DNA from: Bacteroidales bacterium
GTDB taxonomy: Bacteria; Bacteroidota; Bacteroidia; Bacteroidales; DTU049
Assembly (NCBI GenBank): GCA_012520175.1
Contig: JAAYOU010000001.1
Coordinates: forward strand, 14,544 to 78,543
Length of the DNA stretch: 64,000 nt
Direction of reading: 5' to 3'
Shown piece by piece: positions 1 to 64,000 of this stretch; within the stretch, counting starts at the first letter, position 1; the number at the start of each line of letters is the position of its first letter. The notes below the pieces were generated by a model that saw only the letters and a list, made by a program, of their open reading frames with translations, was not told the DNA's origin and searched no databases. Position numbers and translations under genes: made by a program.

Positions 1-523
1 TATTATAACCTGAAAGGAATGCTGCATCATTAATTTTTGTAGATAGATTATCTTTTTCCTTCACCAATTCTTCAGAATATTTTTGAGCACTCTCCAAATC
101 ACCTTTTATTTTATAATTTTCGTCTGTCAAAAGCTTGTTTACCTTGTATAAACTATCAATTTGCAGCACATATCCTTGAGTAATTTGGCGTAATGCATCT
201 AATTTACGTTTAACACGTCTGTAATCTGCTTGCGAATTAATTAATTGCTCTATTTCCTTCGCCTGAGCTGTAATCATGCTGTCTTTAGCTGTAAGTTGAG
301 AACTTAGGCTACCATATTCGCTTTTAATTCTTGAATGTTCACTCATTAAAGAATCCAACTCATTTTGAAGTTCCGTGTTTATCTGCACAGTTTTTTCCTT
401 TTCAAGAACGACGGCATCGACACTTGATTTGTTTGTGAAAAATAGAATTGCCAATAAAACGATAATTACGGCTTCTACTCCAATAATAATTTTGTAAATT
501 CTGCTTCTAGATTTGTCTTCCAT
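1..523 (-). CDS. Partial CDS (C-terminus outside window): N-terminally membrane-anchored coiled-coil protein, function unknown
   Basis: ATG at 521-523 (minus). Hand translation gives MEDKSRSRIYKIIIGVEAVIIVLLAILFF (a TM helix), then an open, heptad-like charged sequence that runs to the window edge. Absent from the ORF track because it is truncated. Confidence 0.6.
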   Translation of the reverse strand, partial: MEDKSRSRIYKIIIGVEAVIIVLLAILFFTNKSSVDAVVLEKEKTVQINTELQNELDSLMSEHSRIKSEYGSLSSQLTAKDSMITAQAKEIEQLINSQADYRRVKRKLDALRQITQGYVLQIDSLYKVNKLLTDENYKIKGDLESAQKYSEELVKEKDNLSTKINDAAFLSGYN

Positions 524-590
524 TTTGAAAAAATAAATATTAAAATTTCTGCAAATTTACTATTTTTGAATTATAAATAACAATTTTTTT

Positions 591-1280
591 ATGGGAGTTT
601 TTAATTCGCTTCTAAAATTATTCTATCCAGAGCTGTGTAGTGGCTGCGGACAGAGTTTACTGCGTGGCGAAAAAACCATTTGCCTGTCATGTATGTTAAA
701 AATTGCACGCACAGACTATCATACATTTAGCGATAATCCTGTTGCAAAATTATTTTACGGCAAGATTAATATAAAAAACGCGACAACCATGTGTTTTTAT
801 GACAAAGGTGGATTAATGCAACATTTATTGCACCAATTAAAATATAGAAACAATTTTAATGTTGGTCTTTTTCTTGGCAAACAACTTGGCAAATGCCTTT
901 CTGAAGCGGAATTGTATAAAGATATTGACGTAATTATTCCTATTCCGCTGCATAAAAAAAAGCTAAAAAAAAGAGGCTACAATCAAAGTAAAATCATTGC
1001 AGACGGCTTTGTTCAAGCATTTCCTCTTCCAATTTATGAAGATGTTTTAGTGCGAATTGAATTTACGGAAACTCAAACCAAAAAAAACAGATGGGATAGG
1101 TATCAAAATGTTAAAGACATGTTTGCAATTAACAATCCTGAAAAAATAGAAGGCAAGCACGTTTTACTAATAGACGATGTGATAACCACAGGAGCAACAA
1201 TAGAAGCCTGTGCCAAGCATTTACTTTCCGTTGATGGTGTGCAAGTTAGCATTGCAAGTATTGCTTCGCCCGCGAGATAA
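591..1280 (+). CDS. ComF-family phosphoribosyltransferase-domain protein
   Basis: N-terminal CxxC...CxxC zinc-finger-like motif (CSGCG, CLSCM). C-terminal PRTase motif VLLIDDVITTGATIEAC. Confidence 0.85.
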   Translation: MGVFNSLLKLFYPELCSGCGQSLLRGEKTICLSCMLKIARTDYHTFSDNPVAKLFYGKINIKNATTMCFYDKGGLMQHLLHQLKYRNNFNVGLFLGKQLGKCLSEAELYKDIDVIIPIPLHKKKLKKRGYNQSKIIADGFVQAFPLPIYEDVLVRIEFTETQTKKNRWDRYQNVKDMFAINNPEKIEGKHVLLIDDVITTGATIEACAKHLLSVDGVQVSIASIASPAR

Positions 1281-1299
1281 GTAAGAAATCAAATTAGTT

Positions 1300-1574
1300 T
1301 TTAGTGTTGAGTGTTAAGTTGCGGCGGGCGGACGTAACCACCTGTATATCAACAACTTAGGCGGAGCCGCCACACACACAAAGCTGTCACTGCTTATAAA
1401 TATATGATTATCAACGATTTAGGCGGAGCCGCCACACGAAGCTGGTGCTACCGTAACCCTCTATGTATCAATAACTTACACGGGCGACAGACACAAATCA
1501 GACTAACACCTCGCAACCACTTGATTATCAGCGCCTTATACAAAACCGACATACTAAAAACTAAAAACTCAACA
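1300..1574. repeat. Intergenic repeat cluster R1: 4 palindromic units plus heptamer modules
   Basis: Units with TGATTATCA-type cores at 1333-1359, 1405-1413, 1452-1482 and 1522-1530. GC-rich ggcggagccgccacac occurs twice (about 1360 and 1421). gtgttga/gtgttaa heptamers at 1303-1318 and, in reverse complement, at 1555-1575. Confidence 0.85.
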
Positions 1575-3119
1575 CTATTCTTTCACAAATTTAGTTGCTT
1601 TGTCGCCTATACGTACTATATACATGCCGGCGCTAAGTTGTGAAATATCTATGCTACTTTGCTTTTCGATAGCTCGCTCTGAATAAACTACTTTGCCTGA
1701 CAAGTCGCTGATAGTGATTAATTCATTAGCATTTTCAGAAATTACATTTATAAAATTGCTAGCAGGATTTGGATAAACATTCATATCTTTTGCAACTATT
1801 TCGTGGTTTTCTACATCCTCAGTGCTCCATTGGCTATCGAAAAATAGCTTAGTTGAACCATTGTAATATTCAAATGCAAAACAAGCTTTATTATTAGAGG
1901 GGTTAATATCCACCACTGGAGAATAATACCAATCATATCCTGTAGAGGTTGAAGAAACATCGCCTATTTTTAACCAATCGCCACCAGCTAAGTCTTCATA
2001 GTACTGCACACTGTGAACTAATTTATATTCGTCGTTTTCTATTGTGCAGTAAACAAGCAAATAGTTATTTAGGTTTTTATCGTATGATAAGTCAGGGCAT
2101 TCTTCATCTATTGCGCTTGAAGCAGACACAAAGTACCAAGATATATTATCCAACGTGTGATTATCAAGATCATATCCAGCTGTAGGAACAATTTGCACAA
2201 TATCCCAATCTACTCCTTCAGTATAATTAGAGTAAACAATCATAAAGTTGTACAGTTCATCTAGTTCGTTGTTGCATAACCATTGAATTTTTGGTTGCAT
2301 AGTTTTATCAGTAGCAGAAAATTTTTTATTTACCTGCAAAGCATCTGTAGCGTAATCTCCGTCTGCCACAGCTGCTATAAAACCTATATTTTCTTCACTT
2401 TCTTTATCCATTTCAAACACAATACCTGCCATAGGATAATAACTAGATGCTTTAGCTTGCCCAATAGATAAGTCTAGAGCACCAAATTCTGAATTAGCTT
2501 TAGTGTACATTTCTTTTTTAGTAAAAGCAACACCTCCATTCGTAGAATATACATAATCTATATGACCATCGTTGCCAGTATTATAACTTAATGCAAAACC
2601 TATAGTGAATGGTGCCCAAGAGCCTTCTGGCGAGCGTGCATTAGTAGATATGGCTGCGTCTTTGATTATCGTGCCAGTATATTCTTCATTTTTATATACA
2701 ATATTAAAAACACTTGCATCGGCATTAAGTTGATATAAATACACCCCAGCATCTCCTGTTACAGTATTATTCACAGCTCCTAAAAGCCAAATAGAGATGT
2801 TTGATGGCTCGTTGCCTGTTACCACTAAATCAAAACCTCCTTGTTTGTAGTCATCAGATAAATTGAAATTATTGATTTTTTCGAAAGTTTCGCCACCGTC
2901 TGTCGAACAATAGATAACTACACTATCTTGTTCTGTAGGGTGCCCATACTTGTTCATTAGCACATATATCCAGCCATTATCGGCTACGGATATTTTTGGT
3001 TTAGCCCAAAAAGCTCCATCGCATTCGTGCAATAATATATCGTCGGCAAATCTTTGAGACTGTGCGGTCATTACTCCGCAAAACATGATTCCAATTAGGA
3101 ATAAGTAAATTTTCTTCAT
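1575..3119 (-). CDS. Secreted BNR/Asp-box-like protein with T9SS C-terminal sorting domain (paralog 1)
   Basis: Signal peptide MKKIYLFLIGIMFCGVMTAQ. Asp-box-like STDGGETF and STNGGVAF. C-terminal VYPNPASNFINV...LSAGMYIVRI, typical of a T9SS type A CTD. Confidence 0.8.
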   Translation of the reverse strand: MKKIYLFLIGIMFCGVMTAQSQRFADDILLHECDGAFWAKPKISVADNGWIYVLMNKYGHPTEQDSVVIYCSTDGGETFEKINNFNLSDDYKQGGFDLVVTGNEPSNISIWLLGAVNNTVTGDAGVYLYQLNADASVFNIVYKNEEYTGTIIKDAAISTNARSPEGSWAPFTIGFALSYNTGNDGHIDYVYSTNGGVAFTKKEMYTKANSEFGALDLSIGQAKASSYYPMAGIVFEMDKESEENIGFIAAVADGDYATDALQVNKKFSATDKTMQPKIQWLCNNELDELYNFMIVYSNYTEGVDWDIVQIVPTAGYDLDNHTLDNISWYFVSASSAIDEECPDLSYDKNLNNYLLVYCTIENDEYKLVHSVQYYEDLAGGDWLKIGDVSSTSTGYDWYYSPVVDINPSNNKACFAFEYYNGSTKLFFDSQWSTEDVENHEIVAKDMNVYPNPASNFINVISENANELITISDLSGKVVYSERAIEKQSSIDISQLSAGMYIVRIGDKATKFVKE

Positions 3120-3239
3120 AGTTCTGTGTTTTTGTTACCCAATTATTTAATTTATTTTTATATAAGATTTATGCAAAAATATGTAAAAATATGTAAAATG
3201 CAAAAAATTGCGTTTACTAAGAGGTACTTTGTGGTTCTA

Positions 3240-3462
3240 ATTGCGTTTGTTGTGTAACTAACAGCCGCGTAGCAACTACTTAATTATCAACAGTTTACGC
3301 AGACAGACACATAGCATTAGACACTCGTAACCATCTATGTATCAATGACTTACACGGGCGACAGACACAAATCAGGCTAACACCTCGCAACCACTTGATT
3401 ATCAGCACTTTATATAAGGCCGACACACTAAAAACTAAGCATTAAACACTCAAAACTCAAAA
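3240..3462. repeat. Intergenic repeat cluster R2: 3 palindromic units plus heptamer modules
   Basis: Cores at 3282-3290, 3336-3344 and 3397-3405. Positions 3335-3407 are nearly identical to 1461-1533. The tail cactaaaaactaagcattaaacactcaaaactcaaaac is the reverse complement of GTGTTRA-type heptamers. Confidence 0.85.
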
Positions 3463-5010
3463 CTATTCTTTCACAAACTTAGTTGCTTTGTCGCCTATAC
3501 GCACTATATACATGCCGGCGCTAAGTTGTGAAATATTTATGACACTTTGCTTTTCGCTAGCTTGCTCTGAATAAACTACTTTACCAGACAAGTCGCTGAT
3601 AGTGATTAATTCATTAGCATTTTCAGAAATTACATTTATAAAATTGCTAGCAGGATTTGGATAAACACTCATATCTTTTGCAACTATTTCATGGTTTTCT
3701 ATACCCACGCTCCATTCAGAATCGAAAAACATTTTAGCAACACCTTCTGAAGAGTTGTAATATTCAAATGCAAAGCAAGCCTGTGTTCGGGTTGGATCAA
3801 TATCAACTACGGGAGAAAAATACGACTCCCAATTTGTAGATACAATAGAAACATCATCTACATAATCCCAATTCCAAGACGTTATTTCAGTATAATATCT
3901 CACATAATATTTCAAAACACTTTTATTATCATCTGATTGGCGGCAAACAAGCAGATAGTTGTTATAGTTTTTGTCAAATGATAAATCGGCATAATCTTCA
4001 TTAGTATTATGGTAAGCTACGGCATAACCAGACTCTAAATTATTCAACGTGTGATTACTAAGATCATACGCAGCTGTAGGAACAATTTGCACAATATCCC
4101 AATCTACTCCTTCAGTATAATTAGAGTAAACTATAATAAAGTTGTACAGTTCATCTAGTTCGTTGTTGCATAACCATTGAATTTTTGGTTGCATAGTTTT
4201 ATCAGTAGCAGAAAATTTTTTATTCACCTGCAAAGCATCTGTAGCGAAATTTCCGTCTGCCACAGCTGCTATAAAACCTATATTTTCTTCACTTTCTTTA
4301 TCCATTTCAAACACAATGCCTGCTTTTGGATAATAATCAGCTGCTGTAGCTTGTCCAATAGATAGGTCTATAGCGCCAAATTCTGAATTAGCTTTAGTGT
4401 ACATTCCTTTTTTAGTAAAAGTTGCACCGCCATCGGTAGAATATACATAATCTATATGACCATCGCTACCAGTATTATAACTTAAAGCAAAACCTATAGC
4501 AAATGGTGCCCAACCACTTTCTGGCGAGCGTGCATTAGTAGATATGGCTACGTCTTTGGCTGTTGTGCCGGGATATACATTTTGATATACCTCGCTATTA
4601 CTACTTGCATATGCATCAAATTTCAATAAAGCAAGTACAGCTTCTCCTGTTACTTCGTCATTACAAGCGTATGCAAGCCAAAGAATAATGTTTGATGGAT
4701 CGTTGCCGGTTACTACTAAATCAAGTCCGGCTTGTCTTTTATCTAAAATAAAATTTGAATTAAAGATTTTTTCAAAACTTACGCCACCATCTTTAGAACA
4801 ATAAATAGTTATGCTATCTTTTACCGTGAGGTCGCCATACTGATTCTTTAGCACATATATCCAGCCGTTATCGGCTACAGATATTTTTGGTTTAGCCCAA
4901 AAAACTCCATCGCATTCGTGCAGCAATATATCGTCGGCAAATCTTTGAGACTGTGCGGTCATTACTCCGCAAAACATGATTCCAATTAGGAATAAGTAAA
5001 TTTTCTTCAT
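3463..5010 (-). CDS. Secreted BNR/Asp-box-like protein with T9SS C-terminal sorting domain (paralog 2)
   Basis: Its signal peptide, central block and CTD are identical or near-identical to those of 1575..3119. Two internal blocks are diverged. Confidence 0.8.
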   Translation of the reverse strand: MKKIYLFLIGIMFCGVMTAQSQRFADDILLHECDGVFWAKPKISVADNGWIYVLKNQYGDLTVKDSITIYCSKDGGVSFEKIFNSNFILDKRQAGLDLVVTGNDPSNIILWLAYACNDEVTGEAVLALLKFDAYASSNSEVYQNVYPGTTAKDVAISTNARSPESGWAPFAIGFALSYNTGSDGHIDYVYSTDGGATFTKKGMYTKANSEFGAIDLSIGQATAADYYPKAGIVFEMDKESEENIGFIAAVADGNFATDALQVNKKFSATDKTMQPKIQWLCNNELDELYNFIIVYSNYTEGVDWDIVQIVPTAAYDLSNHTLNNLESGYAVAYHNTNEDYADLSFDKNYNNYLLVCRQSDDNKSVLKYYVRYYTEITSWNWDYVDDVSIVSTNWESYFSPVVDIDPTRTQACFAFEYYNSSEGVAKMFFDSEWSVGIENHEIVAKDMSVYPNPASNFINVISENANELITISDLSGKVVYSEQASEKQSVINISQLSAGMYIVRIGDKATKFVKE

Positions 5011-5149
5011 GACTATACTTTATTTTGTTGACATTTAAGTTTTGACAAAAATAAGAAAAAATTTTAAATAAAAATATATAAACACTTTTTAGGGGCTAAC
5101 TATGCTTGCTATATATCCTCCCACCACGTGCATAAACATGATTTTTAAA

Positions 5150-5300
5150 TTATGCATTATTGATGATTTACACCCCTCCACACACAACTCGCTGATTATC
5201 AACAATTTAAGCGAAATAACTACAACACAATCCCATGATTACCAATAACTTACAGCAGGCGACACGACATACGTAAACGAACACCATCTCAACAAATTAC
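5150..5300. repeat. Intergenic repeat cluster R3: 2 palindromic units
   Basis: ctgattatcaacaattta (core 5193-5201) and catgattaccaataactta (core 5236-5244), with GC-rich flanks (ccctccacacac, caggcgacacgac). Confidence 0.7.
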
Positions 5301-5345
5301 AATGCCATTTTCAAACAAAAAAAGCTGCAAAGAACAGCCTAAGTG

Positions 5346-5418
5346 TCTCCTCGGGGGGATTCGAACCCCCGACCCGTTGATTAAGAGTCAACTGCTCTAC
5401 CGACTGAGCTACAAAGAG
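5346..5418 (-). tRNA. tRNA-Lys (anticodon CTT)
   Basis: Hand-folded cloverleaf. Acceptor ctctttg/cgaggag (two G-U pairs), D arm gctc-agtcggta-gagc, anticodon arm gttga-ctCTTaa-tcaac, T arm ggggg-ttcgaat-ccccc. Confidence 0.9.
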
Positions 5419-5454
5419 ATTTTTTAAAATGCAAAATTATAAAAAAAGATTTAA

Positions 5455-6063
5455 TTAATCACAATTACAACCTTGCGAAAAATAAATTTTAGTTTCTGGT
5501 AAAAACGATTCTATTATTTTTTGTTTTTCAACAGACATAAAAATAACTCGCATGTCTAAGTGTTTTAATGTATTGCTTATTTTTCCTATTTCTCTAGGCA
5601 ACATATCTACCAAATTTCCCCACAAGTCCAAGACTTCAAGATTATTCAAATTTCCAATTTGCGGTGGAATCTCTACAATTTCATTTTGGTTTAAAACAAG
5701 TGTTTGCAACTCAGTGCAGTCGCCAATTTCAGCAGGCAACCTAGTAATTTTATTCCTTGATAAATTTAAAAATCTTAATTTTTTAAGCGCTCCAATAGAA
5801 GGCGGAATTTCCTCAATTTTATTACGTTTTAAGTCAAGATATATCAAGTTTTCACACTGAAAAATAACATCAGGAAAAGATTTTAATTTACTTTTTGACA
5901 AATCTATATACTTGACACTATCAGGATTTTGAGCAATTAAATTTATATCTGTATAAACAACTTTATTGGAAATATCCATAAAATATTCCTTAGGCAAATT
6001 CTGTGCAAATGCCGATATTGTCAGCAAATTCAAAAAGAAAATATTTATTATTTTTTTCAGCAT
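5455..6063 (-). CDS. Secreted leucine-rich-repeat (LRR) protein
   Basis: Signal peptide, then about 6 tandem 23-aa LRRs of the form LxxLxLxxNxIxxIPxxIG (for example NLIYLDLKRNKIEEIPPSIGALKKLRFLNLSRNKITRLP). Confidence 0.85.
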   Translation of the reverse strand: MLKKIINIFFLNLLTISAFAQNLPKEYFMDISNKVVYTDINLIAQNPDSVKYIDLSKSKLKSFPDVIFQCENLIYLDLKRNKIEEIPPSIGALKKLRFLNLSRNKITRLPAEIGDCTELQTLVLNQNEIVEIPPQIGNLNNLEVLDLWGNLVDMLPREIGKISNTLKHLDMRVIFMSVEKQKIIESFLPETKIYFSQGCNCD

Positions 6064-6998
6064 GTTCTCCCAAAATATTTAAACGCACTATCTCTGTCTT
6101 TCCGAATCTGCATCACCAATTCCTCTGATGATGAGAATTTTTTTTCACTTCTTAAAAACAACAATAATTCTATTTTTAACTGCTCACCATAAATATTTTC
6201 ATTAAAATCAAACAAATGAACTTCTACTTGCATTTTTTGCCCATTAAAAGTGGGTCTAGTTCCAATGTTCAGCAATCCTTGAAATACTTTTGATTTATAA
6301 AAAACATTTACGATATACACTCCCGATACGGGTATTAATTTTTCCTTGCATGAAAGCTCAATATTTGCTGTTGGAAAGCCAAGTTTATTGCCTAAATTAT
6401 AACCTTTTGAAACAGAGCCTGACAAAAAATATTTGTATCCAAGCATCTCGTTTGCAAAGGCAATATCGCCCGACAACAAAGATTTTCTAATTTTTGTAGA
6501 ACTTATATCAAAGCCAGAATTACAAACAGCCGCTATTTGAAAAAGATTAAAAGAAAATTTATTACTTAAATTATTCAACAAATCAAAATTACCAACTCTA
6601 CCTTTTCCAAAAAAATGGTCATGTCCGATAACTAAATTTTTCAATTTTAATTTTTCAACTAAAAAATCCTCCACAAATTGCTCTGCAGAAAGCGAAGAAA
6701 AATCAGTTGTAAAATTTTGTACAAACAAAAAATCTATCCCATATTCGCTGATTAGCTCAGCTTTTTCGTTTATATCGGTAAGAATTTTCACATCTTCTTT
6801 TCCTGAGCTAACAATATTCCTAGGATGAGAGCCAAATGTAAACACTATAGAATGTAGATTGTTTTTTTCAGAGACAAATTTCAAATATTTCAAAATTTCG
6901 CCATGTCCCCGATGAACGCCATCAAATGTTCCTACCGTAACACATGTGCCCCCTTTAATCTTTTCGGACAACTCATTTATATTTTCAACAATCTGCAT
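6057..6998 (-). CDS. ribF: Bifunctional riboflavin kinase / FMN adenylyltransferase
   Basis: GTFDGVHRGH nucleotidyltransferase motif. C-terminal riboflavin kinase region (GFPTANI, PVSGVY, IGTRPTF, EVHLFDF). The track start at 7019 is a TTG; I prefer the ATG at 6996-6998 (MQIVENI...). Confidence 0.9.
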   Translation of the reverse strand: MQIVENINELSEKIKGGTCVTVGTFDGVHRGHGEILKYLKFVSEKNNLHSIVFTFGSHPRNIVSSGKEDVKILTDINEKAELISEYGIDFLFVQNFTTDFSSLSAEQFVEDFLVEKLKLKNLVIGHDHFFGKGRVGNFDLLNNLSNKFSFNLFQIAAVCNSGFDISSTKIRKSLLSGDIAFANEMLGYKYFLSGSVSKGYNLGNKLGFPTANIELSCKEKLIPVSGVYIVNVFYKSKVFQGLLNIGTRPTFNGQKMQVEVHLFDFNENIYGEQLKIELLLFLRSEKKFSSSEELVMQIRKDRDSAFKYFGRTC

Positions 6999-7207
6999 AA
7001 TTTTCTTAACCACCTGCAAAGATATAAAATATTGGAAAGGAGGATTTTGATGGTTTTAAAAATTATATTTTTTATAAAATCGCACAAACTAGTATTTATC
7101 GGCAACACAACAGCTTTTCTCATAATTAAATTAAAAATTTTGCAAAAAAAACTAAACATTTTTTTGAATTTTTCGTTAATTCATAGTAATTTTGTGAAAA
7201 ATCTGCT

Positions 7208-9598
7208 ATGAAAAAAACAATATTGTTCATATCAACATTAATAGGAATTCCGTTTGCTGCACTAGCTGGCGAAGCTAACTTAGTAATTCCTGATGGAATG
7301 TCAAATTCCACAATTTTATATTGGGGCTTTCTAATCACATTAGCAGGAATGCTATTTGGATTATATCAATTTGTCAAAGTAAAAAAATTGAAGGCACACC
7401 GCTCCATGCTAGATGTTGCGCATGTAATATTTGAAACTAGCAAAACATACTTATTAAAACAGGGGAAATTTTTAATATTATTATTTATTTTTATTGGTGC
7501 TGCTGTTGCTTTTTACTTTGGCTTTCTATCGGAAGGATTTGGCTTTAGTGGCGTAATGATGATATTAGGCTGGACAATTGTTGGGATTTTAGGCTCATAC
7601 GCTGTAGCATGGTTTGGAATCCGCATGAATACTCTAGCTAACTCTCGTATGGCTTTTGCGTCATTAGAACGAAAACCAATAAAGCTTTTAAATATTCCAT
7701 TAAATGCAGGAATGAGTATTGGAGTTATGCTAATTAGCCTTGAACTCACAATAATGCTTATAATCCTAATGTTTGTACCCGGACAATATGCTGGTGCAAG
7801 TTTTATAGGCTTTGCAATTGGAGAATCTCTTGGAGCTTCAGCACTTAGAATTGCTGGTGGTATATTTACAAAAATTGCAGACATTGGCTCTGACCTTATG
7901 AAAGTAATTTTTAAAATTGGAGAAGATGACCCAAGAAATCCTGGCACCATAGCTGATTGTGTTGGCGATAATGCTGGCGACAGCGTAGGACCCACCGCTG
8001 ACGGATTTGAAACTTACGGAGTAACTGGTGTTGCACTTGTTTCATTCATTCTACTTGCAATCTCAAATGTTGATTATCAACTGCAATTATTAACATGGAT
8101 TTTTGTAATGCGTATTCTAATGATTGTTACGTCTATCCTATCTTTTGGAATTAACAATGTAATTAGCAAAGCAAAATATCAAAAAGCAGACGACCTCGAC
8201 TTTGAAAAACCACTTACAAGCTTAGTTTGGCTAACATCAATTCTTTCAATTATTGTAACGTTTATTGTTAGCTACATGGTAATTGGCGATTTACCTAATA
8301 ATTTATGGATTACATTAAGTGTTATCATTTCTGCAGGTACTTTAGGAGCCGCGTTAATTCCTGAGTTTACAAAAATTTTTACAAGTCCCAAATCAGCTCA
8401 TGTTAAAGAGGTAGTTGAATCATCTAGTAGAGGAGGAGCTTCTTTAAACATCTTATCAGGACTCGTTTCTGGAAACTTTAGTGCTTTTTGGCAAGGATTA
8501 GTTTTTGTAGCACTTATGGCTATAGCTTATTTTGCAAGTGGCTATGGATTAGAAGAAATAATGGTTTACCCTTCAATTTTCGCATTTGGTCTTGTTGCTT
8601 TTGGAATGCTTGGCATGGGACCTGTTACTATTGCCGTTGACAGCTACGGACCTGTTACTGACAATGCTCAATCAATATATGAACTTTCTCTTATTGAAGA
8701 AATTCCGAACATTAAAGAAGAAGTTGAAAAAGATTTTGGTTTTAAGCCTGATTTTGAGAAATCAAAATACTACTTAGAAGCAAATGATGGAGCTGGAAAC
8801 ACATTTAAAGCAACAGCAAAGCCTGTGTTAATAGGCACAGCCGTTGTTGGAGCTACCACAATGATTTTCTCTCTGATATTAGTTATTAAAGAAGCTTTAG
8901 GTGTAGATCCTGAAACAATTCTAAGCATTTTAAATCCTTATTCTATTCTTGGATTTATATTGGGTGGAGCTGTTATATACTGGTTCTCTGGCGCTTCTAT
9001 TCAGGCTGTAACAACTGGTGCCGGACGTGCTGTTGATTACATAAAGAAAAACATAAACCTCGACCCGAATGCTGAGAAAAAAGCAAGTCCTGAAAAATCA
9101 AAGCAAGTTGTGTCTATATGCACCAGCTTTGCACAAAAAGGAATGTTTAATATTTTTATCGTTATTTTCTTTTTCGCATTAGGTATTGCGTTTTTATCAG
9201 CTCCTGGCAGCAATGGATATAATGCTCCCGTTTCTATGTTTGTTAGCTACTTAATTTCTATTGCACTATTTGGATTATTTCAAGCTATATTTATGGCTAA
9301 CGCAGGTGGAGCTTGGGATAATGCTAAAAAAGTTATTGAAGTTGATATGAAAGAAAAAGGAACCGAACTACATGCTGCCTCCGTTGTAGGCGACACTGTA
9401 GGCGATCCATTCAAAGATACATCTTCCGTTTCTTTAAATCCTATTATTAAGTTTACTACATTATTTGGACTTCTAGCAATGGAAATTGCAATAAGCGACT
9501 CATTTATCAGTATATCTAAATATATTGGTGCTATTTGTATTGTTATTGCACTAATATTTGTTTACCGCTCATTCTTTTCTATGAGATTAAATAAATAA
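7208..9598 (+). CDS. hppA: Membrane-bound proton/sodium-translocating pyrophosphatase
   Basis: Polytopic 796-aa protein with the signature motifs DCVGDNAGDSVGPTADGFETY, GGAWDNAKK and VGDTVGDPFKDT. Confidence 0.93.
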   Translation: MKKTILFISTLIGIPFAALAGEANLVIPDGMSNSTILYWGFLITLAGMLFGLYQFVKVKKLKAHRSMLDVAHVIFETSKTYLLKQGKFLILLFIFIGAAVAFYFGFLSEGFGFSGVMMILGWTIVGILGSYAVAWFGIRMNTLANSRMAFASLERKPIKLLNIPLNAGMSIGVMLISLELTIMLIILMFVPGQYAGASFIGFAIGESLGASALRIAGGIFTKIADIGSDLMKVIFKIGEDDPRNPGTIADCVGDNAGDSVGPTADGFETYGVTGVALVSFILLAISNVDYQLQLLTWIFVMRILMIVTSILSFGINNVISKAKYQKADDLDFEKPLTSLVWLTSILSIIVTFIVSYMVIGDLPNNLWITLSVIISAGTLGAALIPEFTKIFTSPKSAHVKEVVESSSRGGASLNILSGLVSGNFSAFWQGLVFVALMAIAYFASGYGLEEIMVYPSIFAFGLVAFGMLGMGPVTIAVDSYGPVTDNAQSIYELSLIEEIPNIKEEVEKDFGFKPDFEKSKYYLEANDGAGNTFKATAKPVLIGTAVVGATTMIFSLILVIKEALGVDPETILSILNPYSILGFILGGAVIYWFSGASIQAVTTGAGRAVDYIKKNINLDPNAEKKASPEKSKQVVSICTSFAQKGMFNIFIVIFFFALGIAFLSAPGSNGYNAPVSMFVSYLISIALFGLFQAIFMANAGGAWDNAKKVIEVDMKEKGTELHAASVVGDTVGDPFKDTSSVSLNPIIKFTTLFGLLAMEIAISDSFISISKYIGAICIVIALIFVYRSFFSMRLNK

Positions 9599-9626
9599 TA
9601 ATTGAACTTTTGTGTTTCATTTTTGC

Positions 9627-9665
9627 TCAAGGTTGGGTCTTTACATATCCAACCTTGATTTTTTA
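9627..9665. terminator. Intrinsic terminator hairpin between hppA (+) and the small minus-strand ORF
   Basis: Perfect 10-bp stem tcaaggttgg (9627-9636) / ccaaccttga (9649-9658), followed by a T-run at 9659-9664. Confidence 0.75.
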
Positions 9666-9674
9666 CAGAAAAAA

Positions 9675-9917
9675 CTAATTGTCGTTTATTTCTTCAAAAT
9701 CAATGTATTCGGCACTACTGTAATTGCGTTTTTTTGTTTTTCTAGTTGCCGATTTTTCGTATGTAGTCTTATTATTCTCGTGTTTTTCGCGATTATCATT
9801 CATAAAATTATCCATGCGCTTTATATGCCTTTTAATTATCCACGGAAAAATCCAACGCATGAAAATTTGCGAAAACAAATACAATCCAACGAAAAATAAA
9901 AATATATAGAATAACAT
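9675..9917 (-). CDS. Small N-terminally anchored membrane protein (DUF4834-like)
   Basis: An 80-aa protein with one TM helix, a basic and low-complexity middle, and an acidic YIDFEEI tail. The family assignment is from memory only. Confidence 0.5.
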   Translation of the reverse strand: MLFYIFLFFVGLYLFSQIFMRWIFPWIIKRHIKRMDNFMNDNREKHENNKTTYEKSATRKTKKRNYSSAEYIDFEEINDN

Positions 9918-9966
9918 TATGCAAAATTACAATTTATAAATAACTCAAACACAAAAACTTTAAGAT

Positions 9967-10611
9967 TTATTGCGTTTTTAAGCCATACATCACTCCGTTT
10001 TCAGTAAATACAAAATCAGCAATTCCAAATAAAATCAACTGTTCTACGAGGGCTTCTGCCACTGTCTTTTTCAAATCTAATTTTTGCATTATTTGATTAA
10101 TTGACACCACTTTTTTTATGTCTATCAATTCTATTACTGCTCTGTGATACTCATTAATGCTTATGTTTCGATTGCGTTTCGATTTTCTTTTACGCCAAAC
10201 ATTTTCATAAATTTTACCTGCAATATAATTTGCATCATTATGTCTTATATACGCTACATAAGTGTTTTGCTCATTTGGTGCGAGAGTGAGAACTTCTTTT
10301 TTAGGCGAAATAATTATTTCTAAAACTTCTTTTTTATCAATATCATACAAAACGCTTTTAAAAGTTATTTCTGGCTTACAATACATACTGGCAGCCATTT
10401 CCGCCATATAAAATTCCTCTTCGCTACGGATACCAGCAATAACGCCATTATCTTTCACTCCAAGCAATAGAGAACCTCCGTCTGTGTTTGAAAAAGCCGA
10501 CATGCTACGAGCAATTTTGCGACTGTCGTTTAGAGCAAATTTAAAATCAAGAATTTGGCTTTCACCCTCAGAAATACGCTTTTTCAAAGCAAATTCAACT
10601 TCATTTATCAT
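9967..10611 (-). CDS. AlbA_2 / Schlafen-like putative DNA-binding domain protein
   Basis: ESQILDFKFALNDSRKIARSMSAFSNTDGGSLLLGVKDNGVIAGI matches the AlbA_2 (divergent Schlafen) domain pattern. The C-terminal region looks like a winged helix. Confidence 0.7.
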   Translation of the reverse strand: MINEVEFALKKRISEGESQILDFKFALNDSRKIARSMSAFSNTDGGSLLLGVKDNGVIAGIRSEEEFYMAEMAASMYCKPEITFKSVLYDIDKKEVLEIIISPKKEVLTLAPNEQNTYVAYIRHNDANYIAGKIYENVWRKRKSKRNRNISINEYHRAVIELIDIKKVVSINQIMQKLDLKKTVAEALVEQLILFGIADFVFTENGVMYGLKTQ

Positions 10612-10692
10612 GCTAAAACTTAATTTAACACAAATTTAAACTTTATATTTTTATCAGAATTTTTTTATATTTTTATCAATAAAAAAATCTGC

Positions 10693-11175
10693 ATGCATAA
10701 AATTGACTATAAAGCCATAGAAAACCTTTCAAATGAAGCAAAGAAGAGCGAAAGAAAACGCATAAATCTAAATATACATAAACAAAGCAACGACCCAATT
10801 CAGCGTTTTTTAAATGCGATGGAGCCCGGAACATATATCAGACCGCATAAGCACGACAATCCTGCAAAACGAGAATTATTTGCAGTTGTAAAAGGCAAAT
10901 TTGCAATTGTTGAATTTGATAATCTTGGAAATATTACAGATTATGCGATTTTAAGCCAAAATTCCGACAACTATGCTGTTGAAATTGAGCCAAAATCGTA
11001 CCATACAGTAATTGCTCTCGAAAAAAGCTCAATAGCACTTGAAATAAAAGACGGACCGTATAATCCCGAAAACGACAAAAACTTTGCATCTTGGGCTCCG
11101 CCTGAATCAGACAAAAATAATGCAACCGAATTTTTAAATAAAATTATTGAGAAGTTAAATCTAAAAAATATGTAA
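10693..11175 (+). CDS. WbuC-family cupin-fold metalloprotein
   Basis: SERKRINLNIH...PIQRFLNAMEPGTYIRPHKH is typical of the WbuC cupin family, and the size is about 160 aa. Confidence 0.7.
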   Translation: MHKIDYKAIENLSNEAKKSERKRINLNIHKQSNDPIQRFLNAMEPGTYIRPHKHDNPAKRELFAVVKGKFAIVEFDNLGNITDYAILSQNSDNYAVEIEPKSYHTVIALEKSSIALEIKDGPYNPENDKNFASWAPPESDKNNATEFLNKIIEKLNLKNM

Positions 11176-11193
11176 ATTTGAAAAAAGTACAAA

Positions 11194-12189
11194 ATGAATG
11201 AAATTTATCCTTTAAAATTCAAGCCTCAATTTCTTTCCAAACTTTGGGGAGGAAGCAATATTTCAAAAATAGACTTTCTTAAAGACGCTCCAAAAGACGA
11301 TTGTGGAGAAGCATGGTTGCTATCAGGCGTGGAAAATCATCAGAGCGTTGTTGCAAATGGCTTTTTAGAAGGAAATGAATTAAACGAATTGGTTGAAGTT
11401 TACATGGCGGACTTGGTCGGCGAAGAAGTTTTTGAAAAATATGGCGAAGTCTTTCCAATACTAATAAAAATGATTGACACCAATGATTGGCTGTCTGTGC
11501 AGGCGCATCCCGACAATGAGCTAGCAATGAAAAATCATGGGATTCCTTTTGGGAAAACGGAAATGTGGTATATATTAAAAGCTAGCGAAAATGCGGCTTT
11601 GCTCAATGGCTTTAAAAAAGAAACCTATCAAGACGAAATACAAAAATCTATAAAAAACAATAAGCTGCCTGAATTGCTGAATAATATTAAGCCATTGCCA
11701 GAGGAAACGTATTTCACCCCAGCAAGAAAAATACATGCCTTAGGTCCAGGACTAACCTTGCTTGAAATCCAGCAAACAAGCGATTTTACTTACAGGCTCT
11801 ACGATTGGGGACGAACTGATAACAACGGAAATCCGCGCGAGCTGCATATTGACAAAGGTCTTGATGCTTTAAATTATGAAGACACTAGCACAGGCAAAAT
11901 GGCTCCGCAGAAAAAAGACAACATCTCCGAAACATTAGTAAGCTGCCCAGAATTTATAACTAACAAAATCAAGCTAAAGCCTAATTGCAAAGTAAATCGA
12001 GAATATGTGATTTTGGATTCGTTTGTGATATTGATTGCTACAAAAGGAAATGCAAAATATATTTTTAACGACAAAAAAGAAACTTTAAATATGGGCGAAT
12101 GTGTATTAATTCCCGCTTGCATTGAAGAAATAAGCATAATCACAGAAGAAAATTCAGCAGAAATTTTAGAAATTTATATAAAAATCTAG
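11194..12189 (+). CDS. manA: Class I mannose-6-phosphate isomerase
   Basis: PLKFKPQFLSKLWGG, GEAWLLSG, LSVQAHPD and GKTEMWYIL motifs of type I PMI. Confidence 0.85.
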   Translation: MNEIYPLKFKPQFLSKLWGGSNISKIDFLKDAPKDDCGEAWLLSGVENHQSVVANGFLEGNELNELVEVYMADLVGEEVFEKYGEVFPILIKMIDTNDWLSVQAHPDNELAMKNHGIPFGKTEMWYILKASENAALLNGFKKETYQDEIQKSIKNNKLPELLNNIKPLPEETYFTPARKIHALGPGLTLLEIQQTSDFTYRLYDWGRTDNNGNPRELHIDKGLDALNYEDTSTGKMAPQKKDNISETLVSCPEFITNKIKLKPNCKVNREYVILDSFVILIATKGNAKYIFNDKKETLNMGECVLIPACIEEISIITEENSAEILEIYIKI

Positions 12190-12194
12190 ATAGG

Positions 12195-12415
12195 TTTGTT
12201 GTGCAATAGTGTTTTTGGACGCAGCAGTGGGCGGGCGTAACTTGCTGATTACTAGCAAGTTATGAAGTCAAAAGTATTGCGGCGGGCGGGCGTAACTTGC
12301 TGACTATCAAGACTTTAGATGGGCGGACGAACAATAAGCTGAAGCAGACAGACGAGCACAACCATCTGATTATCAATACTTTACACAGATGAACGAGCAA
12401 TAAAATTGTAAAACT
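12195..12415. repeat. Intergenic repeat cluster R4: 3 palindromic units
   Basis: gggcgggcgtaacttgctgattactagcaagttatg forms a 9-bp perfect stem taacttgct/agcaagtta (core 12246-12254). Two further cores lie at 12301-12309 and 12367-12375, flanked by gcggcgggcggg. Confidence 0.85.
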
Positions 12416-12565
12416 TACACTTTCCTAATATTAATCAACTCATAATTAAGTAGTTATAAAACTTCACAAAAACATGAAAAAGCAAAATTTGTATCTTATA
12501 AAAAATCACATATTTTTGGGACAGTATCGGATACTACGATTCAGTATAGCTAATCTACAACTATT

Positions 12566-13213
12566 TTACCACATAACAACCCAGTAAATAATAACATTCT
12601 GTTCTTCACTTATGCATATTCCGTATGAATAACCATGTTTCCAATTATTAGGCATAAATTTCCCATCAGACAATTTTTCTTCACTTAAATAAATCCCAGG
12701 TTTAGCATCAATAACAAATATTGTAAAATCTTTAGGTAATCTACACTCTGTACTTTCAGTTGTAAATTGATTATGCCAAAAATTGGGAATAGGGTACTTC
12801 CTATTATAACAATTCTTATCAATTAAATCTTTCTCTGCATCACTTAATTTAATATTAATCCCATTGTTTTCAGAATTCGCAAACCTATTTACTATTAACA
12901 AACAATTTTCTGCTGCTGAATAAATTCCAATGCTTTTTTTGTATTTGTTTTTTATTTTTTTAATCTCTTTCTCATTTGTTTTATTAAACAATGTAAACCT
13001 TATCATGTCAAATTCAGGAGAAACGCTTTCATTAAGCTCAAGATGAGTATCTCTATATATTTCCTTTGGAAAATGAGCAATGTACTTATCATCATATTTG
13101 GCTTTCCTCTGAATATAATCTTTATTAAATTTTTCAAAGTATGAACTATTATTCCTGCTGTTAGAACAGCTAATAATCATAAGTGCTATAAGTGCAAATA
13201 ATATTGTTTTCAT
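12566..13213 (-). CDS. Hypothetical lipoprotein
   Basis: Lipobox-like signal MKTILFALIALMIISCSN. I recognise no domain. Confidence 0.55.
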   Translation of the reverse strand: MKTILFALIALMIISCSNSRNNSSYFEKFNKDYIQRKAKYDDKYIAHFPKEIYRDTHLELNESVSPEFDMIRFTLFNKTNEKEIKKIKNKYKKSIGIYSAAENCLLIVNRFANSENNGINIKLSDAEKDLIDKNCYNRKYPIPNFWHNQFTTESTECRLPKDFTIFVIDAKPGIYLSEEKLSDGKFMPNNWKHGYSYGICISEEQNVIIYWVVMW

Positions 13214-13230
13214 TTAATAATACAATTTTA

Positions 13231-14163
13231 TCATTTCTCCAAGCCAAAATCCACGATTTCCAAAATATATTCTACTTTTTCTTCAAGCAAAGCTAAGCCG
13301 TCAATCCAGTTTATTTTAATGCCTCTTTTTTCCATTCTTCTGAACCATGTAGCCTGACGTTTAGCAAATTGATGTATAGCTATTTCCAGCAATGTGAACA
13401 TCTCTTCGCGGCTAATTTCACCATTAAGATATTTGCTCACAAAGCGATATTCAAGACCAAGCGAATTGAGCCATTTCAGCGAAACACCTGATTTAATCAG
13501 CCCTTCAACTTCTTCTATCATACCATTATCAATTCTTGATTTTAAGCGTTCGGAAATTTTTTGGCAAATAATTTTTCTTGGTAGCTCTATTCCAAACACA
13601 TGCAAATTGCCTATTTTCAGAGGCTTATCTTGTGTTTTTTCGCTTTCTGACTCATATTTTAGCACTTCTAAACGACGAATAAGCCTATGTCTATTGCATT
13701 TATCTTCATCAGAAAGTTCTGCACCTAAACTCATAATTTCTTCAGCCAATTCTTCATTGCTCATATTTTCTGCAACAGCTCGAAATTGCTCATTTCTGCT
13801 TGCTTTGTAAAATCTATAATCTAGCAATAAAGTTTCAATATACAGCCCTGTTCCTCCGCAAATCAATGGCAGCTTTCCCCTCGATTGAATATTTATCGCA
13901 GCTTTTATAGCATCGGTTTTAAATAAAAAAGCATTATAAGGCTGCTCCGGCTCCAAAATATCTATCAAATGATGTTTAATAGGCTTTCCATCGTTTTCGT
14001 ATTCACACAAATCTTTACCAGTGCCAATATTCAAGCCTTTATAAACTTGCCGGCTGTCCGCACTAATTATTTCAGCATTCAGAATATCAGCCATTTTCAC
14101 TGCCAAAGCCGTTTTCCCGCTAGCAGTAGGTCCCAATATAACCATTAACTCATGAATTTCCAT
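13231..14163 (-). CDS. miaA: tRNA dimethylallyltransferase
   Basis: P-loop ILGPTASGKT, then ISADSRQVYKGLNIGTGK and GGTGLY motifs. Confidence 0.92.
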   Translation of the reverse strand: MEIHELMVILGPTASGKTALAVKMADILNAEIISADSRQVYKGLNIGTGKDLCEYENDGKPIKHHLIDILEPEQPYNAFLFKTDAIKAAINIQSRGKLPLICGGTGLYIETLLLDYRFYKASRNEQFRAVAENMSNEELAEEIMSLGAELSDEDKCNRHRLIRRLEVLKYESESEKTQDKPLKIGNLHVFGIELPRKIICQKISERLKSRIDNGMIEEVEGLIKSGVSLKWLNSLGLEYRFVSKYLNGEISREEMFTLLEIAIHQFAKRQATWFRRMEKRGIKINWIDGLALLEEKVEYILEIVDFGLEK

Positions 14164-15392
14164 AATGGATTTTTCAAATTATTTCTTTGTGCAAAATAGT
14201 CATTATATTTCTTTTTCAGCAAATTTTCTTCAATTTCGTACAAAATTTGCCGTATTTTTTTCAAATTTTCAATCGGCTGATGATGAAGTTCGGTGTTTTC
14301 TAAAAATAAATTTTCGCAATTGTAATTTAGCATTTTAAACAAAGTCTGCACTGAACTTGCATCGGAAGATTGCGTGTAATTTGATTTTACATATTTATAT
14401 ACAGCGAAAGCATCAGCTTTTATGTAGCATGCGTGAATAAAGCGAATCAACGATGGATTGTTTTTAAGCAGTTTTTCTGGCTCTAAATCAGGAAACACCT
14501 TCAAAGCCTTATCCATGGCTTTTTCCGAATTTGTAAAAAATATCTCGCCAAAAGCGGCACAAGCCTTATTTATCTCATCAAATAAATCGGGAGAATACAC
14601 AGGATATTTCGCAGCTTGAGCATCAGCTTCCATACCAACAGTAGGTCCTGTGCCAAAAATCACGCGATTAGACACTCTTGAAGACGGATAAACAGTAGTA
14701 TTACAAAAAGGAATTATCACGCCAATTTTTCGCAATTTCATCATAAAATAAAAATCTTCTCCTGACGAAGTCGCGGTCAATCCTCGTATTTTTCTATATG
14801 CTGAAACGCGAGCCGCCATAGCACTACCAATTGGCGTGTATGCAAACGGAAAATCAATTCGCAGCAAATTAATAGCATAGCAACGAAGATAAATTTCATA
14901 TCGCAGCATTGATGTTTTTTGAGCGTCTTTCCCTTGCAATCTATGAAAATACGGCAACGCCATAGCAGATGCCATTGTGAAAACAGTAAACTGCTTTTCT
15001 ATTTCCGCAATATAATTCGCTTCTACACGTGTGTCTGCATCAAGGGAAACAATAATATCGTCATCAGAAGCGATTTTAGAAACATGATCCATTAAAACTT
15101 TTCTCGCCCAGCCCACACCGCACTCTTTGCCTTTCCAACCCTTGCCTTTGGAGCATTTGTCAATCAAAATCAACGGAATATTTTTCAGCTTGCAAAAAGA
15201 ATCTATTTGCTCCATTGTCGAAACATTATTATGGCATATTTCCACGTATTTTTCATCGTCCCACCACGAATCAGGCTGATTTACACAGCAAACCAATGTG
15301 AAGTTCTTACTTTGCTGATTTGACAAATCAGAAAGAACTCCCATAATAAAATCTAATTCGTTTATAGCAGGAATAGTAACAAATAGATGCAT
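14145..15392 (-). CDS. Family 2-like glycosyltransferase
   Basis: N-terminal GT-A fold features (VTIPAINE, SLDADT as a DXD-like motif). Overlaps the miaA start by 19 nt. Confidence 0.65.
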   Translation of the reverse strand: MHLFVTIPAINELDFIMGVLSDLSNQQSKNFTLVCCVNQPDSWWDDEKYVEICHNNVSTMEQIDSFCKLKNIPLILIDKCSKGKGWKGKECGVGWARKVLMDHVSKIASDDDIIVSLDADTRVEANYIAEIEKQFTVFTMASAMALPYFHRLQGKDAQKTSMLRYEIYLRCYAINLLRIDFPFAYTPIGSAMAARVSAYRKIRGLTATSSGEDFYFMMKLRKIGVIIPFCNTTVYPSSRVSNRVIFGTGPTVGMEADAQAAKYPVYSPDLFDEINKACAAFGEIFFTNSEKAMDKALKVFPDLEPEKLLKNNPSLIRFIHACYIKADAFAVYKYVKSNYTQSSDASSVQTLFKMLNYNCENLFLENTELHHQPIENLKKIRQILYEIEENLLKKKYNDYFAQRNNLKNPLWKFMS

Positions 15393-15395
15393 GAT

Positions 15396-16619
15396 TTATT
15401 TATGTTGCAACGCCAATGACGGATTAATGTTTCTAATAACGAGAGCTGGAATAAAAATCGCAAGGAAAGAAATTGCAAAAACGCCCACATTCACACCTAA
15501 AATGTAGTCCCATTGCAACAATGCTGGGATATGGTCTAAATAATACATTTCTTCATTCAAAGGGAAAAGATGAAATTGCTGTTGAATAAAAATAAGTCCC
15601 AATCCCAAAACATTTCCGATAATTATTCCATTTAAAAGCAATCGCATAGTAATTCTTATAAAAATATTGCGTATAAGGCTGTTGCCAGACCCTAAAGCTT
15701 TGAAAAGCCCAATAAAAGGAATACGCTCTAAAATCAACACAAGAATGATTGAAATTATATTTATCACAGCAACAATCGTCATCAAAATTAGGATTATCAA
15801 CACATTTGTATCTAGCAAATCCAGCCAGCTAAAAAGCTGATACTGACTTGTTTTTATATCCGTTGCCCTCAAATCATAATAAATAGTGTTGTTCACATCG
15901 CTCATTATTCTTGGCAAATCGTCAAAATTATTAATTAAAATTTCGTAGCCACTCGCCAAAGAATCGCCCCATTTGTTTAGCTTTTGAAGTTGCCGCATGT
16001 CGCACACAGCATATATTTTATCAAATTCAGCCATGCCAGAATTAAATATTCCCGAAACAGTGAATTTTCTCCCACGCGGCTGCATTTCGTTAGGCATAAT
16101 AAAATATATTCTCAAAGGCGAGTCAACTCCCAAACCCAGTGTAGAAGCCAGCTTCTGCGATATTAAAATTCCATTATTAATGGTGTCTGAAAAAGTCAAA
16201 ATTTTTCCTTCTTTTAAATTTTTACTTAAAAAAGAAAAGTCAAAATTTTTGTCAATTCCTTTCAAAACGACGCCATTTACGCTGCTGTCTGCTTTTATCA
16301 GCCCGCCTTTTTCCACAAAAGGAAAAACAGCTTTAATGCCTTCAATAGAATTTAAAGCTTGCAAATCATCGCGATTTACTTGCATTGGCGGCTGCTCAAG
16401 CGAATTATTTGTATTGAAAGGACGTATTTGAATATGCGAGCCAAAGCCAATAATTTTTTCCCTCACCTCATGCTGAAACCCTCTTATAATCGCAAAAGCA
16501 ACAAGCATAACCATAATGCTAATTGCTATGCTAAAAACCGAAACACGTATCACAGGTTTTGCAATACTGTCCGACTTTTTAGACAACAAACGATTTGCTA
16601 TAATCCTTGAATAATTCAA
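15396..16619 (-). CDS. FtsX/LolE-like ABC transporter permease
   Basis: N-terminal IANRLLSKK, a TM helix, a large periplasmic domain, and 3 C-terminal TM helices (FtsX fold). The start codon at 16617-16619 is TTG and there is no nearby ATG. Confidence 0.8.
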   Translation of the reverse strand: MNYSRIIANRLLSKKSDSIAKPVIRVSVFSIAISIMVMLVAFAIIRGFQHEVREKIIGFGSHIQIRPFNTNNSLEQPPMQVNRDDLQALNSIEGIKAVFPFVEKGGLIKADSSVNGVVLKGIDKNFDFSFLSKNLKEGKILTFSDTINNGILISQKLASTLGLGVDSPLRIYFIMPNEMQPRGRKFTVSGIFNSGMAEFDKIYAVCDMRQLQKLNKWGDSLASGYEILINNFDDLPRIMSDVNNTIYYDLRATDIKTSQYQLFSWLDLLDTNVLIILILMTIVAVINIISIILVLILERIPFIGLFKALGSGNSLIRNIFIRITMRLLLNGIIIGNVLGLGLIFIQQQFHLFPLNEEMYYLDHIPALLQWDYILGVNVGVFAISFLAIFIPALVIRNINPSLALQHK

Positions 16620-16710
16620 ATTCTTTTAATTTATGCAAATTTAAAAAAAATAGACCAAGTTGAAATTTTATTAGCATCTATTATTAGTTTTTTAGTAATT
16701 TCGTTTTTAA

Positions 16711-17925
16711 ATGAAAATTTTACTAACATTTATTTTTGCATTTTTTACAATTAGCGTCAATGCTCAACAGCATATTAAACCATTAGCAATAGTGTACGAT
16801 TCAACTGTTTTAAATGGTGCTGAAAGAATAAATGAATATTTACCACTATTGCAAAACAATCGCGTAGGAATAGTTGCAAATCACACTTCCATGGTGGGCA
16901 ATAAGCATTTAGTTGATACATTGCTTTCATTGGGAGTTGACATATCTGCTGTTTTCGCTCCAGAACATGGTTTTAGAGGGAATCACGCCGATGGAGCAAT
17001 TATAAAAACATATATTGACAGTATCACAAAAATTCCTATTGTCTCACTCTATGGCTCTTCGCTAAGACCTGAAAAGAAGGATTTATCAAGCATAGACATT
17101 ATCATTTTCGACATTCAAGATGTTGGAGCACGCTTCTATACATACATTTCAACTATGCACTACATGATGGAAGCTTGTGCTGAAAACAATATAAAAATGA
17201 TTGTTTTTGACCGCCCAAATCCTAATGGCTTTTATGTTGATGGACCAGTGCTAAACGCAGCATATAAAAGTTTTGTAGGTATGCACCAAATTCCAATCGT
17301 GCATGGACTAACCGTTGGAGAACTAGCATTAATGATAAATGGAGAGCATTGGCTGAAAAACAATTTGCACTGCGATTTAACCGTTATTCCGTGCGAAAAC
17401 TGGGATCATTCAAAACTTTACCAACTACCAATAAATCCATCTCCCAACCTAATTTCTATGGATGCTATCTATCTGTATCCGTCTTTGTGCCTATTTGAAG
17501 GAACAATTGTTAGCGTTGGCAGAGGCACTCTAAGACCATTTGAAATTATTGGGCATCCGCTTTTAAAAGGCAGTTCTTTTTCATTTATGCCAAAACCAAT
17601 AAAAGGAATGTCAGAAAAACCGCCACACAACGGCAAACTGTGCTATGGTTTTGATTTGAAAAATTATGCTAAAAAAACAGCAACGCCATACGGAGAATTA
17701 AGGCTGAATTGGCTTATAGAGATGTATTGCGAGCTTTATCCAAATCAAGAGGCTGGAGATTTTTTCAAAAACAGTTCTTTTGACAGACTTGCAGGAAATA
17801 GCAACTTGAGAAATCAAATCATAAATGGCACAAACGAAAATACTATAAAAAAATCTTGGCAGGCGGATTTAAAAAAATACAAGTCTATTAGAAAAAAGTA
17901 TTTGCTGTACGAAGATTTTGAGTGA
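16711..17925 (+). CDS. DUF1343-family protein (NamZ-like exo-beta-N-acetylmuramidase)
   Basis: Signal peptide. VGIVANHTS, FAPEHGFRG, DIQDVGARFYTYIST and FDRPNP motifs characteristic of DUF1343. Confidence 0.85.
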   Translation: MKILLTFIFAFFTISVNAQQHIKPLAIVYDSTVLNGAERINEYLPLLQNNRVGIVANHTSMVGNKHLVDTLLSLGVDISAVFAPEHGFRGNHADGAIIKTYIDSITKIPIVSLYGSSLRPEKKDLSSIDIIIFDIQDVGARFYTYISTMHYMMEACAENNIKMIVFDRPNPNGFYVDGPVLNAAYKSFVGMHQIPIVHGLTVGELALMINGEHWLKNNLHCDLTVIPCENWDHSKLYQLPINPSPNLISMDAIYLYPSLCLFEGTIVSVGRGTLRPFEIIGHPLLKGSSFSFMPKPIKGMSEKPPHNGKLCYGFDLKNYAKKTATPYGELRLNWLIEMYCELYPNQEAGDFFKNSSFDRLAGNSNLRNQIINGTNENTIKKSWQADLKKYKSIRKKYLLYEDFE

Positions 17926-18006
17926 TTGATGGTTATAAATTTTAATTTTTTATCCAAAGTTTTTTAGTAAATTTGAAGACTTCTTAAAAAATTTTACTAC
18001 AAAAAA

Positions 18007-18801
18007 ATGAAGCAATATCATGATTTGTTAAAACATGTGCTTGCAAACGGCATAAAGAAAACAGACCGCACTGGCACTGGCACTGTAAGCGTTTTTGGTT
18101 ATCAAATGCGATTTAATTTACAAGAAGGTTTTCCACTTTTAACCACGAAAAAACTGCACACAAAAAGCATTTTACACGAGCTATTGTGGTTCTTAAAAGG
18201 CGATACAAACATAAAATATTTGAAAGATAACAACGTAAGCATCTGGGACGAATGGGCTGACGAAAATGGAAACTTAGGTCCTGTTTACGGCTACCAATGG
18301 CGTAAGTGGAACAATTCTGACAAAGAACCTATTGACCAAATTTCTGATGTAATAAATCAAATAAAAACAAATCCCGACTCTCGCAGACTTATCGTTAGCG
18401 CATGGAATGTAGCCGATATTCCAAAAATGAAATTACCTCCATGCCATTTGCTTTTTCAATTTTATGTAGCTGAAAACAAGTTATCGTGCCAACTTTATCA
18501 ACGTAGTGCTGATATTTTCCTTGGCGTGCCTTTTAATATTGCGTCATACGCTTTTCTAACGCACATGATTGCTCAAGTTACAGATTTGCAAGTTGGCGAT
18601 TTTGTCCACACACTTGGAGATGCACACCTTTATTCAAATCACATAGAACAAGCAAATATTCAGCTAAGCAGGGATTTTCTAAAGTTGCCAAAACTTGAAT
18701 TAAATCCTGATGTTAAAAATATTTTTGATTTTAAATTCGAGGACTTTTCTATTACAAACTACAATGCACATCCACACATAAAAGCAAGCGTGTCTGTATA
18801 A
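18007..18801 (+). CDS. thyA: Thymidylate synthase
   Basis: [12 protein letters not shown]...DRTGTGT, LPPCH (catalytic Cys), [20 protein letters not shown]. Confidence 0.97.
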
Positions 18802-18832
18802 ACTAAAAAAACATATTCAAACTTTATAAAAA

Positions 18833-19336
18833 ATGATTAAAGCAATTCCAAACCTAAGTATGATTGTTGCGGCAGACAACAATAACGGTATTGGCATAAA
18901 AAACACTTTGCCTTGGCGACTATCCGATGATTTAAGACGATTCAAATCTATAACCACAGGACACACTGTAATAATGGGCAAAAACACTTGGTTTTCGCTG
19001 CCAAAACGCCCTCTACCAAATAGACGCAATATTGTTATCACGTCGAAACCTTTTGGAGAAAGTGGAGCTATCAAAGTAGGTTCGCTAAATGAAATTTTTG
19101 AGCAATGCAAAAATGACACTGAAAACTTTATTATTGGCGGTGGAAAACTTTATGAACAATTGCTTCCGTATGCTTCAAAAATTTATCTAACCCGCGTAGA
19201 TGGCGATTTTGAAACTGATACTTTTTTCCCAAAATTAAATCCTAACGAATGGTGTCTTACAGAACAATCTGAGAAATTTAAAGACTCAAAATCTAGCATA
19301 CATTACACATATTTAATTTTTAAAAGAATTATGTAA
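18833..19336 (+). CDS. folA: Dihydrofolate reductase
   Basis: MIVAADNNNGIGIKNTLPW, VIMGKNTW, GGGKLY. The true start may be the internal ATG at 18860 (MIVAAD...). Confidence 0.9.
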   Translation: MIKAIPNLSMIVAADNNNGIGIKNTLPWRLSDDLRRFKSITTGHTVIMGKNTWFSLPKRPLPNRRNIVITSKPFGESGAIKVGSLNEIFEQCKNDTENFIIGGGKLYEQLLPYASKIYLTRVDGDFETDTFFPKLNPNEWCLTEQSEKFKDSKSSIHYTYLIFKRIM

Positions 19337-19391
19337 TTTTGCAATCTGCTTTTTAAAATATCCAACATATTAAATTTAAAAAAATATCTTT

Positions 19392-20234
19392 ATGAAAAAA
19401 TTGAAATTCTTAGCATTTGTGGCTTTTTTAATTACTTTTACAACTATTTTTTCTTCATGTAAAAAAGAAGATGAAGACAAAAAAGAAACAAGCACAAGTA
19501 TCGCAACTGAATATGCATTCACAGAAATTGTATTTAAAGACCTTTACAATCAAGCTGTAAGAGGAATGCTAATTGCACATGATTCTGTTACTGGCGGCAC
19601 CAAAAGCGTTAACTTATCAGGCAATTGTGCTACATTGACCATTATTCCTTTTGATTTACTAACATTTCCAAAAGAAATTACTATAAATTTTGGCACTTCA
19701 AACTGTCTTTGTGATGATGGCGTTTATCGCAGAGGAGAGATTTTTATAACCACTACTGGCTGGTATGAAGATAGCAGCACGGTTATAAATATAACTCCAA
19801 AAAATTATTTTGTTAACGAAAACTACATTGATGGCACTAAAATTATAACAAATAAAGGTAAAAACACAAACGGCAATTTAGTTTTCAACCTTGTAATAAA
19901 AGGAAAAGTTTCAAATTCAAGAGGCACAAGAACTTTGACAAGTGCTCGCGAAAATGAATGGATAGAAGGAGATAGTACTATTTTTAATCCCTTCGATGAT
20001 GTGTATATGATTAGAGGCGGAGGTGAAGGGACTACTGCAAAAAATGAATCTTACAAGTTTGTAATTAATTCTGCTTTACGCGTTCAAACAAATTGCAAAT
20101 GGATTACCGAAGGTTCATTAACAATAACATTTGACAAACTTGTTTTTTTAGTAAATTATGGAGATGGCACCTGCGATCCAAATGCAACAGTATATGTAAA
20201 CGGATATAGCTATCCTATTACAATTGGGCAATAA
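19392..20234 (+). CDS. Hypothetical lipoprotein
   Basis: Lipoprotein signal (FSSCKKEDED). No domain recognised. Confidence 0.55.
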   Translation: MKKLKFLAFVAFLITFTTIFSSCKKEDEDKKETSTSIATEYAFTEIVFKDLYNQAVRGMLIAHDSVTGGTKSVNLSGNCATLTIIPFDLLTFPKEITINFGTSNCLCDDGVYRRGEIFITTTGWYEDSSTVINITPKNYFVNENYIDGTKIITNKGKNTNGNLVFNLVIKGKVSNSRGTRTLTSARENEWIEGDSTIFNPFDDVYMIRGGGEGTTAKNESYKFVINSALRVQTNCKWITEGSLTITFDKLVFLVNYGDGTCDPNATVYVNGYSYPITIGQ

Positions 20235-20340
20235 AAAATAATTATTAAAGGTTATTTGAAAACTAGTTCTAATAGCTTATAATTAAAAAAATGCTCATAA
20301 TTTTTATAAGCATTTTTTATACAATAAATTCATGTAAAAC

Positions 20341-21639
20341 CTAGTTGGCTACACTTTTTACATCTTCAGGATTGTATTTGTATTTGAAAAATATAGCAAA
20401 CAAGATAGCTACAACCAAAGCATAAGCTGCAAATGTTAGCCAAATCCCGGGCCAATCTTTAACATACACAATTTCTTTAGTAACTTGATTAAAAACTGGA
20501 GTTTCAAACCACTTTTGAATTACTAAACCTGCTACAATGTTTCCCACAACAGCACCAATACCATTTGTCATAAGCATAAACAAACCTTGAGCTGATGATT
20601 GAATAGAAGAATCTGTATTTTTTTCAACAAATAAAGCACCAGATATATTGAAAAAGTCGAATGCCATTCCGTAAATAATGCAAGATAAAATTATTAACAC
20701 AAAGCCTACAACTGTATTTTCAGCTATTCCAAATAGTCCAAAACGTAAAACCCAAGCAATCATACTAATAAGCATAACTTTTTTAATTCCAAATCTTTTC
20801 ATAAAGAATGGAATAGCAAGAATAAATAATGTTTCAGAGATTTGAGAAACCGAAAGTATTATTGTTGAAAAATTATTTATTAAGCTACCTTCAGGAAATA
20901 CCGAAGCATCTTGCAAAAAAGCATCGCCATAAGCGTTGGTAAGTTGTAACGCAGCACCTAATAGTAAGCTAAAAATAAAAAACAAAGCCATTTTTTTATC
21001 TTTAAAAAGCACAAAAGCTTCTAAGCCTAATTTTTGAACAAAAGACTTTTTCTCATTACTGTGTTTGTTTTCACTCTTTATTGTTGGTAAAGAAAAGAAA
21101 GAAAAAACACCTAAAACAAATGCTAAAATTGCAGCAATGATAAAAGAAACTTTTATGCTATATCCGAGTCCCCAGTCTTTTGTAAAAAAGTTTGTAGTCC
21201 ACATTGCAACAATAAACCCAATAGTTCCCCATACGCGAATTGGTGGAAAAGCTACAACAGGATCTTCTCCATTTTTTTTCAAAACACTAAAACTTATTGA
21301 ATTTGTAAGACCTATGGTTGGCATATAAAAACTCATTGCCACTAACAATACCCAGAAAAAAGCAATAGGAGAATTTATTGATGGTAAAACCAACATTGTA
21401 GCCCCAAATAAAATGTGCAAAATAGCATAAACATAATTTGCTTTCCATTTATCGGCAATAATTCCAAAAAGAGTAGGCATAATTATCGAAGCAAAACCCA
21501 TGGTAGAAAAGACTAAGCCAAATTCAGAGCCGCTCCAGCCTTTTTCAACAAAACCATAATGTGCCAATGTCATCATCCAAGCTCCCCAAACAAAAAATTG
21601 GAGAAAATTCATGATTATTAATCTAAATTTAAGTCCCAT
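20341..21639 (-). CDS. MFS nucleoside:H+ symporter-family transporter
   Basis: About 12 TM helices. The N-terminal LIIMNFLQFFVWGAWMMTL is typical of NupG/XapB-type nucleoside permeases. Confidence 0.75.
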   Translation of the reverse strand: MGLKFRLIIMNFLQFFVWGAWMMTLAHYGFVEKGWSGSEFGLVFSTMGFASIIMPTLFGIIADKWKANYVYAILHILFGATMLVLPSINSPIAFFWVLLVAMSFYMPTIGLTNSISFSVLKKNGEDPVVAFPPIRVWGTIGFIVAMWTTNFFTKDWGLGYSIKVSFIIAAILAFVLGVFSFFSLPTIKSENKHSNEKKSFVQKLGLEAFVLFKDKKMALFFIFSLLLGAALQLTNAYGDAFLQDASVFPEGSLINNFSTIILSVSQISETLFILAIPFFMKRFGIKKVMLISMIAWVLRFGLFGIAENTVVGFVLIILSCIIYGMAFDFFNISGALFVEKNTDSSIQSSAQGLFMLMTNGIGAVVGNIVAGLVIQKWFETPVFNQVTKEIVYVKDWPGIWLTFAAYALVVAILFAIFFKYKYNPEDVKSVAN

Positions 21640-21654
21640 AAAATTTGTGTTAAA

Positions 21655-22236
21655 TTATTTTCGTTTTTTTAATTCATCTCTAATTAAAGATGCTAATTCA
21701 AAGTTTTCGCTTTCCACAGCTTCATTTAGCATATCATTTAATTCTTCATCAGATAACAAACTCAATTCGTTCTCTCTATCTTCTTCTTCACTCTTAATAT
21801 CATTATCTGTATTTTTTTCAGAATTAACTTCAAACATTACACCTATTTCTTTTAAAATTTCCTCATCTGTGTAAATCGGACAATTGAAGCGTATTGCAAG
21901 CGCTACGGCATCGCTTGTGCGAGCATCAACAGTGTAAAATTGATTTTCTTTTTCAAACACCAAAATGCTATAAAAAACACCCTCTTCAAATTTATTTATA
22001 ACAACTTCATTTAATTTCACATGAAATGTATTGGCAAATTTTTTAAAAAGATCATGTGTCAACGGTCGAGATGGTTTTAATTTTTCAAATTCTATAGCTA
22101 TACTTTGAGCCTCAAACTGTCCAATAATAATCGGCAAACGGCGGCTACCACCTATTTCCGACAAAATTAAAGTATATGCTCCACTCTGAGAATAGCTATA
22201 ATTTATACCCGTTATTTCTAATTCAACTTTTTCCAT
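21655..22236 (-). CDS. Bifunctional nuclease family protein (DUF151) with C-terminal UVR-like motif
   Basis: RRLPIIIGQFEAQSIA and RPLTHDL motifs of DUF151. C-terminal FELASLIRDELKKR is UvrB/C-like. Confidence 0.8.
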   Translation of the reverse strand: MEKVELEITGINYSYSQSGAYTLILSEIGGSRRLPIIIGQFEAQSIAIEFEKLKPSRPLTHDLFKKFANTFHVKLNEVVINKFEEGVFYSILVFEKENQFYTVDARTSDAVALAIRFNCPIYTDEEILKEIGVMFEVNSEKNTDNDIKSEEEDRENELSLLSDEELNDMLNEAVESENFELASLIRDELKKRK

Positions 22237-22364
22237 ATCAAATAAAACAGCTAAAATTAATAAAAGTTATTTTATTGGTCTAAAAAATTTTCATGATTTT
22301 CAAACTCTAAAATGTTAAACAATAAATAAAAGTACAAATAAATTTTATATAAAGCGTTTTTACG

Positions 22365-22372
22365 TATATTTG
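22365..22372 (+). promoter_or_regulatory. Bacteroidota-type -7 box (TAnnTTTG) upstream of tRNA-Pro
   Basis: TATATTTG ends 10 nt upstream of the tRNA 5' end. Confidence 0.5.
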
Positions 22373-22381
22373 CAAAAAATT

Positions 22382-22455
22382 CGGGATGTAGCGCAGCTTG
22401 GTAGCGTGCTTCGTTCGGGACGAAGAGGTCGCTGGTTCGAATCCAGTCATCCCGA
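22382..22455 (+). tRNA. tRNA-Pro (anticodon CGG)
   Basis: Acceptor cgggatg/catcccg, anticodon arm cttcg-ttCGGga-cgaag, T loop ggttcgaatcc. Confidence 0.9.
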
Positions 22456-22580
22456 CAAAAATGCTTTAGCCCCTTTAAACCTAATAGGTTTTGAAATTAC
22501 AACATCTTTTCAAGAAAGAGAATTTTCTCATAAATAATATTGGTAAAAAATATTATTTTTGCAAAACATTATAAAAACAA

Positions 22581-22653
22581 GCCACTTTAGCTCAGTCGGT
22601 AGAGCAGCTCCCTCGTAATGAGCAGGTCGTGGGTTCGAGTCCCATGAGTGGCT
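22581..22653 (+). tRNA. tRNA-Thr (anticodon CGT)
   Basis: gccacttTAgctcagtcggtagagc..., anticodon loop ctCGTaa, T arm gtggg-ttcgagt-cccat. A TATTTTTG -7 box lies at 22554-22561. Confidence 0.88.
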
Positions 22654-22671
22654 CAAAATCCAATTCATTCT

Positions 22672-23358
22672 ATGTTTATTGAATACAGGGACATTGGTAA
22701 AATAGGCTACAAGCCAGCTTGGGAATACCAGCAAGAACTTTTAGACAAATTAGTATCAATGCGCAAAGAGAATGATTACGCATCAAATCCTTTTGCTGGC
22801 TGGTTTTTAGCTGTGGAACATCCGCATGTATATACATTAGGCAAAAGTGGCAATGAGCAAAATATGTTATTAAACATTATGCAATTGCACGCAAAAAATG
22901 CTGAATTTGTGCACACAAACAGAGGCGGAGACATCACCTATCACGGACCCGGACAAATGGTTGGCTATCCAATAATAGATTTGGACAAATTGCATCTTTC
23001 CGTTAGAAAATATATTTTTTTAATGGAAGAATCAATTATATCCGCAATGTCGGCATACGGAATTAATTGCGAACGCATGGAAAACGCTACTGGAGTGTGG
23101 ATAGATGCAAATATTAAAGGGAAAGCGCGCAAAATTTGTGCAATTGGAGTTAGAGTTTCACATTTTGTAACTATGCACGGATTTGCCCTAAACATAAACA
23201 CAGATTTATCTTATTTTAATTATATAAATCCATGCGGCTTTGTTGATAAAGGCGCTACATCTATGCAAAAAGAACTTGGCAAAGAAATGGACGAAGAAAA
23301 AGTAAAACTGCTTGTTTTTGAAAAATTTTCGGAGCTAGTTACGGGGAATACTAAATAA
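22672..23358 (+). CDS. lipB: Octanoyltransferase (lipoyl(octanoyl) transferase)
   Basis: EHPHVYTLG, RGGDITYHGPGQ, KICAIGV and HGFALN motifs. The track start at 22648 overlaps tRNA-Thr, so I trimmed to the ATG at 22672. Confidence 0.9.
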   Translation: MFIEYRDIGKIGYKPAWEYQQELLDKLVSMRKENDYASNPFAGWFLAVEHPHVYTLGKSGNEQNMLLNIMQLHAKNAEFVHTNRGGDITYHGPGQMVGYPIIDLDKLHLSVRKYIFLMEESIISAMSAYGINCERMENATGVWIDANIKGKARKICAIGVRVSHFVTMHGFALNINTDLSYFNYINPCGFVDKGATSMQKELGKEMDEEKVKLLVFEKFSELVTGNTK

Positions 23359-23374
23359 ATTGGCTTTTGAAGCT

Positions 23375-24056
23375 TGCTGCCTGCTCAGATTTAGCGCTGC
23401 TGTACCCACATAAATTGTTGATAATCAAGGAGTTATGTCGCGGCGACTTCGCGTGGTCGCGGCGACGTAAGGCTCTGATAATCAGGTAGTTATAAAATAG
23501 TGTTGAGTGTTAAGTGTTAAGTGTTGAGTGTTGAGTGTTGGCTCGCTATTCGCTCGCTATGCCGCGTAAATCGTTGATAATCAGCGAGTTATGGGTAGCA
23601 GCTTCATGTGGCGGCGGCTTCGCGTAAAGTGCTGATAATCAAATAATTACACTTATTGCTAAACTGAATAACTTTTCTGCAAAATTTTTTGTAAATTTTA
23701 AAATACAAAAAATTTTGCAGAAAGAATTTGCGAATAAGTTTTTATCACTACTAGCCTGCATGACAGCCCCACTTATATAAGCCTTTGATAATCAGTGAGT
23801 TACGAGCCGCCGCTTTACCTGTCTCAGTTGCTTACTTTGCTTGTTTGTCCGCATAAGTAACTGATTATCAGATAGTTATGGTGGCGACTTCAAGTGGGCG
23901 CGGCGACGTAAGTTGTTGATACACAGACAGTTACGAAAGCAACAGTCTCTTTCAAACTTTATAAACTTTGCAACTTTATACTCAATCAGTTACAAAACCG
24001 TGACCAAATCAGATAACATTATGACAATCAATCAATTACAAACACTCACCCAAACC
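23375..24056. repeat. Intergenic repeat cluster R5 (largest): 7 palindromic units, a heptamer array, a long palindrome and CTTTCAAACTTTATA modules
   Basis: TGATAATCA-type cores at 23419-27, 23476-84, 23575-83, 23633-41, 23786-94, 23862-70 and 23916-24. Each is preceded by GC-rich (g)tggcggcg.c..cgtaa and followed by agtta(t/c)g. Confidence 0.9.
23500..23541. repeat. Tandem heptamer array (GTGTTRA) x6
   Basis: gtgttga gtgttaa gtgttaa gtgttga gtgttga gtgttgg, followed by the direct 9-mers gctcgctat tc gctcgctat. Confidence 0.9.
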
Positions 24057-27000
24057 CTACATCACATCTACCACTGATGCTGAAAACTCATTGATATTAA
24101 TGTAAAAAACATGTGCAGACTCAACCTGTATGCCTGCCTTAGAAAGCATTTCTACATATTCCAAAACCTGCTGTTTATGCTCATTTAGCTGTCTGCCCGT
24201 CTTAAAATCTATTATTTTATACTTATTTTCAGCATTAAAAATCATTCTATCAGGACGCAGCAACAGATTTTGGGTGTCAACTATTTCTCTTTCATTCAAA
24301 ACAAAATTTTTCCCCGGAAATGCAAATGAAAAATTATCAATCAAATAATTAAAAAATTTCACATAGTTTTCCTTTTGAGATTGATGGATATATCCGCTGT
24401 TTACAGAAAAATTCACAACTTGCTCCACATCATTTTTATCATTAATCTGCGAAATTATTTCATGAATGATTTTCCCTTCCATAGCCGATTCCCTAATAAT
24501 AGCACTATCATATTCCACTTTTTTTCGCAAAGTTCTTAATGGCTTATTAGGATTTATGGTGAAATTCTTAATGCTAATGCTATTTTCAACAGATTGCTTT
24601 TCCAATATTTTTTCAGAAAAATCACCAAGCGTATATTTCTGATAATCAGCAGATTCCTCTATGGAGAAATCTAATTTTTCGCTTTTTAAAAAGTTATACA
24701 GCATTATTTCAGAATCGTTGCTAGAAAGAGATTTCCCTTTGTCTAATTTTTTATTTGCAAAAGAAAAAACAAATAATTTTTCTTCGGCTCTAGTGGTTGC
24801 CACATACATCAAATTAATTGTATCCATGCGACTTTTAGAGCTTTCAATATTATATAAATCTTCTATTATTTTTGAAGAATTATTTTTAGAATAATTTATA
24901 ATGCTATACGGAATGTACCATTTTTCCTTGTCAACAATATGCCAAAACTTACTTTTTGAAATATTATTAACCTCATTTATATTGAAATATGGAATTATAA
25001 CTATCGGGAATTGCAGTCCCTTAGAGCTATGTATGGTCATAACATTTACAGCATTGGCAGTTTCAGGAACGATTACGCTTGTTTTAAGTCCGTCTTTAAG
25101 CCACCAGCCCCAAATATCATTATGCAGAAAACCAATTTTGTCTTGAATTTTCATTATTTTTTCCCTCAAAAAGAGCAAGAAAAATCCGCCTTCATTAGAA
25201 ATATCTAAAAATTGAATTATCAAATCAATTTCGTCAGATGGTGCCAGCAAGTTGATGTTTTCCTTTGAAAAATCGGCATTTAGGTCAACTAATTTTTCTA
25301 ATAAAACTTTTCCTCTTTCAGAGTTTTTTATTGCAATAAAATCATCAAAATTGGGCAATACATCCAAATTTAGATTTGCACATTTACTAAGCAGCAGATA
25401 TGTTTCCACAGCGTTTAAATCGTCAGTTGGGCAATGTATTAGCCTGTAAACGCACATAACTAATTTGCAATAAAGCGAAGTTGCGAACTGCAATGTCTCC
25501 CTCGAAACCACAGGTATAGGCTCGTTTTGGCTCATTAAATATGAGCTTATCTTTGTTCCAACATAGTTTTGGCGAGTTAATATTGCAATATCATTAAAGC
25601 TATAGCCATTTTCTACACATTTGTTTATTAAATTATAAATATCGCACAGCCACGCTTCCTCAAGTTTTGTAATTTTATCATTATAAATCCTGCATTCCAC
25701 ATAGCCTTCGGCTTTTTTAAACGGAATCTGCTTTACGCTATTATAAACATTTGAATAAATATCATCTTTTTGCGCCTCGTCATCATTCCAATTTTTTATA
25801 GCCGTGTAAAAAGACGAGTTAAACTCAACAATATTCTTTTTAGAACGATAATTAAATTCTAAATTTTCAAGATTGAAATTCTTTTCTAAAATTCTTTCAA
25901 CATCGCTATCATTATCGGTTTTATCATACAGCTTTGGCAAATTGAGCATTATTTCTACATTCCCGTTTCGCCACCTGTAAATACTCTGCTTTGGATCGCC
26001 AACTAGCCAAGATGAATTATTATTTGAAATAGATTCATGTATGAGTGGCAGCAGGTTTTTCCACTGCATCAGGCTTGTATCCTGAAACTCATCAATCATA
26101 ATAGTTTTAAAACGGCTCCCAGCCCTAACATAGATAAATGGCACAGGCTCATTCATAAGCACTTCCCTAATAATCCTATTGAAATCAGATACAGGCAAAA
26201 TGTTATTTTCTGTTTTAAAATCTTCGCGCAACTTCCAAATATCGCTCAATAAAGCAACTATAGGAAATCCTTTTGCAATCAACTTTCCGTATTTCAACTC
26301 AGAAATTTTGTCAATGCAATCCAAAAGAATGCTGCTAATTTCATTTTCTACTTCAGGATTTTTTACATTCAAAAATTCGGCATTTTTCAGCAACTCAAGC
26401 ATTCTATCGGACAATGGACGCGCATCAAAAGAAGCCTTCAAGTTTTTTATATAATTGAAAATCGTGGTAGCATTTCCTTTTTTAACAAAATCATCGTTGG
26501 AGAGATTGTTTTTTTCTAAAATTTCATCAATTAACGCTAATTTGCTATGAATATCTTTATTGAGAAGTCTTATTTTCGCAAGCAATTTATCAAAGGAAGC
26601 AATCAGATTTTCAGTGCCAAGTTCTAGAGCCGAATTCACTATTTCAATTGAAGCTTCTTCGGTCAGGTGATTTATCAAATTCAGCAAATTATCAGACAAA
26701 AGCAATGGACTTTTTTCGTCTTCAATCTGCATTCTGATTATATTTTTTAATATTTTGGTAATGTTTTTATCGCTATTTGCCTTGTCAATAATATTGCTTA
26801 CAACCAATTCGTTTAGCTCATCATTGTCAATACTCACCTCATAATTAGCTGGCAAATATAGTTCGTGTGCGAAACTGCGAATTATTCTTTGCATAAAGCT
26901 ATCAATGGTGCTTATATACAAATCAGAATAATTATGTAAAATATATTTTAATGTGTCAGCGGCTTGCTTTTGGATTTCCTCTTCAGAATATGTTTTAAAA

Positions 27001-27230
27001 TGCTTTTTTAAATCAGGCAACATCTTGCTACTTTTAGCATCTAAAGCTAGTTCCGACAAAGCACGGATGAGCCTTTCTTTCATTTCGCCAGCAGCTTTGT
27101 TTGTAAAAGTTATTGACAATATGCGAGGAATTTCAGTTGGTGCAAACAATACAATTTTTAAAAACTCAAGCGTTATTCGTTGAGTCTTGCCAGAACCAGC
27201 TGAAGCATTAAGCAATGTAAATTTTGACAT
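24057..27230 (-). CDS. UvrD/Rep-family helicase fused to a C-terminal PD-(D/E)XK nuclease (AddA-like)
   Basis: Walker A LNASAGSGKT, helicase motifs (IMIDEFQDTS, VMTIHSSKGLQFP, YVATTRA), and a C-terminal nuclease-like RPDRM...IIDFKTG...EY. Confidence 0.85.
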   Translation of the reverse strand: MSKFTLLNASAGSGKTQRITLEFLKIVLFAPTEIPRILSITFTNKAAGEMKERLIRALSELALDAKSSKMLPDLKKHFKTYSEEEIQKQAADTLKYILHNYSDLYISTIDSFMQRIIRSFAHELYLPANYEVSIDNDELNELVVSNIIDKANSDKNITKILKNIIRMQIEDEKSPLLLSDNLLNLINHLTEEASIEIVNSALELGTENLIASFDKLLAKIRLLNKDIHSKLALIDEILEKNNLSNDDFVKKGNATTIFNYIKNLKASFDARPLSDRMLELLKNAEFLNVKNPEVENEISSILLDCIDKISELKYGKLIAKGFPIVALLSDIWKLREDFKTENNILPVSDFNRIIREVLMNEPVPFIYVRAGSRFKTIMIDEFQDTSLMQWKNLLPLIHESISNNNSSWLVGDPKQSIYRWRNGNVEIMLNLPKLYDKTDNDSDVERILEKNFNLENLEFNYRSKKNIVEFNSSFYTAIKNWNDDEAQKDDIYSNVYNSVKQIPFKKAEGYVECRIYNDKITKLEEAWLCDIYNLINKCVENGYSFNDIAILTRQNYVGTKISSYLMSQNEPIPVVSRETLQFATSLYCKLVMCVYRLIHCPTDDLNAVETYLLLSKCANLNLDVLPNFDDFIAIKNSERGKVLLEKLVDLNADFSKENINLLAPSDEIDLIIQFLDISNEGGFFLLFLREKIMKIQDKIGFLHNDIWGWWLKDGLKTSVIVPETANAVNVMTIHSSKGLQFPIVIIPYFNINEVNNISKSKFWHIVDKEKWYIPYSIINYSKNNSSKIIEDLYNIESSKSRMDTINLMYVATTRAEEKLFVFSFANKKLDKGKSLSSNDSEIMLYNFLKSEKLDFSIEESADYQKYTLGDFSEKILEKQSVENSISIKNFTINPNKPLRTLRKKVEYDSAIIRESAMEGKIIHEIISQINDKNDVEQVVNFSVNSGYIHQSQKENYVKFFNYLIDNFSFAFPGKNFVLNEREIVDTQNLLLRPDRMIFNAENKYKIIDFKTGRQLNEHKQQVLEYVEMLSKAGIQVESAHVFYININEFSASVVDVM

Positions 27231-27250
27231 TTATAAATTTTATTCTGCTA

Positions 27251-27287
27251 AAATAATAAAAAAACTTCCATTTTTAGTGGAAGTTTT
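27251..27287 (-). terminator. Intrinsic terminator downstream of rpoD
   Basis: Perfect 10-bp stem aaaacttcca (27261-70) / tggaagtttt (27278-87). On the minus strand it is followed by tttattattt. Confidence 0.75.
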
Positions 27288-27308
27288 ATCAAAGATTTTA
27301 ATAAAATT

Positions 27309-28172
27309 TTAGCCTAAATAGCTTTTTAAATTTCGGCTTCTATTCCCGTGTTTTAAACGACGAATTGCTTTTTCTTTTATTTGCCTTACGCGTTCGCGAG
27401 TTAGCCCAAATTTAGTGCCTATTTCGTCTAATGTAAGCAAAGGGAAGCCGTTAATTCCGAAATAAAATCTCAACACGTCTCTTTCGCGAGAAGTTAGAGT
27501 TGCGATAGCACGCTCTATTTCAATGTTTAGAGATTCGTATTGCAAGCCTTTATCAGGTCTTTCGCTTTCTTCGTTAGCATACAAATCATAAAGGTTTGTG
27601 TCTTCGTCAGCAACAATAGGAGCATCCATAGATACGTGGCGACCAGTATGTCTAAGACTATCTTTTACTTCTGCATCTGGCATATCAAGCATTTCAGCTA
27701 TTTCATGAGCATCTGGTTCGCGCTCGTATTCCTGCTCTAAATGAGCATAAGCCTTGTTAATCTTATTTATTGTTCCTATTTTATTTAATGGCAAACGCAC
27801 AATACGAGATTGTTCTGCGAGAGCCTGTAAAATAGATTGACGAATCCACCAAACAGCATAGGAAATAAATTTAAAACCGCGAGTTTCATCAAAACGTTGA
27901 GCAGCTTTTATTAATCCTAGATTTCCTTCATTAATAAGGTCTGGCAAACTTAGCCCTTGATTTTGATATTGCTTGGCAACAGACACAACAAAGCGTAAAT
28001 TAGCTTTTGTAAGTTTTTCTAGAGCAACCATGTCTCCATGCTTTATTCGTTGAGCTAAAATAACTTCTTCATTGGCTGTTATTAGTTCTTCACGTCCTAT
28101 CTCCTGCAAATACTTGTCTAACGAAGCAGTTTCACGATTTGTTACCTGCTTGCTAATTTTTAATTGCCTCAT
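27309..28172 (-). CDS. rpoD: Primary RNA polymerase sigma factor (short Bacteroidota sigma-70 type)
   Basis: The 287-aa length is typical of Bacteroidota. Region 2 ([46 protein letters not shown]) and region 4 ([24 protein letters not shown]). Confidence 0.93.
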
Positions 28173-28253
28173 AAATTTATTTCAATAAGTTTTTTTGGTT
28201 TTTCAAATCGACTTTTTATACGTATTTTTTAATTAAAAGTTTCAAAATCGCCA

Positions 28254-30383
28254 CTATTTCCTTTCTTCTTTTGGTAATAAAACTTTTCTTGAAAGCCTTA
28301 ATTTTCCACTTTTTTCATCAACTCCAATCAACTTCACTTCAATTTTATCACCAACTTTTAAATATTCATTTACATCTTTCACTCTTGTCCAAGCTAATTC
28401 TGAAACATGTAGCAGAGCTTCTTTTCCCGGCAATATTTCCACAAAAGCACCGTAAGGCTGAATTGCTTTTACAACACCTTCGTAAACTTCGCCTACTTCA
28501 GGCACTGCAACTATTGATTTCACCCATTTTAGAGCAGCATCTAAACTTTCTTTGTTTGCAGAGAAAATTTCAACTTCGCCACAATCGTTAACTTCCTCAA
28601 TAATAACAGTAGCACCAGTCTGACGTTGAATTTCTTGAATAATTTTACCGCCAGGTCCAATAACAGCACCGATAAATTCGCGAGGAATTGAGAATTTTAC
28701 AAAACGAGGTACACTCGGCTTATATTCCGCACGAGGAGTGGAAATTGTTTCCTCCATAATGTTCAATATATGTTCTCTACCACGTTTAGCTTGAGCAAGT
28801 GCTTCTGCCAATATGTCATAAGAAAGTCCATCAACTTTTATATCCATTTGGCAAGCTGTAATTCCATCTCTAGTTCCAGTAACCTTAAAATCCATATCTC
28901 CCAAATGGTCTTCATCGCCAAGGATATCACTCAAAACAGCATACTTGTTCGTTTCAGAATCTGTGATAAGTCCCATAGCAATTCCAGAAACTGGCTTTTT
29001 CATTTGAACTCCAGCATCCATAAGCGCAAGAGTTCCTGCACAAACAGTAGCCATAGAAGAACTTCCGTTAGATTCCAAAATATCACTTACAATTCTAATT
29101 GTATAAGGATTTTCGTCATCTATAATAATCATGTTTTTAAGAGCTCTCATCGCTAAGTTGCCGTGCCCTATTTCTCTTCTGCTTGTGCTTCTTATTGGCT
29201 TTACTTCACCAGTAGAAAAAGGTGGAAAATTATAATGTAGCATTAATTTATTTGTTCCTTCAAAAACAGCTCCATCAATAATTTGGTCATCGAGCTTTGT
29301 TCCGAGAGTAACTGTTGATAAACTTTGTGTTTCTCCTCTTGTGAAGATAGAGCTTCCGTGAGCAGAAGGCAAATAGTCAACTTCACACCAAATTGGGCGA
29401 ATTTCGTCAGTTTTTCTGCCATCAAGCCTTATGCGCTCGTTCAAAATCATGTCTCTAACAGCTTTTTTCATAACATCATGATAGTAACGAGCAACCATTG
29501 ACTGTTTTTCGCTTCTTGATTCTTCTTCAATAGTATTTAAAAATTCTTCTTCAATGGCAGCAAAAGCCTCTGTGCGAACATGCTTGTTAGGAGTGCATCT
29601 ACGAGCAACTTCATAAGCCTTTGGATAGCAATAGTCCCAAACTGCTTTTCTTAATTCTTCATCATTTACTTCATGGCAATATTCGCGTTTGCTCCTAGCT
29701 TTTTCAACTTTTGCAGCTAATTCTATTTGAGCCTCAATTTGAAGTTTAATAGCATTATGAGCAAATTTAAGAGCTTCCATCATGGTTTCTTCGCTCACTT
29801 CCTTCATTTCTCCTTCAACCATATTTATATCCTTAGCGTTTGCAGCTACCATTATATCAAGGTCAGCATTTTCGAGGTTTTTAGAGCAAGGATTAATAAC
29901 AAATTCACCATTAATGCGAGCTACACGAACTTCTGAAATTGGACCATTAAATGGAATATCGGAAACAGCAAGAGCCGCAGAAGCTGCAAGAGCTGCATAA
30001 GTATCTGGTGGTGTTTCTGTTTCGCCAGAAATTAGATATATAAGCACCTGAGTTTCAGCGTGGTAATCGTCTGGGAAAAGAGGTCTTAAAGCACGGTCAA
30101 CAAGGCGAGCAATTAAGATTTCGTATTCTGAAGGGCGAGCTTCGCGTTTAAAAAAACCGCCTGGGAAACGACCTGTAGCAGCATATTTCTCTTGGTATTC
30201 AACAGAAAGCGGCATAAAGTCTACATCTTCAGCTGCTTCTTTGCGAGAAACAACAGTTGCAAGCAGCATTGTGTTCCCTACTCTAACTATTGCAGAACCA
30301 TCAGCTTGACGAGCTAATTTGCCTGTTTCTATTGTTCCTGTTCTGCCGTCGGGTAATTGAAATGTTTGTGTAATAGCGTTCAT
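28254..30383 (-). CDS. pnp: Polyribonucleotide nucleotidyltransferase (PNPase)
   Basis: Two RNase PH domains ([23 protein letters not shown]), a KH domain (VIGPGGK) and a C-terminal S1 domain ([19 protein letters not shown]). Confidence 0.97.
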
Positions 30384-30402
30384 CTTTTTTTCAAATGTAT
30401 TT

Positions 30403-30434
30403 AAAAAAAGAAAGGCAATAAACTACGATTGCCT
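30403..30434 (-). terminator. rpsO terminator / pnp leader hairpin
   Basis: Stem aggcaat (30413-19) / attgcct (30428-34). On the minus strand it is followed by ttcttttttt. It sits between rpsO and pnp, as in the classical rpsO-pnp arrangement. Confidence 0.7.
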
Positions 30435-30464
30435 CTCCTGTTATCATTAAAAGTATATTAATAA

Positions 30465-30734
30465 TTATTTTCTTATTTCTAATTGTTGAATTAAGGAGCG
30501 GTATTTTTCAATATCTCTTGATTTGATATATGAAAGCAGTTTTTTACGCTTACCAACTAAAGCAAGAAGACTACGCTCAGTAACAAAATCTTTTTTATTA
30601 CTTTTTAAATGTCCGGTCAAATGACGAATTCTTTCAGTAAAAATAGCTACTTGAACTTCTGGAGATCCAGTATTAGTTTCAGATTTGCCATATTTTTTTA
30701 CAAGTTCCTTTTTTGTTTCAATAGATAAATTCAT
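30465..30734 (-). CDS. rpsO: 30S ribosomal protein S15
   Basis: MNLSIETKKELVKKYG...GSPEVQVAIFTERIRHLTGHLK. I trimmed from the track start at 30767 to the ATG that gives an 89-aa S15. Confidence 0.93.
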   Translation of the reverse strand: MNLSIETKKELVKKYGKSETNTGSPEVQVAIFTERIRHLTGHLKSNKKDFVTERSLLALVGKRKKLLSYIKSRDIEKYRSLIQQLEIRK

Positions 30735-30825
30735 GATTATTTTTTTTATCGGGGTGCAAAGGTACAATAATATTTTTTAAAATAAAAATTTTTTATTGTT
30801 TTGATTTACGGAATCGTATAAAAAT

Positions 30826-31431
30826 TTACAATGTTCCATTTTCAATCATAAATACAATGTTTTCAATATCTCTGTCAACGCCATTTGGGTCGTAAGTTAC
30901 CTTCAAATTATATCCAAATATTTTGCCAAATGTTTGCCAAAAAGAAGCTACAATACCTCCACGAAAATCTTTTATAAGATTATATGTAGTTTCATTTGTT
31001 TCTCTGTAAATTAATTTCATTAATATTTTCCCTTGAGTAAAAGTGAGCTTAATAAGTTCATCTTCAAGTTGTCCCCTCATTTCTTTTTCAATTCTATCAA
31101 GTTCTCTTTCTCTTGTTCTATTATCAGGGATTGAGTTAAGATATATATTATATTCGTTTACCTTTTGTCCAATAAATTTAGCATAGGGATATACACGTTT
31201 TACATATCTAACCATTCTTGTAAATTCAATTACCTGAACTTTTGATTTGAAAATTATGGGTCCGTACACTCGCACCGTTGGAATCCAGAAAAGAGGCACA
31301 GTGTCTCCTTCCATAATAACTGCTTTTGCAACTATGCCTGAAGTTACACCACCTTCACTAGTGCTAGGCTGAGCATTAGCACAAATACAGACTGCCATTA
31401 ATAATATAAAATATAGAGCAATCCTTTTCAT
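30826..31431 (-). CDS. Secreted conserved hypothetical protein (DUF4294-like)
   Basis: Signal peptide and a 201-aa length. VKRVYPYAKF and LTFTQGKILMKLIYRET resemble DUF4294. The assignment is from memory only. Confidence 0.5.
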   Translation of the reverse strand: MKRIALYFILLMAVCICANAQPSTSEGGVTSGIVAKAVIMEGDTVPLFWIPTVRVYGPIIFKSKVQVIEFTRMVRYVKRVYPYAKFIGQKVNEYNIYLNSIPDNRTRERELDRIEKEMRGQLEDELIKLTFTQGKILMKLIYRETNETTYNLIKDFRGGIVASFWQTFGKIFGYNLKVTYDPNGVDRDIENIVFMIENGTL

Positions 31432-31467
31432 TTGTGTATTATATTAATTTATTAATAATTTCACTTT

Positions 31468-32691
31468 TTAAGAAGCAACTTTCATCTGAATTTCGGGATG
31501 ATTTTTCAGTTTGCTTTGCACATAATCTGGAGTAATAACGATTTTATTTTCTTTCAAATCTGGCAATTCAAACATAATATCGGTCATAATTTTTTCCAAT
31601 ATAGACCTTAAACCTCTTGCACCCAACTTGCTTTTTATTGCTAATTTCACAATTTCTCTCATACCTTCTGTAGAAAATTCTATATCAACATTATCCATTT
31701 TAAGCAAAGCTGTATATTGCTTTATCAAAGAATTTTTTGGTTTTATCAAAATCTCCATCAAGGCGTCTTCTGAAAGAGGATTTAGATAAGCTAACACTGG
31801 CAATCTACCTACTAATTCAGGGATAATGCCAAATTTTCGCAAATCTTCAGGAGATATGTATTTTAAAAGGTTTTCTTTGTCTATCTGCGATTTTTTACTA
31901 CTGCTTTTGAATCCAATAACAGAGGTTTTGAGTCTATTTGCGATTATTTTATCAATTCCATTAAAAGCTCCTCCACAGATAAACAAAATGTTTTGAGTAT
32001 TTACTTGGATGTATTTTTGCTCAGGATGCTTGCGTCCGCCTTGCGGAGGGACATTAACCACTGTGCCTTCAAGCATTTTTAGCAAAGCTTGCTGCACACC
32101 TTCGCCACTAACATCTCTTGTGATACTTGGATTATCAGATTTTCTAGAAATTTTGTCTATTTCATCAATAAAAATAATTCCACTTTCGGCTGCTTTAACG
32201 TTATAATCAGCAACTTGCAAAAGTCGAGACAAAATGCTTTCCACATCTTCGCCAACATATCCGGCTTCTGTAAGAGCTGTAGCATCAGCAATTGCAAAAG
32301 GCACATCAAGGTATCGAGCAATAGTTTTAGCTAAAAGTGTTTTACCTGTACCTGTTTCTCCGATTAAAACGATATTGCTTTTTTCAATTTCAACATCATT
32401 ATTTTTATTTCCTATACGTTTAAAATGATTATAAACAGCTACTGATAAAAGTTTTTTTGCTTCTTCCTGACCGATTACATATTGATTTAAGAAGTTAAAA
32501 ATTTCTTTTGGCTTATGGAGTTTGAAATCTTTTTGTACTTCTTTATTTTTTATAGCTAATTCTTCTTCAATTATTTTTTGAGCTTGCTCAACGCACGATT
32601 CGCAGATATTTCCATCTATTCCAGAAATCAACAATTTTACATTTTGTCTTTTCTGTCCGCAAAAAGAACATACATCGCTAGCTTTTGCCAT
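31468..32691 (-). CDS. clpX: ATP-dependent Clp protease ATP-binding subunit ClpX
   Basis: N-terminal zinc finger CSFCGQ...CESC, Walker A GETGTGKT, Walker [10 protein letters not shown]. Confidence 0.97.
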
Positions 32692-32700
32692 AATTAATAA

Positions 32701-33378
32701 TTATTTTTTTTCATGACTAAGCACTTCATCAATCATGCCATATTCCTTAGCTTCTTTTGCAATCATCCAGTAGTCTCTATCGCCGTCTGCCCACACTTTT
32801 TCGTATGGCTGACCGCTATGATTAGCAATAATTTGATAAAGTTCTTCTTTTAATTTTTTTATTTCTGTTGCAATAATTTCTATGTCTGAGGCTTGACCTT
32901 CGGCTCCGCCCATTGGTTGGTGAATCATCACTCTACTGTGCGGGAGAGCGGTACGTTTTCCTTTTTCACCGGCACAAAGCAAAACAGCTCCCATAGACGC
33001 TGCAATTCCTGTGCAAATTGTTGCTATGTCCGAAGAAATATATTGCATAGTGTCATAAATTCCAAGACCTGCATAGACAGAGCCTCCGGGTGTATTCAAA
33101 TATATTGAAATATCCTTGCTTGAATCAACTGAATCTAGAAACAATAATTGTGCTTGAATAATATTTGCCACATAATCGTCAATAGGCACGCCCAAAAAGA
33201 TAATGCGGTCCATCATTAATCGAGAAAAAACGTCCATAGTAGCAACATTTAACTGACGTTCTTCAATAATAGTTGGCGAAATATAGTTTGACGTTACTTT
33301 TGAGTATTTGTCAAATATATTGCTGTTTATGCCACGATGTTTTACAGCGTAATTTCTAAATTCGTTATTGAAATTCAT
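32701..33378 (-). CDS. clpP: ATP-dependent Clp protease proteolytic subunit
   Basis: [11 protein letters not shown] (catalytic Ser), RVMIHQP (His), DRDYWM (Asp). Confidence 0.97.
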
Positions 33379-34736
33379 TAGCTTCTATTTTTTTCGTTTA
33401 CTAAATTAATAAATTCTTTCCAATTTACTTCTTTCAATTCAATTTTGCTTTTTTCTTCAAATAGCGCAATTATTCGCTCATCTGTCATGTTTTCAACAAG
33501 ATTATTAAATCTATTTTTTTCTTCTAAAATAATATCATAAACTTGGTTTACACGTTCTTTCACTTCTGGATCATCGTCATCTTTATCAGCAAAGCCTAAA
33601 AGTTCTTTCAGATGTTTTTTAATATCATCGCTAGTAATACGAATATCATATTTGCTTATAAGCTTATTTTCAATAATTTGCCATTTTAAGCTTTCTTCAT
33701 AAAAAGAGTATCCTTTTTCTATATCTTCGTCTGTAATTTCCTTTTCTGAGCGAGTTCTGAGAAACTTTTTCAAAAATTCCTCTGGTAATTTAAAGTCATA
33801 TTTTGATTTTAACGCTTTCTGAACATCAAAATAAAATTGTTTTTTAGATTCTTTTTCATATGAACCTTTAATATCTTTTCTTATAAAATCTCTAAGTTGT
33901 TCTTCATTTTCTATATTTGCACCTGGAAAAACTTGATTAAACAACTGTTCATTTAGCTCTGCAGGTGTTATTAAAAGAATTGTATTTATAGTAATTTTAT
34001 AATTGCCTGACATTTCTTTAGCTTCATCAAAACTGATATTAAACAATTCAGTTCTTTCGTCAAGATTAGGAAGATCTTTTTCAATATTTATTAAAACAAC
34101 TTCTTCATTTTTTTTATTCTCAAAAAGCTCTTGAATTTTTGGAGACAATGTATTCATGCGAATATGAATAAATTTTTCCAATCCTCCTTCTTTTTTTTCT
34201 GAATTTTCGTCTAGCTCTATAGCTTGAGCAGAAACAAAGCATTTTTCATTGATTGATTCTGCTTTGTCAAATTTGCCATATCTTTCCCTGATTTCGTCTA
34301 AATATTTATCAACATCGCTTTCGTCGCTAACAATATTATATTTTATAAACGTATAAGTTTCATCGGCAACTGGGTCGATTTCTGGTTCTAAAGCAATGTC
34401 AAAACTAAAGGCAAAGTCATTTCCATCTTTCCAATCTATATTTTGAGAAAAACTTTCATCTATCATTGGAGAAAGAATGTATTTTATCTTATTGTCTTTC
34501 AAATATTGAAAAACTCCTTCTGAAGCCAAATGTAAGGATTCGTCAGCCAAAGTACTTTCTCCATACATTTTTTTTACTAAATCAGCAGGAACTTTGCCTT
34601 GTCTAAATCCGGGCATCGAAATTTTACGACGATATTCTTTGAGTTTACTTTCTACTTTTGGTTGATAATCTGATGGTGTTATAACAATTTTTAAAGACGC
34701 TAATTGGTCTCCTTTTTCTAAAAATTCAAAATCCAT
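33378..34736 (-). CDS. tig: Trigger factor
   Basis: Ribosome-binding GFRQGKVP motif and an acidic multi-domain protein. The stop overlaps the clpP ATG (TAATG). The track N-terminal extension overlaps tRNA-Leu, so I trimmed to MDFEFLEK (ATG at 34734-34736). Confidence 0.88.
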
Positions 34737-34769
34737 GGCAAAAAGTTTCGATAATAAGTGAAATTTTTG

Positions 34770-34851
34770 TGCGGATGAAGGGACTCGAACCCCCACGCCT
34801 CTCGGCACTAGATCCTAAGTCTAGCGCGGCTACCAATTACGCCACATCCGC
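34770..34851 (-). tRNA. tRNA-Leu (anticodon TAG), long variable arm
   Basis: Acceptor gcggatg/catccgc, anticodon arm ctaga-ctTAGga-tctag, variable arm tgccgagaggcg, T arm tgggg-gttcgagtc-ccctt. Confidence 0.9.
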
Positions 34852-34910
34852 GAATTGAGTTTGCAAAGATACATTTATTTTAATATATACAAAATAAAGT
34901 GTTAAAATTT

Positions 34911-35999
34911 TTATTTTTCAACATTTCCTTGCAAATGTAAAACAACAACTGGTTTATCAGGATCATTTGTGATAACCGTTATAGTTTTATGCTGATTTCC
35001 TACTCGTCCTATTGTGTTAAAATCAACAATAATTTCGGAAGAAGCACCTTTTTTCAATTCTTTTTTAGTATTTTCATCAATAGTAGTACAACCACAACTA
35101 GCTTTTATTTTCAAAATTTTCAAAACCGATTTTCCGGTATTTTTGAATTTAAAGCCATATTTCACACTTGTTCCTGTTTTTATTGTACCATAGTCATAAG
35201 TTTCATTTTCAAAAAGTATATGAGGAGCTTTTTTAATATCTTTTTCCTGCATCCACGAAAAGTCCTGAATAATATTAGCACTTACATACAAAAGTTTATC
35301 AGGTTGATCAATATCGTCTGTGTTTAAATAAAATTTATCAAACACATATCCGTAATCTTTTCTTTCTTTTGCATCGTATGTAACAATTATCATGCTTTCC
35401 ATTTCAGGCTTCATGATAGAATCTAAAATTTCAAGTTTAAGAAATGATGGAGTATTTTTAAAAGAAATTTTCATAGGAGCTTTTCCATTATTATATAAGC
35501 GGAAAGTATCTGTTTTTATTTCAGAATCTTTAATATCATTGAATGATTTATGATTATTTACAAAAAACAGATTTCCAATTTTATTAGGATAATTATCAGC
35601 AACAGTTCGTGGTTTTGGCTGAACTTCGCCTTTAATAATTAGCGTAATAGAAGAATTATCAGGGTCGTTAGACGTTACTGTAATAGATTTGCTAAAAGGT
35701 CCGGGTCTTCCTGCTGGATTATAAACTGCTTCTATTTCTCCGCTAGCGCCGGGGGCAATTGGTCCTTTTGTGTAATTAGAAGCTGTACAGCCACAACTTG
35801 TTCTTACTCCAGTTAATTTCAAGGTGTCGTTTCCGATATTAACAAATTTAAAAACGCTTTTTGCTGGTCCGGAATTTTCCTTTATTAAGCCATAATCATA
35901 AACTTTGTCTTGAAATTGAATAGTTGCTTTTTTTTGAGCTGAAGCAACAACAGACAGCAACATAATTAAAGATACGATAGAGACTGATATTGTTTTCAT
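34911..35999 (-). CDS. DUF1573 domain-containing secreted protein (two DUF1573 repeats)
   Basis: Signal peptide. Two copies of the module with SCGCT motifs (VRTSCGCTA, IKASCGCTT) and ITVTSNDPD / ITVITNDPD. Confidence 0.85.
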   Translation of the reverse strand: MKTISVSIVSLIMLLSVVASAQKKATIQFQDKVYDYGLIKENSGPAKSVFKFVNIGNDTLKLTGVRTSCGCTASNYTKGPIAPGASGEIEAVYNPAGRPGPFSKSITVTSNDPDNSSITLIIKGEVQPKPRTVADNYPNKIGNLFFVNNHKSFNDIKDSEIKTDTFRLYNNGKAPMKISFKNTPSFLKLEILDSIMKPEMESMIIVTYDAKERKDYGYVFDKFYLNTDDIDQPDKLLYVSANIIQDFSWMQEKDIKKAPHILFENETYDYGTIKTGTSVKYGFKFKNTGKSVLKILKIKASCGCTTIDENTKKELKKGASSEIIVDFNTIGRVGNQHKTITVITNDPDKPVVVLHLQGNVEK

Positions 36000-36040
36000 T
36001 TTATTTATAGATTTAATAATACAAATTTATAATTTTTTAT

Positions 36041-37393
36041 TTATTCTGAAAAAAAATCTTCAATTTTTATATTATCAAAACTTCCTGAGCTCATCAAAAG
36101 AAGTATTGAATTTCCCTTAAAATTATCTCTGACAGCAGAAATAAGGCTTTCCTTATCATTAATAACCATTAAGTTATTTTTTGAAAATCCATTTTTTATT
36201 TCTTCAGCAGTAAATGGCTTTATTCGTTTTAATTCAAAAGCGTGATTTGAAAAATAAACAATAGCCACATCAGCCTCATCTAGAGCCGAAGAATATTGAG
36301 GTAAAAAATTCAAATTCATGCTACTAAAAGTGTGCAACTCAAAAACAGCTATTAATTGACTATCTTCAAATTGTTTTTTAACGGCTTTAACTGTGGCTTT
36401 CAGCTTGCTAGGAGCATGAGCAAAATCTCTAAAAATTTTCAAGCCATCTTTATTATAAATCAATTCGAGCCTTTTTGCGGCTCCATGGAAATTAGAAATG
36501 CTTTGAAAGAAATCTTTATCTGAAATTCCAATTTTTCTACAAACCTCAAGCGCTGCAGATAAATTTTTCATGTTATGTTCTCCAAAAACATTCACTTTTA
36601 CTTGTTTGCTGTTGAAGCAAATATTTACATCTTCGCCGTCAGCCTCATATTCAAGTGCTTTATAAGGTATGAGTTCGGCTTTACCGCTATAATTTGCGAT
36701 GAGTTTTTCCACATTTTTATCATCAGCAGTATATATTATGGAGCCATCATTTGGAACATAGTTTATATAGCTTTCAAATGCTTGAACATATTGTTCAAAT
36801 TCTGGAAAAACATTTATATGATCCCATTCTATACCGCTAAGCACAGCTATATCTGGCATATAATGGTGGAATTTTGGTCTTCGGTCTAAGCAACTTGACA
36901 AATATTCATCGCCTTCGATAATGATTATATCATTTTTTTCTGAAAGAGACACCATAACATCAAATCCGTTCACACGGCTGCCAACAAGATAATCGAAGTT
37001 TTTTCCCAACTGTTTAAGAACATGCATAATCATTGATGTAATTGTAGTTTTTCCATGAGAACCGCCAATAACAATGCGTTTTTTGTTTTTACTCTGCAAA
37101 TAAACAAATTCTGGGAAAGAAACTATTTTTATGCCTAATTTCTGAGCTTGCAATAATTCCGGATTGTCAATCCTAGCGTGCATCCCTAAAATAACAAGGT
37201 CTATAGATTTTGTGATTTTATTTTCATTCCAAAAAAAATTATTCTCTTGAATTAAGCCATATTTCAATAGATTTGACAATGCTGGTTCGAAAATCTCATC
37301 ATCAGAGCCAGAAACAGAATGCCCATTCAAATGAAGATTGATAGCCAACTGATGCATTACTGCTCCACCAATTGCAATAAAATGAATTCTCAT
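36041..37393 (-). CDS. mpl: Mur-ligase family UDP-N-acetylmuramate:L-Ala-D-Glu-mDAP ligase (Mpl-like)
   Basis: MRIHFIAIGGAVMHQLA, the GGSHGKTTITSM P-loop, and a Mur ligase middle and C-terminal region (EGDEY, DFAHAP). Confidence 0.8.
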   Translation of the reverse strand: MRIHFIAIGGAVMHQLAINLHLNGHSVSGSDDEIFEPALSNLLKYGLIQENNFFWNENKITKSIDLVILGMHARIDNPELLQAQKLGIKIVSFPEFVYLQSKNKKRIVIGGSHGKTTITSMIMHVLKQLGKNFDYLVGSRVNGFDVMVSLSEKNDIIIIEGDEYLSSCLDRRPKFHHYMPDIAVLSGIEWDHINVFPEFEQYVQAFESYINYVPNDGSIIYTADDKNVEKLIANYSGKAELIPYKALEYEADGEDVNICFNSKQVKVNVFGEHNMKNLSAALEVCRKIGISDKDFFQSISNFHGAAKRLELIYNKDGLKIFRDFAHAPSKLKATVKAVKKQFEDSQLIAVFELHTFSSMNLNFLPQYSSALDEADVAIVYFSNHAFELKRIKPFTAEEIKNGFSKNNLMVINDKESLISAVRDNFKGNSILLLMSSGSFDNIKIEDFFSE

Positions 37394-37399
37394 CGCAAG

Positions 37400-37765
37400 T
37401 TACTTTTCGTTAATCCGCTTATCAACAACAAGGACATAAAAGTTATCTTCAATTTGCAAATATCCTTGGTCGTATACAAAAAAGTAGGTGGCTCCTTTTT
37501 GCGTTGTATAAGTATGTGTGTTATATTTAAAGTTAAAACCTTTAGAAAGCAATTGATCTTTATGCACTTTTGCCTTACCTTCTGGATTTAGTTCCGCTAA
37601 AATACGCCTGTTTTTTCTTAATCTGTTGTTTATGTTTCTTACAATATTTGTAGAATCGCTATTCATCCTATTATTATAGGAATTTCTGCATTGGTCGCCA
37701 CAGAATTTCTTGTCTATTCTGCCCAGCAAAGGCTCTCCACATTCAAGGCATTTTTTTTCGCTCAT
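37400..37765 (-). CDS. Zinc-ribbon hypothetical protein
   Basis: CLECGEPL...FCGDQCRN is a four-Cys ribbon. The middle is basic, and the C-terminal part is conserved-looking and beta-rich. Confidence 0.55.
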   Translation of the reverse strand: MSEKKCLECGEPLLGRIDKKFCGDQCRNSYNNRMNSDSTNIVRNINNRLRKNRRILAELNPEGKAKVHKDQLLSKGFNFKYNTHTYTTQKGATYFFVYDQGYLQIEDNFYVLVVDKRINEK

Positions 37766-37842
37766 AAATTATGTTTTTATTTAACAGATTATAAATTACT
37801 ATAAACTAAATAGCAAATATAAAACATTTTACAACAAAAAAA

Positions 37843-38313
37843 TTATTTAATTGCACTAACCGCTATGTTTTTCAACTCAAAATCTGTCAACTCTGACGTA
37901 TTGCTGCTAAAATTCAACATTTTGCTTAAAAATGAAAGGTTTTTCACTCCATAATCAAAGCAGGCTCCTTCTTTTGCGGAATTTGGCTGTAATGTTATAA
38001 AACTATAGTTTTCTGAATTCTTTTCCGTATCGCAATTAATGCATTTTCCATTGTAATATTTAAACAAATTCCATTCTACTTTTACTGCAATATTTTTTTT
38101 ATTTTCTAATTTCAGCAACACCATTTCATTTGAAAGTCCATTCAAGCTGTCAGTGCAGGCTGCAACTTTATAATAAAAGCTTACACCATCAACTTTATTG
38201 ATTGTTTGCCATTTTTCAGTTCGTTTAAAATTTACTTTTTGCGAATAGACATTTGAAAATGACATTAAAAAAATCATTGCAAACAAGAGAAATATTTTAT
38301 ATATGTTTTTCAT
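37843..38313 (-). CDS. Secreted hypothetical protein
   Basis: Signal peptide MKNIYKIFLLFAMIFLMSFSNVYSQ. No domain recognised. Confidence 0.5.
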   Translation of the reverse strand: MKNIYKIFLLFAMIFLMSFSNVYSQKVNFKRTEKWQTINKVDGVSFYYKVAACTDSLNGLSNEMVLLKLENKKNIAVKVEWNLFKYYNGKCINCDTEKNSENYSFITLQPNSAKEGACFDYGVKNLSFLSKMLNFSSNTSELTDFELKNIAVSAIK

Positions 38314-38369
38314 AAGCGTTTTTATGATGATTAGCCAATATTTTAGTTAACGTTTTTTTCCATTTTATA

Positions 38370-39218
38370 TTATTTTTCGAGCAAAATCATTCTTTGTTTT
38401 TCTCTAAAATCTTTTTTATAAGAAACTTTGTAACTATAATTCTTCAAAAGATTATCAAACTCATTCAAAGTTAAGGGATTAATTTCAAAATAAATAGAAT
38501 TTGCATTTATTTTTTTCAAAATATTTTCATAAAACACTAATGGATTCTGCTCGGGAACAAACAATGCCGACTCAGGCTCGTAATTTAAAATTCTTGAAGA
38601 CATGTTTGCTTTTTCACTTTCTTTTACATAAGGCGGATTGCTGATTACAATTAATTTTTTTTCAGATTTAAAATTGAAGTCTTCTGAAAGCACATCTGCT
38701 AAAATCCAATCTATATCTACATTTAACAACCTTGCATTATATTTTGCAATTTCAATAGCTTTAGGAGAATTATCAATAGCTGAAACTTTTGCCATTGGCA
38801 TTGCTTTTTTTAAAGATATTGCTATACAGCCGCTTCCTGTGCAAATATCAACAATTTCAATATCGGATTGTTCGTTCAGATGATTGTTTATCAGCCATAA
38901 AACCAACTCTTCTGTTTCTGGTCTTGGGATTAAAGCTCCTGAATTAATTTTGAATTTTAAGTCTAAAAACCACGCATAGCCAATCACATATTGAATTGGC
39001 TCATTTTTCATTAATCTAGAATATAAATTTTCTATTTTTTCAAGTACAGCAGCATCTTTTATTGGCTCATCCATAAGATAAAGCCCTGCTCTTGACGTGT
39101 TGAATACTTCAGACAATAACATTTCAGCCACAGCTTTCCCTTCTGGCATATCTGCATATAATTTGCCTAGATTTTCAGCTATTTCTCTCAACAATTCTCT
39201 TACGTAAACAACTTTCAT
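38370..39218 (-). CDS. prmC: Peptide chain release factor N5-glutamine methyltransferase
   Basis: PIQYVIGYAWF, LIPRPETE, DICTGSGCI and NPPY motifs. The track start at 39434 adds 72 implausible residues overlapping ribD, so I trimmed to the ATG at 39216-39218 (MKVVYV...). Confidence 0.88.
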   Translation of the reverse strand: MKVVYVRELLREIAENLGKLYADMPEGKAVAEMLLSEVFNTSRAGLYLMDEPIKDAAVLEKIENLYSRLMKNEPIQYVIGYAWFLDLKFKINSGALIPRPETEELVLWLINNHLNEQSDIEIVDICTGSGCIAISLKKAMPMAKVSAIDNSPKAIEIAKYNARLLNVDIDWILADVLSEDFNFKSEKKLIVISNPPYVKESEKANMSSRILNYEPESALFVPEQNPLVFYENILKKINANSIYFEINPLTLNEFDNLLKNYSYKVSYKKDFREKQRMILLEK

Positions 39219-39281
39219 AAATGCAAATTTAATTTTTTTAATTATAATTATCTTTACTAAAAGTTTAGATATTTTTGTAAA

Positions 39282-40331
39282 ATGAATATTGACGAGAAAT
39301 ATATAAAAAGATGTATTGAATTGAGCAAACACGGCTACGGACATGTAGAGCCCAATCCTTACGTTGGTGCTGTAATTGTAAATGACAATAAAATTATAGG
39401 CGAAGGATTTCACATAAAATATGGAGGTCCACATGCCGAAGTAAATGCAATAAATTCTGTTAAAGACAAAGAAATTCTGAAAAGCAGCACCATTTATGTA
39501 AATCTAGAGCCTTGTTCACATCAAGGGAAAACACCGCCATGCGCAAATCTAATTATTGAAAGCGGTATTAAAAAAGTTGTTATATCAATGCTCGACCCAA
39601 ACAAGCTGGTTTCAGGCAATGGTGTTTCAATGCTAAAAAATGCAGGCGTTGACGTGAAAACCGGCGTATTAGAAAATGAGTCAAAATGGCTCAACAGGCG
39701 ATTTATAACATTTCACTCAAAGCAAAGACCTTATATTATTTTAAAATGGGCTAAAACAATTGATGGATTTATAGATATAGACCGCAGAAACAATAGCACT
39801 GAAGACAACTGGATTACAGGAAATGAGCTTAAAATGCTGACTCATCGTTGGCGTAGGCAAGAGCAAGGTATTCTTATTGGGCATAATACTTTAATTAATG
39901 ACAATCCAAAATTAAATGTAAGAGAATGGGTCGGAAAAGATCCTGTAAAAATTTTAATTACCAAAGAAATACCTAATGAAGAAAAATTCAACATATTTAA
40001 AAGTGGCAATAAAACTATAGTTTTCAATCAACATAAAAGCTTTGAAAGCAATTCTGCTGAATACATTAAAGTAGACTTTGACGAAAACATGGTGGAATCT
40101 ATATTAAACGAACTATACAAAAAGAATTTGATAAGCATAATTGTTGAAGGCGGCAAAAAAACTCTTGAAATGTTTATTAAAAAAGGCTTTTGGGACGAAG
40201 CCCGCATACTCACAGGGAACAAGCGTTTTATCCGCGGACTTGATAGTCCTAAATTAGAAAACGAAACGAAAATTTATGAGCAAAAAATAAATAATGACAT
40301 TTTACAAATTTTTAAAAATAAATATCTTTGA
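39282..40331 (+). CDS. ribD: Bifunctional riboflavin biosynthesis deaminase/reductase
   Basis: CMP/dCMP deaminase zinc motif HAEVNA...LEPCSHQGKTPPC, and a C-terminal RibD_C reductase domain. Confidence 0.93.
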   Translation: MNIDEKYIKRCIELSKHGYGHVEPNPYVGAVIVNDNKIIGEGFHIKYGGPHAEVNAINSVKDKEILKSSTIYVNLEPCSHQGKTPPCANLIIESGIKKVVISMLDPNKLVSGNGVSMLKNAGVDVKTGVLENESKWLNRRFITFHSKQRPYIILKWAKTIDGFIDIDRRNNSTEDNWITGNELKMLTHRWRRQEQGILIGHNTLINDNPKLNVREWVGKDPVKILITKEIPNEEKFNIFKSGNKTIVFNQHKSFESNSAEYIKVDFDENMVESILNELYKKNLISIIVEGGKKTLEMFIKKGFWDEARILTGNKRFIRGLDSPKLENETKIYEQKINNDILQIFKNKYL

Positions 40332-40389
40332 CACAAATTAAAATTCAAAATATTCTCATATTCTAAAAAATAATTTCAATCGCAAAAAA

Positions 40390-41004
40390 ATGACTGATGT
40401 TTTTTTCACAATAAAAAAAATAGGAAAATCGCTATACAAGGACAAAAACAGCAAGTTCATAGGATTGGTCTATCCCGTTGAAACAGAAGAGGAAATAAAA
40501 GAAATACAAGCCTCTTTAAAAAAAGAATATTTTGATGCACGCCACCAATGCTTTGCGTATATACTTGGCTTTGACAAAGAAATTTACAGGTCAAATGATG
40601 ACGGCGAACCGTCTGGCAGCGCAGGCAAACCAATTTACAATCAACTTTTATCTGCTAATATCACAAATGCCTTAGCTGTTGTAATCAGATATTTTGGAGG
40701 CGTAAAACTAGGAGTCCCCGGATTGATAAACGCTTATAAAGTTGCAACAAAAGAAGCCATCGAAGATGCAGAAGTTATAAAAAACTTTATCGCTCAAAAA
40801 ATTACAATTTCTTTCCCTTATTCAAGCATAAACAACGCAATGCAAATAACGCAAAACGAAAATGTAAGAATAATTGACCGCTCTTTCAGCAATGATTGTC
40901 AAATGGAAATCGCTGTAAAAGAATCCGCCATTGAAATAATAAAATCAAAGCTTACAAATGTAAATTTAGATTTTGAGGTTGATGATAAAAGAATTGTTTT
41001 CTAA
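40390..41004 (+). CDS. YigZ / IMPACT-family (UPF0029) protein
   Basis: KNSKFIGLVYPV, ARHQCFAY, DDGEPSGSAGKPI and VVIRYFGGVKLG are typical of YigZ. Confidence 0.85.
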   Translation: MTDVFFTIKKIGKSLYKDKNSKFIGLVYPVETEEEIKEIQASLKKEYFDARHQCFAYILGFDKEIYRSNDDGEPSGSAGKPIYNQLLSANITNALAVVIRYFGGVKLGVPGLINAYKVATKEAIEDAEVIKNFIAQKITISFPYSSINNAMQITQNENVRIIDRSFSNDCQMEIAVKESAIEIIKSKLTNVNLDFEVDDKRIVF

Positions 41005-41142
41005 AAAGATTGTGTTACAAATAAAAATAGTTGTTATGCAGTTATTAAACGGATAAAAAATCCATTTGTTTTTTGTAATTTTGTTATTAAAGAAAACACA
41101 AAACACCTAAATAAAACAATACAATAAATACAAATATTTAAA

Positions 41143-41421
41143 ATGAAAAAAGAATATATTGCGGAACTTTTCAAGCAATTTGAAGATGCTTGTTATGATT
41201 ATGAGGGAGTAGAATGTTGGAGTGCAAGAGAGCTACAAGGCATTCTTGGATATTCTCAATGGAGAAATTTTAAAAACGTAATTGATAAAGCTCAAAAATC
41301 ATGTAAACAAGCAGGTGAAGACACTAAAAACCATTTTGCTGAATTCAGCAAGATGGTCGAAATTGGGAGCGGTGCGCAAAAACGCAATATAAACTCTCGC
41401 CTTTTGGGAAGAAATACATAA
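41143..41421 (+). pseudogene. Truncated DinD-like (DNA damage-inducible protein D) N-terminal fragment
   Basis: ECWSARELQGILGYSQWRNFKNVIDKAQKSCKQAG...HFAEFSKMVEIGSGAQKR parallels the first ~90 residues of E. coli DinD (from memory). Full-length DinD is about 3 times longer. This ORF ends after unrelated residues. Confidence 0.55.
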
Positions 41422-41430
41422 TTTAGATTT

Positions 41431-41456
41431 TAATCCCCCCGAATTCGAGGGGATTA
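41431..41456. terminator. Strong hairpin after the DinD fragment
   Basis: taatcccc / ggggatta stem enclosing the self-complementary cgaattcg. Followed by aaaaa, not a T-run, so terminator function on the plus strand is uncertain. Confidence 0.4.
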
Positions 41457-41539
41457 AAAATGCTGTAAATCTTAATCGCTTTAATTAACTGTAAACAAAT
41501 ATTAATCAATTTCTCAAATAGAGATTTTATCTTTGCACA

Positions 41540-42145
41540 ATGAAACAAAAATTGCCAAAAACATTTTATTTAGAAAAAGATGTTGTAAAAGTTGCTCAGG
41601 AGCTACTTGGCAAGGTATTAGTTACAAAAAATGGAGGCATAACAAGCTCTGGAATAATCACTGAAACCGAAGCGTATGCTGGAGAAACAGATAAGGCTTC
41701 TCATGCTTATGGCGGTCGCCGCACAAAACGAACAGAAACTATGTACCAAATTGGCGGCACTATCTACGTTTACCTTTGCTATGGAATGCACGCACTTTTT
41801 AATGTAGTTACAAATGAAAAAGAAATTCCACACGCCGTTTTAATTAGAGCCATAAAACCTTTGGAAGGAATAGAAGCAATTAAAAAAAGATTATCCAATC
41901 GAAAAATGAAATTTGATTGCGAAAATTGCGAAGGACCTTCAAAAGTAACTATCGCACTTGGAATAACGCTTGAACACAACAACTCTAATCTCCAATCAGA
42001 AAGTATTTTCATAGAAGATATTGGGATAAAAATTCCGAAAGGAAAAATAATAAAAAGCAAACGCATAGGAGTAGATTATGCAGGAGCAGACGCCCTTTTG
42101 CCATATCGCTTTCAAATAGACACAAATACTTTAAAAGAAATTTAA
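41540..42145 (+). CDS. DNA-3-methyladenine glycosylase (Mpg/AAG family)
   Basis: LAQELLGKVLV, ITETEAYAG..D.ASHAY.GRRT.R and MHALFNVVT are typical of the AAG family. A TATCTTTG -7 box lies just upstream. Confidence 0.88.
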   Translation: MKQKLPKTFYLEKDVVKVAQELLGKVLVTKNGGITSSGIITETEAYAGETDKASHAYGGRRTKRTETMYQIGGTIYVYLCYGMHALFNVVTNEKEIPHAVLIRAIKPLEGIEAIKKRLSNRKMKFDCENCEGPSKVTIALGITLEHNNSNLQSESIFIEDIGIKIPKGKIIKSKRIGVDYAGADALLPYRFQIDTNTLKEI

Positions 42146-42161
42146 AAAAACCGCTAATTAT

Positions 42162-43343
42162 ATGAACACAGAAGTAACTGCACGCATCATTTTGAGAACT
42201 GGAAAAATAGAATCCATCAACCGTTTTCACCCATGGGTGTTTTCGGGAGCAGTAAAGCGAATTGAAGGAACTCCTGAAAATGGCGATTTAGTTGAACTTT
42301 ATGACAATCACGACCATTTTTTAGCACTTGGACATTACAACGAAGGTAGCATTATTGCTAGAATTTTAAGCTTTGAAAAAACTCAAATTAATGAAGATTT
42401 TTTTAAAGCTAAATTCGAAAAAGCATGGAATTACAGAAAAAATTTAGGATTACTCAACGAAAGCAACAATGTTTTTCGGCTAATACACGGCGAAGCAGAT
42501 GAATTACCTGGACTAATTATTGATTTTTACAATGGAGCAGTGGTGTTAGAATTTCATTCTAAAGGAATGGAGCTACTTTCTCAAATCATTGCAAAAGCAT
42601 TAAGCGAAACTTGCGATTCCCAAATAAAAACAATTGTTTCTAAAAGCAAAAATACCAAAGAAGATAAAGCGAAATTAGAATACGGAAACGCTATTGAAAT
42701 GCCGCATATAATCACAGAATTTGGAAATAAATTTTACGTAAACTGGGACGATGGGCAAAAAACAGGCTTCTTCATAGACCAAAGAGACAATAGACAGCTA
42801 TTAAAGATGTATTCGGAAAACAAAAATGTCCTAAACATGTTTGGATACACCGGTGGATTTTCCGTATATGCTCTTGCAGGCAAAGCTAAGCAAGTAACTA
42901 CTGTTGATAGCTCCGAAAAAGCAATAGAATTATGCAGAAAAAACATAGAGCTAAATAATTTCGATTCAACGCAAAACCATTGTATAGCAGAAGATGCTCT
43001 GGATTTTTTAAAAAATATGCCAAATGACAAGTATGACATTATTGTTTTAGACCCGCCAGCCTACGCAAAACGCTCAGATGCAAGGCATAATGCTATTCAA
43101 GGATACAAAAGGCTAAACGCAGAAGCTCTTTGCAAAATCAATAAAAATGGCTTGCTGTTTACATATAGCTGCTCTCAAGTTGTTGAGCAAAATCATTTTT
43201 TAGGAGCCGTTACTGCGGCTGCAATATCAGCAAAACGAAGAATAAAAATCATTAAACAACTTACGCAAGCATCTTGCCATGCCCACTCAATTTTCCACCC
43301 AGAAGGATTTTATTTAAAAGGACTAATGCTGTTTGTAGAGTAA
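42162..43343 (+). CDS. rlmI: SAM-dependent 23S rRNA (cytosine-C5) methyltransferase RlmI-like
   Basis: An N-terminal PUA-like region (HPWVFSGAV), QKTGFFIDQRDNR and LDPPAYAK motifs, and a 393-aa length. Confidence 0.85.
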   Translation: MNTEVTARIILRTGKIESINRFHPWVFSGAVKRIEGTPENGDLVELYDNHDHFLALGHYNEGSIIARILSFEKTQINEDFFKAKFEKAWNYRKNLGLLNESNNVFRLIHGEADELPGLIIDFYNGAVVLEFHSKGMELLSQIIAKALSETCDSQIKTIVSKSKNTKEDKAKLEYGNAIEMPHIITEFGNKFYVNWDDGQKTGFFIDQRDNRQLLKMYSENKNVLNMFGYTGGFSVYALAGKAKQVTTVDSSEKAIELCRKNIELNNFDSTQNHCIAEDALDFLKNMPNDKYDIIVLDPPAYAKRSDARHNAIQGYKRLNAEALCKINKNGLLFTYSCSQVVEQNHFLGAVTAAAISAKRRIKIIKQLTQASCHAHSIFHPEGFYLKGLMLFVE

Positions 43344-43444
43344 AAAGATTTGAAAACTTGATCCAAAAAATCACACAACAGATTAACACAAATTTGATTA
43401 ATACATTTCTGTTAATTTTTTAGGTTTAATACAATCTTAATAGG

Positions 43445-44467
43445 TCATTCATTAAAATTCATTTGTGCACGAATTTGAGCAATTTCTTGTATTAACTCTT
43501 CTTCAGTAGGGATGTAAAGTTTATATTTTGTGGCAAATAATTTTTGACTATCATTTAAAATAGAGAAACGAACCTCTGCTTTATCTTTTTCTTCGCACAA
43601 TATAATTCCTATTGTAGGATTATCTCCTTCTGTTCGTTTCAATTCATCATACATCCGTACATACATATCCATTTGCCCAATATCTTGATGTGTAAGTTTT
43701 CCTATTTTCAAATCAACCAAAACAAAGCATTTCAAAATGTAATTATAAAAAACCAAATCAATATAATAATGCGAAAGTTCTGTATTTATACGTTGTTGTC
43801 GTGCAACAAATGAAAATCCTTTTCCAAGTTCCAACAAAAATTTTTGCAAATTATCTATAATTGCTTGTTCAATCTGACTTTCATTATGTTTTTGATTTTC
43901 CTTCAAATCATAAAAATCCAACACAAGAGGATCTTTTAAGATAAAATCTTGCGGATTTAAAGAAAGTTGTTTTGAATTTTTGGAATTCAACTCATTCAAG
44001 CTTTCTTTATGTGTTGAAATAAGCCTTTCATAATAATGTTTATCTACTTGTTCATCTAAAAATCGCGTATTCCAAGCATTATCAGCTGCTTCGTTCATGT
44101 AAAGTTCTCTTGCTTTAGGATTTTCCACTCTGATTAACGAACGATAATGCGTCCAACTCAATTCTTTACGCAATGCGTAAACATTTGGAAATTGCTGATA
44201 AAATTTACGCATATTGGTAAGATTAACATAAGTAAAACCTTTTCCAAATTCTTTTTGCAAACGCTCTGAAACTGACATTAATAGTCTTTTGCCATATTGA
44301 GCATACTGCTCTCCAGCTTGTTCTTCAACGATTTTTCTGCCTATATGCCAATAAGTTTCAACCATTGTAAAATGAGCAGTTTCATAGACTTTTTTACGAG
44401 CATTTAAAATCAATTCTCTTGAGTATTGATACAAATTGCTGTTGTCAATATTTTCAATTTCTAGCAT
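43445..44467 (-). CDS. DUF1016 / YhcG-family PD-(D/E)XK nuclease
   Basis: N-terminal YhcG-like region (ARKKVYETAHFTMVETYWHIGRKIVEEQ; MRKFYQQFP). C-terminal nuclease core IDLVFYN...FVLVDLKIGKL. The track start at 44485 is a TTG. The ATG at 44465-44467 lies 5 nt downstream of the preceding stop. Confidence 0.85.
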   Translation of the reverse strand: MLEIENIDNSNLYQYSRELILNARKKVYETAHFTMVETYWHIGRKIVEEQAGEQYAQYGKRLLMSVSERLQKEFGKGFTYVNLTNMRKFYQQFPNVYALRKELSWTHYRSLIRVENPKARELYMNEAADNAWNTRFLDEQVDKHYYERLISTHKESLNELNSKNSKQLSLNPQDFILKDPLVLDFYDLKENQKHNESQIEQAIIDNLQKFLLELGKGFSFVARQQRINTELSHYYIDLVFYNYILKCFVLVDLKIGKLTHQDIGQMDMYVRMYDELKRTEGDNPTIGIILCEEKDKAEVRFSILNDSQKLFATKYKLYIPTEEELIQEIAQIRAQMNFNE

Positions 44468-44472
44468 TGTAA

Positions 44473-44694
44473 TTAATTTGAACAAAAATCACCTTCTGTT
44501 GTAAATTTATCAAGTTTATCAATAATTTGATCTGCGTTAATGTCAAAACCTATATCCCTAAGAGAATAAATAACATATACTAATTTTCCATATGCCTTCT
44601 CTCCTGACTTTGAAAGTCCTGCATATTCTAAGTACGGTTTTTTAGCTCCAAGTTCTTGTAAAACTTTAAATAAAGCATTACTATCTTCCAACAT
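44473..44694 (-). CDS. 73-aa hypothetical protein, translationally coupled between two nuclease genes
   Basis: Its ATG at 44692-44694 overlaps the upstream stop (ATGTTGGAAGATAG, a 14-nt overlap). Its stop lies 5 nt before the next ATG. No recognisable domain. Confidence 0.55.
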   Translation of the reverse strand: MLEDSNALFKVLQELGAKKPYLEYAGLSKSGEKAYGKLVYVIYSLRDIGFDINADQIIDKLDKFTTEGDFCSN

Positions 44695-45607
44695 AATTTT
44701 TTGCTTTTTCAGTTAATGAATAAAGTCCCCTGCCTGTCCTTCTAAAAAGATGCATATTATCTATGTGCATACTATTATCTTCGTGTTTATTTAATTCACC
44801 TCTAATTGTATTAAAAATAGTACCCATTTTCATTTTTAATTTCTGTTCTTCAACTATTTGAGGAATTTTAACATACAATTCTTTAAGTGAAACTTCGTTT
44901 ATTCCTAATTTATTTTTTTCTAAAATAAACTCAATAATAATTTTTTTTAAAGACGGAACTGTACCTGGCAATCTTAACTCTTCTTCCTTAAGTTCCTTTA
45001 TTTCTTTTTGAATACCTTTGTCAGAAACACTTTCTGCTTTTTCAATTTCTTTTTTTATCCCTCCGTATTTTAAAATGTATTCTCTACTTGGCTTAAAAAC
45101 ACTATCTGTGAACTTGATTTCGTTATAGATTGCTTGTAATTGAGAAAAATACTTTGGTTTGTCTTCTCTAAAAACACTATTTACCTCAAAATTAGAAGTT
45201 AACCCACCTCTTGTCAAATTTGAAGAACCAATTACTGAAGTAAATTTTGTGTTTTTTGAAACAGCAGTTTCAAACAAATAAATCTTAGGATGAAAAATCA
45301 AATCATTATAATTATCTCGTTTGTCTCCAAAACAATAAAAATTAAAATTTTTATAAGAATCTTCTATTCCTCTTAATGCCAATAAAGCTTTTACATCAGT
45401 AGTTTTAAAATCAAGTCCAACAATAATTTCAATTATGGCATTATTCACAGTCATAGCATATTCAAAAGATTTAAAAATTTCATCAATACCTGTTTTTCGT
45501 ATAAAAGCAACAGCTATTTGTACTCGAGTACTTTCTATTAATTCACTTTTTAAAACATCTACAAGCGAATAATTTGTATTAGATAATATTTGAATTTTTT
45601 CTACCAT
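44681..45607 (-). CDS. Single-HKD phospholipase-D-family nuclease (NgoFVII/BfiI/Nuc-like) with a C-terminal HARE-HTH-like winged helix
   Basis: HKD motif IFHPKIYLFE...VIGSSNLTRGGL (H at residue 111 of the track ORF). The C-terminal ~80 aa (KKIIIEFILEKNK...SLKELYVKI...LFRRTGRGLYSL) resemble HARE-HTH. The track start at 45622 is a TTG; I prefer the ATG at 45605-45607. Confidence 0.8.
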   Translation of the reverse strand: MVEKIQILSNTNYSLVDVLKSELIESTRVQIAVAFIRKTGIDEIFKSFEYAMTVNNAIIEIIVGLDFKTTDVKALLALRGIEDSYKNFNFYCFGDKRDNYNDLIFHPKIYLFETAVSKNTKFTSVIGSSNLTRGGLTSNFEVNSVFREDKPKYFSQLQAIYNEIKFTDSVFKPSREYILKYGGIKKEIEKAESVSDKGIQKEIKELKEEELRLPGTVPSLKKIIIEFILEKNKLGINEVSLKELYVKIPQIVEEQKLKMKMGTIFNTIRGELNKHEDNSMHIDNMHLFRRTGRGLYSLTEKAKNYVGR

Positions 45608-45924
45608 AATATTAAACTGCAATAAATTATCTTATATTCAAATCTTTATATTTTTTTCATAAACAAAAAATTTTTTTGGTATGAACTCAAAATAAAACCC
45701 GTTTTCACCATCACATACTTATCCGAACTAACTTTATTATAATTTTTTATGTAGAAAACACCAAGTTATCGCAATATATTCACCAAATGCAGTTGTCATT
45801 CTACTTATAAAATTAAAATTGTCAATTTTTGACAAATTTAAGTAAAAAATTTAGTTTAGTAAAAATTTTTATTGTGTTATATAAACAAACTAACATGACT
45901 GTAGTTGCTTTATAAAAGCCAATA

Positions 45925-46135
45925 ATAATCAGCAAGTTAGAGCAGCGAACAGCCTACATGGTGCAGTGACGTAAAGCATTGATAATCAATAGGTTATGTG
46001 CGGCGGATGCTATGTTTATCTGTCTCGCCCCGCTCGCTTAAAGTGTTGACAATCAAGGAGTTACAGGGTCGCGACCGTTTCACCTGCCTGCTCGCATAAA
46101 ACACTGATAATCAAGAAGCTACAAATATAGGCAAA
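45925..46135. repeat. Intergenic repeat cluster R6a: 3 palindromic units
   Basis: Cores at 45980-88 (gacgtaaagcattgataatcaataggttatg), 46047-55 and 46105-13, with GC-rich spacers (gcggcggatgc, gggtcgcgaccg). Confidence 0.85.
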
Positions 46136-46149
46136 AGTTATTGCTCTCA

Positions 46150-46497
46150 CTTATGTGTACTTCTGCTTTCAGCGAAAGTACTTTTGCTCGGTAATACCGA
46201 AATAAATTTCGCTATTACTCTCGCGTATCAGTACTTTTCTTTTTCATTGCAAAAAGAAAAGATACCAAAAGAAAAGCTATTCGCGGGAGAATTTACCTGC
46301 GCAAACGGCAGCCACCAGCCACAGCCAAAAATAACTCGCTGATAGGAATTTTTATTAAATTATTCCAGCTCAAACAGACTTTTGGCATTCGCCGTTTTTC
46401 TTCGTTAATGTTTTTTTGATTATATTTTTACGAAGAAAAACTTCGCCAACCCTGCCTTGCCGTTTGCTTTTTCAGGTAAATTCTATTGCGAAGTTTG
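46150..46497. other. Highly structured non-coding element: 2 short hairpins plus a ~220-nt nested long hairpin
   Basis: Hairpin gtaataccgaaat-aa-atttcgctattac (46191-46219, 12 of 13 bp paired). Hairpin cttttcttttt-cattgc-aaaaagaaaag (46235-46262). Outer inverted repeat agaatttacctg..gcaaacggca (46288-46310) against tgccgtttgc..caggtaaattct (46459-46483). Inner inverted repeat gtttttcttcgt (46394-46405) against acgaagaaaaac (46430-46441). Confidence 0.6.
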
Positions 46498-46499
46498 GC

Positions 46500-46615
46500 T
46501 ACTACCTGTCGTGTGCTTGTGTCCGCCCGCGTAAGTCGCTGATATACAGACAGTTATGTGCTGCCGCCCGTATAAAATCTTGCCTCAGACGTAAGTAATT
46601 GATAATCAATTTTTA
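46500..46615. repeat. Intergenic repeat cluster R6b: 2 palindromic units
   Basis: gtccgcccgcgtaagtcgctgatatacagacagttatg (core 46540-48) and cagacgtaagtaattgataatcaat (core 46600-08). Confidence 0.8.
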
Positions 46616-46677
46616 TTTCACACATTTTTTAGGGCAGTATTTCTTTAATTATCTAAAACTTATGTTACAAGCTGTGC

Positions 46678-48399
46678 TTAATTCAGCACTTTTTTTAATT
46701 CACTTATTAATAGTTCTTTTCGCTTTTCAATATATTCCTCAAAGTTTTTCAATTCTAAGTCTACATTTGGGATTAAATGACTTTCTAAGAATTTTTCCTT
46801 ATCGAAATTTTGGGTTTGCTCATCTACCCATTCTTTCAACGATTTGTCTTTTTTCGACATATTTTCATTTGCATCCAACATTTGAAGATTATAAATAGAA
46901 TTATAAGTCCACCATCCATATTTTTCCTTCAAACCGTCAGTCAAATTATCATAACTTGCTGCTGGATGGATGTGGTCTTTATGAAAGTTATTGTTTTTAT
47001 AATCAAGGTTTGGATATAAAACTGAAAGTATTGAAAATGTGTATTGGTCGTCTTTTTGAGAGGACAATAAGTCTTCAATAAATTCATCACCAACAGTCGT
47101 GTCTTTCTTTATATTTTTATTTATATCGTTTACTGGAAATTCTGTTATTTCAGGTTTAATTTTCAAGTTCTTAATGTCTGATGTAAAAGCTTTTCTTATT
47201 TGAGTTAGAATAGAATCTGCTTGACCACCAAATATTTTCTTAATCAATACAATATGCAACCATTTTTTTATTATTTCCCGTTCTTCCTTAAATTCAATTT
47301 TAGTTGAGTAATCTCTATATATTTGCTTATGATATAAATAATAAACAATCGGAATTATTGCATTCTTAGAAGTCAAAGTATAATCTGTAAATCCGTATGT
47401 TTTCAATAAATCAAAGGCAGATAATATTGCATCTCTAATTTTCTCCCATTCTGTTTCAAATTCTTTTGCATTATCCCTTGAAAAATTAGTAACTCTAAAT
47501 TTAATGTCTTTACTGTATAAAAAAAGGAACGTTTTGAGAACTAAATCTTTTGAAATTGAAAAGCCTTTATCTCTGACGGAATCAACAAGTTTATGAATTT
47601 CCTTTCTAGCATCTTTTTCTGTCCAATTTGCAACTGCAATTGACATAAGCAAATCAGAAAAATTTAAAGGCTCTCCACCACTATTAATTCTAATAAAGAT
47701 ATTTAGGGCTTTATCCAAATCTTGCTCTTTTTCAAGAAAATAATTTATGATTCTATCTGAATGAATTACTTCCTGCAAACGTGCCAAAATATCAATTGAA
47801 AATTCAGAAAGTCCATTGTCAGTTACATACTTATTGAATTTAGATATATTTTTTAATTCTAAAATTTTACCGACACGAAACCATTTATCTTTATAAATTT
47901 CTGCTTGTTTAGTGTCAGAGTCTTTTAAGAAGCTAAACTCATAAGTTCTACCATCTTCTTGTTCTTCAAGTGTTGATGCAATATTCAGATATAATCTTCT
48001 TGTTGGGATACTCCATTCTGAATTTTCCCATTTTCTGCGATATTCTTTATATGCATAGCTACCCTTTAGTCCCACATACAAAGAAGTTAATCTTTGTTGT
48101 CCGTCAAGAATTGCATTAAAAGACCCCATTCCATCAGTTGAAATTTCTTCATTATGAGTTTTGTATCTCTCTCTATATTCGTTAATGAATTTGTAAAATC
48201 TGTAGCCACTTACAGATGCTCCTTCTACATTCCAAAAAAGAAAAGAACTAATTGGATAATTTCTCATTAAAGAATCAAAAAGCCATTCAATTTTTGAACT
48301 TGACCAAACAAATTCTCGTTGAATAGCTGGTAATAAGAATTTATTATTTTCTATATTTTCAACTGCTTCAGCTATAGTAATTGGAGTTTGAAATGACAT
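46678..48399 (-). CDS. DUF262 + DUF1524 (GmrSD-like) nuclease, candidate type IV modification-dependent restriction enzyme
   Basis: N-terminal DUF262/ParB-like region (FLLPAIQREFVW, YPISSFLFW, DGQQRLTS). C-terminal His-Me-finger-like region (HKDHIHPAA ... NLQMLDANENMSKKDK). Confidence 0.85.
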   Translation of the reverse strand: MSFQTPITIAEAVENIENNKFLLPAIQREFVWSSSKIEWLFDSLMRNYPISSFLFWNVEGASVSGYRFYKFINEYRERYKTHNEEISTDGMGSFNAILDGQQRLTSLYVGLKGSYAYKEYRRKWENSEWSIPTRRLYLNIASTLEEQEDGRTYEFSFLKDSDTKQAEIYKDKWFRVGKILELKNISKFNKYVTDNGLSEFSIDILARLQEVIHSDRIINYFLEKEQDLDKALNIFIRINSGGEPLNFSDLLMSIAVANWTEKDARKEIHKLVDSVRDKGFSISKDLVLKTFLFLYSKDIKFRVTNFSRDNAKEFETEWEKIRDAILSAFDLLKTYGFTDYTLTSKNAIIPIVYYLYHKQIYRDYSTKIEFKEEREIIKKWLHIVLIKKIFGGQADSILTQIRKAFTSDIKNLKIKPEITEFPVNDINKNIKKDTTVGDEFIEDLLSSQKDDQYTFSILSVLYPNLDYKNNNFHKDHIHPAASYDNLTDGLKEKYGWWTYNSIYNLQMLDANENMSKKDKSLKEWVDEQTQNFDKEKFLESHLIPNVDLELKNFEEYIEKRKELLISELKKVLN

Positions 48400-48460
48400 G
48401 TTTTTCCTTTTTAAATTTCTATATTATTTGATTGGCACTCTGTTTCTTTACATTGCTTGT

Positions 48461-48537
48461 AACGTCTTATTTCCACCACAAATATACAACATTCGTAAAT
48501 ATTAAACTTATAATATTCGTATATTTTTTGCATTAAA
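48461..48537. repeat. Direct repeat copy 1 (promoter-like) upstream of the GmrSD-like gene
   Basis: 48481-48530 equals 49081-49130 with a single mismatch. On the minus strand it carries TATATTTG (a TAnnTTTG -7 box, complement of 48478-48485). Confidence 0.8.
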
Positions 48538-48556
48538 TTATGCAATTAAAATAGAG

Positions 48557-48994
48557 TCATTTTTCTCCGAAAGTATATCTTATCCCCCACAAACTTCTAA
48601 TATTTAAGTTGCTTTCCACAACTATCTCAGGTGTAAGCTCAAATAAAAGAGAGATCTTTTTAAAATCCTGTAGAGGGTAAATCTCAATCTGTGCAGGAAT
48701 CGTAAATGCATATATGTGGTCAAATTCACGAAAAGGTCCTGCATTTAGCCCTAATCCTACAGAGAATTTATGATAAGTTTTTGGCTTAAAATTAAAGAAA
48801 ACATCAATTTCCATCAATATGTCATCAATTGGTCTATTCACAAACGTTTTTAATTCTCCACTAATCAATTTATTCTGGCTAGTATTTATCCCCAAGGCAT
48901 AAATTGAATAACAGGTAACGCCCATTTGAGAATAAGAATTTACCGATAAAATCAGTAAAAATGTAATTGCAATCAATACAAATTGTTTTTTCAT
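48557..48994 (-). CDS. Small secreted beta-rich hypothetical protein (possible small outer-membrane barrel)
   Basis: Signal peptide MKKQFVLIAITFLLILSVNSYSQ with alternating hydrophobic strands. No domain recognised. Confidence 0.5.
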   Translation of the reverse strand: MKKQFVLIAITFLLILSVNSYSQMGVTCYSIYALGINTSQNKLISGELKTFVNRPIDDILMEIDVFFNFKPKTYHKFSVGLGLNAGPFREFDHIYAFTIPAQIEIYPLQDFKKISLLFELTPEIVVESNLNIRSLWGIRYTFGEK

Positions 48995-49060
48995 GATATA
49001 ATTGTTTAGTTAAATTTATTCCGTCTGTTTCACACTATACGCTGTGTTTGCATTTGCACT

Positions 49061-49138
49061 AACGTCTAATTTACGTAACAAATATACAACATTCGTAAAT
49101 ATTAAACTTATAACATTCGTATATTTTTTTGCATTAAT
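49061..49138. repeat. Direct repeat copy 2 (promoter-like) upstream of the 145-aa gene
   Basis: Exactly 600 bp from copy 1, with the same TATATTTG box (complement of 49078-49085). Confidence 0.8.
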
Positions 49139-49184
49139 AATAGTTGTTATATGTCGCTGTAAATCAATTAAATAAAATAAATAA

Positions 49185-49360
49185 GCAAGTTATGGGGGCG
49201 TCCGCGTAAGTACTTGATACTCAGATAGTTATGCAGCCGCAGCCACTTTCAAACTTTATAACTTTGTAAACTAATAGATTGATACACAAATAGTTACGAG
49301 CCGCACGCCCCAACTAAACACTAAAAACTCAACACTAAACACTACTTTCAAACTTTATAC
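49185..49360. repeat. Intergenic repeat cluster R7: 2 palindromic units plus CTTTCAAACTTTATA and heptamer modules
   Basis: gggggcgtccgcgtaagtacttgatactcagatagttatg (core 49215-23). gattgatacacaaatagttacgagccgc (core 49280-88). ctttcaaactttata occurs twice. aacactaaaaactcaacactaaacac is the reverse complement of heptamers. Confidence 0.85.
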
Positions 49361-50665
49361 TCACTTAATCCCATAAAAAACAAGCCATAAATCATGCTCT
49401 AGCTCAACAGAATTAATCTGCCTTGCAGCTATTTCTTGCAAATACATGTCCAGATTTTTATCTTTTAAATTTTCATAGACATCAATGCTGGCATAAGAAA
49501 ACATGAAACTTTTTAAAAATGCAAAATTATATTTTTCGTTATTTATATAATTTTTTAGCTGCGGAAAATACAGCCATGGACCGCCATTCCAAAACATTTT
49601 GTCGCCATCTTTATATGCTGAAACAGGCTGCATCACAATCGGAATGCGATACATTAACAATGTTTGCGTGTCAAAAACATCTTCCGTCCTTAAAGAGAAC
49701 CCGCGAAGATTCTTAGCATTCCCATCTTCTCTATTCAACCCACTAACATCAGCTTTATCGTGCTTTGGGAAATAAACTTCTTGCAAGTTAAAATCTTTAT
49801 ATGCCGATAAATTCCCATCAATAAACGCTTTGTTTAACGCCGTAAAAAATGTTTCTGCCGAATCTGGATTGAAAAACAACTTAACATTTTTAAAAGAAGT
49901 ATCAACATAAATAAAATTCCTTTTCGACGAATAAATATCGAATTTATCAATGTACAAAACGTTCTTTTTTTCGTTTGACATTTTTATCGACTTCGATTGA
50001 ATTTCATTTCCATCAATAGAAAACTCATGTCTGTTGCCAAAAGGTACACCGTTTTTATAAGAATACTCAAAATGCTTTCTCCCGTTAATAAAATACAACG
50101 TGCGTTTTCCATTATACAATCCTCTTCGAAATTCTGTTTCAGAGCGGATATTTCCATTGCTATAAAATTCAATCTCTTTTCCAGACCTATATCCGCCGGA
50201 AAACTTCATAGTTCCTTTAACAAAAATCGAAGTGTCGAAATTAAAAGCAATATTTGATGAATTAGCTGGAATTTTATTATAAATCTTTCCATATCCCGCA
50301 ATTACGCCACCTTTACCTTTGATTTTAGCCCTACAAAGTTTTGTTTTCCCATTTTTTTTAAAGTTTAAAACTATTTTTTCTTTTCCGTTTTCTGAAAACA
50401 GTTTCCACTTGCCAACCCTACTGTTATTATAGTATTTCCCTACAGATTTAAGATTTCCATTTTTATAATATGATTTGTAATTACCACTTAGCATTCCATT
50501 GCTCCAAGCAGATTCCGTCGAACATTTTTTATGATTTATTTTCTTTACTCCATTAAAATCAGACCATGCTGAAACCATTGCAGAATCAACATACGTAAGG
50601 ATTCCCACCTGTGAGAAAAGGAAAAATTTTATAAGAAAAAAAATGGAGAAAAAGAAAAACCTCAT
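49361..50665 (-). CDS. Secreted MORN-variant repeat (YwqK-like) protein with an unknown C-terminal domain
   Basis: Repeats of the YxxGxxxxxxxYxNGxxxGxW type (YYKNGNLKSVGKYYNNSRVGKWKLF; FYSNGNIRSETEFRRGLYNGK; YFINGRKHFEYSYKNGVPFG). The track start at 50677 is a TTG; the ATG at 50663-50665 gives a signal peptide MRFFFFSIFF. Confidence 0.7.
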   Translation of the reverse strand: MRFFFFSIFFLIKFFLFSQVGILTYVDSAMVSAWSDFNGVKKINHKKCSTESAWSNGMLSGNYKSYYKNGNLKSVGKYYNNSRVGKWKLFSENGKEKIVLNFKKNGKTKLCRAKIKGKGGVIAGYGKIYNKIPANSSNIAFNFDTSIFVKGTMKFSGGYRSGKEIEFYSNGNIRSETEFRRGLYNGKRTLYFINGRKHFEYSYKNGVPFGNRHEFSIDGNEIQSKSIKMSNEKKNVLYIDKFDIYSSKRNFIYVDTSFKNVKLFFNPDSAETFFTALNKAFIDGNLSAYKDFNLQEVYFPKHDKADVSGLNREDGNAKNLRGFSLRTEDVFDTQTLLMYRIPIVMQPVSAYKDGDKMFWNGGPWLYFPQLKNYINNEKYNFAFLKSFMFSYASIDVYENLKDKNLDMYLQEIAARQINSVELEHDLWLVFYGIK

Positions 50666-50678
50666 TTTTATAAACAAT

Positions 50679-51140
50679 TTATTCGTTATTCAAATCAACT
50701 AATTTATTTCTTTTAAGTCTGCAATTGCCCTTCATATCAGACAAATACAAGGCGTATGCTCCTATAAAAGCAACGGTAAAAATCACATCAGGCAAATCTG
50801 TAAGAAACACTACAATTGGCTCAGAATTCCACATGAAATAAGGAATTATCAACAATGTCAACTGAGCAAATGTATAGAAATAAAAGCCATTCCTACATAA
50901 TTTAAACATGAGAAATGCTCCCCAAAAGGATATTGCATAAATAATCAATTTTACAAATGGATATAAAAAACTCGCTCTTGCTGATAGAGAATAAATTGAG
51001 GTGTAGCCTGGAATGCGAGAAAATATTTTTACATATTCAATATCAAAAACACTAAACACGCTAATTAATATTCCCAAAGTCGCACCACACATTGATAAAA
51101 TCGTCAACAAAGCTAAAAAAAATGGTCTTTTCTTTTTCAT
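50679..51140 (-). CDS. Hypothetical 4-TM membrane protein
   Basis: A 153-aa protein with four hydrophobic helices. Its stop lies 13 nt upstream of the MORN gene ATG, so they are probably co-transcribed. Confidence 0.55.
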   Translation of the reverse strand: MKKKRPFFLALLTILSMCGATLGILISVFSVFDIEYVKIFSRIPGYTSIYSLSARASFLYPFVKLIIYAISFWGAFLMFKLCRNGFYFYTFAQLTLLIIPYFMWNSEPIVVFLTDLPDVIFTVAFIGAYALYLSDMKGNCRLKRNKLVDLNNE

Positions 51141-51378
51141 AATTTACTTTCATTTGAAATTCAAAATTATCATTTCTTTTTTAAAAATTGCAATAAATAA
51201 GAAAAACATTTTAAAAAAAACTGTATTTACCACTAATAATGAACCATTGATAAAACTATTAACCATTAAGGAGTTTATAGTTCAAAAGAAAGATTAAAAC
51301 CACTAATACATAATAATATTTGGCATAATAATTGGTAAGTAATTGAGCTGATTTTAAATCGTTAAAAACAAAACCACT

Positions 51379-51864
51379 ATGAAACATTTTATTTTGATTT
51401 TATTTATGTTGTTATCATTTGCGGGGTTTAGTCAGAACTTAGACAGGATAGCAATTTCTTCAGGTGGCATAAGCAGCGACACGCTGAATGCAACCATTGG
51501 GGAAGTATTTGTTTTTTCTATTTCCTCAGGCGGAGTATCGCTTGATGCTGGCTCGCAGAGCGACACTAGCAACACCAGCGGAATTACAGCATCAGAAGTC
51601 TTTGCAGCAAAAGAAACATCTGCTCTTGTTTTTCCGAATCCGGTGAGTGATTTTCTCAATCTTATGATTGAAGGAATTGCTGATGAAACTATAGCGTTTA
51701 GCATTTTCGATGCGTCTGGTCGCTTAGTTCAGCAACACAATTCAGTTCCAGCAAACCATATTTACACCTTGCGTGTACAAAGCTTGTCTACGGGCAATTA
51801 CTTTCTGAGCGGCATTACTGCTTCGGGAAAAACATTTTCAAATATCCAATTTGTTAAACAATAA
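51379..51864 (+). CDS. Small secreted protein with T9SS C-terminal sorting domain
   Basis: Signal peptide and a CTD VFPNPVSDFLNLMIEG...LSTGNYFLSGI...FVKQ. Confidence 0.75.
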   Translation: MKHFILILFMLLSFAGFSQNLDRIAISSGGISSDTLNATIGEVFVFSISSGGVSLDAGSQSDTSNTSGITASEVFAAKETSALVFPNPVSDFLNLMIEGIADETIAFSIFDASGRLVQQHNSVPANHIYTLRVQSLSTGNYFLSGITASGKTFSNIQFVKQ

Positions 51865-51876
51865 AAAAACAGCAAT

Positions 51877-54177
51877 ATGAAAACATTTTACACAAAATCA
51901 TTTTTTATCGTAGTTCTTTTTATTTTTTCACTTTCCATGCTATATGCTCAAACGCCGCAGGCAATTAACTTTCAAGCTATAGCTCGCGATGGAAGTGGAA
52001 ACCCAATGGCTAATACAAACCTTTGTATACGCCTTTCGGTAATAGATAGTGCTGCTGGCGGTGCCATTTCTTATCAGGAACTGCGTGCTTTGCAAACCAA
52101 TGCCAATGGTTCTTTTTCATTTCAAATTGGAGTAAACCCAGACTTCACTACTGAAGGAGAGTTTCAAAGCATTGATTGGGTAACAGGCAACAAGTTTTTA
52201 AAAATAGATTATGACCCAACAAATACATTCACTTTCAATCTTTCATTGGGAACAATTAAATTTGCAACTGTACCCTACGCATTTGTAGCAGAATCAGTTG
52301 TATTTATTGATGCTACAGGAGCACAAAACGGCGATGTATTAGCATATAATTCATCAAGCGGGAAATTTGAGCCATCGGCAGTAACAGGAACAAACTACAC
52401 TGCGGGAATAGGTATTTCTATTGTAGGAAACACAATCAGTAATACCGGCGATTTGAGTGACACCAATGAAATTCAAGCATTATCACTAGATGGTGCTACG
52501 TTGAGTTTATCCAATGGTGGCGGTAGTGTAACTTTACCAACAGGCACAACCTATACTGCTGGTGACGGAATTAATATTGCTGGGAACACCATTTCGGCAA
52601 ATGATACAAGTAATACCAATGAAATTCAAGCATTATCACTAGATGGTGCAACACTAAGTTTATCAAATGGCGGCGGTAGTGTAACTTTGCCAACAGGTAC
52701 AACTTATACTGCTGGTAACGGAATTAATATTGCTGGAAACACTATTTCAGCAATTGATGCAAGCGATACCAACGAATTACAGACTATTAGCATTAGCAAT
52801 GATACAATATTTTTGAGTAAAGGTGGATATGTAGTATTGCCTTCAGCAACAGGTCCAACATATAAAGCGCCCAGTGCAGTAACGATGGAAGCCTCTTCAA
52901 TTCAGGCTTCCCAAGCTACATTGAATGGGATTGCGAATGGATATGGTCTAACAACTTCTGTAGTGTTCGAATGGGGCACTACCTCATCGTATGGCAACAT
53001 GACAACAGCTACCCAGAGTCCCATAACTTCAGAAGTGCTTGTAAGTGCAACAATTTCAGGATTGTTATCGGGAACAACTTATCATTTTCGCATTAAAGCA
53101 CAGAGCACCGAAGGTACAGCATATAGCGATGATATGACTTTTACTACATTAAAATCATTACCACAGCTTACAACAGCCGCTATAGGTTCAGTGCCCGGAG
53201 CAACAGTAACAAGTGGTGGAAACATAACCCATGATGGAGGCTCACCTATAATTGATCGTGGCGTTTGCTGGAGCACTAATCCAAGCCCAACCACAAGCAA
53301 CTATTCCACTTCAAGCGGCACAGGAGTCGGTACTTATACTTCAAATATTAATGGACTTTCAATTGGTAGCACTTACTACGTTCGTGCTTATGCTACAAAT
53401 GAGCTAGGAACCGCCTACGGAAATCAACTAAGCTTTTTAAATGCTGCTGTGCCAACTGTTACCACATCTAGTGTTTCTGATATAAATGGTACCTCAGCAA
53501 AAGCTGGCGGTGCCGTTACTAATAATGGAGGCAGTGCTGTTACAGGACAAGGATTATGCTGGAGCACTAGTCCTAATCCAACAATAGTTAACAGCAAGAC
53601 AACTTCATTTACTGATGCAATGAGCGGTTTATCACTAAATACTGTTTATTATGTTCGTGCTTATGCTACAAATGCCGTAGGAACAGGTTATGGAGCCGAG
53701 TATAGCTTTAATTCTGGTTATGTTATTGGTTCAATACATGCAGGTGGCTTGGTATTTTACAATGATGGTAACGGACATGGCTTTGTTTGTGCTCAAAGCG
53801 ACCAAAGTACAAGTGCTTCATGGGGTTGCACCGGAACAGCTATTGTAGGTACCTCTACAGATATAAATACTGGAGCAGCTAATACCAATGCTATTGTGAC
53901 AGGTTGTGCAGAAGCAAGCTTTGCAGCAAAAATTTGTTCTGACCTTAGCTTAGAATCATATACAGACTGGTATTTACCGAGTTTAGATGAATTAAAATTA
54001 ATGTACACTAATTTACACAAAAAAGGTTATGGCAATTTTTCTACTACGAATAGCTATTGGAGTAGTTCCCAGTATAATGCCTCCCTTGCATGGTACGCCA
54101 TTTTCGGCTTTAACCCTACTTACGCCGAAACTACCAAAAATTATAACTTCTATGTTCGCGCAGTTCGGTCTTTTTAA
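51877..54177 (+). CDS. Large secreted repeat protein with a C-terminal DUF1566 (Lcl C-terminal-like) domain
   Basis: Signal peptide. Three 51-aa tandem repeats. Three Ig/FN3-like modules (GTTYHFRIKAQS; GVCWSTNPSPT...YYVRAYATN twice). C-terminal YTDWYLPSLDELKLMY...YVRAVRSF is typical of DUF1566. Confidence 0.75.
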   Translation: MKTFYTKSFFIVVLFIFSLSMLYAQTPQAINFQAIARDGSGNPMANTNLCIRLSVIDSAAGGAISYQELRALQTNANGSFSFQIGVNPDFTTEGEFQSIDWVTGNKFLKIDYDPTNTFTFNLSLGTIKFATVPYAFVAESVVFIDATGAQNGDVLAYNSSSGKFEPSAVTGTNYTAGIGISIVGNTISNTGDLSDTNEIQALSLDGATLSLSNGGGSVTLPTGTTYTAGDGINIAGNTISANDTSNTNEIQALSLDGATLSLSNGGGSVTLPTGTTYTAGNGINIAGNTISAIDASDTNELQTISISNDTIFLSKGGYVVLPSATGPTYKAPSAVTMEASSIQASQATLNGIANGYGLTTSVVFEWGTTSSYGNMTTATQSPITSEVLVSATISGLLSGTTYHFRIKAQSTEGTAYSDDMTFTTLKSLPQLTTAAIGSVPGATVTSGGNITHDGGSPIIDRGVCWSTNPSPTTSNYSTSSGTGVGTYTSNINGLSIGSTYYVRAYATNELGTAYGNQLSFLNAAVPTVTTSSVSDINGTSAKAGGAVTNNGGSAVTGQGLCWSTSPNPTIVNSKTTSFTDAMSGLSLNTVYYVRAYATNAVGTGYGAEYSFNSGYVIGSIHAGGLVFYNDGNGHGFVCAQSDQSTSASWGCTGTAIVGTSTDINTGAANTNAIVTGCAEASFAAKICSDLSLESYTDWYLPSLDELKLMYTNLHKKGYGNFSTTNSYWSSSQYNASLAWYAIFGFNPTYAETTKNYNFYVRAVRSF
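52384..52842 (+). repeat. In-frame tandem repeat, 3 x 153 bp, inside the DUF1566 protein gene
   Basis: Unit TGT(N/T)YTAG.GI.I.GNTIS...D(T/L)S(N/D)TNEIQALSLDGATLSLSNGGGSVTLP. accaatgaaattcaagcattatcactagatggtgc recurs at 52462 and 52615 (153-bp period). The third unit is diverged. Confidence 0.9.
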
Positions 54178-54216
54178 ATAAGGCAAAAAACTTTGCATAA
54201 ATAATAAAACTGTTAG

Positions 54217-54241
54217 GGAGTTAAGATTTTTTCTTAGCTCC
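54217..54241 (+). terminator. Hairpin downstream of the DUF1566 gene
   Basis: ggagttaag (54217-25) / cttagctcc (54233-41), 8 of 9 bp paired, with loop atttttt. Confidence 0.5.
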
Positions 54242-54333
54242 TTAATGGTTTTAAGCCTTTAATGTATCTTAATCCCTTAATGGTTCAAAAAAAATGGTTC
54301 AAAATCCTATTTTTATATTTTTTACAAATCTTG

Positions 54334-54363
54334 TTTGGCGAATTAAAAAAAAGCGTATCTTTG
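54334..54363 (+). promoter_or_regulatory. Bacteroidota-type promoter (-33 TTTG / -7 TAnnTTTG) for tRNA-His
   Basis: TTTG at 54334-37 and TATCTTTG at 54356-63 (18-nt spacer). The tRNA starts at 54376. Confidence 0.55.
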
Positions 54364-54375
54364 CATTCCCAAAAT

Positions 54376-54450
54376 GGTGAAATTAGCTCAGTTGGTTAGA
54401 GCATCAGGTTGTGGTTCTGAGGGTCGTGGGTTCGAGTCCCATATTTCACC
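54376..54450 (+). tRNA. tRNA-His (anticodon GTG) with genomically encoded G-1
   Basis: G-1 + gtgaaat/atttcac acceptor with discriminator C, anticodon arm tcagg-ttGTGgt-tctga, T arm gtggg-ttcgagt-cccat. Confidence 0.9.
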
Positions 54451-54451
54451 C

Positions 54452-54483
54452 AAAAAAATCCGCTTCAAAGGCGGATTTTTTTA
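54452..54483. terminator. Bidirectional intrinsic terminator (tRNA-His / prsW-like gene)
   Basis: An A-run, stem aaatccgc (54456-63) / gcggattt (54471-78) with loop ttcaaag, then a T-run. Confidence 0.75.
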
Positions 54484-55272
54484 TTTCTTTTTATGAAATT
54501 TTTGCTTTAGACTTTCTTTTTTCTCTGCCAGCTTTTCTTTAAAGCTAGTATGCTTTGCATCCTCTAAATCTTTCAGCCATTTTTTCCTCCTAACATAAGG
54601 AGAATATTTTTGCGATTTCTTTATCAAAAACAAAGAGATAATTATTCCAACTAAAAGAACTAAAAATGAAATGGAATTAAAGCCTAACGGCATCCAGTAT
54701 GCTAATAAGAAAAAATCATAAAGTCCATGGACAAAAACAGCTGAAATAAATCCCGTAAAAACAAGTAATGTGCGGCGTCTAGCAAAAGTAAACCTTGCCA
54801 GCCCCATAAAATGCCCCATAAAAACTGCAAACACAAAATGAGCCGGCACAGCTGTTAAAGAACGTACTATTGCTGTTGAAAAAATATTTTCAGAAGCCAA
54901 AAGATATAAAACTGACTCAGCAAAAGCAAATCCTAAAGACAGCATAACAGAATAAATAATCCCATTTATAGGCTCCGAAAAAAACTTTTTCCTATAAAAA
55001 AATATGCGTAAAAAGGCGAATTTACAAGACTCTTCAGTAAGAGCTACCACGCCAAAAGAAAAAATAAACAATAACCAAAAATTTTCTTTTATATCAAAAG
55101 CAAATATTTCATTAAAAAGCAACTCTATAACAAAAGCAAATAAAATTGAAACACAGCCTAAAACAAAAGCTAGTGCCAGCCATTGAAGCGGCTCTCTTTT
55201 GTATTTATCTTTAAAATACATAAACATCCCTAATGCTAATGCTGGAGCCAATGCCAATGAAAAAATAAGCAT
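54481..55272 (-). CDS. PrsW-family intramembrane metalloprotease
   Basis: Polytopic protein with an EESCKFAF motif and HGLYDFF, typical of the PrsW/CAAX-like family. Confidence 0.8.
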   Translation of the reverse strand: MLIFSLALAPALALGMFMYFKDKYKREPLQWLALAFVLGCVSILFAFVIELLFNEIFAFDIKENFWLLFIFSFGVVALTEESCKFAFLRIFFYRKKFFSEPINGIIYSVMLSLGFAFAESVLYLLASENIFSTAIVRSLTAVPAHFVFAVFMGHFMGLARFTFARRRTLLVFTGFISAVFVHGLYDFFLLAYWMPLGFNSISFLVLLVGIIISLFLIKKSQKYSPYVRRKKWLKDLEDAKHTSFKEKLAEKKESLKQKFHKKK

Positions 55273-55368
55273 AAAAACAAAAATTTAGTAATTTTACGCA
55301 AAAATAAGCTCTTTTTTAAATACTCCAATTTTTAAAAAAGATTATTAAAATTATTAAAACAAAAACCA

Positions 55369-56412
55369 ATGAAAAAATTCCACACGGGCGACAAAGTGCG
55401 ATTTATCTCAACTAAAGGAAGCGGCATCGTTACTTCAATAAACAAAAACATCATTAATGTTATGATAGAAGACGGCTTTGAAATTCCTGTTGAAGCATCA
55501 GATTTAGTAGTAATAGAAACTCAATCGGAAAGAGGTAATCCATTCAACCGCAAAAACGAATTTAGCAAAATTGAAAAAAACGAAATTCCTATTGAAAAGC
55601 CTGTTGCAAAACAAAGCGATACAGAAGAGACAAGCAAAGAAAAATTACCCGAAAAAGGATTGTATATTGCCTTTATTCCTGATAATCAAGAAACTCCAAC
55701 TGTTGAAAACATAAGCGTTTATCTAATAAATTACAGCAATTGGCAAATAGCGTATAACTTATTACATTCTGACGTAAATACTGGTTTTTCTAGTATTTCC
55801 ACAGGTTTTATGCAAAAAGGAGATGCTACTTTTATTGAAAACATTCCTCAAAATAAAATTAAAAAATACGAACAAATAAGGATACAATTCCTATGTTTTG
55901 ACACAAATAACAATCAGCTTTTTGAGTCAGAAATTATAAATTTTAGCATCAAAACAAACAAATTTGTAAACGAATACATTTACAACAAAAATATGTTTTT
56001 CGACGAAAAAGCATATATCCTTGTTTTAAAAGAACTTGCTAATCCCACGCTAATAAAAAGCGACTCAAGTTTTGAAAAACCTCATAAAAAACATTCTTTT
56101 TTAATTGACCGCTTTGTCGTTGAAAATGGATTTGCAGAAGTTGACTTGCACATAGAGAAACTAAATAGCAACTACAAAAAAATGAATAAAGGTGAGATTA
56201 TGCAAACACAAATCACATTTTTTAAGCAATATTTAGATTCCGCAATAGAAAAGGGGTTGAAAAAAGTTGTTTTCATACATGGAGTTGGAGCAGGAATTTT
56301 AAAAAAAGAAATTGAAGACATTTTAAAACAATATTCTGATATTGAATATCAAGATGCAAGTATTCTGAAATACGGCATTGGAGCAACAGAAGTTACAATA
56401 AACACAAAATGA
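55369..56412 (+). CDS. Smr (MutS2-related small) domain protein with a DUF2027-like N-terminus
   Basis: C-terminal Smr domain: EVDLHIEKL...KKVVFIHGVGAGILKKEI. Confidence 0.75.
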   Translation: MKKFHTGDKVRFISTKGSGIVTSINKNIINVMIEDGFEIPVEASDLVVIETQSERGNPFNRKNEFSKIEKNEIPIEKPVAKQSDTEETSKEKLPEKGLYIAFIPDNQETPTVENISVYLINYSNWQIAYNLLHSDVNTGFSSISTGFMQKGDATFIENIPQNKIKKYEQIRIQFLCFDTNNNQLFESEIINFSIKTNKFVNEYIYNKNMFFDEKAYILVLKELANPTLIKSDSSFEKPHKKHSFLIDRFVVENGFAEVDLHIEKLNSNYKKMNKGEIMQTQITFFKQYLDSAIEKGLKKVVFIHGVGAGILKKEIEDILKQYSDIEYQDASILKYGIGATEVTINTK

Positions 56413-56525
56413 TTTTTTCAAAAAACATGAGAATTATTGTTATATTTCTTAGTCAAAATCATTAAAAAATTTAAGCCATTCAATATTTTGTATGTAAATT
56501 CGCACTTTAAACTTAAAAAGAAATT

Positions 56526-58922
56526 ATGTGGAATAAAATAATAAATCATATTTTAAGACGCAGAGTATTCAACCTTGTAACCATCGGTGTGCTAACATTA
56601 TTTATGGCATACATGGCAACAAAAGTAAAAATATCTTATGAATATGCACAAATGCTACCCATGACAGATAGCACAAGCATTATTTATCAAAATTTTAAAA
56701 AACAATTTGAAGAAGACGGAAGCAGCTTATTTGTTGGAATTAAAGACGATAAAATAAAAGAAATAGATGTTTTTAAAAAATGGTGCTCATTATCTAAAGA
56801 TTTAAAGAAAATAAAAGGCGTTGCAGGCGTAATGTCAATTACAAACACTTTAAACATTGAAAAAGATACTAACGAAAGGAAATTCAAAATAGTTCAGCTG
56901 TTTGAAAAAGAACCCACCACACAAGCCGAGCTTGACAGTTTATTAGAAAAAGCATACTCGCTGCCTTTTTACGACCAGCTATTATTCAACAAAGATAGCG
57001 GCGTAAATATAATGATGATATATATTGATAAAAAAGTATTAAATAATAAAGAGCGAGACAATGTATTAGAAAACATACGCAAGCCTATTGCCCAATTTGG
57101 ACTTGAAAATAACATAGAAATGTACTTTTCGGGAATGCCATACATAAGAACCACTATTACGCAAATGGTAAAATCCGAAATGATAATATTCGTTATTCTA
57201 GCTATAATTGTAGCATCTATTATACTATTAGTCTTCTTCCGCTCTATAAAAGCTCTTGTTTTTTCAATAGCTACTGTAATAATTGGAGTTATATGGAGTA
57301 TGGGCATGATGGTTTTATTGGGCTATGACATCACAATGCTTTCAGGAGTTATTCCGCCAATATTAATTATTATTGGTATTGAAAACTGTATTTACCTCAT
57401 TACAAAATATCATTACGAATATGCGATACACGGCAATCAAGCAAAATCTTTATCAAGAGTAGTACAGCGAGTTGGGCTTGCCACCTTCCTTACAAACGTT
57501 ACTACCGCCGTAGGATTTGGTTCTTTTATAGTAACAACGAATCCAATAATGATTGAATTTGGTGTTATTGCTTGTATTAGTATTATTTTAGAATTTGTTT
57601 TCACACTGATTTTAATCCCAACCATGTATAGCATGTTCCCACCACCAAAAACAAGGCATATTAAACATTTAGATTTTTCATGGTTAAATGGAATTATTCG
57701 TTTTCTAATCAATACTATTCAATATAAGCGAAGAGTAGTTCTTGGAATAGTTGTTTCGCTTTTAATTTTTTCAGGAATTGGAATTTCACTTATAGAAAAC
57801 AAAGGAAGCATTGTTGACGACATTCCGCATGGAGACAAGCTTTATTCAGACTTATTGTTTTTTGAAAAATACATGGATGGCGTGCTCCCACTTGAAGTTA
57901 CAATAGACACCAAGAAGAAAGAAGGCATTTTTAATCTAAATAATTTAGAAAGAATTGAAAGATTTCAAAAAGAAACAGAAAAAATTCCTGAAATATCAAA
58001 GCCACTTTCTGTTGTAGAAGTTGTAAAATTTGCTAAACAAGCTTTTTACAATGGAAACCCAGAAATGTATAAACTACCAAACAACAACGACAAAGCCTTT
58101 ATTTTCAGCTACTTACCTAGTGACATAAAGAAAAACAGCGACAATGCATTGTTAAAAACCTTTATTGACACAAACTATCAAGTTGCAAGAGTTAGCATGC
58201 GCCTAAAAAATATTTACACTCCAGAAATAAAAGCCATTAGCGATACTCTTGAAAACAAACTAAACGAAATATTCCCAAAAACAAAATACAAAACAACAAT
58301 AACTGGCTCTAGCATAGTATTTGAAAAAGGCAGTAGGTTCTTAGTTTCCAACTTATATTGGAGTCTTGCTTTAGCCGTAATAATCATTTCTATCTTAATA
58401 TACATTTTATTTAGCAACGTAAAAATGGTACTTATAACAATGATTACTAACTTTATACCACTAATTGTAACTGCGGGCACAATGGGATTTTTTGGAATAA
58501 ATATAAAACCATCAACTATTATAATTTATAGTATTGCACTAGGTATTTCCGTTGATGCAGCAATTCAGTTTCTTTCAAGATATAGGCACCAGTTGAAAGT
58601 CTCAGACTGGAATATTAAAGAAAGTGTTATAAGTGCATTAAAAGAAACTGCAAATGGCATGATATTCTCAGGCACAGTTTTAGTTTTAGGATTTTCAGTA
58701 TTTATTTTCTCACGCTTTGGAGGAACTGCAAGTCTTGGATATTTAATTGGATTAACACTATTTGTAGCAATATTTAGCAACATGTTTGTTTTACCATCAC
58801 TTATTCTATACTTAGATAAATTGATTAAAAACAAAGAAGCTAGCAAACCTTGGTTTAGTATTGAAGATAATGAAGATTATATTTCCGAAGAAGAAGAAAA
58901 AGAAAAAGAAGAAGAAAAATAA
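56526..58922 (+). CDS. MMPL/RND-superfamily membrane transporter
   Basis: Two 6-TM bundles (sterol-sensing-like), each preceded by a large extracytoplasmic loop, and an acidic EEEEKEKEEEK tail. Confidence 0.8.
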   Translation: MWNKIINHILRRRVFNLVTIGVLTLFMAYMATKVKISYEYAQMLPMTDSTSIIYQNFKKQFEEDGSSLFVGIKDDKIKEIDVFKKWCSLSKDLKKIKGVAGVMSITNTLNIEKDTNERKFKIVQLFEKEPTTQAELDSLLEKAYSLPFYDQLLFNKDSGVNIMMIYIDKKVLNNKERDNVLENIRKPIAQFGLENNIEMYFSGMPYIRTTITQMVKSEMIIFVILAIIVASIILLVFFRSIKALVFSIATVIIGVIWSMGMMVLLGYDITMLSGVIPPILIIIGIENCIYLITKYHYEYAIHGNQAKSLSRVVQRVGLATFLTNVTTAVGFGSFIVTTNPIMIEFGVIACISIILEFVFTLILIPTMYSMFPPPKTRHIKHLDFSWLNGIIRFLINTIQYKRRVVLGIVVSLLIFSGIGISLIENKGSIVDDIPHGDKLYSDLLFFEKYMDGVLPLEVTIDTKKKEGIFNLNNLERIERFQKETEKIPEISKPLSVVEVVKFAKQAFYNGNPEMYKLPNNNDKAFIFSYLPSDIKKNSDNALLKTFIDTNYQVARVSMRLKNIYTPEIKAISDTLENKLNEIFPKTKYKTTITGSSIVFEKGSRFLVSNLYWSLALAVIIISILIYILFSNVKMVLITMITNFIPLIVTAGTMGFFGINIKPSTIIIYSIALGISVDAAIQFLSRYRHQLKVSDWNIKESVISALKETANGMIFSGTVLVLGFSVFIFSRFGGTASLGYLIGLTLFVAIFSNMFVLPSLILYLDKLIKNKEASKPWFSIEDNEDYISEEEEKEKEEEK

Positions 58923-58937
58923 AAATATAAAAATAAC

Positions 58938-59804
58938 ATGAAAGGTATTATTCTCGCAGGCGGCTCCGGCACAAGACTTTATCCTATTACATTGGCAATG
59001 AGCAAACAACTTATGCCAATTTATGATAAACCCATGATATATTATCCCCTATCTGTTTTGATGATGGCTGGAATTAAAGATATACTAATTATTTCAACCC
59101 CAACCGACTTGCCACATTTTAAAAACTTGCTAAAAGATGGCTCACAGATAGGATGCAATTTTAGCTACGTTGAACAACCAATACCAAATGGGCTTGCAAC
59201 AGCTTTTACATTAGGAAAAAGTTTTATTGGCAATGATAAAGTAGCTTTAATATTGGGTGATAATATTTTCTATTCCGCAGGACTTCATAAAACACTAGAA
59301 AAAATGAGCGATCCTGATGGGGGTATAGTTTTTGCATACCATGTTTCCGACCCAGAACGTTATGGCATTGTAGAATTTGACGAAAATATGAAAGCTATTA
59401 GCATAGAAGAAAAGCCAGCTAAACCAAAATCAAATTATGCTGTACCCGGATTGTATTTTTATGATAATACTGTTATAAAAGTTGCTGAAGAACTAAAACC
59501 CAGTGCTAGAGGCGAATACGAAATCACAGACGTAAATAAACATTATTTAAACATCGGGAAATTGCATGTTGAAAAACTAAGCCGAGGCACAGCTTGGCTT
59601 GATACAGGAACATTTTCTTCTTTATTACAAGCAAGTCAGTTTGTTGAAGTTATTGAAAATCGTCAAGGATTAAAAATTGGCTGCATTGAGGAAATTGCAT
59701 ACAACAAAGGGTTTATTGATAAAAACCAACTTGAAAAAATAGCACAGCCATTACTCAAAAGCGGCTACGGACAATATTTATTATCTTTATTACACAAATC
59801 ATGA
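58938..59804 (+). CDS. rfbA: Glucose-1-phosphate thymidylyltransferase
   Basis: [18 protein letters not shown]...[18 protein letters not shown] is the canonical RmlA N-terminus. Confidence 0.95.
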
Positions 59805-60748
59805 TTAATGTTTTAATTACAGGAGGAGCAGGATTTATAGGAAGTAGTTTTGCAGAAAAGCTACTAAAAAATCCTGACTTATTTGTTGTTGTTGTTGATA
59901 ATCTTTCTACAGGATCTATTAATAAATTACCACAAAACAATTTAGATAGATTTAAATTTATAAAAGGAAATACTAACGATTATAGAAATATTTCTGAAAT
60001 CTTTTTCGGGTTTCATTTTGACTATGTGTTTCATTATTCTGCAACTGTTGGCGTTAAGCGGACTTTAGAAAATCCTGTAAGCGTTTTACAAGACCTAAAA
60101 AGTATTGAAAATATATTAAATTTAAGTAAAAACCTAGACGTAAAGCGAGTATTTTTTAGTTCTAGCTCCGAAGTTTATGGCGAGCCTGTAGAGTTTCCAC
60201 AAAACGAAAACACTACTCCACTAAATTCAAAGCTCCCATATGCCATTGTAAAAAACGCTTCAGAAGCATATTTAAAGTCATATTACAAAGAGTATAAACT
60301 TCCATATACTATTTTTAGATTTTTCAACACCTACGGACCAAAACAAAGCAAAGATTTTGTAATCAGCCGCTTCATAAACATGGCTTTAGAAAACTCACCA
60401 TTAACTATTTACGGAGATGGGAAACAAACTAGAACCTTCTGCTACATAGATGACAACGTAGATGCAACCTACAACTGCTTTGAACAAGTTCTAAAAAACG
60501 CTTCTACACCAAGCGAAATTATTAATATTGGAAATAATAATGAAACACATATTGAAGATGTTGCAAAACTAATAATAGAGCTCACAGGCTCATCTTCAAA
60601 ACTCAACTATCTCCCTCCACTTAAAGAAGGCGACATGAGAAGACGATTACCTGATATTACAAAAATGCAAAAATTATTAAATCGTCCTTTGTTGCCTATA
60701 GAAGAAGGAATTAAAAAAATCTTAAACAATACAAAATATATTATTTAA
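59801..60748 (+). CDS. NAD-dependent epimerase/dehydratase (UDP-glucuronate decarboxylase-like SDR)
   Basis: GGAGFIGS Rossmann motif and a YxxxK catalytic motif (YAIVKNASE). Overlaps the rfbA stop by 4 nt. Confidence 0.8.
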
Positions 60749-60766
60749 AAATAACACCTGATAGAC

Positions 60767-61744
60767 ATGAAAGAAGTTCTAAAACATTATCAAAAAATAT
60801 TTCAAGATGAATTTGAAAAAGTTAATTTTATAAAATTCCCATCGGAGCTATACGAGCCAATAGACTATGCACTTAAAACTGGCGGAAAACGCTTGCGCCC
60901 AACGCTTACAATAATGACTTGCGATTTCTATGCAAACGACTATAAAAACGCTATAAATCCTGCTATTGCAATTGAAACATTCCATAATTTCACACTTGTG
61001 CATGACGACATTATGGATGATGCTCCTATAAGACGCGGCTTACCAACAGTTTATAATAAATATGGAACTAATATTGCAATTCTATCTGGCGACGCAATGT
61101 TTACAAAAGCTTACGAATATGTTACATATACAGATGAGAAAAAACTGCCTTTAGTACTAAAAGTTTTCAATAAAACTGCAAGAGAAGTATGCGAAGGTCA
61201 GCAATTGGATATGAATTTTGAAACTATTCAAAACATTTCTCGCGAGCAATATATGGAAATGATTCACCTAAAAACTGCTGTACTCATCGGAGCTTGTATG
61301 AAAATTGGTGCTATTCTTGGCAACGCTTCTGAAAAAGAAGTTGACGCAATATATGAATTCGGACTAAACACTGGAATGGTTTTTCAATTACAAGATGATT
61401 TGTTAGACACTTTTGGCGATGAAAAAATATTTGGCAAACGAATAGGCGACGATATTATTGATTGCAAAAAAACTTTCCTATATATTGTAGCTCTTGAAAA
61501 TTTATCTGCTAAAGATAAAGATGAATTTATTAAAATCTATTCCGATAATAATATTGTTGATTCACAAAAAATAAAAATTATTACAGACTTTTTTAATAAA
61601 GCCAATGTGATGGAAGAATGCAAAAAAACAATGCTTGATTATCACGAGAAAGCTATTAAAGCACTTCCAAACACAGGATTAAAACTCGAACAACAAGAAA
61701 CATTAAAAGAAATTGCTGAATCAATGCTTGTTCGTAATTTATAA
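60767..61744 (+). CDS. Polyprenyl diphosphate synthase
   Basis: First DDxxD motif LVHDDIMDD..IRRG and second motif FQLQDDLLD. Confidence 0.88.
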   Translation: MKEVLKHYQKIFQDEFEKVNFIKFPSELYEPIDYALKTGGKRLRPTLTIMTCDFYANDYKNAINPAIAIETFHNFTLVHDDIMDDAPIRRGLPTVYNKYGTNIAILSGDAMFTKAYEYVTYTDEKKLPLVLKVFNKTAREVCEGQQLDMNFETIQNISREQYMEMIHLKTAVLIGACMKIGAILGNASEKEVDAIYEFGLNTGMVFQLQDDLLDTFGDEKIFGKRIGDDIIDCKKTFLYIVALENLSAKDKDEFIKIYSDNNIVDSQKIKIITDFFNKANVMEECKKTMLDYHEKAIKALPNTGLKLEQQETLKEIAESMLVRNL

Positions 61745-61756
61745 AACACAGAAAAG

Positions 61757-63265
61757 ATGGTTAGAGTACGTTTTGCACCCAGTCCAACAGGTCCACTACA
61801 TATTGGTGGCGTAAGAACTGCATTATATAATTATTTTTTTGCACTTAAAAACAATGGAAAACTAATATTACGAATCGAAGATACTGACCAAACACGATTT
61901 GTGGAAGGTGCTGAAAAATATATTATTGAAAGCCTAACATGGTGCGGCATTAAATTTGACGAAGGTCCTCATATCGGCGGAAAATTCGGTCCGTATCGCC
62001 AAAGCGAAAGAAAAGATATTTATAAGCAATATGCTTTATACTTAATTGAAAATGATTACGCTTATTACGCTTTTGACACCGCAGAAGATTTAGAAAAAAT
62101 CAGAAAAGAATACGAGTCAAGAAAAGAAACTTTCCAATATGACTGCAAAACAAGAAATAAAATGATTAACTCGCTTACTCTATCCTGCGAGCAAGTTAAA
62201 CAGCGAATAGAAAATAATGAACCATACACTATTCGACTCAAAGTTCCTGCAGAAACCATTATAGAAGTTAATGATATTATAAGAGGCAAAGTAACTGTTA
62301 AAAGTGAAAACATCGACGATAAAGTTATTTTTAAAAGCGATGGCATGCCAACTTACCACTTAGCAAATATCGTTGACGACCATCTAATGGAAATAACTCA
62401 CGTTATTCGTGGCGAAGAATGGCTACCTTCAGCTCCTCTACATGTATTGCTATATCGCTTTTTGGGATGGCAACAACCAGAATTTGCACATTTACCACTT
62501 TTGCTTAAACCCGATGGCAATGGCAAATTAAGCAAGCGAGATGGCGATAGATTAGGCTTTCCTGTCTTCCCTATGCAATGGACAGACCCTAAAAGTGGTG
62601 AGAAAAGTTCAGGATACAAAGAAAGCGGTTATTTCCCAGATGCATTCATAAACATGTTGGCTCTTTTGGGCTGGAACCCCGGCGATGAGCGTGAAATAAT
62701 GTCTGTAGAAGAAATGAGCCAAGCTTTTTCAATGGAGCAAGTGAGCAAAAGCGGTGCAAAATTTGACCCTGTAAAAGCTAAATGGTTCAATCATCAATAT
62801 TTAATGAAAAAAGACATAAAAGAAATAGCTGATGAATTTGAAAAAGTTTTATTAAAAAATAATATTAAAATCGCTGACAAAAAACAAATTGAAGCTATTG
62901 CTCTTTTACTACGAGAAAGAGTTGACTTTGTAAACGATATGTATGATGCAGGCAAATTTTTCTTTTTAGACCCAGAAACTTATAATGAAGCAAATTTGAA
63001 AAAACACACCACGCCAAATTCGCATACATGGCTCAAAGAACTAGCTAAATCATTTTCATCTATAGAATGGAATAAACAAGAAATTGACGATAGCATTTCT
63101 AAATACATTAAAACCAATGAACTTCCAGCAGGCAAAGTTTATAATATTTTACGAATTGCTATTGTTGGAGATAGCACTGGACCACATTTAACAGATATTC
63201 TTTTCATTCTTGGAAAAGAAAAAACCATATATAGAATTGAAAAATTAGCTACAATATTAAATTAA
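61757..63265 (+). CDS. gltX: Glutamate--tRNA ligase
   Basis: RFAPSPTGPLHIGG (HIGH motif) and KLSKRDG (KMSKS motif). Confidence 0.96.
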   Translation: MVRVRFAPSPTGPLHIGGVRTALYNYFFALKNNGKLILRIEDTDQTRFVEGAEKYIIESLTWCGIKFDEGPHIGGKFGPYRQSERKDIYKQYALYLIENDYAYYAFDTAEDLEKIRKEYESRKETFQYDCKTRNKMINSLTLSCEQVKQRIENNEPYTIRLKVPAETIIEVNDIIRGKVTVKSENIDDKVIFKSDGMPTYHLANIVDDHLMEITHVIRGEEWLPSAPLHVLLYRFLGWQQPEFAHLPLLLKPDGNGKLSKRDGDRLGFPVFPMQWTDPKSGEKSSGYKESGYFPDAFINMLALLGWNPGDEREIMSVEEMSQAFSMEQVSKSGAKFDPVKAKWFNHQYLMKKDIKEIADEFEKVLLKNNIKIADKKQIEAIALLLRERVDFVNDMYDAGKFFFLDPETYNEANLKKHTTPNSHTWLKELAKSFSSIEWNKQEIDDSISKYIKTNELPAGKVYNILRIAIVGDSTGPHLTDILFILGKEKTIYRIEKLATILN

Positions 63266-63310
63266 AAAAAATTAGAAAAAAAAGTTAAATTTGCATAAAA
63301 TAAAAAAGTC

Positions 63311-64000
63311 ATGCCGATAATTGGATCTCTGATAAAAAAAGCACTTGAGCTTAAAAATAAAATGCCTCTTGAAAACAAGAAGATACCAGCAGCTGCTCAA
63401 CAAAAAAAAGTTTTAACAAAATTAATTCGCAAAGCTCAATTAACAGCATTTGGAGAAAACTATAATTTTGCAGATATTTTAAAAGAAAAAGATATAATTA
63501 AAGCCTTTAAAAAAAATGTGCCTATACACGATTACAACAAAATGCATAATGATTGGTGGTATAGAGCTCTTGCTGGAGAAGCTTATGTTTGCTGGCCCGG
63601 CAGAGTGAAATATTTTGCACTTAGCTCTGGCACAAGCGAAGCAAGTAGCAAATATATTCCCGTTACTGCCGATATGATAAGAGCTATTAAACGCACAAGT
63701 ATAAAACAATTAGTAGCTTCTGCAAAATTCGATATTCCTTCCGATTTTTATAATAAAGGAATACTAATGCTAGGTGGTAGCACTCATTTACAATATAATG
63801 GCACATATTATGAAGGAGACCTTAGCGGAATAACTACTGGAAACATTCCTTTTTGGTTTCAACACCACTACAAGCCCGGAAAACGAATAAGCAGAGAAAG
63901 AAATTGGGAGACAAAAATTGAAGAAATTATTCGCAAAGCCCCCGAATGGGATATTGGAGCTATTGTTGGAGTTCCAGCATGGTTTCAAATTTTACTTACA
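63311..64000 (+). CDS. GH3 auxin-responsive-promoter-family (acyl-adenylate forming) protein, partial (C-terminus outside window)
   Basis: ATG at 63311 with a TAAATTTG -7 box upstream. An open frame of 230 codons runs to the window end. FALSSGTSEASSKYIPVT and GVPAWF are typical of bacterial GH3 family proteins. Confidence 0.75.
   Translation, partial: MPIIGSLIKKALELKNKMPLENKKIPAAAQQKKVLTKLIRKAQLTAFGENYNFADILKEKDIIKAFKKNVPIHDYNKMHNDWWYRALAGEAYVCWPGRVKYFALSSGTSEASSKYIPVTADMIRAIKRTSIKQLVASAKFDIPSDFYNKGILMLGGSTHLQYNGTYYEGDLSGITTGNIPFWFQHHYKPGKRISRERNWETKIEEIIRKAPEWDIGAIVGVPAWFQILLT

Follow-up and report, generated by a model that had tools for sequence, protein, structure and literature searches.

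Small intergenic repeats (REP, BIME, REPIN) are well studied in Proteobacteria and hardly in Bacteroidota. REPs are defined by a GTAG or CGTC tag (PMC3733652, PMC6006769). The BIME-1 (RIB/RIP) elements of Escherichia coli consist of REP y, an L linker that frequently carries an IHF site (PMC3333891) and REP z1. They are intergenic mosaics near gene 3' ends, in which GC-rich palindromic pieces are combined with an IHF-consensus site, and they occur in many, strain-variable copies (PMC3333891). REPIN-RAYT systems of Pseudomonas and enterobacteria are lineage-specific, intergenic populations of palindromic doublets around a short spacer; they form ssDNA hairpins with compensated stems and a GTAG tag, and are copied by a flanked RAYT. 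A conserved IHF consensus also marks the dispersed, non-coding repeats of QMITE1 of Coxiella and other MITEs with IHF sites, QMITE1 being ~400 bp long with 21-bp terminal inverted repeats, target-site duplications and a single internal IHF site (PMC5896051).

The stoperators of cluster A mycobacteriophages are present as dozens of copies of a protein-site-like motif over short phage gene gaps; they are 13–14 bp long, asymmetric, oriented with transcription, specific to the phage's own repressor, and not shared with host chromosomes. IHF of Proteobacteria is a heterodimer with asymmetric sites. Those of integrative elements, such as H' of lambda attP, contain WATCAR-N4-TTR with 9-bp kink spacing and lie between the tRNA or att core and the integrase. 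The lambda sites are bound by the heterodimer and comprise one consensus half and an A tract.

The family of 29-bp units described here, from an uncultured Bacteroidota bacterium of biogas digesters, resembles each of these systems in part. The unit is a candidate cassette: a dyad-symmetric site, bound by an IHF/HU-type protein, that was amplified in the manner of BIME-1/RIB elements. We give this reading close to, although below, an even chance. In contrast to BIME-1/RIB, the IHF-like site is here the repeated, conserved unit, and is double and palindromic; the GC-rich pieces are short, heterogeneous linkers without a GTAG foot; the units form head-to-tail arrays of up to seven, with no RAYT known; and the family belongs to Bacteroidota and phages rather than enterobacteria. 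Unlike in REPINs, a pairing constraint, a tag and a RAYT were not found. Where lambda sites have one consensus half, the unit, as a putative site, has two; in contrast to QMITE1, it is the IHF-like site that is repeated, and neither terminal inverted repeats nor duplications were seen. Because the conserved part matches the IHF consensus in both strand directions, the unit is best compared, within E. coli, with the IHF-binding linker of BIME-1/RIB and not with the REP.

The repeat family and its location

The stretch analyzed (the window) comprises 64,000 nt of Bacteroidales DTU049 DNA (GCA_012520175.1, contig JAAYOU010000001.1, positions 14,544–78,543, forward strand), and coordinates below are window positions. 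The organism was detected in digester metagenomes (DNA runs); metatranscriptome contigs barely reach the locus and leave the array uncovered, at a coverage too thin to weigh as evidence.

The window contains 25–26 copies of the unit YRTAA-N5-TGATAATCA-N4-GTTAYG in seven intergenic clusters (R1–R7). The core TGATWATCA has 19 occurrences where 1.24 would be expected, and CGTAA-N5-TGATAATCA-N4-GTTAYG with at most three mismatches gives 28 matches at ~21 distinct sites and 0 in 100 shuffles. A PWM built from sites matched by the 29-nt pattern yields 26 sites at the cut-off score of 12 or above, against 0–2 in shuffles. These counts bear out an earlier note on this DNA, which had proposed an abundant repeat family of at least 26 copies in seven clusters and had placed its cores correctly to within 1 nt. 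All strong sites lie within seven gaps (1281–1574, 3120–3462, 5011–5345, 12190–12565, 23359–24056, 45623–46677, and 48995–49360), and the sole match in a coding region, at 24630 within uvrD, has a weak score; the proposed strictly intergenic location holds. Counting the window together with the relative L127, 35 of 37 units are non-coding, though 84% of the sequence is coding. Units occupy three of eight convergent gaps, seven of 49 tandem gaps, and none of nine divergent gaps, as expected from the proposed preference for gene 3' ends and convergent gaps. Thus, like BIMEs, the units are extragenic, multi-copy, and located downstream of genes or in convergent gaps.

In R1–R4 all units are on the minus strand. 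R1 comprises units at 1333–1361 (PWM 34.4, pattern match), 1395–1423 (PWM 26.2), 1452–1480 (PWM 25.0, core TGATACATA), and 1512–1540 (PWM 36.6), the last matching the IHF consensus as a perfect double site. R2 has units at 3271–3299 (PWM 28.7), 3326–3354, and 3386–3414; the latter two, found by PWM and, for 3386, by IHF-consensus match, align as paralogues of the 1452 and 1512 units. They copy the R1 units because they were carried by a gene duplication (1452–3119 and 3326–5010, 82% identity). The R3 units, at 5183–5211 (found by PWM, ~135 nt downstream of tRNA-Lys) and 5226–5254 (PWM 22.2), are followed by those of R4 at 12236–12264 (pattern and PWM), 12291–12319 (PWM), and 12357–12385 (PWM and IHF-consensus match).

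The units of R5–R7 are on the plus strand, except for one at 23852–23880 (pattern and PWM) in which a central T leaves the orientation ambiguous. R5 opens with a doublet (23409–23437 and 23466–23494; both with pattern, PWM, and IHF-consensus matches) around a GC-rich linker of type A at 23438–23465 (TCGCGGCGAC TTCGCGTGG TCGCGGCGA), identified by recurrence and hairpin-capable on folding. An exact pattern match at 23565–23593 and a unit at 23623–23651 (pattern and PWM) enclose a type A variant (23594–23622). The unit at 23776–23804 (pattern, PWM, and IHF-consensus match) is joined to the ambiguous unit by linker B (23805–23851; GAGCCGCCGCTTTACCTGTCTC...), which recurs twice in L127, and a further type A variant (23881–23906) leads to the final unit at 23907–23935 (core TGATACACA; pattern and PWM). 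R6 consists of an exact pattern match at 45970–45998, units at 46037–46065, 46095–46123, and 46530–46558 (each by pattern and PWM), and a half unit at 46590–46618 (CGTAAGTAATTGATAATCA) with left arm and core and no right GTTA. R7 has units at 49205–49233 (pattern and PWM) and 49270–49298, the latter weak (PWM 12.5). Of the cores listed in the earlier note, therefore, 46600–08 belongs to a half unit and that within 49270–98 to a weak one.

Mosaic organization and turnover

The GC-rich arms described earlier are present, and the suggested mosaic with other recurrent modules is confirmed: linkers rich in GC recur, as do tracts of heptamers and a dispersed module of ~420 nt. The array units stand head-to-tail, in one orientation per array, with an array and doublet period of ~55–67 bp in the window lineage. 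Set against the alternating orientation of BIMEs, linkers A and B recur, the arrays of the window are single-oriented, and the units are near-palindromic. Spacers between units are 13–47 nt long, lack ORFs, and are related to one another. The ~420-nt module (46146–46568) is non-coding and bounded by units, and L127 carries a copy with 90.6% identity at another locus; recurrent linkers are likewise unit-bounded at different loci in the two strains. No IS, transposase, or target-site duplications of the kind found with MITEs were noticed, in comparisons coarser than single-element resolution.

The comparison of relatives that had been suggested as a check reveals lineage-specific expansion and fast turnover: a relative at 97% has arrays different from those of the window, and none were found in relatives at 71–74%. 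The arrays coincide with strain-level rearrangements and for this reason matter for MAG assembly and strain comparison. Units of the window lineage share a derived asymmetric right arm, RGTAG, where phage units have ACGAS; the copies are therefore descended from one founder. A metagenome scan with a lineage-specific 20-mer of linker B gave one chance match, without units.

Conserved bases and the IHF consensus

Across 38 units of the window lineage, TAA, T11–A19, and TTA are conserved at 90–100%, forming the blocks TAA / YTGATWATCAR / TTR, while positions 6–9 and 20–23 are variable; average column identity of the repeats is 77%. Degenerate unit positions 10 (Y), 20 (R), and 27 (R) coincide with degenerate positions of WATCARNNNNTTR. 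The blocks equal WATCAR-N4-TTR on both strands. That this consensus was derived from the proteobacterial heterodimer counts against the reading; we know of no DNABII consensus from Bacteroidota. The 3.5 kb of clusters contain 39 IHF-consensus matches versus 0.7 in shuffles, and outside the clusters matches are at background (~16 in ~60 kb, with 14.6 expected in the whole shuffled window). Perfect double sites (YAA-N4-YTGATWATCAR-N4-TTR) number 11 in the window, 10 in L127, and 0 in shuffles. The TT and AA steps of TTGATAATCAA are exactly 9 bp apart, equal to the IHF kink spacing; in IHF sites, two kinks at steps that are usually AA/TT, with 9 bp between them, enclose WATCAR, and TTR belongs to the flank (PMC1874591; bioRxiv 10.1101/382655). 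The units thus share sequence and kink geometry with IHF/DNABII sites, from which protein binding and bending are predicted. Other features also count against an IHF site: conservation extends past the consensus to position 24 (G) and to the CG/YG ends, and position 16 is variable in phage units, weakening one half-site. A search of the window, genome loci, and viral loci with an HU/IHF motif regex produced nothing convincing as a DNABII gene.

The unit would, on this evidence, be a double-stranded site for a homodimeric DNA-bending IHF/HU (DNABII) protein and not a hairpin. Each half would be WATCAR-N4-TTR, with the halves overlapping in YTGATWATCAR, so that the TT/AA steps lie 9 bp apart. 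Proline arms may intercalate at these two steps, with the TTR blocks placed where the flanks would meet the protein body. A founder copy was probably joined to GC-rich linkers and then amplified in the window lineage, giving rise to arrays and doublets of ~55–67 bp period downstream of genes and in convergent gaps, after which selection may have retained only the protein-contact positions. The arrays would then be clusters of sharp DNA bends, acting as nucleoid or supercoil organizers or as insulators between transcription units, much like BIME-1/RIB elements with their IHF-binding linker. They also behave as recombination-prone hot spots. The doublet form with GC-rich linkers and the multiplication of units are left unexplained by a protein site.

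Base pairing

The earlier note had each unit folding into a hairpin, which is not borne out by the sequences between the conserved blocks: in the window lineage these arms lack complementarity, with pairing no higher than chance or lower. Over the units of the window and L127, 69.7% of cells are paired (shuffles, 71.0%), and 493 of 500 shuffles have a higher covariation score, so the units lack the compensated, GC-rich stem-loop of REPs, which are imperfect palindromes of 20–40 nt. Among the 38 units, the 6–24 pair is open in 32, the 8–22 pair in 24, and the 9–21 pair in 33. As 4–5 of the 14 stem positions are mostly unpaired in the window lineage, single units cannot form stable hairpins. The hairpin offered as an example, at 12239–12263, is indeed self-complementary, and lies in the sole fully self-complementary copy (12236–12264), an exception rather than a typical unit. 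Neighboring units pair no better than random pairs of units, and in 172 phage doublets covariation is absent, both inside single units and from one unit to the other. Essentially no compensatory change is seen in 398 phage units and 119 unbiased genome matches, where few pairs reach z of at least 4 (9–21, 6.1, in genome matches; 6–24, 4.6, and 8–22, 4.0, in phage units). What selection maintains in the unit is apparently its sequence as double-stranded DNA and not a hairpin, a constraint that points to nucleoid proteins instead of Y1 transposases or RNA decay.

Distribution in other genomes and phages

The family is not limited to its source genome: the same motif occurs elsewhere across Bacteroidota and in phages. 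Of 120 genome matches to the strict pattern, 89 are in Bacteroidota, seven in Fibrobacterota, and few in Proteobacteria, the group with the heterodimeric IHF. In 20 of the 120 loci the unit starts 4–22 nt past the 3' end of a tRNA gene, with nine tRNA types represented; these make up 20 of the 30 tRNA genes present in the loci. Tyrosine integrases lie on the far side of the unit in several of them. In lambda attL, the H' site for IHF likewise lies between core and int. The copies next to tRNA genes are perfectly palindromic and have T runs behind them, a terminator-like arrangement that counts against an IHF site.

In one clade of uncultured phages, up to 28 units occur per 12–14 kb, as doublets, and 95% of the units are outside coding sequence. 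Doublets of phages and MAGs were called in mixed orientations, the units being near-palindromic, and doublet spacings of 41–42 and 50–51 nt are at most suggestive of helical phasing. A dense-doublet phage segment had no blastn match among GenBank phages; its terminase is less than 30% identical to those of Bacillus and Clostridium phages.

It is tempting, if on balance doubtful, to generalize that Bacteroidota, Fibrobacterota, and their phages share a so far undescribed site, dyad-symmetric and of high affinity, for a homodimeric DNABII protein of IHF-like type, and employ it as a general architectural module at tRNA/integrase att arms, in phage-gene doublets, and, in some lineages, in BIME-like arrays. 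The family would then be a class of repeats whose repeated unit is a protein-bending site instead of a hairpin, and would provide the first consensus site of such a protein in Bacteroidota. The family supplies a searchable 29-bp motif for Bacteroidota. Were an IHF/HU-type protein to bind it, the motif would predict host-factor sites in integrative elements and phages of the phylum, aid annotation of att sites beside tRNA genes, and give a handle on how the genome of a phage clade is organized or punctuated by sites at a density of about two per kb.

Alternative explanations

An operator for another sequence-specific dimeric or tetrameric regulator of host or phage, with copies that punctuate or silence transcription like stoperators, is unlikely, yet it accounts for the dyad symmetry, the conserved sequence without covariation, and the density of non-coding units in the phage clade. 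Some phage doublets also abut TTGAC(A) boxes, and Fibrobacter species carry one orthologous copy, in a gap between divergent promoters. The specificities of phage repressors usually change quickly, which argues against a single consensus shared by distant phages, integrative elements, and the chromosomes of Fibrobacter and several orders of Bacteroidota. Four conserved blocks in a site of 29 bp are, moreover, unusual for a helix-turn-helix dimer and are predicted by an IHF-type wrap. No DNA-binding gene recurs beside the units; those that do encode DUF932, GP88, PhoH, and an L5 gp82-like protein.

Somewhat less likely again is a REP/REPIN-type origin, in which the unit or doublet is an ssDNA hairpin recognized and copied by a Y1 transposase (RAYT/TnpA_REP-like) whose gene is present once, at another place in the genome. 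In its favor, palindromic units lie between genes near their 3' ends, arranged in doublets and arrays, with lineage-specific expansion and fast turnover; a single long hairpin is predicted on folding doublet 23405–23498 (−36.3 kcal/mol, z −5.1), and GTAAC...GTTAC resembles a 'double foot.' A stem mismatch is needed by E. coli TnpA_REP, and phage units show a recurrent G.G at 6–24. Some RAYT subclasses, with REPs of an atypical kind, are also particular to Bacteroidetes (PMC6006769). Opposed to these are the mostly unpaired stem positions of the window lineage, the lack of compensatory change in every data set, and the conservation of the core across phyla, unlike that of REP stems. The foot is YRTAA / TTAYG, with no GTAG or CGTC tag, and the definition of CGTC-tagged REP families (Di Nocera 2013) does not fit. 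The motif is absent among the Bacteroidetes REPs in the supplement of Quentin et al. 2018, and GATAATC is absent from the published table of subclass 2.6 REPs. The window contains no Y1 transposase or RAYT by motif regex or Pfam, as had been noted before, and the regex, a crude tool for genes that are single-copy, found none in the 120 loci (~800 kb). Of the REP/BIME-like character first assigned to the family, the BIME-like mosaic organization and the intergenic, 3'-end location hold, and the REP-type hairpins and tags do not.

We regard as improbable a core-type site of a tyrosine recombinase (11-bp arm, 7-bp overlap, 11-bp arm), with arrays of small exchanged cassettes like plasmid dif modules or integron cassettes. 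The 29-bp 11–7–11 geometry fits, units adjoin integrases at tRNA ends, linkers and the 420-nt module are unit-bounded at different loci in two strains, and all units of an array share one orientation, which tandem duplication explains equally well. However, the unit lies outside the tRNA, where tRNA-targeting integrases usually cross over inside the gene; its center is conserved across phyla and nearly palindromic, unlike an overlap region; and there are neither ORF cassettes nor a recombinase in the window or near its arrays. An RNA-level element (a terminator, a 3' stabilizer, or an RNase III-type processing hairpin formed by the doublet) is very improbable since, although window units are near gene 3' ends, T runs follow the perfect hairpins of the copies beside tRNA genes, and doublets can fold into long duplexes, there is no covariation, window units have no T runs, 23300–24100 contains 0 terminator-like sites, orientation is independent of transcription direction (R2 versus R6 and R7), phage units also occur in divergent gaps, and no Rfam family matches.

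Other repeat classes and elements

Integron attC sites (RYYYAAC...GTTRRRY cores around ORF cassettes beside intI) are excluded by the ORF-free spacers and the lack of an integrase in the window, and CRISPR, with its near-identical repeats and unique spacers, by the 77% column identity of the repeats, the related spacers, and the lack of cas genes. Intrinsic terminator features are confined to the tRNA-adjacent copies of other genomes. Sites of dif/Xer and loxP-like type were rejected, the arm and center spacing being unlike that of dif, and so was the Fur box (GATAATGATAATCATTATC), which has the same 9-mer at a different spacing. Literature searches with TGATAATCA and 11-mers returned only Fur-box and unrelated matches. 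Rfam, at gathering and E-value thresholds, identified only tRNAs in the window, the clusters, and five related loci, and its low-score matches are spurious, miRNA-like hits on AT-rich hairpins.

Three further elements lie in the R5 gap. An AT-rich, perfect 20-nt inverted repeat (23674–23723, 100% complementary), which does not belong to the family and was not called as a terminator by a consensus scan, is possibly the shared terminator of the convergent genes on either side. A heptamer tract, (AGTGTTG)x6, at 23499–23540 (plus strand) differs in copy number between strains, and the module ACTTTCAAACTTTATA, present twice at 23949–23980 (plus strand), is found again at 49245–49271 and 49342–49360.

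Repeat family and array organization

The window, from an uncultured Bacteroidota bacterium, is AT-rich (G+C about 32%), and several of its proteins carry a type IX secretion sorting domain. Sequence at 99.9–100% identity is also present in biogas-fermenter and anaerobic-digester assemblies. The intergenic repeat family is real: the TGATWATCA core occurs 19 times against 1.24 expected, a 29-nt pattern allowing up to three mismatches is matched 28 times, at about 21 sites, and never in shuffles, and a position weight matrix trained on the pattern sites yields 26 sites in the window. Every strong site lies within the seven gaps singled out in the earlier note, clusters R1–R7 (1281-1574, 3120-3462, 5011-5345, 12190-12565, 23359-24056, 45623-46677 and 48995-49360). 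Units are on the minus strand in R1–R4 and on the plus strand in R5–R7, nearly all units inside one array share an orientation, and unit-to-unit spacing is mostly 55–67 nt. The 46600 site (R6) is a half unit, and two units of R2 are copies arising from duplication of a secreted-protein gene and its downstream region. This tandem duplication (1452-3119/3326-5010, 82% identity) comprises a protein of about 515 aa with a Por_Secre_tail and two downstream units; further paralogues of the protein are present in L127, a contig from a close relative.

The BIME-like mosaic proposed earlier is borne out by the joints between units, which consist of a small number of recurrent GC-rich linker types, (AGTGTTG)n tracts and a ACTTTCAAACTTTATA module. 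Heptamer tracts of the AGTGTTG/ACTAAAA type flank arrays at 1553-1577, 3448-3464, 23499-23540 and 49313-49344; the tract at 23499 and its counterpart in another assembly (L122) are one 7-nt copy apart, and copy number therefore varies between strains. R6 units are additionally joined by a dispersed non-coding module of about 420 nt (46146-46568), which has no Rfam match and recurs at 90.6% identity at a different locus in L127 (10484-10903), with units at its borders in both strains. The module contains a hairpin, CTTTTCTTTTTCATTGCAAAAAGAAAAG, also found 3′ of lipB in a 74% relative (L129).

Unit anatomy and match to the IHF consensus

Alignment of 38 units from the window and L127 gives the consensus CGTAAnTCGTTGATAATCAGnTAGTTACG. 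Numbered along the 29-bp unit, A4, A5, T11, A19 and T26 are invariant, conservation reaches 90% or more at T3, G12-A15, C18 and T25, and positions 6-10 and 20-24 are variable. The conserved blocks read YAA-N4-YTGATWATCAR-N4-TTR, so that both strands contain WATCAR-N4-TTR, which is the consensus for integration host factor (IHF); this consensus is that of the proteobacterial heterodimer and may not be the host's. Its degenerate positions (W, R, R) are those varying as A/T or A/G among the units. The clusters contain 39 consensus matches against 0.7 in shuffles, with the remaining window at background, and perfect double sites number 11 in the window and 10 in L127 (none in shuffles).

In the IHF–DNA structure, the two proline-induced kinks are 9 bp apart with WATCAR between them, and TTR is part of the flank (PMC1874591; bioRxiv 10.1101/382655). 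The TT and AA steps of TTGATAATCAA are exactly 9 bp apart, and the overlap in this core is the sole way of placing two consensus halves in one symmetric site. Across the matching 11 positions, the lambda H′ site is TTGCTTATCAA. A site of 29 bp in which four blocks are conserved and the spacers are free is what would be expected under selection by a symmetric homodimer that wraps DNA. The best-supported reading, held tentatively, is that the arrays arose by amplification of the unit, a putative dyad-symmetric site for an IHF/HU-type protein. Among known elements, the nearest counterpart is the IHF-binding BIME-1/RIB element of E. coli (PMC3333891). Binding of the unit by an IHF/HU-type protein is inferred from its sequence. 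No description of the motif was found in Rfam, in two REP surveys or by literature string search. That these conserved blocks are instead the operator of another regulator is unlikely.

Distribution in other genomes

When one genome per species was scanned for exact matches to CGTAA-N5-TGATAATCA-N4-GTTA, at least 120 stretches were returned; among the 120 matches listed, 89 are from Bacteroidota (Saprospiraceae, Microscillaceae, Cytophagales, Prevotella and others) and seven from Fibrobacterota. Units avoid coding sequence in all sets examined. Some genomes are multi-copy, frequently with doublets (two adjacent units around a linker) at 42–50 nt spacing. It is unlikely that the family is a RAYT-driven REPIN. 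No Y1 signature was detected within the window, nor any transposase or integrase.

At 20 of the 120 loci listed, the unit starts 4–22 nt (mode 11) past the 3′ end of a tRNA gene; these genes, of nine tRNA types, are 20 of the 30 in the listed loci. Several such loci have a tyrosine integrase on the far side and others have none. Placement between tRNA and integrase is that of the H′ site in lambda attL. A tyrosine-recombinase site is an improbable explanation of the unit. Not all tRNA-adjacent units are obviously island-borne. In Bacteroidales MAGs (L090, L100, L117), a perfect-palindrome unit with a T run behind it begins 4 nt beyond tRNA-Leu; the context is conserved, and no integrase is visible in it. 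In Fibrobacter spp. (L004, L031, L056, L099), the divergent genes for a 136-aa protein and a very large secreted protein are separated by a gap that holds one orthologous unit; the flanks of this unit are conserved, and it resembles a conserved regulatory site, not a repeat.

The pattern used on the genomes gave 106 stretches in IMG/VR, 49 of them with at least three units. One uncultured phage clade (L154, L195, L142, L187, L225, L231 and about 30 other IMG/VR loci), with genes for terminase, clamp loader, DUF932, GP88, PhoH and an L5 gp82-like protein, carries as many as 28 units per 12–14 kb. Units of this clade are paired into doublets whose linkers are GC-rich and often palindromic, and spacing peaks at 41–42 and 50–51 nt; 95% of units lie outside ORFs, and units are held by 23% of tandem, 35% of divergent and 54% of convergent gaps. 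Doublets occupy a quarter to a half of the clade's intergenic gaps, and TTGAC(A) boxes adjoin some of them. Three contigs of CAZSAT01 (L011, L048, L107), labelled an Enterobacterales MAG, contain 8–17 units per 4–8 kb in the doublet format of the phage clade, and probably represent phage sequence that ended up in the MAG through binning.

Base pairing

The earlier note had each unit folding as a hairpin, in the manner of REP elements; this mechanism is not confirmed. The variable arms of window-lineage units are not complementary: 32, 24 and 33 of the 38 units lack pairing at 6-24, 8-22 and 9-21, respectively, paired cells amount to 69.7% against 71.0% with partners shuffled, and the covariation score is lower than in 493 of 500 shuffles. 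The two arms are rich in purines on one and the same strand, making the unit asymmetric. Pairing between neighbouring units is no better than between random pairs (2.2 and 1.9 of 5 arm positions, against 2.05). The doublet and linker at 23405-23498 can be folded as a single long hairpin (z −5.1) because of the conserved palindromic blocks and the GC-rich linker hairpin. Among the genome matches listed, the consensus at unconstrained positions is palindromic (cTnAT...ATnAg), and covariation is clear at just two pairs, 9-21 (z 6.1) and 10-20 (z 3.9); at 7-23 (z 1.6) and 8-22 (z 1.9) it is weak. The phage consensus, CGTAAGTCGTTGATAnTCAACGASTTACG, is a good palindrome; departures from it have no compensatory changes, within units or between units of 172 doublets, and the palindrome is thus a property of the consensus sequence and not a selected helix. 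An RNA element is a very improbable reading. No terminator-like site was found in R5; an AT-rich perfect palindrome at 23674-23723, unrelated to the units, may be what actually terminates the convergent genes.

Strain comparison and turnover

L127 encodes a LipB 97% identical to that of the window, with flanking genes at 96–97% DNA identity, and has 13 units in 18 kb, in arrays differing in number and content. Compared with R5 (23359-24056), the L127 region (8419-12047) has two extra genes between lipB and uvrD, with arrays on both sides. A third strain, present in a sequencing run, also diverges, and does so precisely where arrays begin or end. Rearrangement breakpoints fall at the arrays. 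Relatives with 71–74% LipB identity have no units and no TGATWATCA in 16–20 kb each. Window-lineage units have in common a derived right arm, RGTAG (ACGAS in phages), which indicates copying from one founder; after this, only the putative contact positions were retained. The extra L127 genes encode a SecDF_P1_head domain and a Por_Secre_tail protein, and synteny left of the tRNA-Pro/Thr–lipB block also differs.

Neighboring features

A defence-like gene run (43445-48399) surrounds R6, comprising a YhcG/DUF1016 PDDEXK nuclease (43445-44485), a PLD/NgoFVII-like nuclease (44681-45622) and GmrSD (46678-48399). An ORF with a Bro-N domain is present at 41143-41421. A 78-nt direct repeat (48460-48536 and 49060-49137, 91% identity), not related to the unit family, flanks a small ORF (48557-48994). 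The 766-aa surface protein encoded at 51877-54177, with Big_3, fn3 and Lcl_C matches, contains an in-frame 153-nt tandem repeat (52462-52776, 2.1 copies, 88% identity).

Follow-up and report, generated by a model that had tools for sequence, protein, structure and literature searches.

A PLD-winged-helix nuclease cassette and an unrelated YhcG nuclease gene in the probable remains of an AlwI-family restriction-modification operon of a Bacteroidales bacterium

The DNA analysed here is a stretch of 64,000 nucleotides from a Bacteroidales bacterium (hereafter the window). It carries three adjoining minus-strand ORFs, which encode a PLD-winged-helix nuclease, a protein of 73 amino acids and a YhcG nuclease. 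These ORFs and the features around them are as follows:

43445..44467, minus strand: YhcG/DUF1016 PD-(D/E)XK nuclease gene, 340 aa, identified with Pfam and PADLOC
44473..44694, minus strand: 73-aa ORF, translationally coupled to the PLD gene; modelled as three helices with a short hairpin
44681..45607, minus strand: PLD-winged-helix nuclease gene, ATG start, 308 aa, identified with Pfam, AF2, Foldseek and homologues
44693..44702, minus strand: downstream copy of the direct repeat AAAAAATTAT, overlapping the ATG of the 73-aa ORF
45688..45738, minus strand: remnant of a 362-aa AlwI-family gene, found by tblastn and blastn against loci L001-L005
45739..45748, minus strand: upstream copy of the 10-bp direct repeat AAAAAATTAT, bounding the PLD deletion
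45773..45799, minus strand: remnant of an XRE-HTH controller-like gene, first 9 codons
45819..45840, minus strand: putative operon promoter/operator region, retained; aligns upstream of the XRE-HTH gene in L001-L004
46678..48399, minus strand: GmrSD-like gene (Pfam GmrSD_N, PADLOC HEC-05)

An earlier note on this DNA had described the three ORFs as a translationally coupled nuclease operon and a candidate new defence system. The ORF check confirmed all three ORFs and the coupling geometry: the ATG of the 73-aa ORF lies 14 nt within the PLD gene (ATGTTGGAAGATAG), and the YhcG ATG lies 5 nt past the stop codon of the 73-aa ORF, with an alternative TTG at 44485 that would give a 13-nt overlap. 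Pfam and motif analyses bore out the assigned identities, namely a single-HKD PLD nuclease, an orphan small ORF and a YhcG PD-(D/E)XK nuclease. Since the identical 14-nt overlap of the PLD gene and the small ORF recurs in relatives, the packing is not due to chance. The three ORFs are intact and the operon promoter is seemingly retained, so the genes may still be co-transcribed, and some functional interplay between them may exist. Two nuclease genes packed closely about a small ORF do not amount to evidence of a system.

The PLD gene could also start at a TTG (45622), but homologues favour the ATG start (MxxKIQIL). As the earlier note had stated, there is a single HKD motif, with one copy per chain (H106-P-K108-IYLFE ... 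G127-S-S-N130, ATG numbering). In the motif HxK(x)4D(x)6G(S/T)xN, all 25 homologues have the same H, K, G, S, S and N, while the D position is occupied by E, D, S or H. Pfam matched PLDc_2 (31.7 bits, cut-off 27) and the N-terminal PLD domain of RE_NgoFVII, and the AF2 model (pLDDT 85) has a PLD fold, for which Foldseek gave a probability of 1.00 to SauUSI, NucT, Nuc, PLD3 and the NgoAVII R-protein (7CLG, 6EHI, 1BYR and 4RCT at E values of 1e-9 to 3e-5). A database search returned 719 homologues. The one HxK...GSxN motif, borne by the N-terminal about 170 residues, is a likeness to Nuc/NucT, BfiI, the NgoAVII/NgoFVII R-protein and the PLD domain of SauUSI; the sequence similarity to single-HKD nucleases is slight (27-32 bits against Pfam, and no match among PDB sequences). 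The protein also differs from the single-HKD restriction nucleases compared in that it has no helicase or ATPase partner. The DNA-binding domain of BfiI and NgoAVII is B3-like, whereas a winged helix is found here.

The C-terminal domain (residues about 220-300) consists in the AF2 model of three helices and a beta-hairpin (helices 220-233, 241-254 and 261-274, strands 288-292 and 295-298; pLDDT 82-97), and on this model it is a winged helix of generic type. The HARE-HTH tail proposed in the earlier note was not recovered: Pfam gave no match to PF05066 with the full protein (E<=0.1) or with ten isolated C-terminal domains (E<=10). Six of these ten domains matched DUF7669 (PF24706) at E values of 0.006-0.05 and 14-17 bits, where the gathering score is 23 bits. 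When the domain was aligned with the DpnI winged helix by hhalign, the helices were in register at a probability of 0.8% (E 0.07), and DpnI was not among the PDB profile matches of the domain at E<=10. PDB profile searches with the whole PLD protein and with the C-terminal domain gave nothing meaningful.

Compared with five relatives, the 73-aa ORF shows substitutions mostly at third codon positions (e.g., 17:10:4), and it has 35 database homologues with a length of about 72 aa; it is therefore a real gene. The protein has no match in Pfam, NCBIfam or PADLOC, and a Foldseek search of its model against the PDB found nothing below an E value of 6. In L001-L005 and L084 a small ORF comes directly after the PLD gene, and in most of the 79 genome loci of the family survey a small coupled ORF does so. 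These small ORFs are of at least six families: 53 of them were assigned to six unrelated families, none of which was above the cut-off in Pfam. A single superfamily was rejected because all pairwise hhalign probabilities were <=10%, and so was the idea that the small ORF of family c0 is the split-off N-terminus of the downstream AlwI-like protein, since there was no match. The family to which a small ORF belongs corresponds better to the downstream gene (c0 with AlwI; c1 and c2 with N6/N4 methyltransferase) than to the PLD clade. In several loci, including those of H. pylori, the PLD gene is intact and a small ORF of the recognised families is absent.

YhcG matched DUF1016_N (1.2e-39) and YhcG_C (1.4e-55) in Pfam, and IDLVF...VLVDLKIGK supplies the D...(D/E)xK motif. 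It matched the PADLOC PDC-S02 models over its full length, with E values down to 1e-129. It is an ordinary member of PDC-S02 with no difference, and so already carries a name. We read the 'S' in PDC-S02 as denoting a single-gene candidate; the defence function of PDC-S02 is a candidate label, for which we know of no experiment. Synteny of the trio across genomes did not hold either: YhcG lies behind the small ORF in only one of the 79 related loci (L001, where it is followed by the start of the M2 methyltransferase gene). Its slot is held by a Fic gene in L003 and L004, and elsewhere the slot contains Fic, methyltransferase fragments or nothing. YhcG is a separate cargo gene, equivalent to PDC-S02.

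Upstream of the PLD gene, the window retains pieces of a longer operon. In close relatives, the PLD gene and the small ORF of this operon are preceded by an XRE-HTH gene and a gene for a 362-aa AlwI-family protein, and they are followed by complete or fragmentary N6/N4 methyltransferase genes. The XRE-HTH remnant reads MTTAFGEYI, against M(E)(A/T)NFGEYI in the relatives; the full gene in L002 encodes 108 aa (Pfam HTH_3). In front of it, TAAATTTG (45840-45833) agrees with TAnnTTTG, the -7 box pattern of Bacteroidota, and the palindrome TTGTCAAAAATTGACAA lies at 45835-45819; L001-L004 share a conserved TAnnTTTG(T)CAAAA ahead of the XRE-HTH gene, which suggests that the region acts as a promoter. 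The AlwI-like remnant corresponds to about codons 70-86 (about 17 codons, NKVSSDKYVMVKTGFIL), and about 820 bp of the gene are missing between the remnant and the PLD start. The 362-aa gene is intact in L001-L005, and its product has no catalytic part. Membership in the AlwI family was settled via intermediate homologues: direct hhalign of the 362-aa protein against AlwI gave a probability of 10%, but jackhmmer from a full-length AlwI-like seed recovers it, P0163 matches positions 7-169 of the RE_AlwI profile and P0166 continues into positions 120-441.

The methyltransferase of these operons is intact in L002, truncated in L003-L005 (M2 without the DPPY motif) and absent in L084. None of the relatives' DNA methyltransferases has a related gene in the whole 64 kb of the window; the product of the gene at 42162-43343 combines PUA with a SAM-dependent methyltransferase domain, both of the RNA-modifying kind, and we read it as RlmI-like. 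The window thus holds no classical type II restriction-modification (R-M) pair, in which a cognate DNA methyltransferase adjoins the nuclease. The statement of the earlier note that no methyltransferase is nearby, and hence that this is not a classical type II R-M pair, therefore stands for the window only, since the operon of the closest relatives carries XRE and AlwI-family genes and N6/N4 methyltransferase genes or fragments.

The boundaries of the PLD gene and small ORF as a unit were defined by three independent comparisons that agree (window with L002-L004, L084 with L002, and L002 with L086). Homology between the window and L002-L004 spans 45623 to 44467-44485, and apart from L001 the DNA homology to close relatives ends at the end of the 73-aa ORF. 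L086 has a PLD-free operon in the order C, AlwI R, M1 and M2, in which 5539-6775 is replaced by 7972-9152 of L002. The cassette is thus about 1.15 kb long; it starts about 16-29 nt before the PLD ATG and ends with the small ORF, and relative to the L086-type operon it replaces the nuclease portion of R together with the 5' third of M1. L002-L005 and L084 have the PLD gene and the small ORF but no YhcG, and in L084 the pair is without any partner, as may also be the case in H. pylori.

The same three genes in the same order were found in several samples of the same species. In three other same-species samples (L081-L083), which are 98.8-99% identical to the window, the whole PLD gene is lost through a 1046-bp deletion between the two copies of AAAAAATTAT, so that window position 45739 is joined directly to 44702. 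These strains keep the 73-aa ORF and YhcG. Therefore, the expectation that the PLD gene is without lesions in close relatives failed. The earlier note had listed four outcomes beforehand as speaking against a new three-part defence system, and three of them were found: the trio is not syntenic, YhcG already has a name, and sister strains have lost the PLD gene. In a near-identical contig (L080) the small ORF is 44 aa long and the GmrSD-like gene is in fragments; since the coverage of this contig is 1.28x, these differences were not counted as decay.

The proposed defence-island setting was upheld by the GmrSD-like HEC-05 neighbour and by a GC content of 25-29% versus 35% in the flank. The GmrSD-like gene is outside the operon, from which it is separated by 1 kb of interspersed repeats. 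No Rfam families were found in 40-50 kb of the window, and no homologues were found on plasmids or phages.

In the 79 surveyed loci, mostly from metagenome bins, an AlwI-family gene lies within 4 kb of the PLD gene in 34, a methyltransferase is nearby in 48, and one or the other is present in 60; a methyltransferase elsewhere in those genomes is possible. Many loci have the cassette between the methyltransferase and R genes. No PLD-winged-helix-AlwI fusion was present among the best 150 of 2247 representative matches, the longest of which is 447 aa. The PLD gene has pairwise dN/dS values of 0.04-0.17, and those of the window gene (0.10-0.17) show no clear relaxation. Between L003 and L004, which both have the Fic insertion, dN/dS was 0.12 for AlwN (dS 0.45) and 0.05 for PLD (dS 0.33); both genes are under purifying selection despite an M2 without DPPY.

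Taken together, these results suggest that the trio is probably made up of a nuclease cassette of two genes and an inserted nuclease gene unrelated to it, lying in what is left of an R-M operon. We consider it likely that the locus arose by stepwise erosion of this operon, the order of the deletions being our reconstruction, and that two unrelated nuclease modules now sit in the wreck of an operon derived from an AlwI-family type IIS R-M system. One module would be the cassette of the PLD-winged-helix gene and the small ORF, whose ATG lies inside the conserved last PLD codons, and the other would be YhcG, cargo inserted at the position after the small ORF. The window would have lost the operon at either end and, of the flanking operon, would retain only the promoter, 9 codons of HTH and about 17 of AlwI. 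The anatomy, synteny, erosion and selection described above are observations; the biochemistry of the PLD cassette, the small protein and YhcG that follows is our inference. Two PLD subunits would pair to form one HKD active site, with DNA held by the winged helix, and YhcG would act alone. The small protein, made in a fixed ratio, may be a lineage-specific partner or regulator. Self-protection of the PLD enzyme would be independent of an operon-encoded methyltransferase, which would mean that it either is guided by a partner, namely the AlwI recognition protein that has been lost here, or responds to DNA modification. The PLD gene and small ORF without a partner in L084, and possibly in H. 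pylori, weaken the view that an AlwI-like protein is needed. As a tentative extension, which we would rather doubt than assert, a promoter-less mobile PLD cassette may colonise AlwI R-M operons and sometimes replace the cleavage domain of R, which would give a two-protein, methyltransferase-independent enzyme regulated by the small proteins.

The locus can also be read in other ways. An obligate three-component defence system, with the 73-aa protein as an adaptor that bridges the two nucleases, would fit the tight spacing (the 14-nt overlap and the 5-nt gap), the single retained promoter upstream and the recurrence of the gene order in L001 and in several same-species samples. It is very improbable given that YhcG is adjacent in one locus in 79, with Fic, methyltransferase fragments or nothing in its place elsewhere, that the strains without PLD keep the other two genes, that L084 has the pair without YhcG, and that YhcG matches what is read as a single-gene candidate. 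Another idea is that the PLD protein is a toxin of a toxin-antitoxin or abortive-infection module, held in check by the co-translated small protein, with the small-ORF families as alternative antitoxins; its embedding in R-M operons would then mirror PrrC, which guards a type I R-M locus. A conserved nuclease followed by coupled small ORFs of at least six unrelated families, the location between methyltransferase and R genes in many loci, and the loss of the nuclease with retention of the small ORF (the harmless direction) are consistent with this idea. It is nevertheless unlikely: an antitoxin gene usually precedes the toxin gene, and here the small ORF is downstream; several loci, including H. 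pylori, have an intact PLD gene with no small ORF of a recognised family; the small-ORF family follows the downstream gene rather than the PLD clade; and the 73-aa protein matches no fold or family. The difficulty of expressing published PLD-winged-helix genes in E. coli would also suit a toxin; purification of the published enzymes failed as well, and no explanation was found (PMC11037411).

A further reading is an autonomous, modification-dependent (type IV-like) module that is active here, in which the winged helix would recognise a base modification, for instance N6-methyladenine, and the PLD dimer would cut nearby without a partner or methyltransferase, the small ORF being an accessory and YhcG and the GmrSD-like gene independent neighbours. 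The PLD-winged-helix fusion endonucleases Aba4572I and CbaI were proposed to be N6-methyladenine-dependent type IV enzymes (Helbrecht et al. 2024, PMC11037411), and both were reported to be toxic in vivo in E. coli; the toxicity of CbaI depends on Dam+, while Aba4572I is an outlier that is toxic in Dam- cells under induction (PMC11037411). They share the PLD-then-winged-helix architecture and have similar neighbourhoods (methyltransferase, PLD-wH and hypotheticals, or REase, PLD-wH and a hypothetical; PMC11037411), and they may belong to the family found here. The survival of the pair alone in L084 and beside dead methyltransferases in L003-L005, under purifying selection, and the high conservation of the winged helix across loci with different methyltransferase classes also argue for such a module. 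Against it, the winged helix shows no significant similarity to that of DpnI (the hhalign probability of 0.8% above) and its domain has no sequence match in the PDB. In addition, 30 of the 79 loci have a D12 (Dam-class) methyltransferase gene directly upstream and on the same strand, which would bring a reader of methylated GATC into self-conflict. The published set is found in another context, mostly near type I methyltransferases (PMC11037411), whereas the family here is near D12 or N6/N4 methyltransferases and AlwI-family genes. On balance, we regard the type IV-like module as possible without being likely.

The preferred reading, a cassette in an eroded AlwI-type operon, was also compared with known systems. 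The relatives share an XRE controller, an AlwI protein and two N6/N4 methyltransferases with AlwI-family type IIS R-M systems (AlwI, N.BstNBI and Nt.BspD6I). Nt.BspD6I has a separate small cleavage subunit, and a recognition protein with a separate nuclease subunit may be a parallel to it. In contrast to those systems, the nuclease here has a PLD fold and not PD-(D/E)XK, the catalytic part of AlwI is replaced, the methyltransferases are truncated in L003-L005, and the window retains only about 17 AlwI-like codons. The DpnI cassette of Streptococcus pneumoniae, which swaps with an R-M cassette, contains dpnC, for an endonuclease with a winged helix, and the small gene dpnD. The order of a winged-helix restriction nuclease followed by a small gene may be comparable, but the DpnI nuclease is PD-(D/E)XK and the one here is PLD, and no sequence similarity was detected. 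A literature search for AlwI together with PLD or HKD returned only general reviews.

These results show that erosion intermediates of a restriction operon still circulate in the same species. A pair of a highly conserved PLD-winged-helix gene and a small ORF that occupies fixed positions in AlwI operons and persists under purifying selection after the death of the methyltransferases could interest restriction-enzyme specialists, and the absence of a small partner or an AlwI-type partner is a possible reason for the failed expression and purification of the published PLD-winged-helix enzymes. If the mobile PLD cassette is real, it would represent a kind of restriction system not yet described, with members in Bacteroidota, Spirochaetota, Patescibacteria (candidate phyla radiation), archaea and H. 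pylori, in which the truncated AlwI recognition protein, under purifying selection, would be the reader and the PLD protein the cutter.

The window carries three tightly packed minus-strand ORFs, and the translational coupling that the earlier note had claimed for them is real, with the ORFs, the 14-nt overlap and the 5-nt gap all found. These genes and their neighbours are as follows:

44681-45607, minus strand: PLD gene (single-HKD nuclease), 308 aa from the ATG
44473-44694, minus strand: 73-aa ORF, with its ATG 14 nt inside the PLD gene
43445-44467, minus strand: YhcG gene (DUF1016 nuclease), 340 aa, with its ATG 5 nt past the 73-aa stop
46678-48399: GmrSD-like gene upstream of the PLD operon, 573 aa, apparently intact, PADLOC HEC-05 (3.5e-219)
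42162-43343: flanking RlmI-like RNA methyltransferase gene, 35% GC

The GC content is 25-29% across the island compared to 35% in the flanking RlmI-like gene. The YhcG gene matches Pfam DUF1016_N (1e-39) and YhcG_C (1e-55), and the PADLOC models identify it as candidate PDC-S02 (1e-129); it already bears a candidate name. Within this 5-kb island, the GmrSD-like HEC-05 protein is a second candidate for a stand-alone modification-dependent nuclease.

In Pfam, the PLD protein scores 31.7 bits against PLDc_2 (cut-off 27) and 27.8 bits against the NgoFVII N-terminal PLD domain (cut-off 23.8). Database searches give 719 homologues, which almost all have 304-313 aa and come from Bacteroidota, Treponema, Cloacimonadota, candidate-phyla-radiation (Patescibacteria) bacteria, archaea and Helicobacter pylori. 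In an alignment of 25 members, H106, K108 and G127-S-S-N130 are invariant, and so are large parts of the C-terminal domain (IRGEL..., LFxR...Y.L). In the AlphaFold2 model (pLDDT 85), a PLD fold makes up the N-terminal part and is followed by a helical linker, and the three helices and beta hairpin modelled at the C-terminal end form a predicted winged helix (hence PLD-wH). Foldseek gave a probability of 1.00 to SauUSI, NucT, Nuc, PLD3 and the NgoAVII R-protein. The gene identities proposed earlier (PLD, YhcG and a domainless 73-aa protein) stand, except for the HARE-HTH label of the PLD tail, which is unsupported since ten isolated C-terminal domains had zero matches to it in Pfam even at E<=10. 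Sub-threshold DUF7669 matches were found in 6 of these 10 domains, a PDB search with a profile of this domain returned no relative, and its alignment to the DpnI winged helix was in register and not significant.

Synteny was examined in 79 genome loci fetched around PLD homologues. Homologues of the 73-aa protein are present only in the five closest relatives (L001-L005, 69-85% identity), directly after the PLD gene every time, and the whole family has 35 database members, each at least 69% identical. Substitutions cluster at third codon positions, which indicates that the 73-aa ORF is a real gene. YhcG follows the small ORF in a single locus of the 79, the 3.9-kb Proteiniphilum contig L001, where the start of a methyltransferase lies directly after it. 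At the DNA level the window is homologous to L002-L004 from 45623, 16 nt 5' of the PLD ATG, to 44467-44485 at the end of the small ORF. The next gene is a Fic gene in L003 and L004 and a methyltransferase fragment in L005 and L002, with an intact methyltransferase behind it in L002. Since the methyltransferase start in L001 directly follows YhcG and the slot differs in the other relatives, YhcG is independent cargo placed into the slot and does not form part of a conserved trio, and the idea that the three genes are inherited as a unit fails on this synteny. The Fic/DOC gene (L003:9129-9905, L004:3787-4563) occupies the exact slot of YhcG in the window and L001, between the small ORF, whose stop it overlaps by 4 nt, and the methyltransferase gene, which lost its 5' end to the insertion. 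By these comparisons, the slot after the small ORF seems to behave like a cargo-gene hotspot.

Upstream of the PLD gene, L001-L004 carry a 108-aa XRE-HTH gene (Pfam HTH_3) and then a 362-aa gene, whose end lies 3 nt short of the PLD ATG; in L005 the corresponding gene is present (396 aa as called) and the HTH gene is not detectable. The 362-aa protein itself has no Pfam match. A protein 54% identical to it (P0163) matches positions 7-169 of the RE_AlwI profile, and P0166 (494 aa, named AlwI family type II restriction endonuclease) is 78% identical to its residues 176-354 and extends beyond the shared part into the catalytic region of the profile. In addition, jackhmmer from a full-length AlwI-like seed retrieves the 362-aa proteins. 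Taken together, these similarities place the 362-aa protein in the AlwI family. The contigs carrying P0166 (L086-L088) contain a PLD-free operon (L086:4148-8078) with the order HTH (108 aa), AlwI-like gene (168 + 494 aa), M1 and M2, both N6/N4 methyltransferases. The split of its AlwI-like gene into two ORFs is seen in three independent assemblies (L086, L087 and L088), so that the gene is either a pseudogene that became fixed or one that naturally encodes a two-part enzyme.

A DNA comparison of L002 with L086 shows that the PLD gene and small ORF (L002 7972-9152) stand in place of L086 5539-6775, between flanks that are 85-87% identical; the displaced piece covers the last 315 AlwI-like codons and some 97 codons from the start of M1. 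In L084 the cassette stands by itself, a PLD gene (81% identical) with a 72-aa ORF, between a TPR gene, located downstream of gyrA, and a response-regulator gene, and identity to L002 (93%) spans exactly this cassette, the third comparison with the same boundaries. These results indicate that the PLD-wH gene and its small ORF are the conserved unit, and that a methyltransferase once belonged to the operon ancestral to the window locus.

The 64-kb window has no homologue of the relatives' methyltransferases and none of the intact HTH gene. The earlier note's statement that no methyltransferase lies nearby, and that this is not a classical type II restriction-modification pair, holds only for the window: the relatives' operon has N6/N4 methyltransferase genes or fragments of them. 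Three remnants lie 5' of the PLD gene:

45840-45833, TAAATTTG, with a palindrome at 45835-45819: putative promoter/operator region
45799-45773: HTH gene remnant, first 9 codons
45738-45688: AlwI-like gene remnant, ~17 codons

In three independent same-species assemblies (L081-L083, 98.8-99% identical), window position 45739 is joined directly to 44702 by a 1046-bp deletion bounded by two copies of AAAAAATTAT (window 44693-45748; L081:369-378). The AlwI scrap and the entire PLD gene are lost and the 73-aa ORF and YhcG are kept, so the PLD gene is dispensable in this species. By comparison with its relatives, the window locus appears to be an eroded operon remnant, of which the species shows two stages of erosion. 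The deletion puts the old operon leader against the 73-aa ATG, and the presence of the PLD gene is polymorphic within the species.

Copies of an interspersed repeat whose palindromic core is TTGATAATCAA (21 matches compared to 5.8 expected) form four intergenic clusters (1404-1531, 3280-3405, 23418-23795 and 45968-46610). The 1 kb that separates the GmrSD-like gene from the operon remnant holds four copies of a ~23-nt repeat unit and has a GC content of 36-41%, above its surroundings. A 92-aa Bro-N-domain ORF lies at 41143-41421 (plus strand), and the same position in L081 (L081:3768-4584) is occupied by genes for 131 aa (Bro-N) and 142 aa; in 13 of the 79 loci a Bro-N gene lies directly upstream of the PLD gene.

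Most of the 79 loci have an ORF of 45-150 aa starting -26 to +26 relative to the PLD stop. Fifty-three of these small ORFs sort into six families that are unrelated by BLAST, give pairwise hhalign probabilities of <=10% and have no match in Pfam. Because the -14 start codon sits in the conserved end of the PLD gene (N-Y-[VEDAG]-G-R-stop), coupling is preserved and the ORF body replaced. The family follows the downstream gene better than the PLD clade, with c0 found with AlwI-like genes and c1 and c2 with N6/N4 methyltransferases. The model of the 73-aa protein (pLDDT 81) consists of three helices plus a hairpin and has no structural match, and the protein has no hit in Pfam, NCBIfam or PADLOC. 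In L056 (969-1403), a c2-type small ORF is fused in frame with a shortened N6/N4 methyltransferase bearing the DPPY motif, a sign that a small ORF may in some cases merge with the downstream gene.

Methyltransferase and AlwI-family genes around PLD homologues
D12-class methyltransferase gene upstream, same strand: 30/79 loci
N6/N4 methyltransferase gene nearby, nearly always downstream: 25/79 loci
AlwI-family gene within 4 kb (downstream, full-length; upstream, N-terminal part only): 34/79 loci
Methyltransferase or AlwI-family gene, either: 60/79 loci
Neither: 10/46 loci whose flanks each reach 2.5 kb or more, five of the 10 being H. pylori

The downstream full-length AlwI-like proteins keep the catalytic-type motif D...E.T...Q...E...RHL. 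In six H. pylori loci (L060, L061, L064, L065, L067 and L070), the PLD-wH gene (44-45% identical) lies between two genes, one for a multi-pass membrane protein of 355 aa that we read as LptF/G-like and one for a product of 388 aa that looks like an outer-membrane protein. Five of the six have no methyltransferase and no recognised small ORF; a 402-aa AlwI-like gene is retained downstream in L070, and the PLD gene is truncated in L067.

The closest published description, of enzymes that may belong to the same family, is the set of 27 PLD-wH fusion endonucleases of Helbrecht et al. 2024 (PMC11037411), of which Aba4572I and CbaI were tested and failed at expression/purification. The reported neighbourhoods are methyltransferase, PLD-wH, hypotheticals and REase, PLD-wH, hypothetical (PMC11037411). 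We found no paper connecting AlwI-family genes with PLD nucleases.

The cassette may encode a partner-directed enzyme, a modification-dependent enzyme, or an enzyme restrained by the small protein. A three-gene system of PLD, 73-aa protein and YhcG is very unlikely given the single co-occurrence among the 79 loci, and is ranked last. Ranked second is a toxin-antitoxin-like pair of the PLD and small proteins. We rank first a nuclease with no need of an operon methyltransferase. The DPPY motif is missing from M2 in L003-L005, and since L003 and L004 share the Fic insertion, M2 was probably truncated already in their common ancestor. Between these two loci, dN/dS is 0.12 for the AlwI-like gene (dS 0.45) and 0.05 for the PLD gene (dS 0.33). 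Such low values since the truncation indicate that the unit of AlwI N-terminal part, PLD gene and small ORF has remained functional without a methyltransferase encoded in the operon, which counts against a simple methylation-protected restriction enzyme. For the nuclease ranked first, either an AlwI-type partner would direct the enzyme or its own winged helix would read DNA modification.
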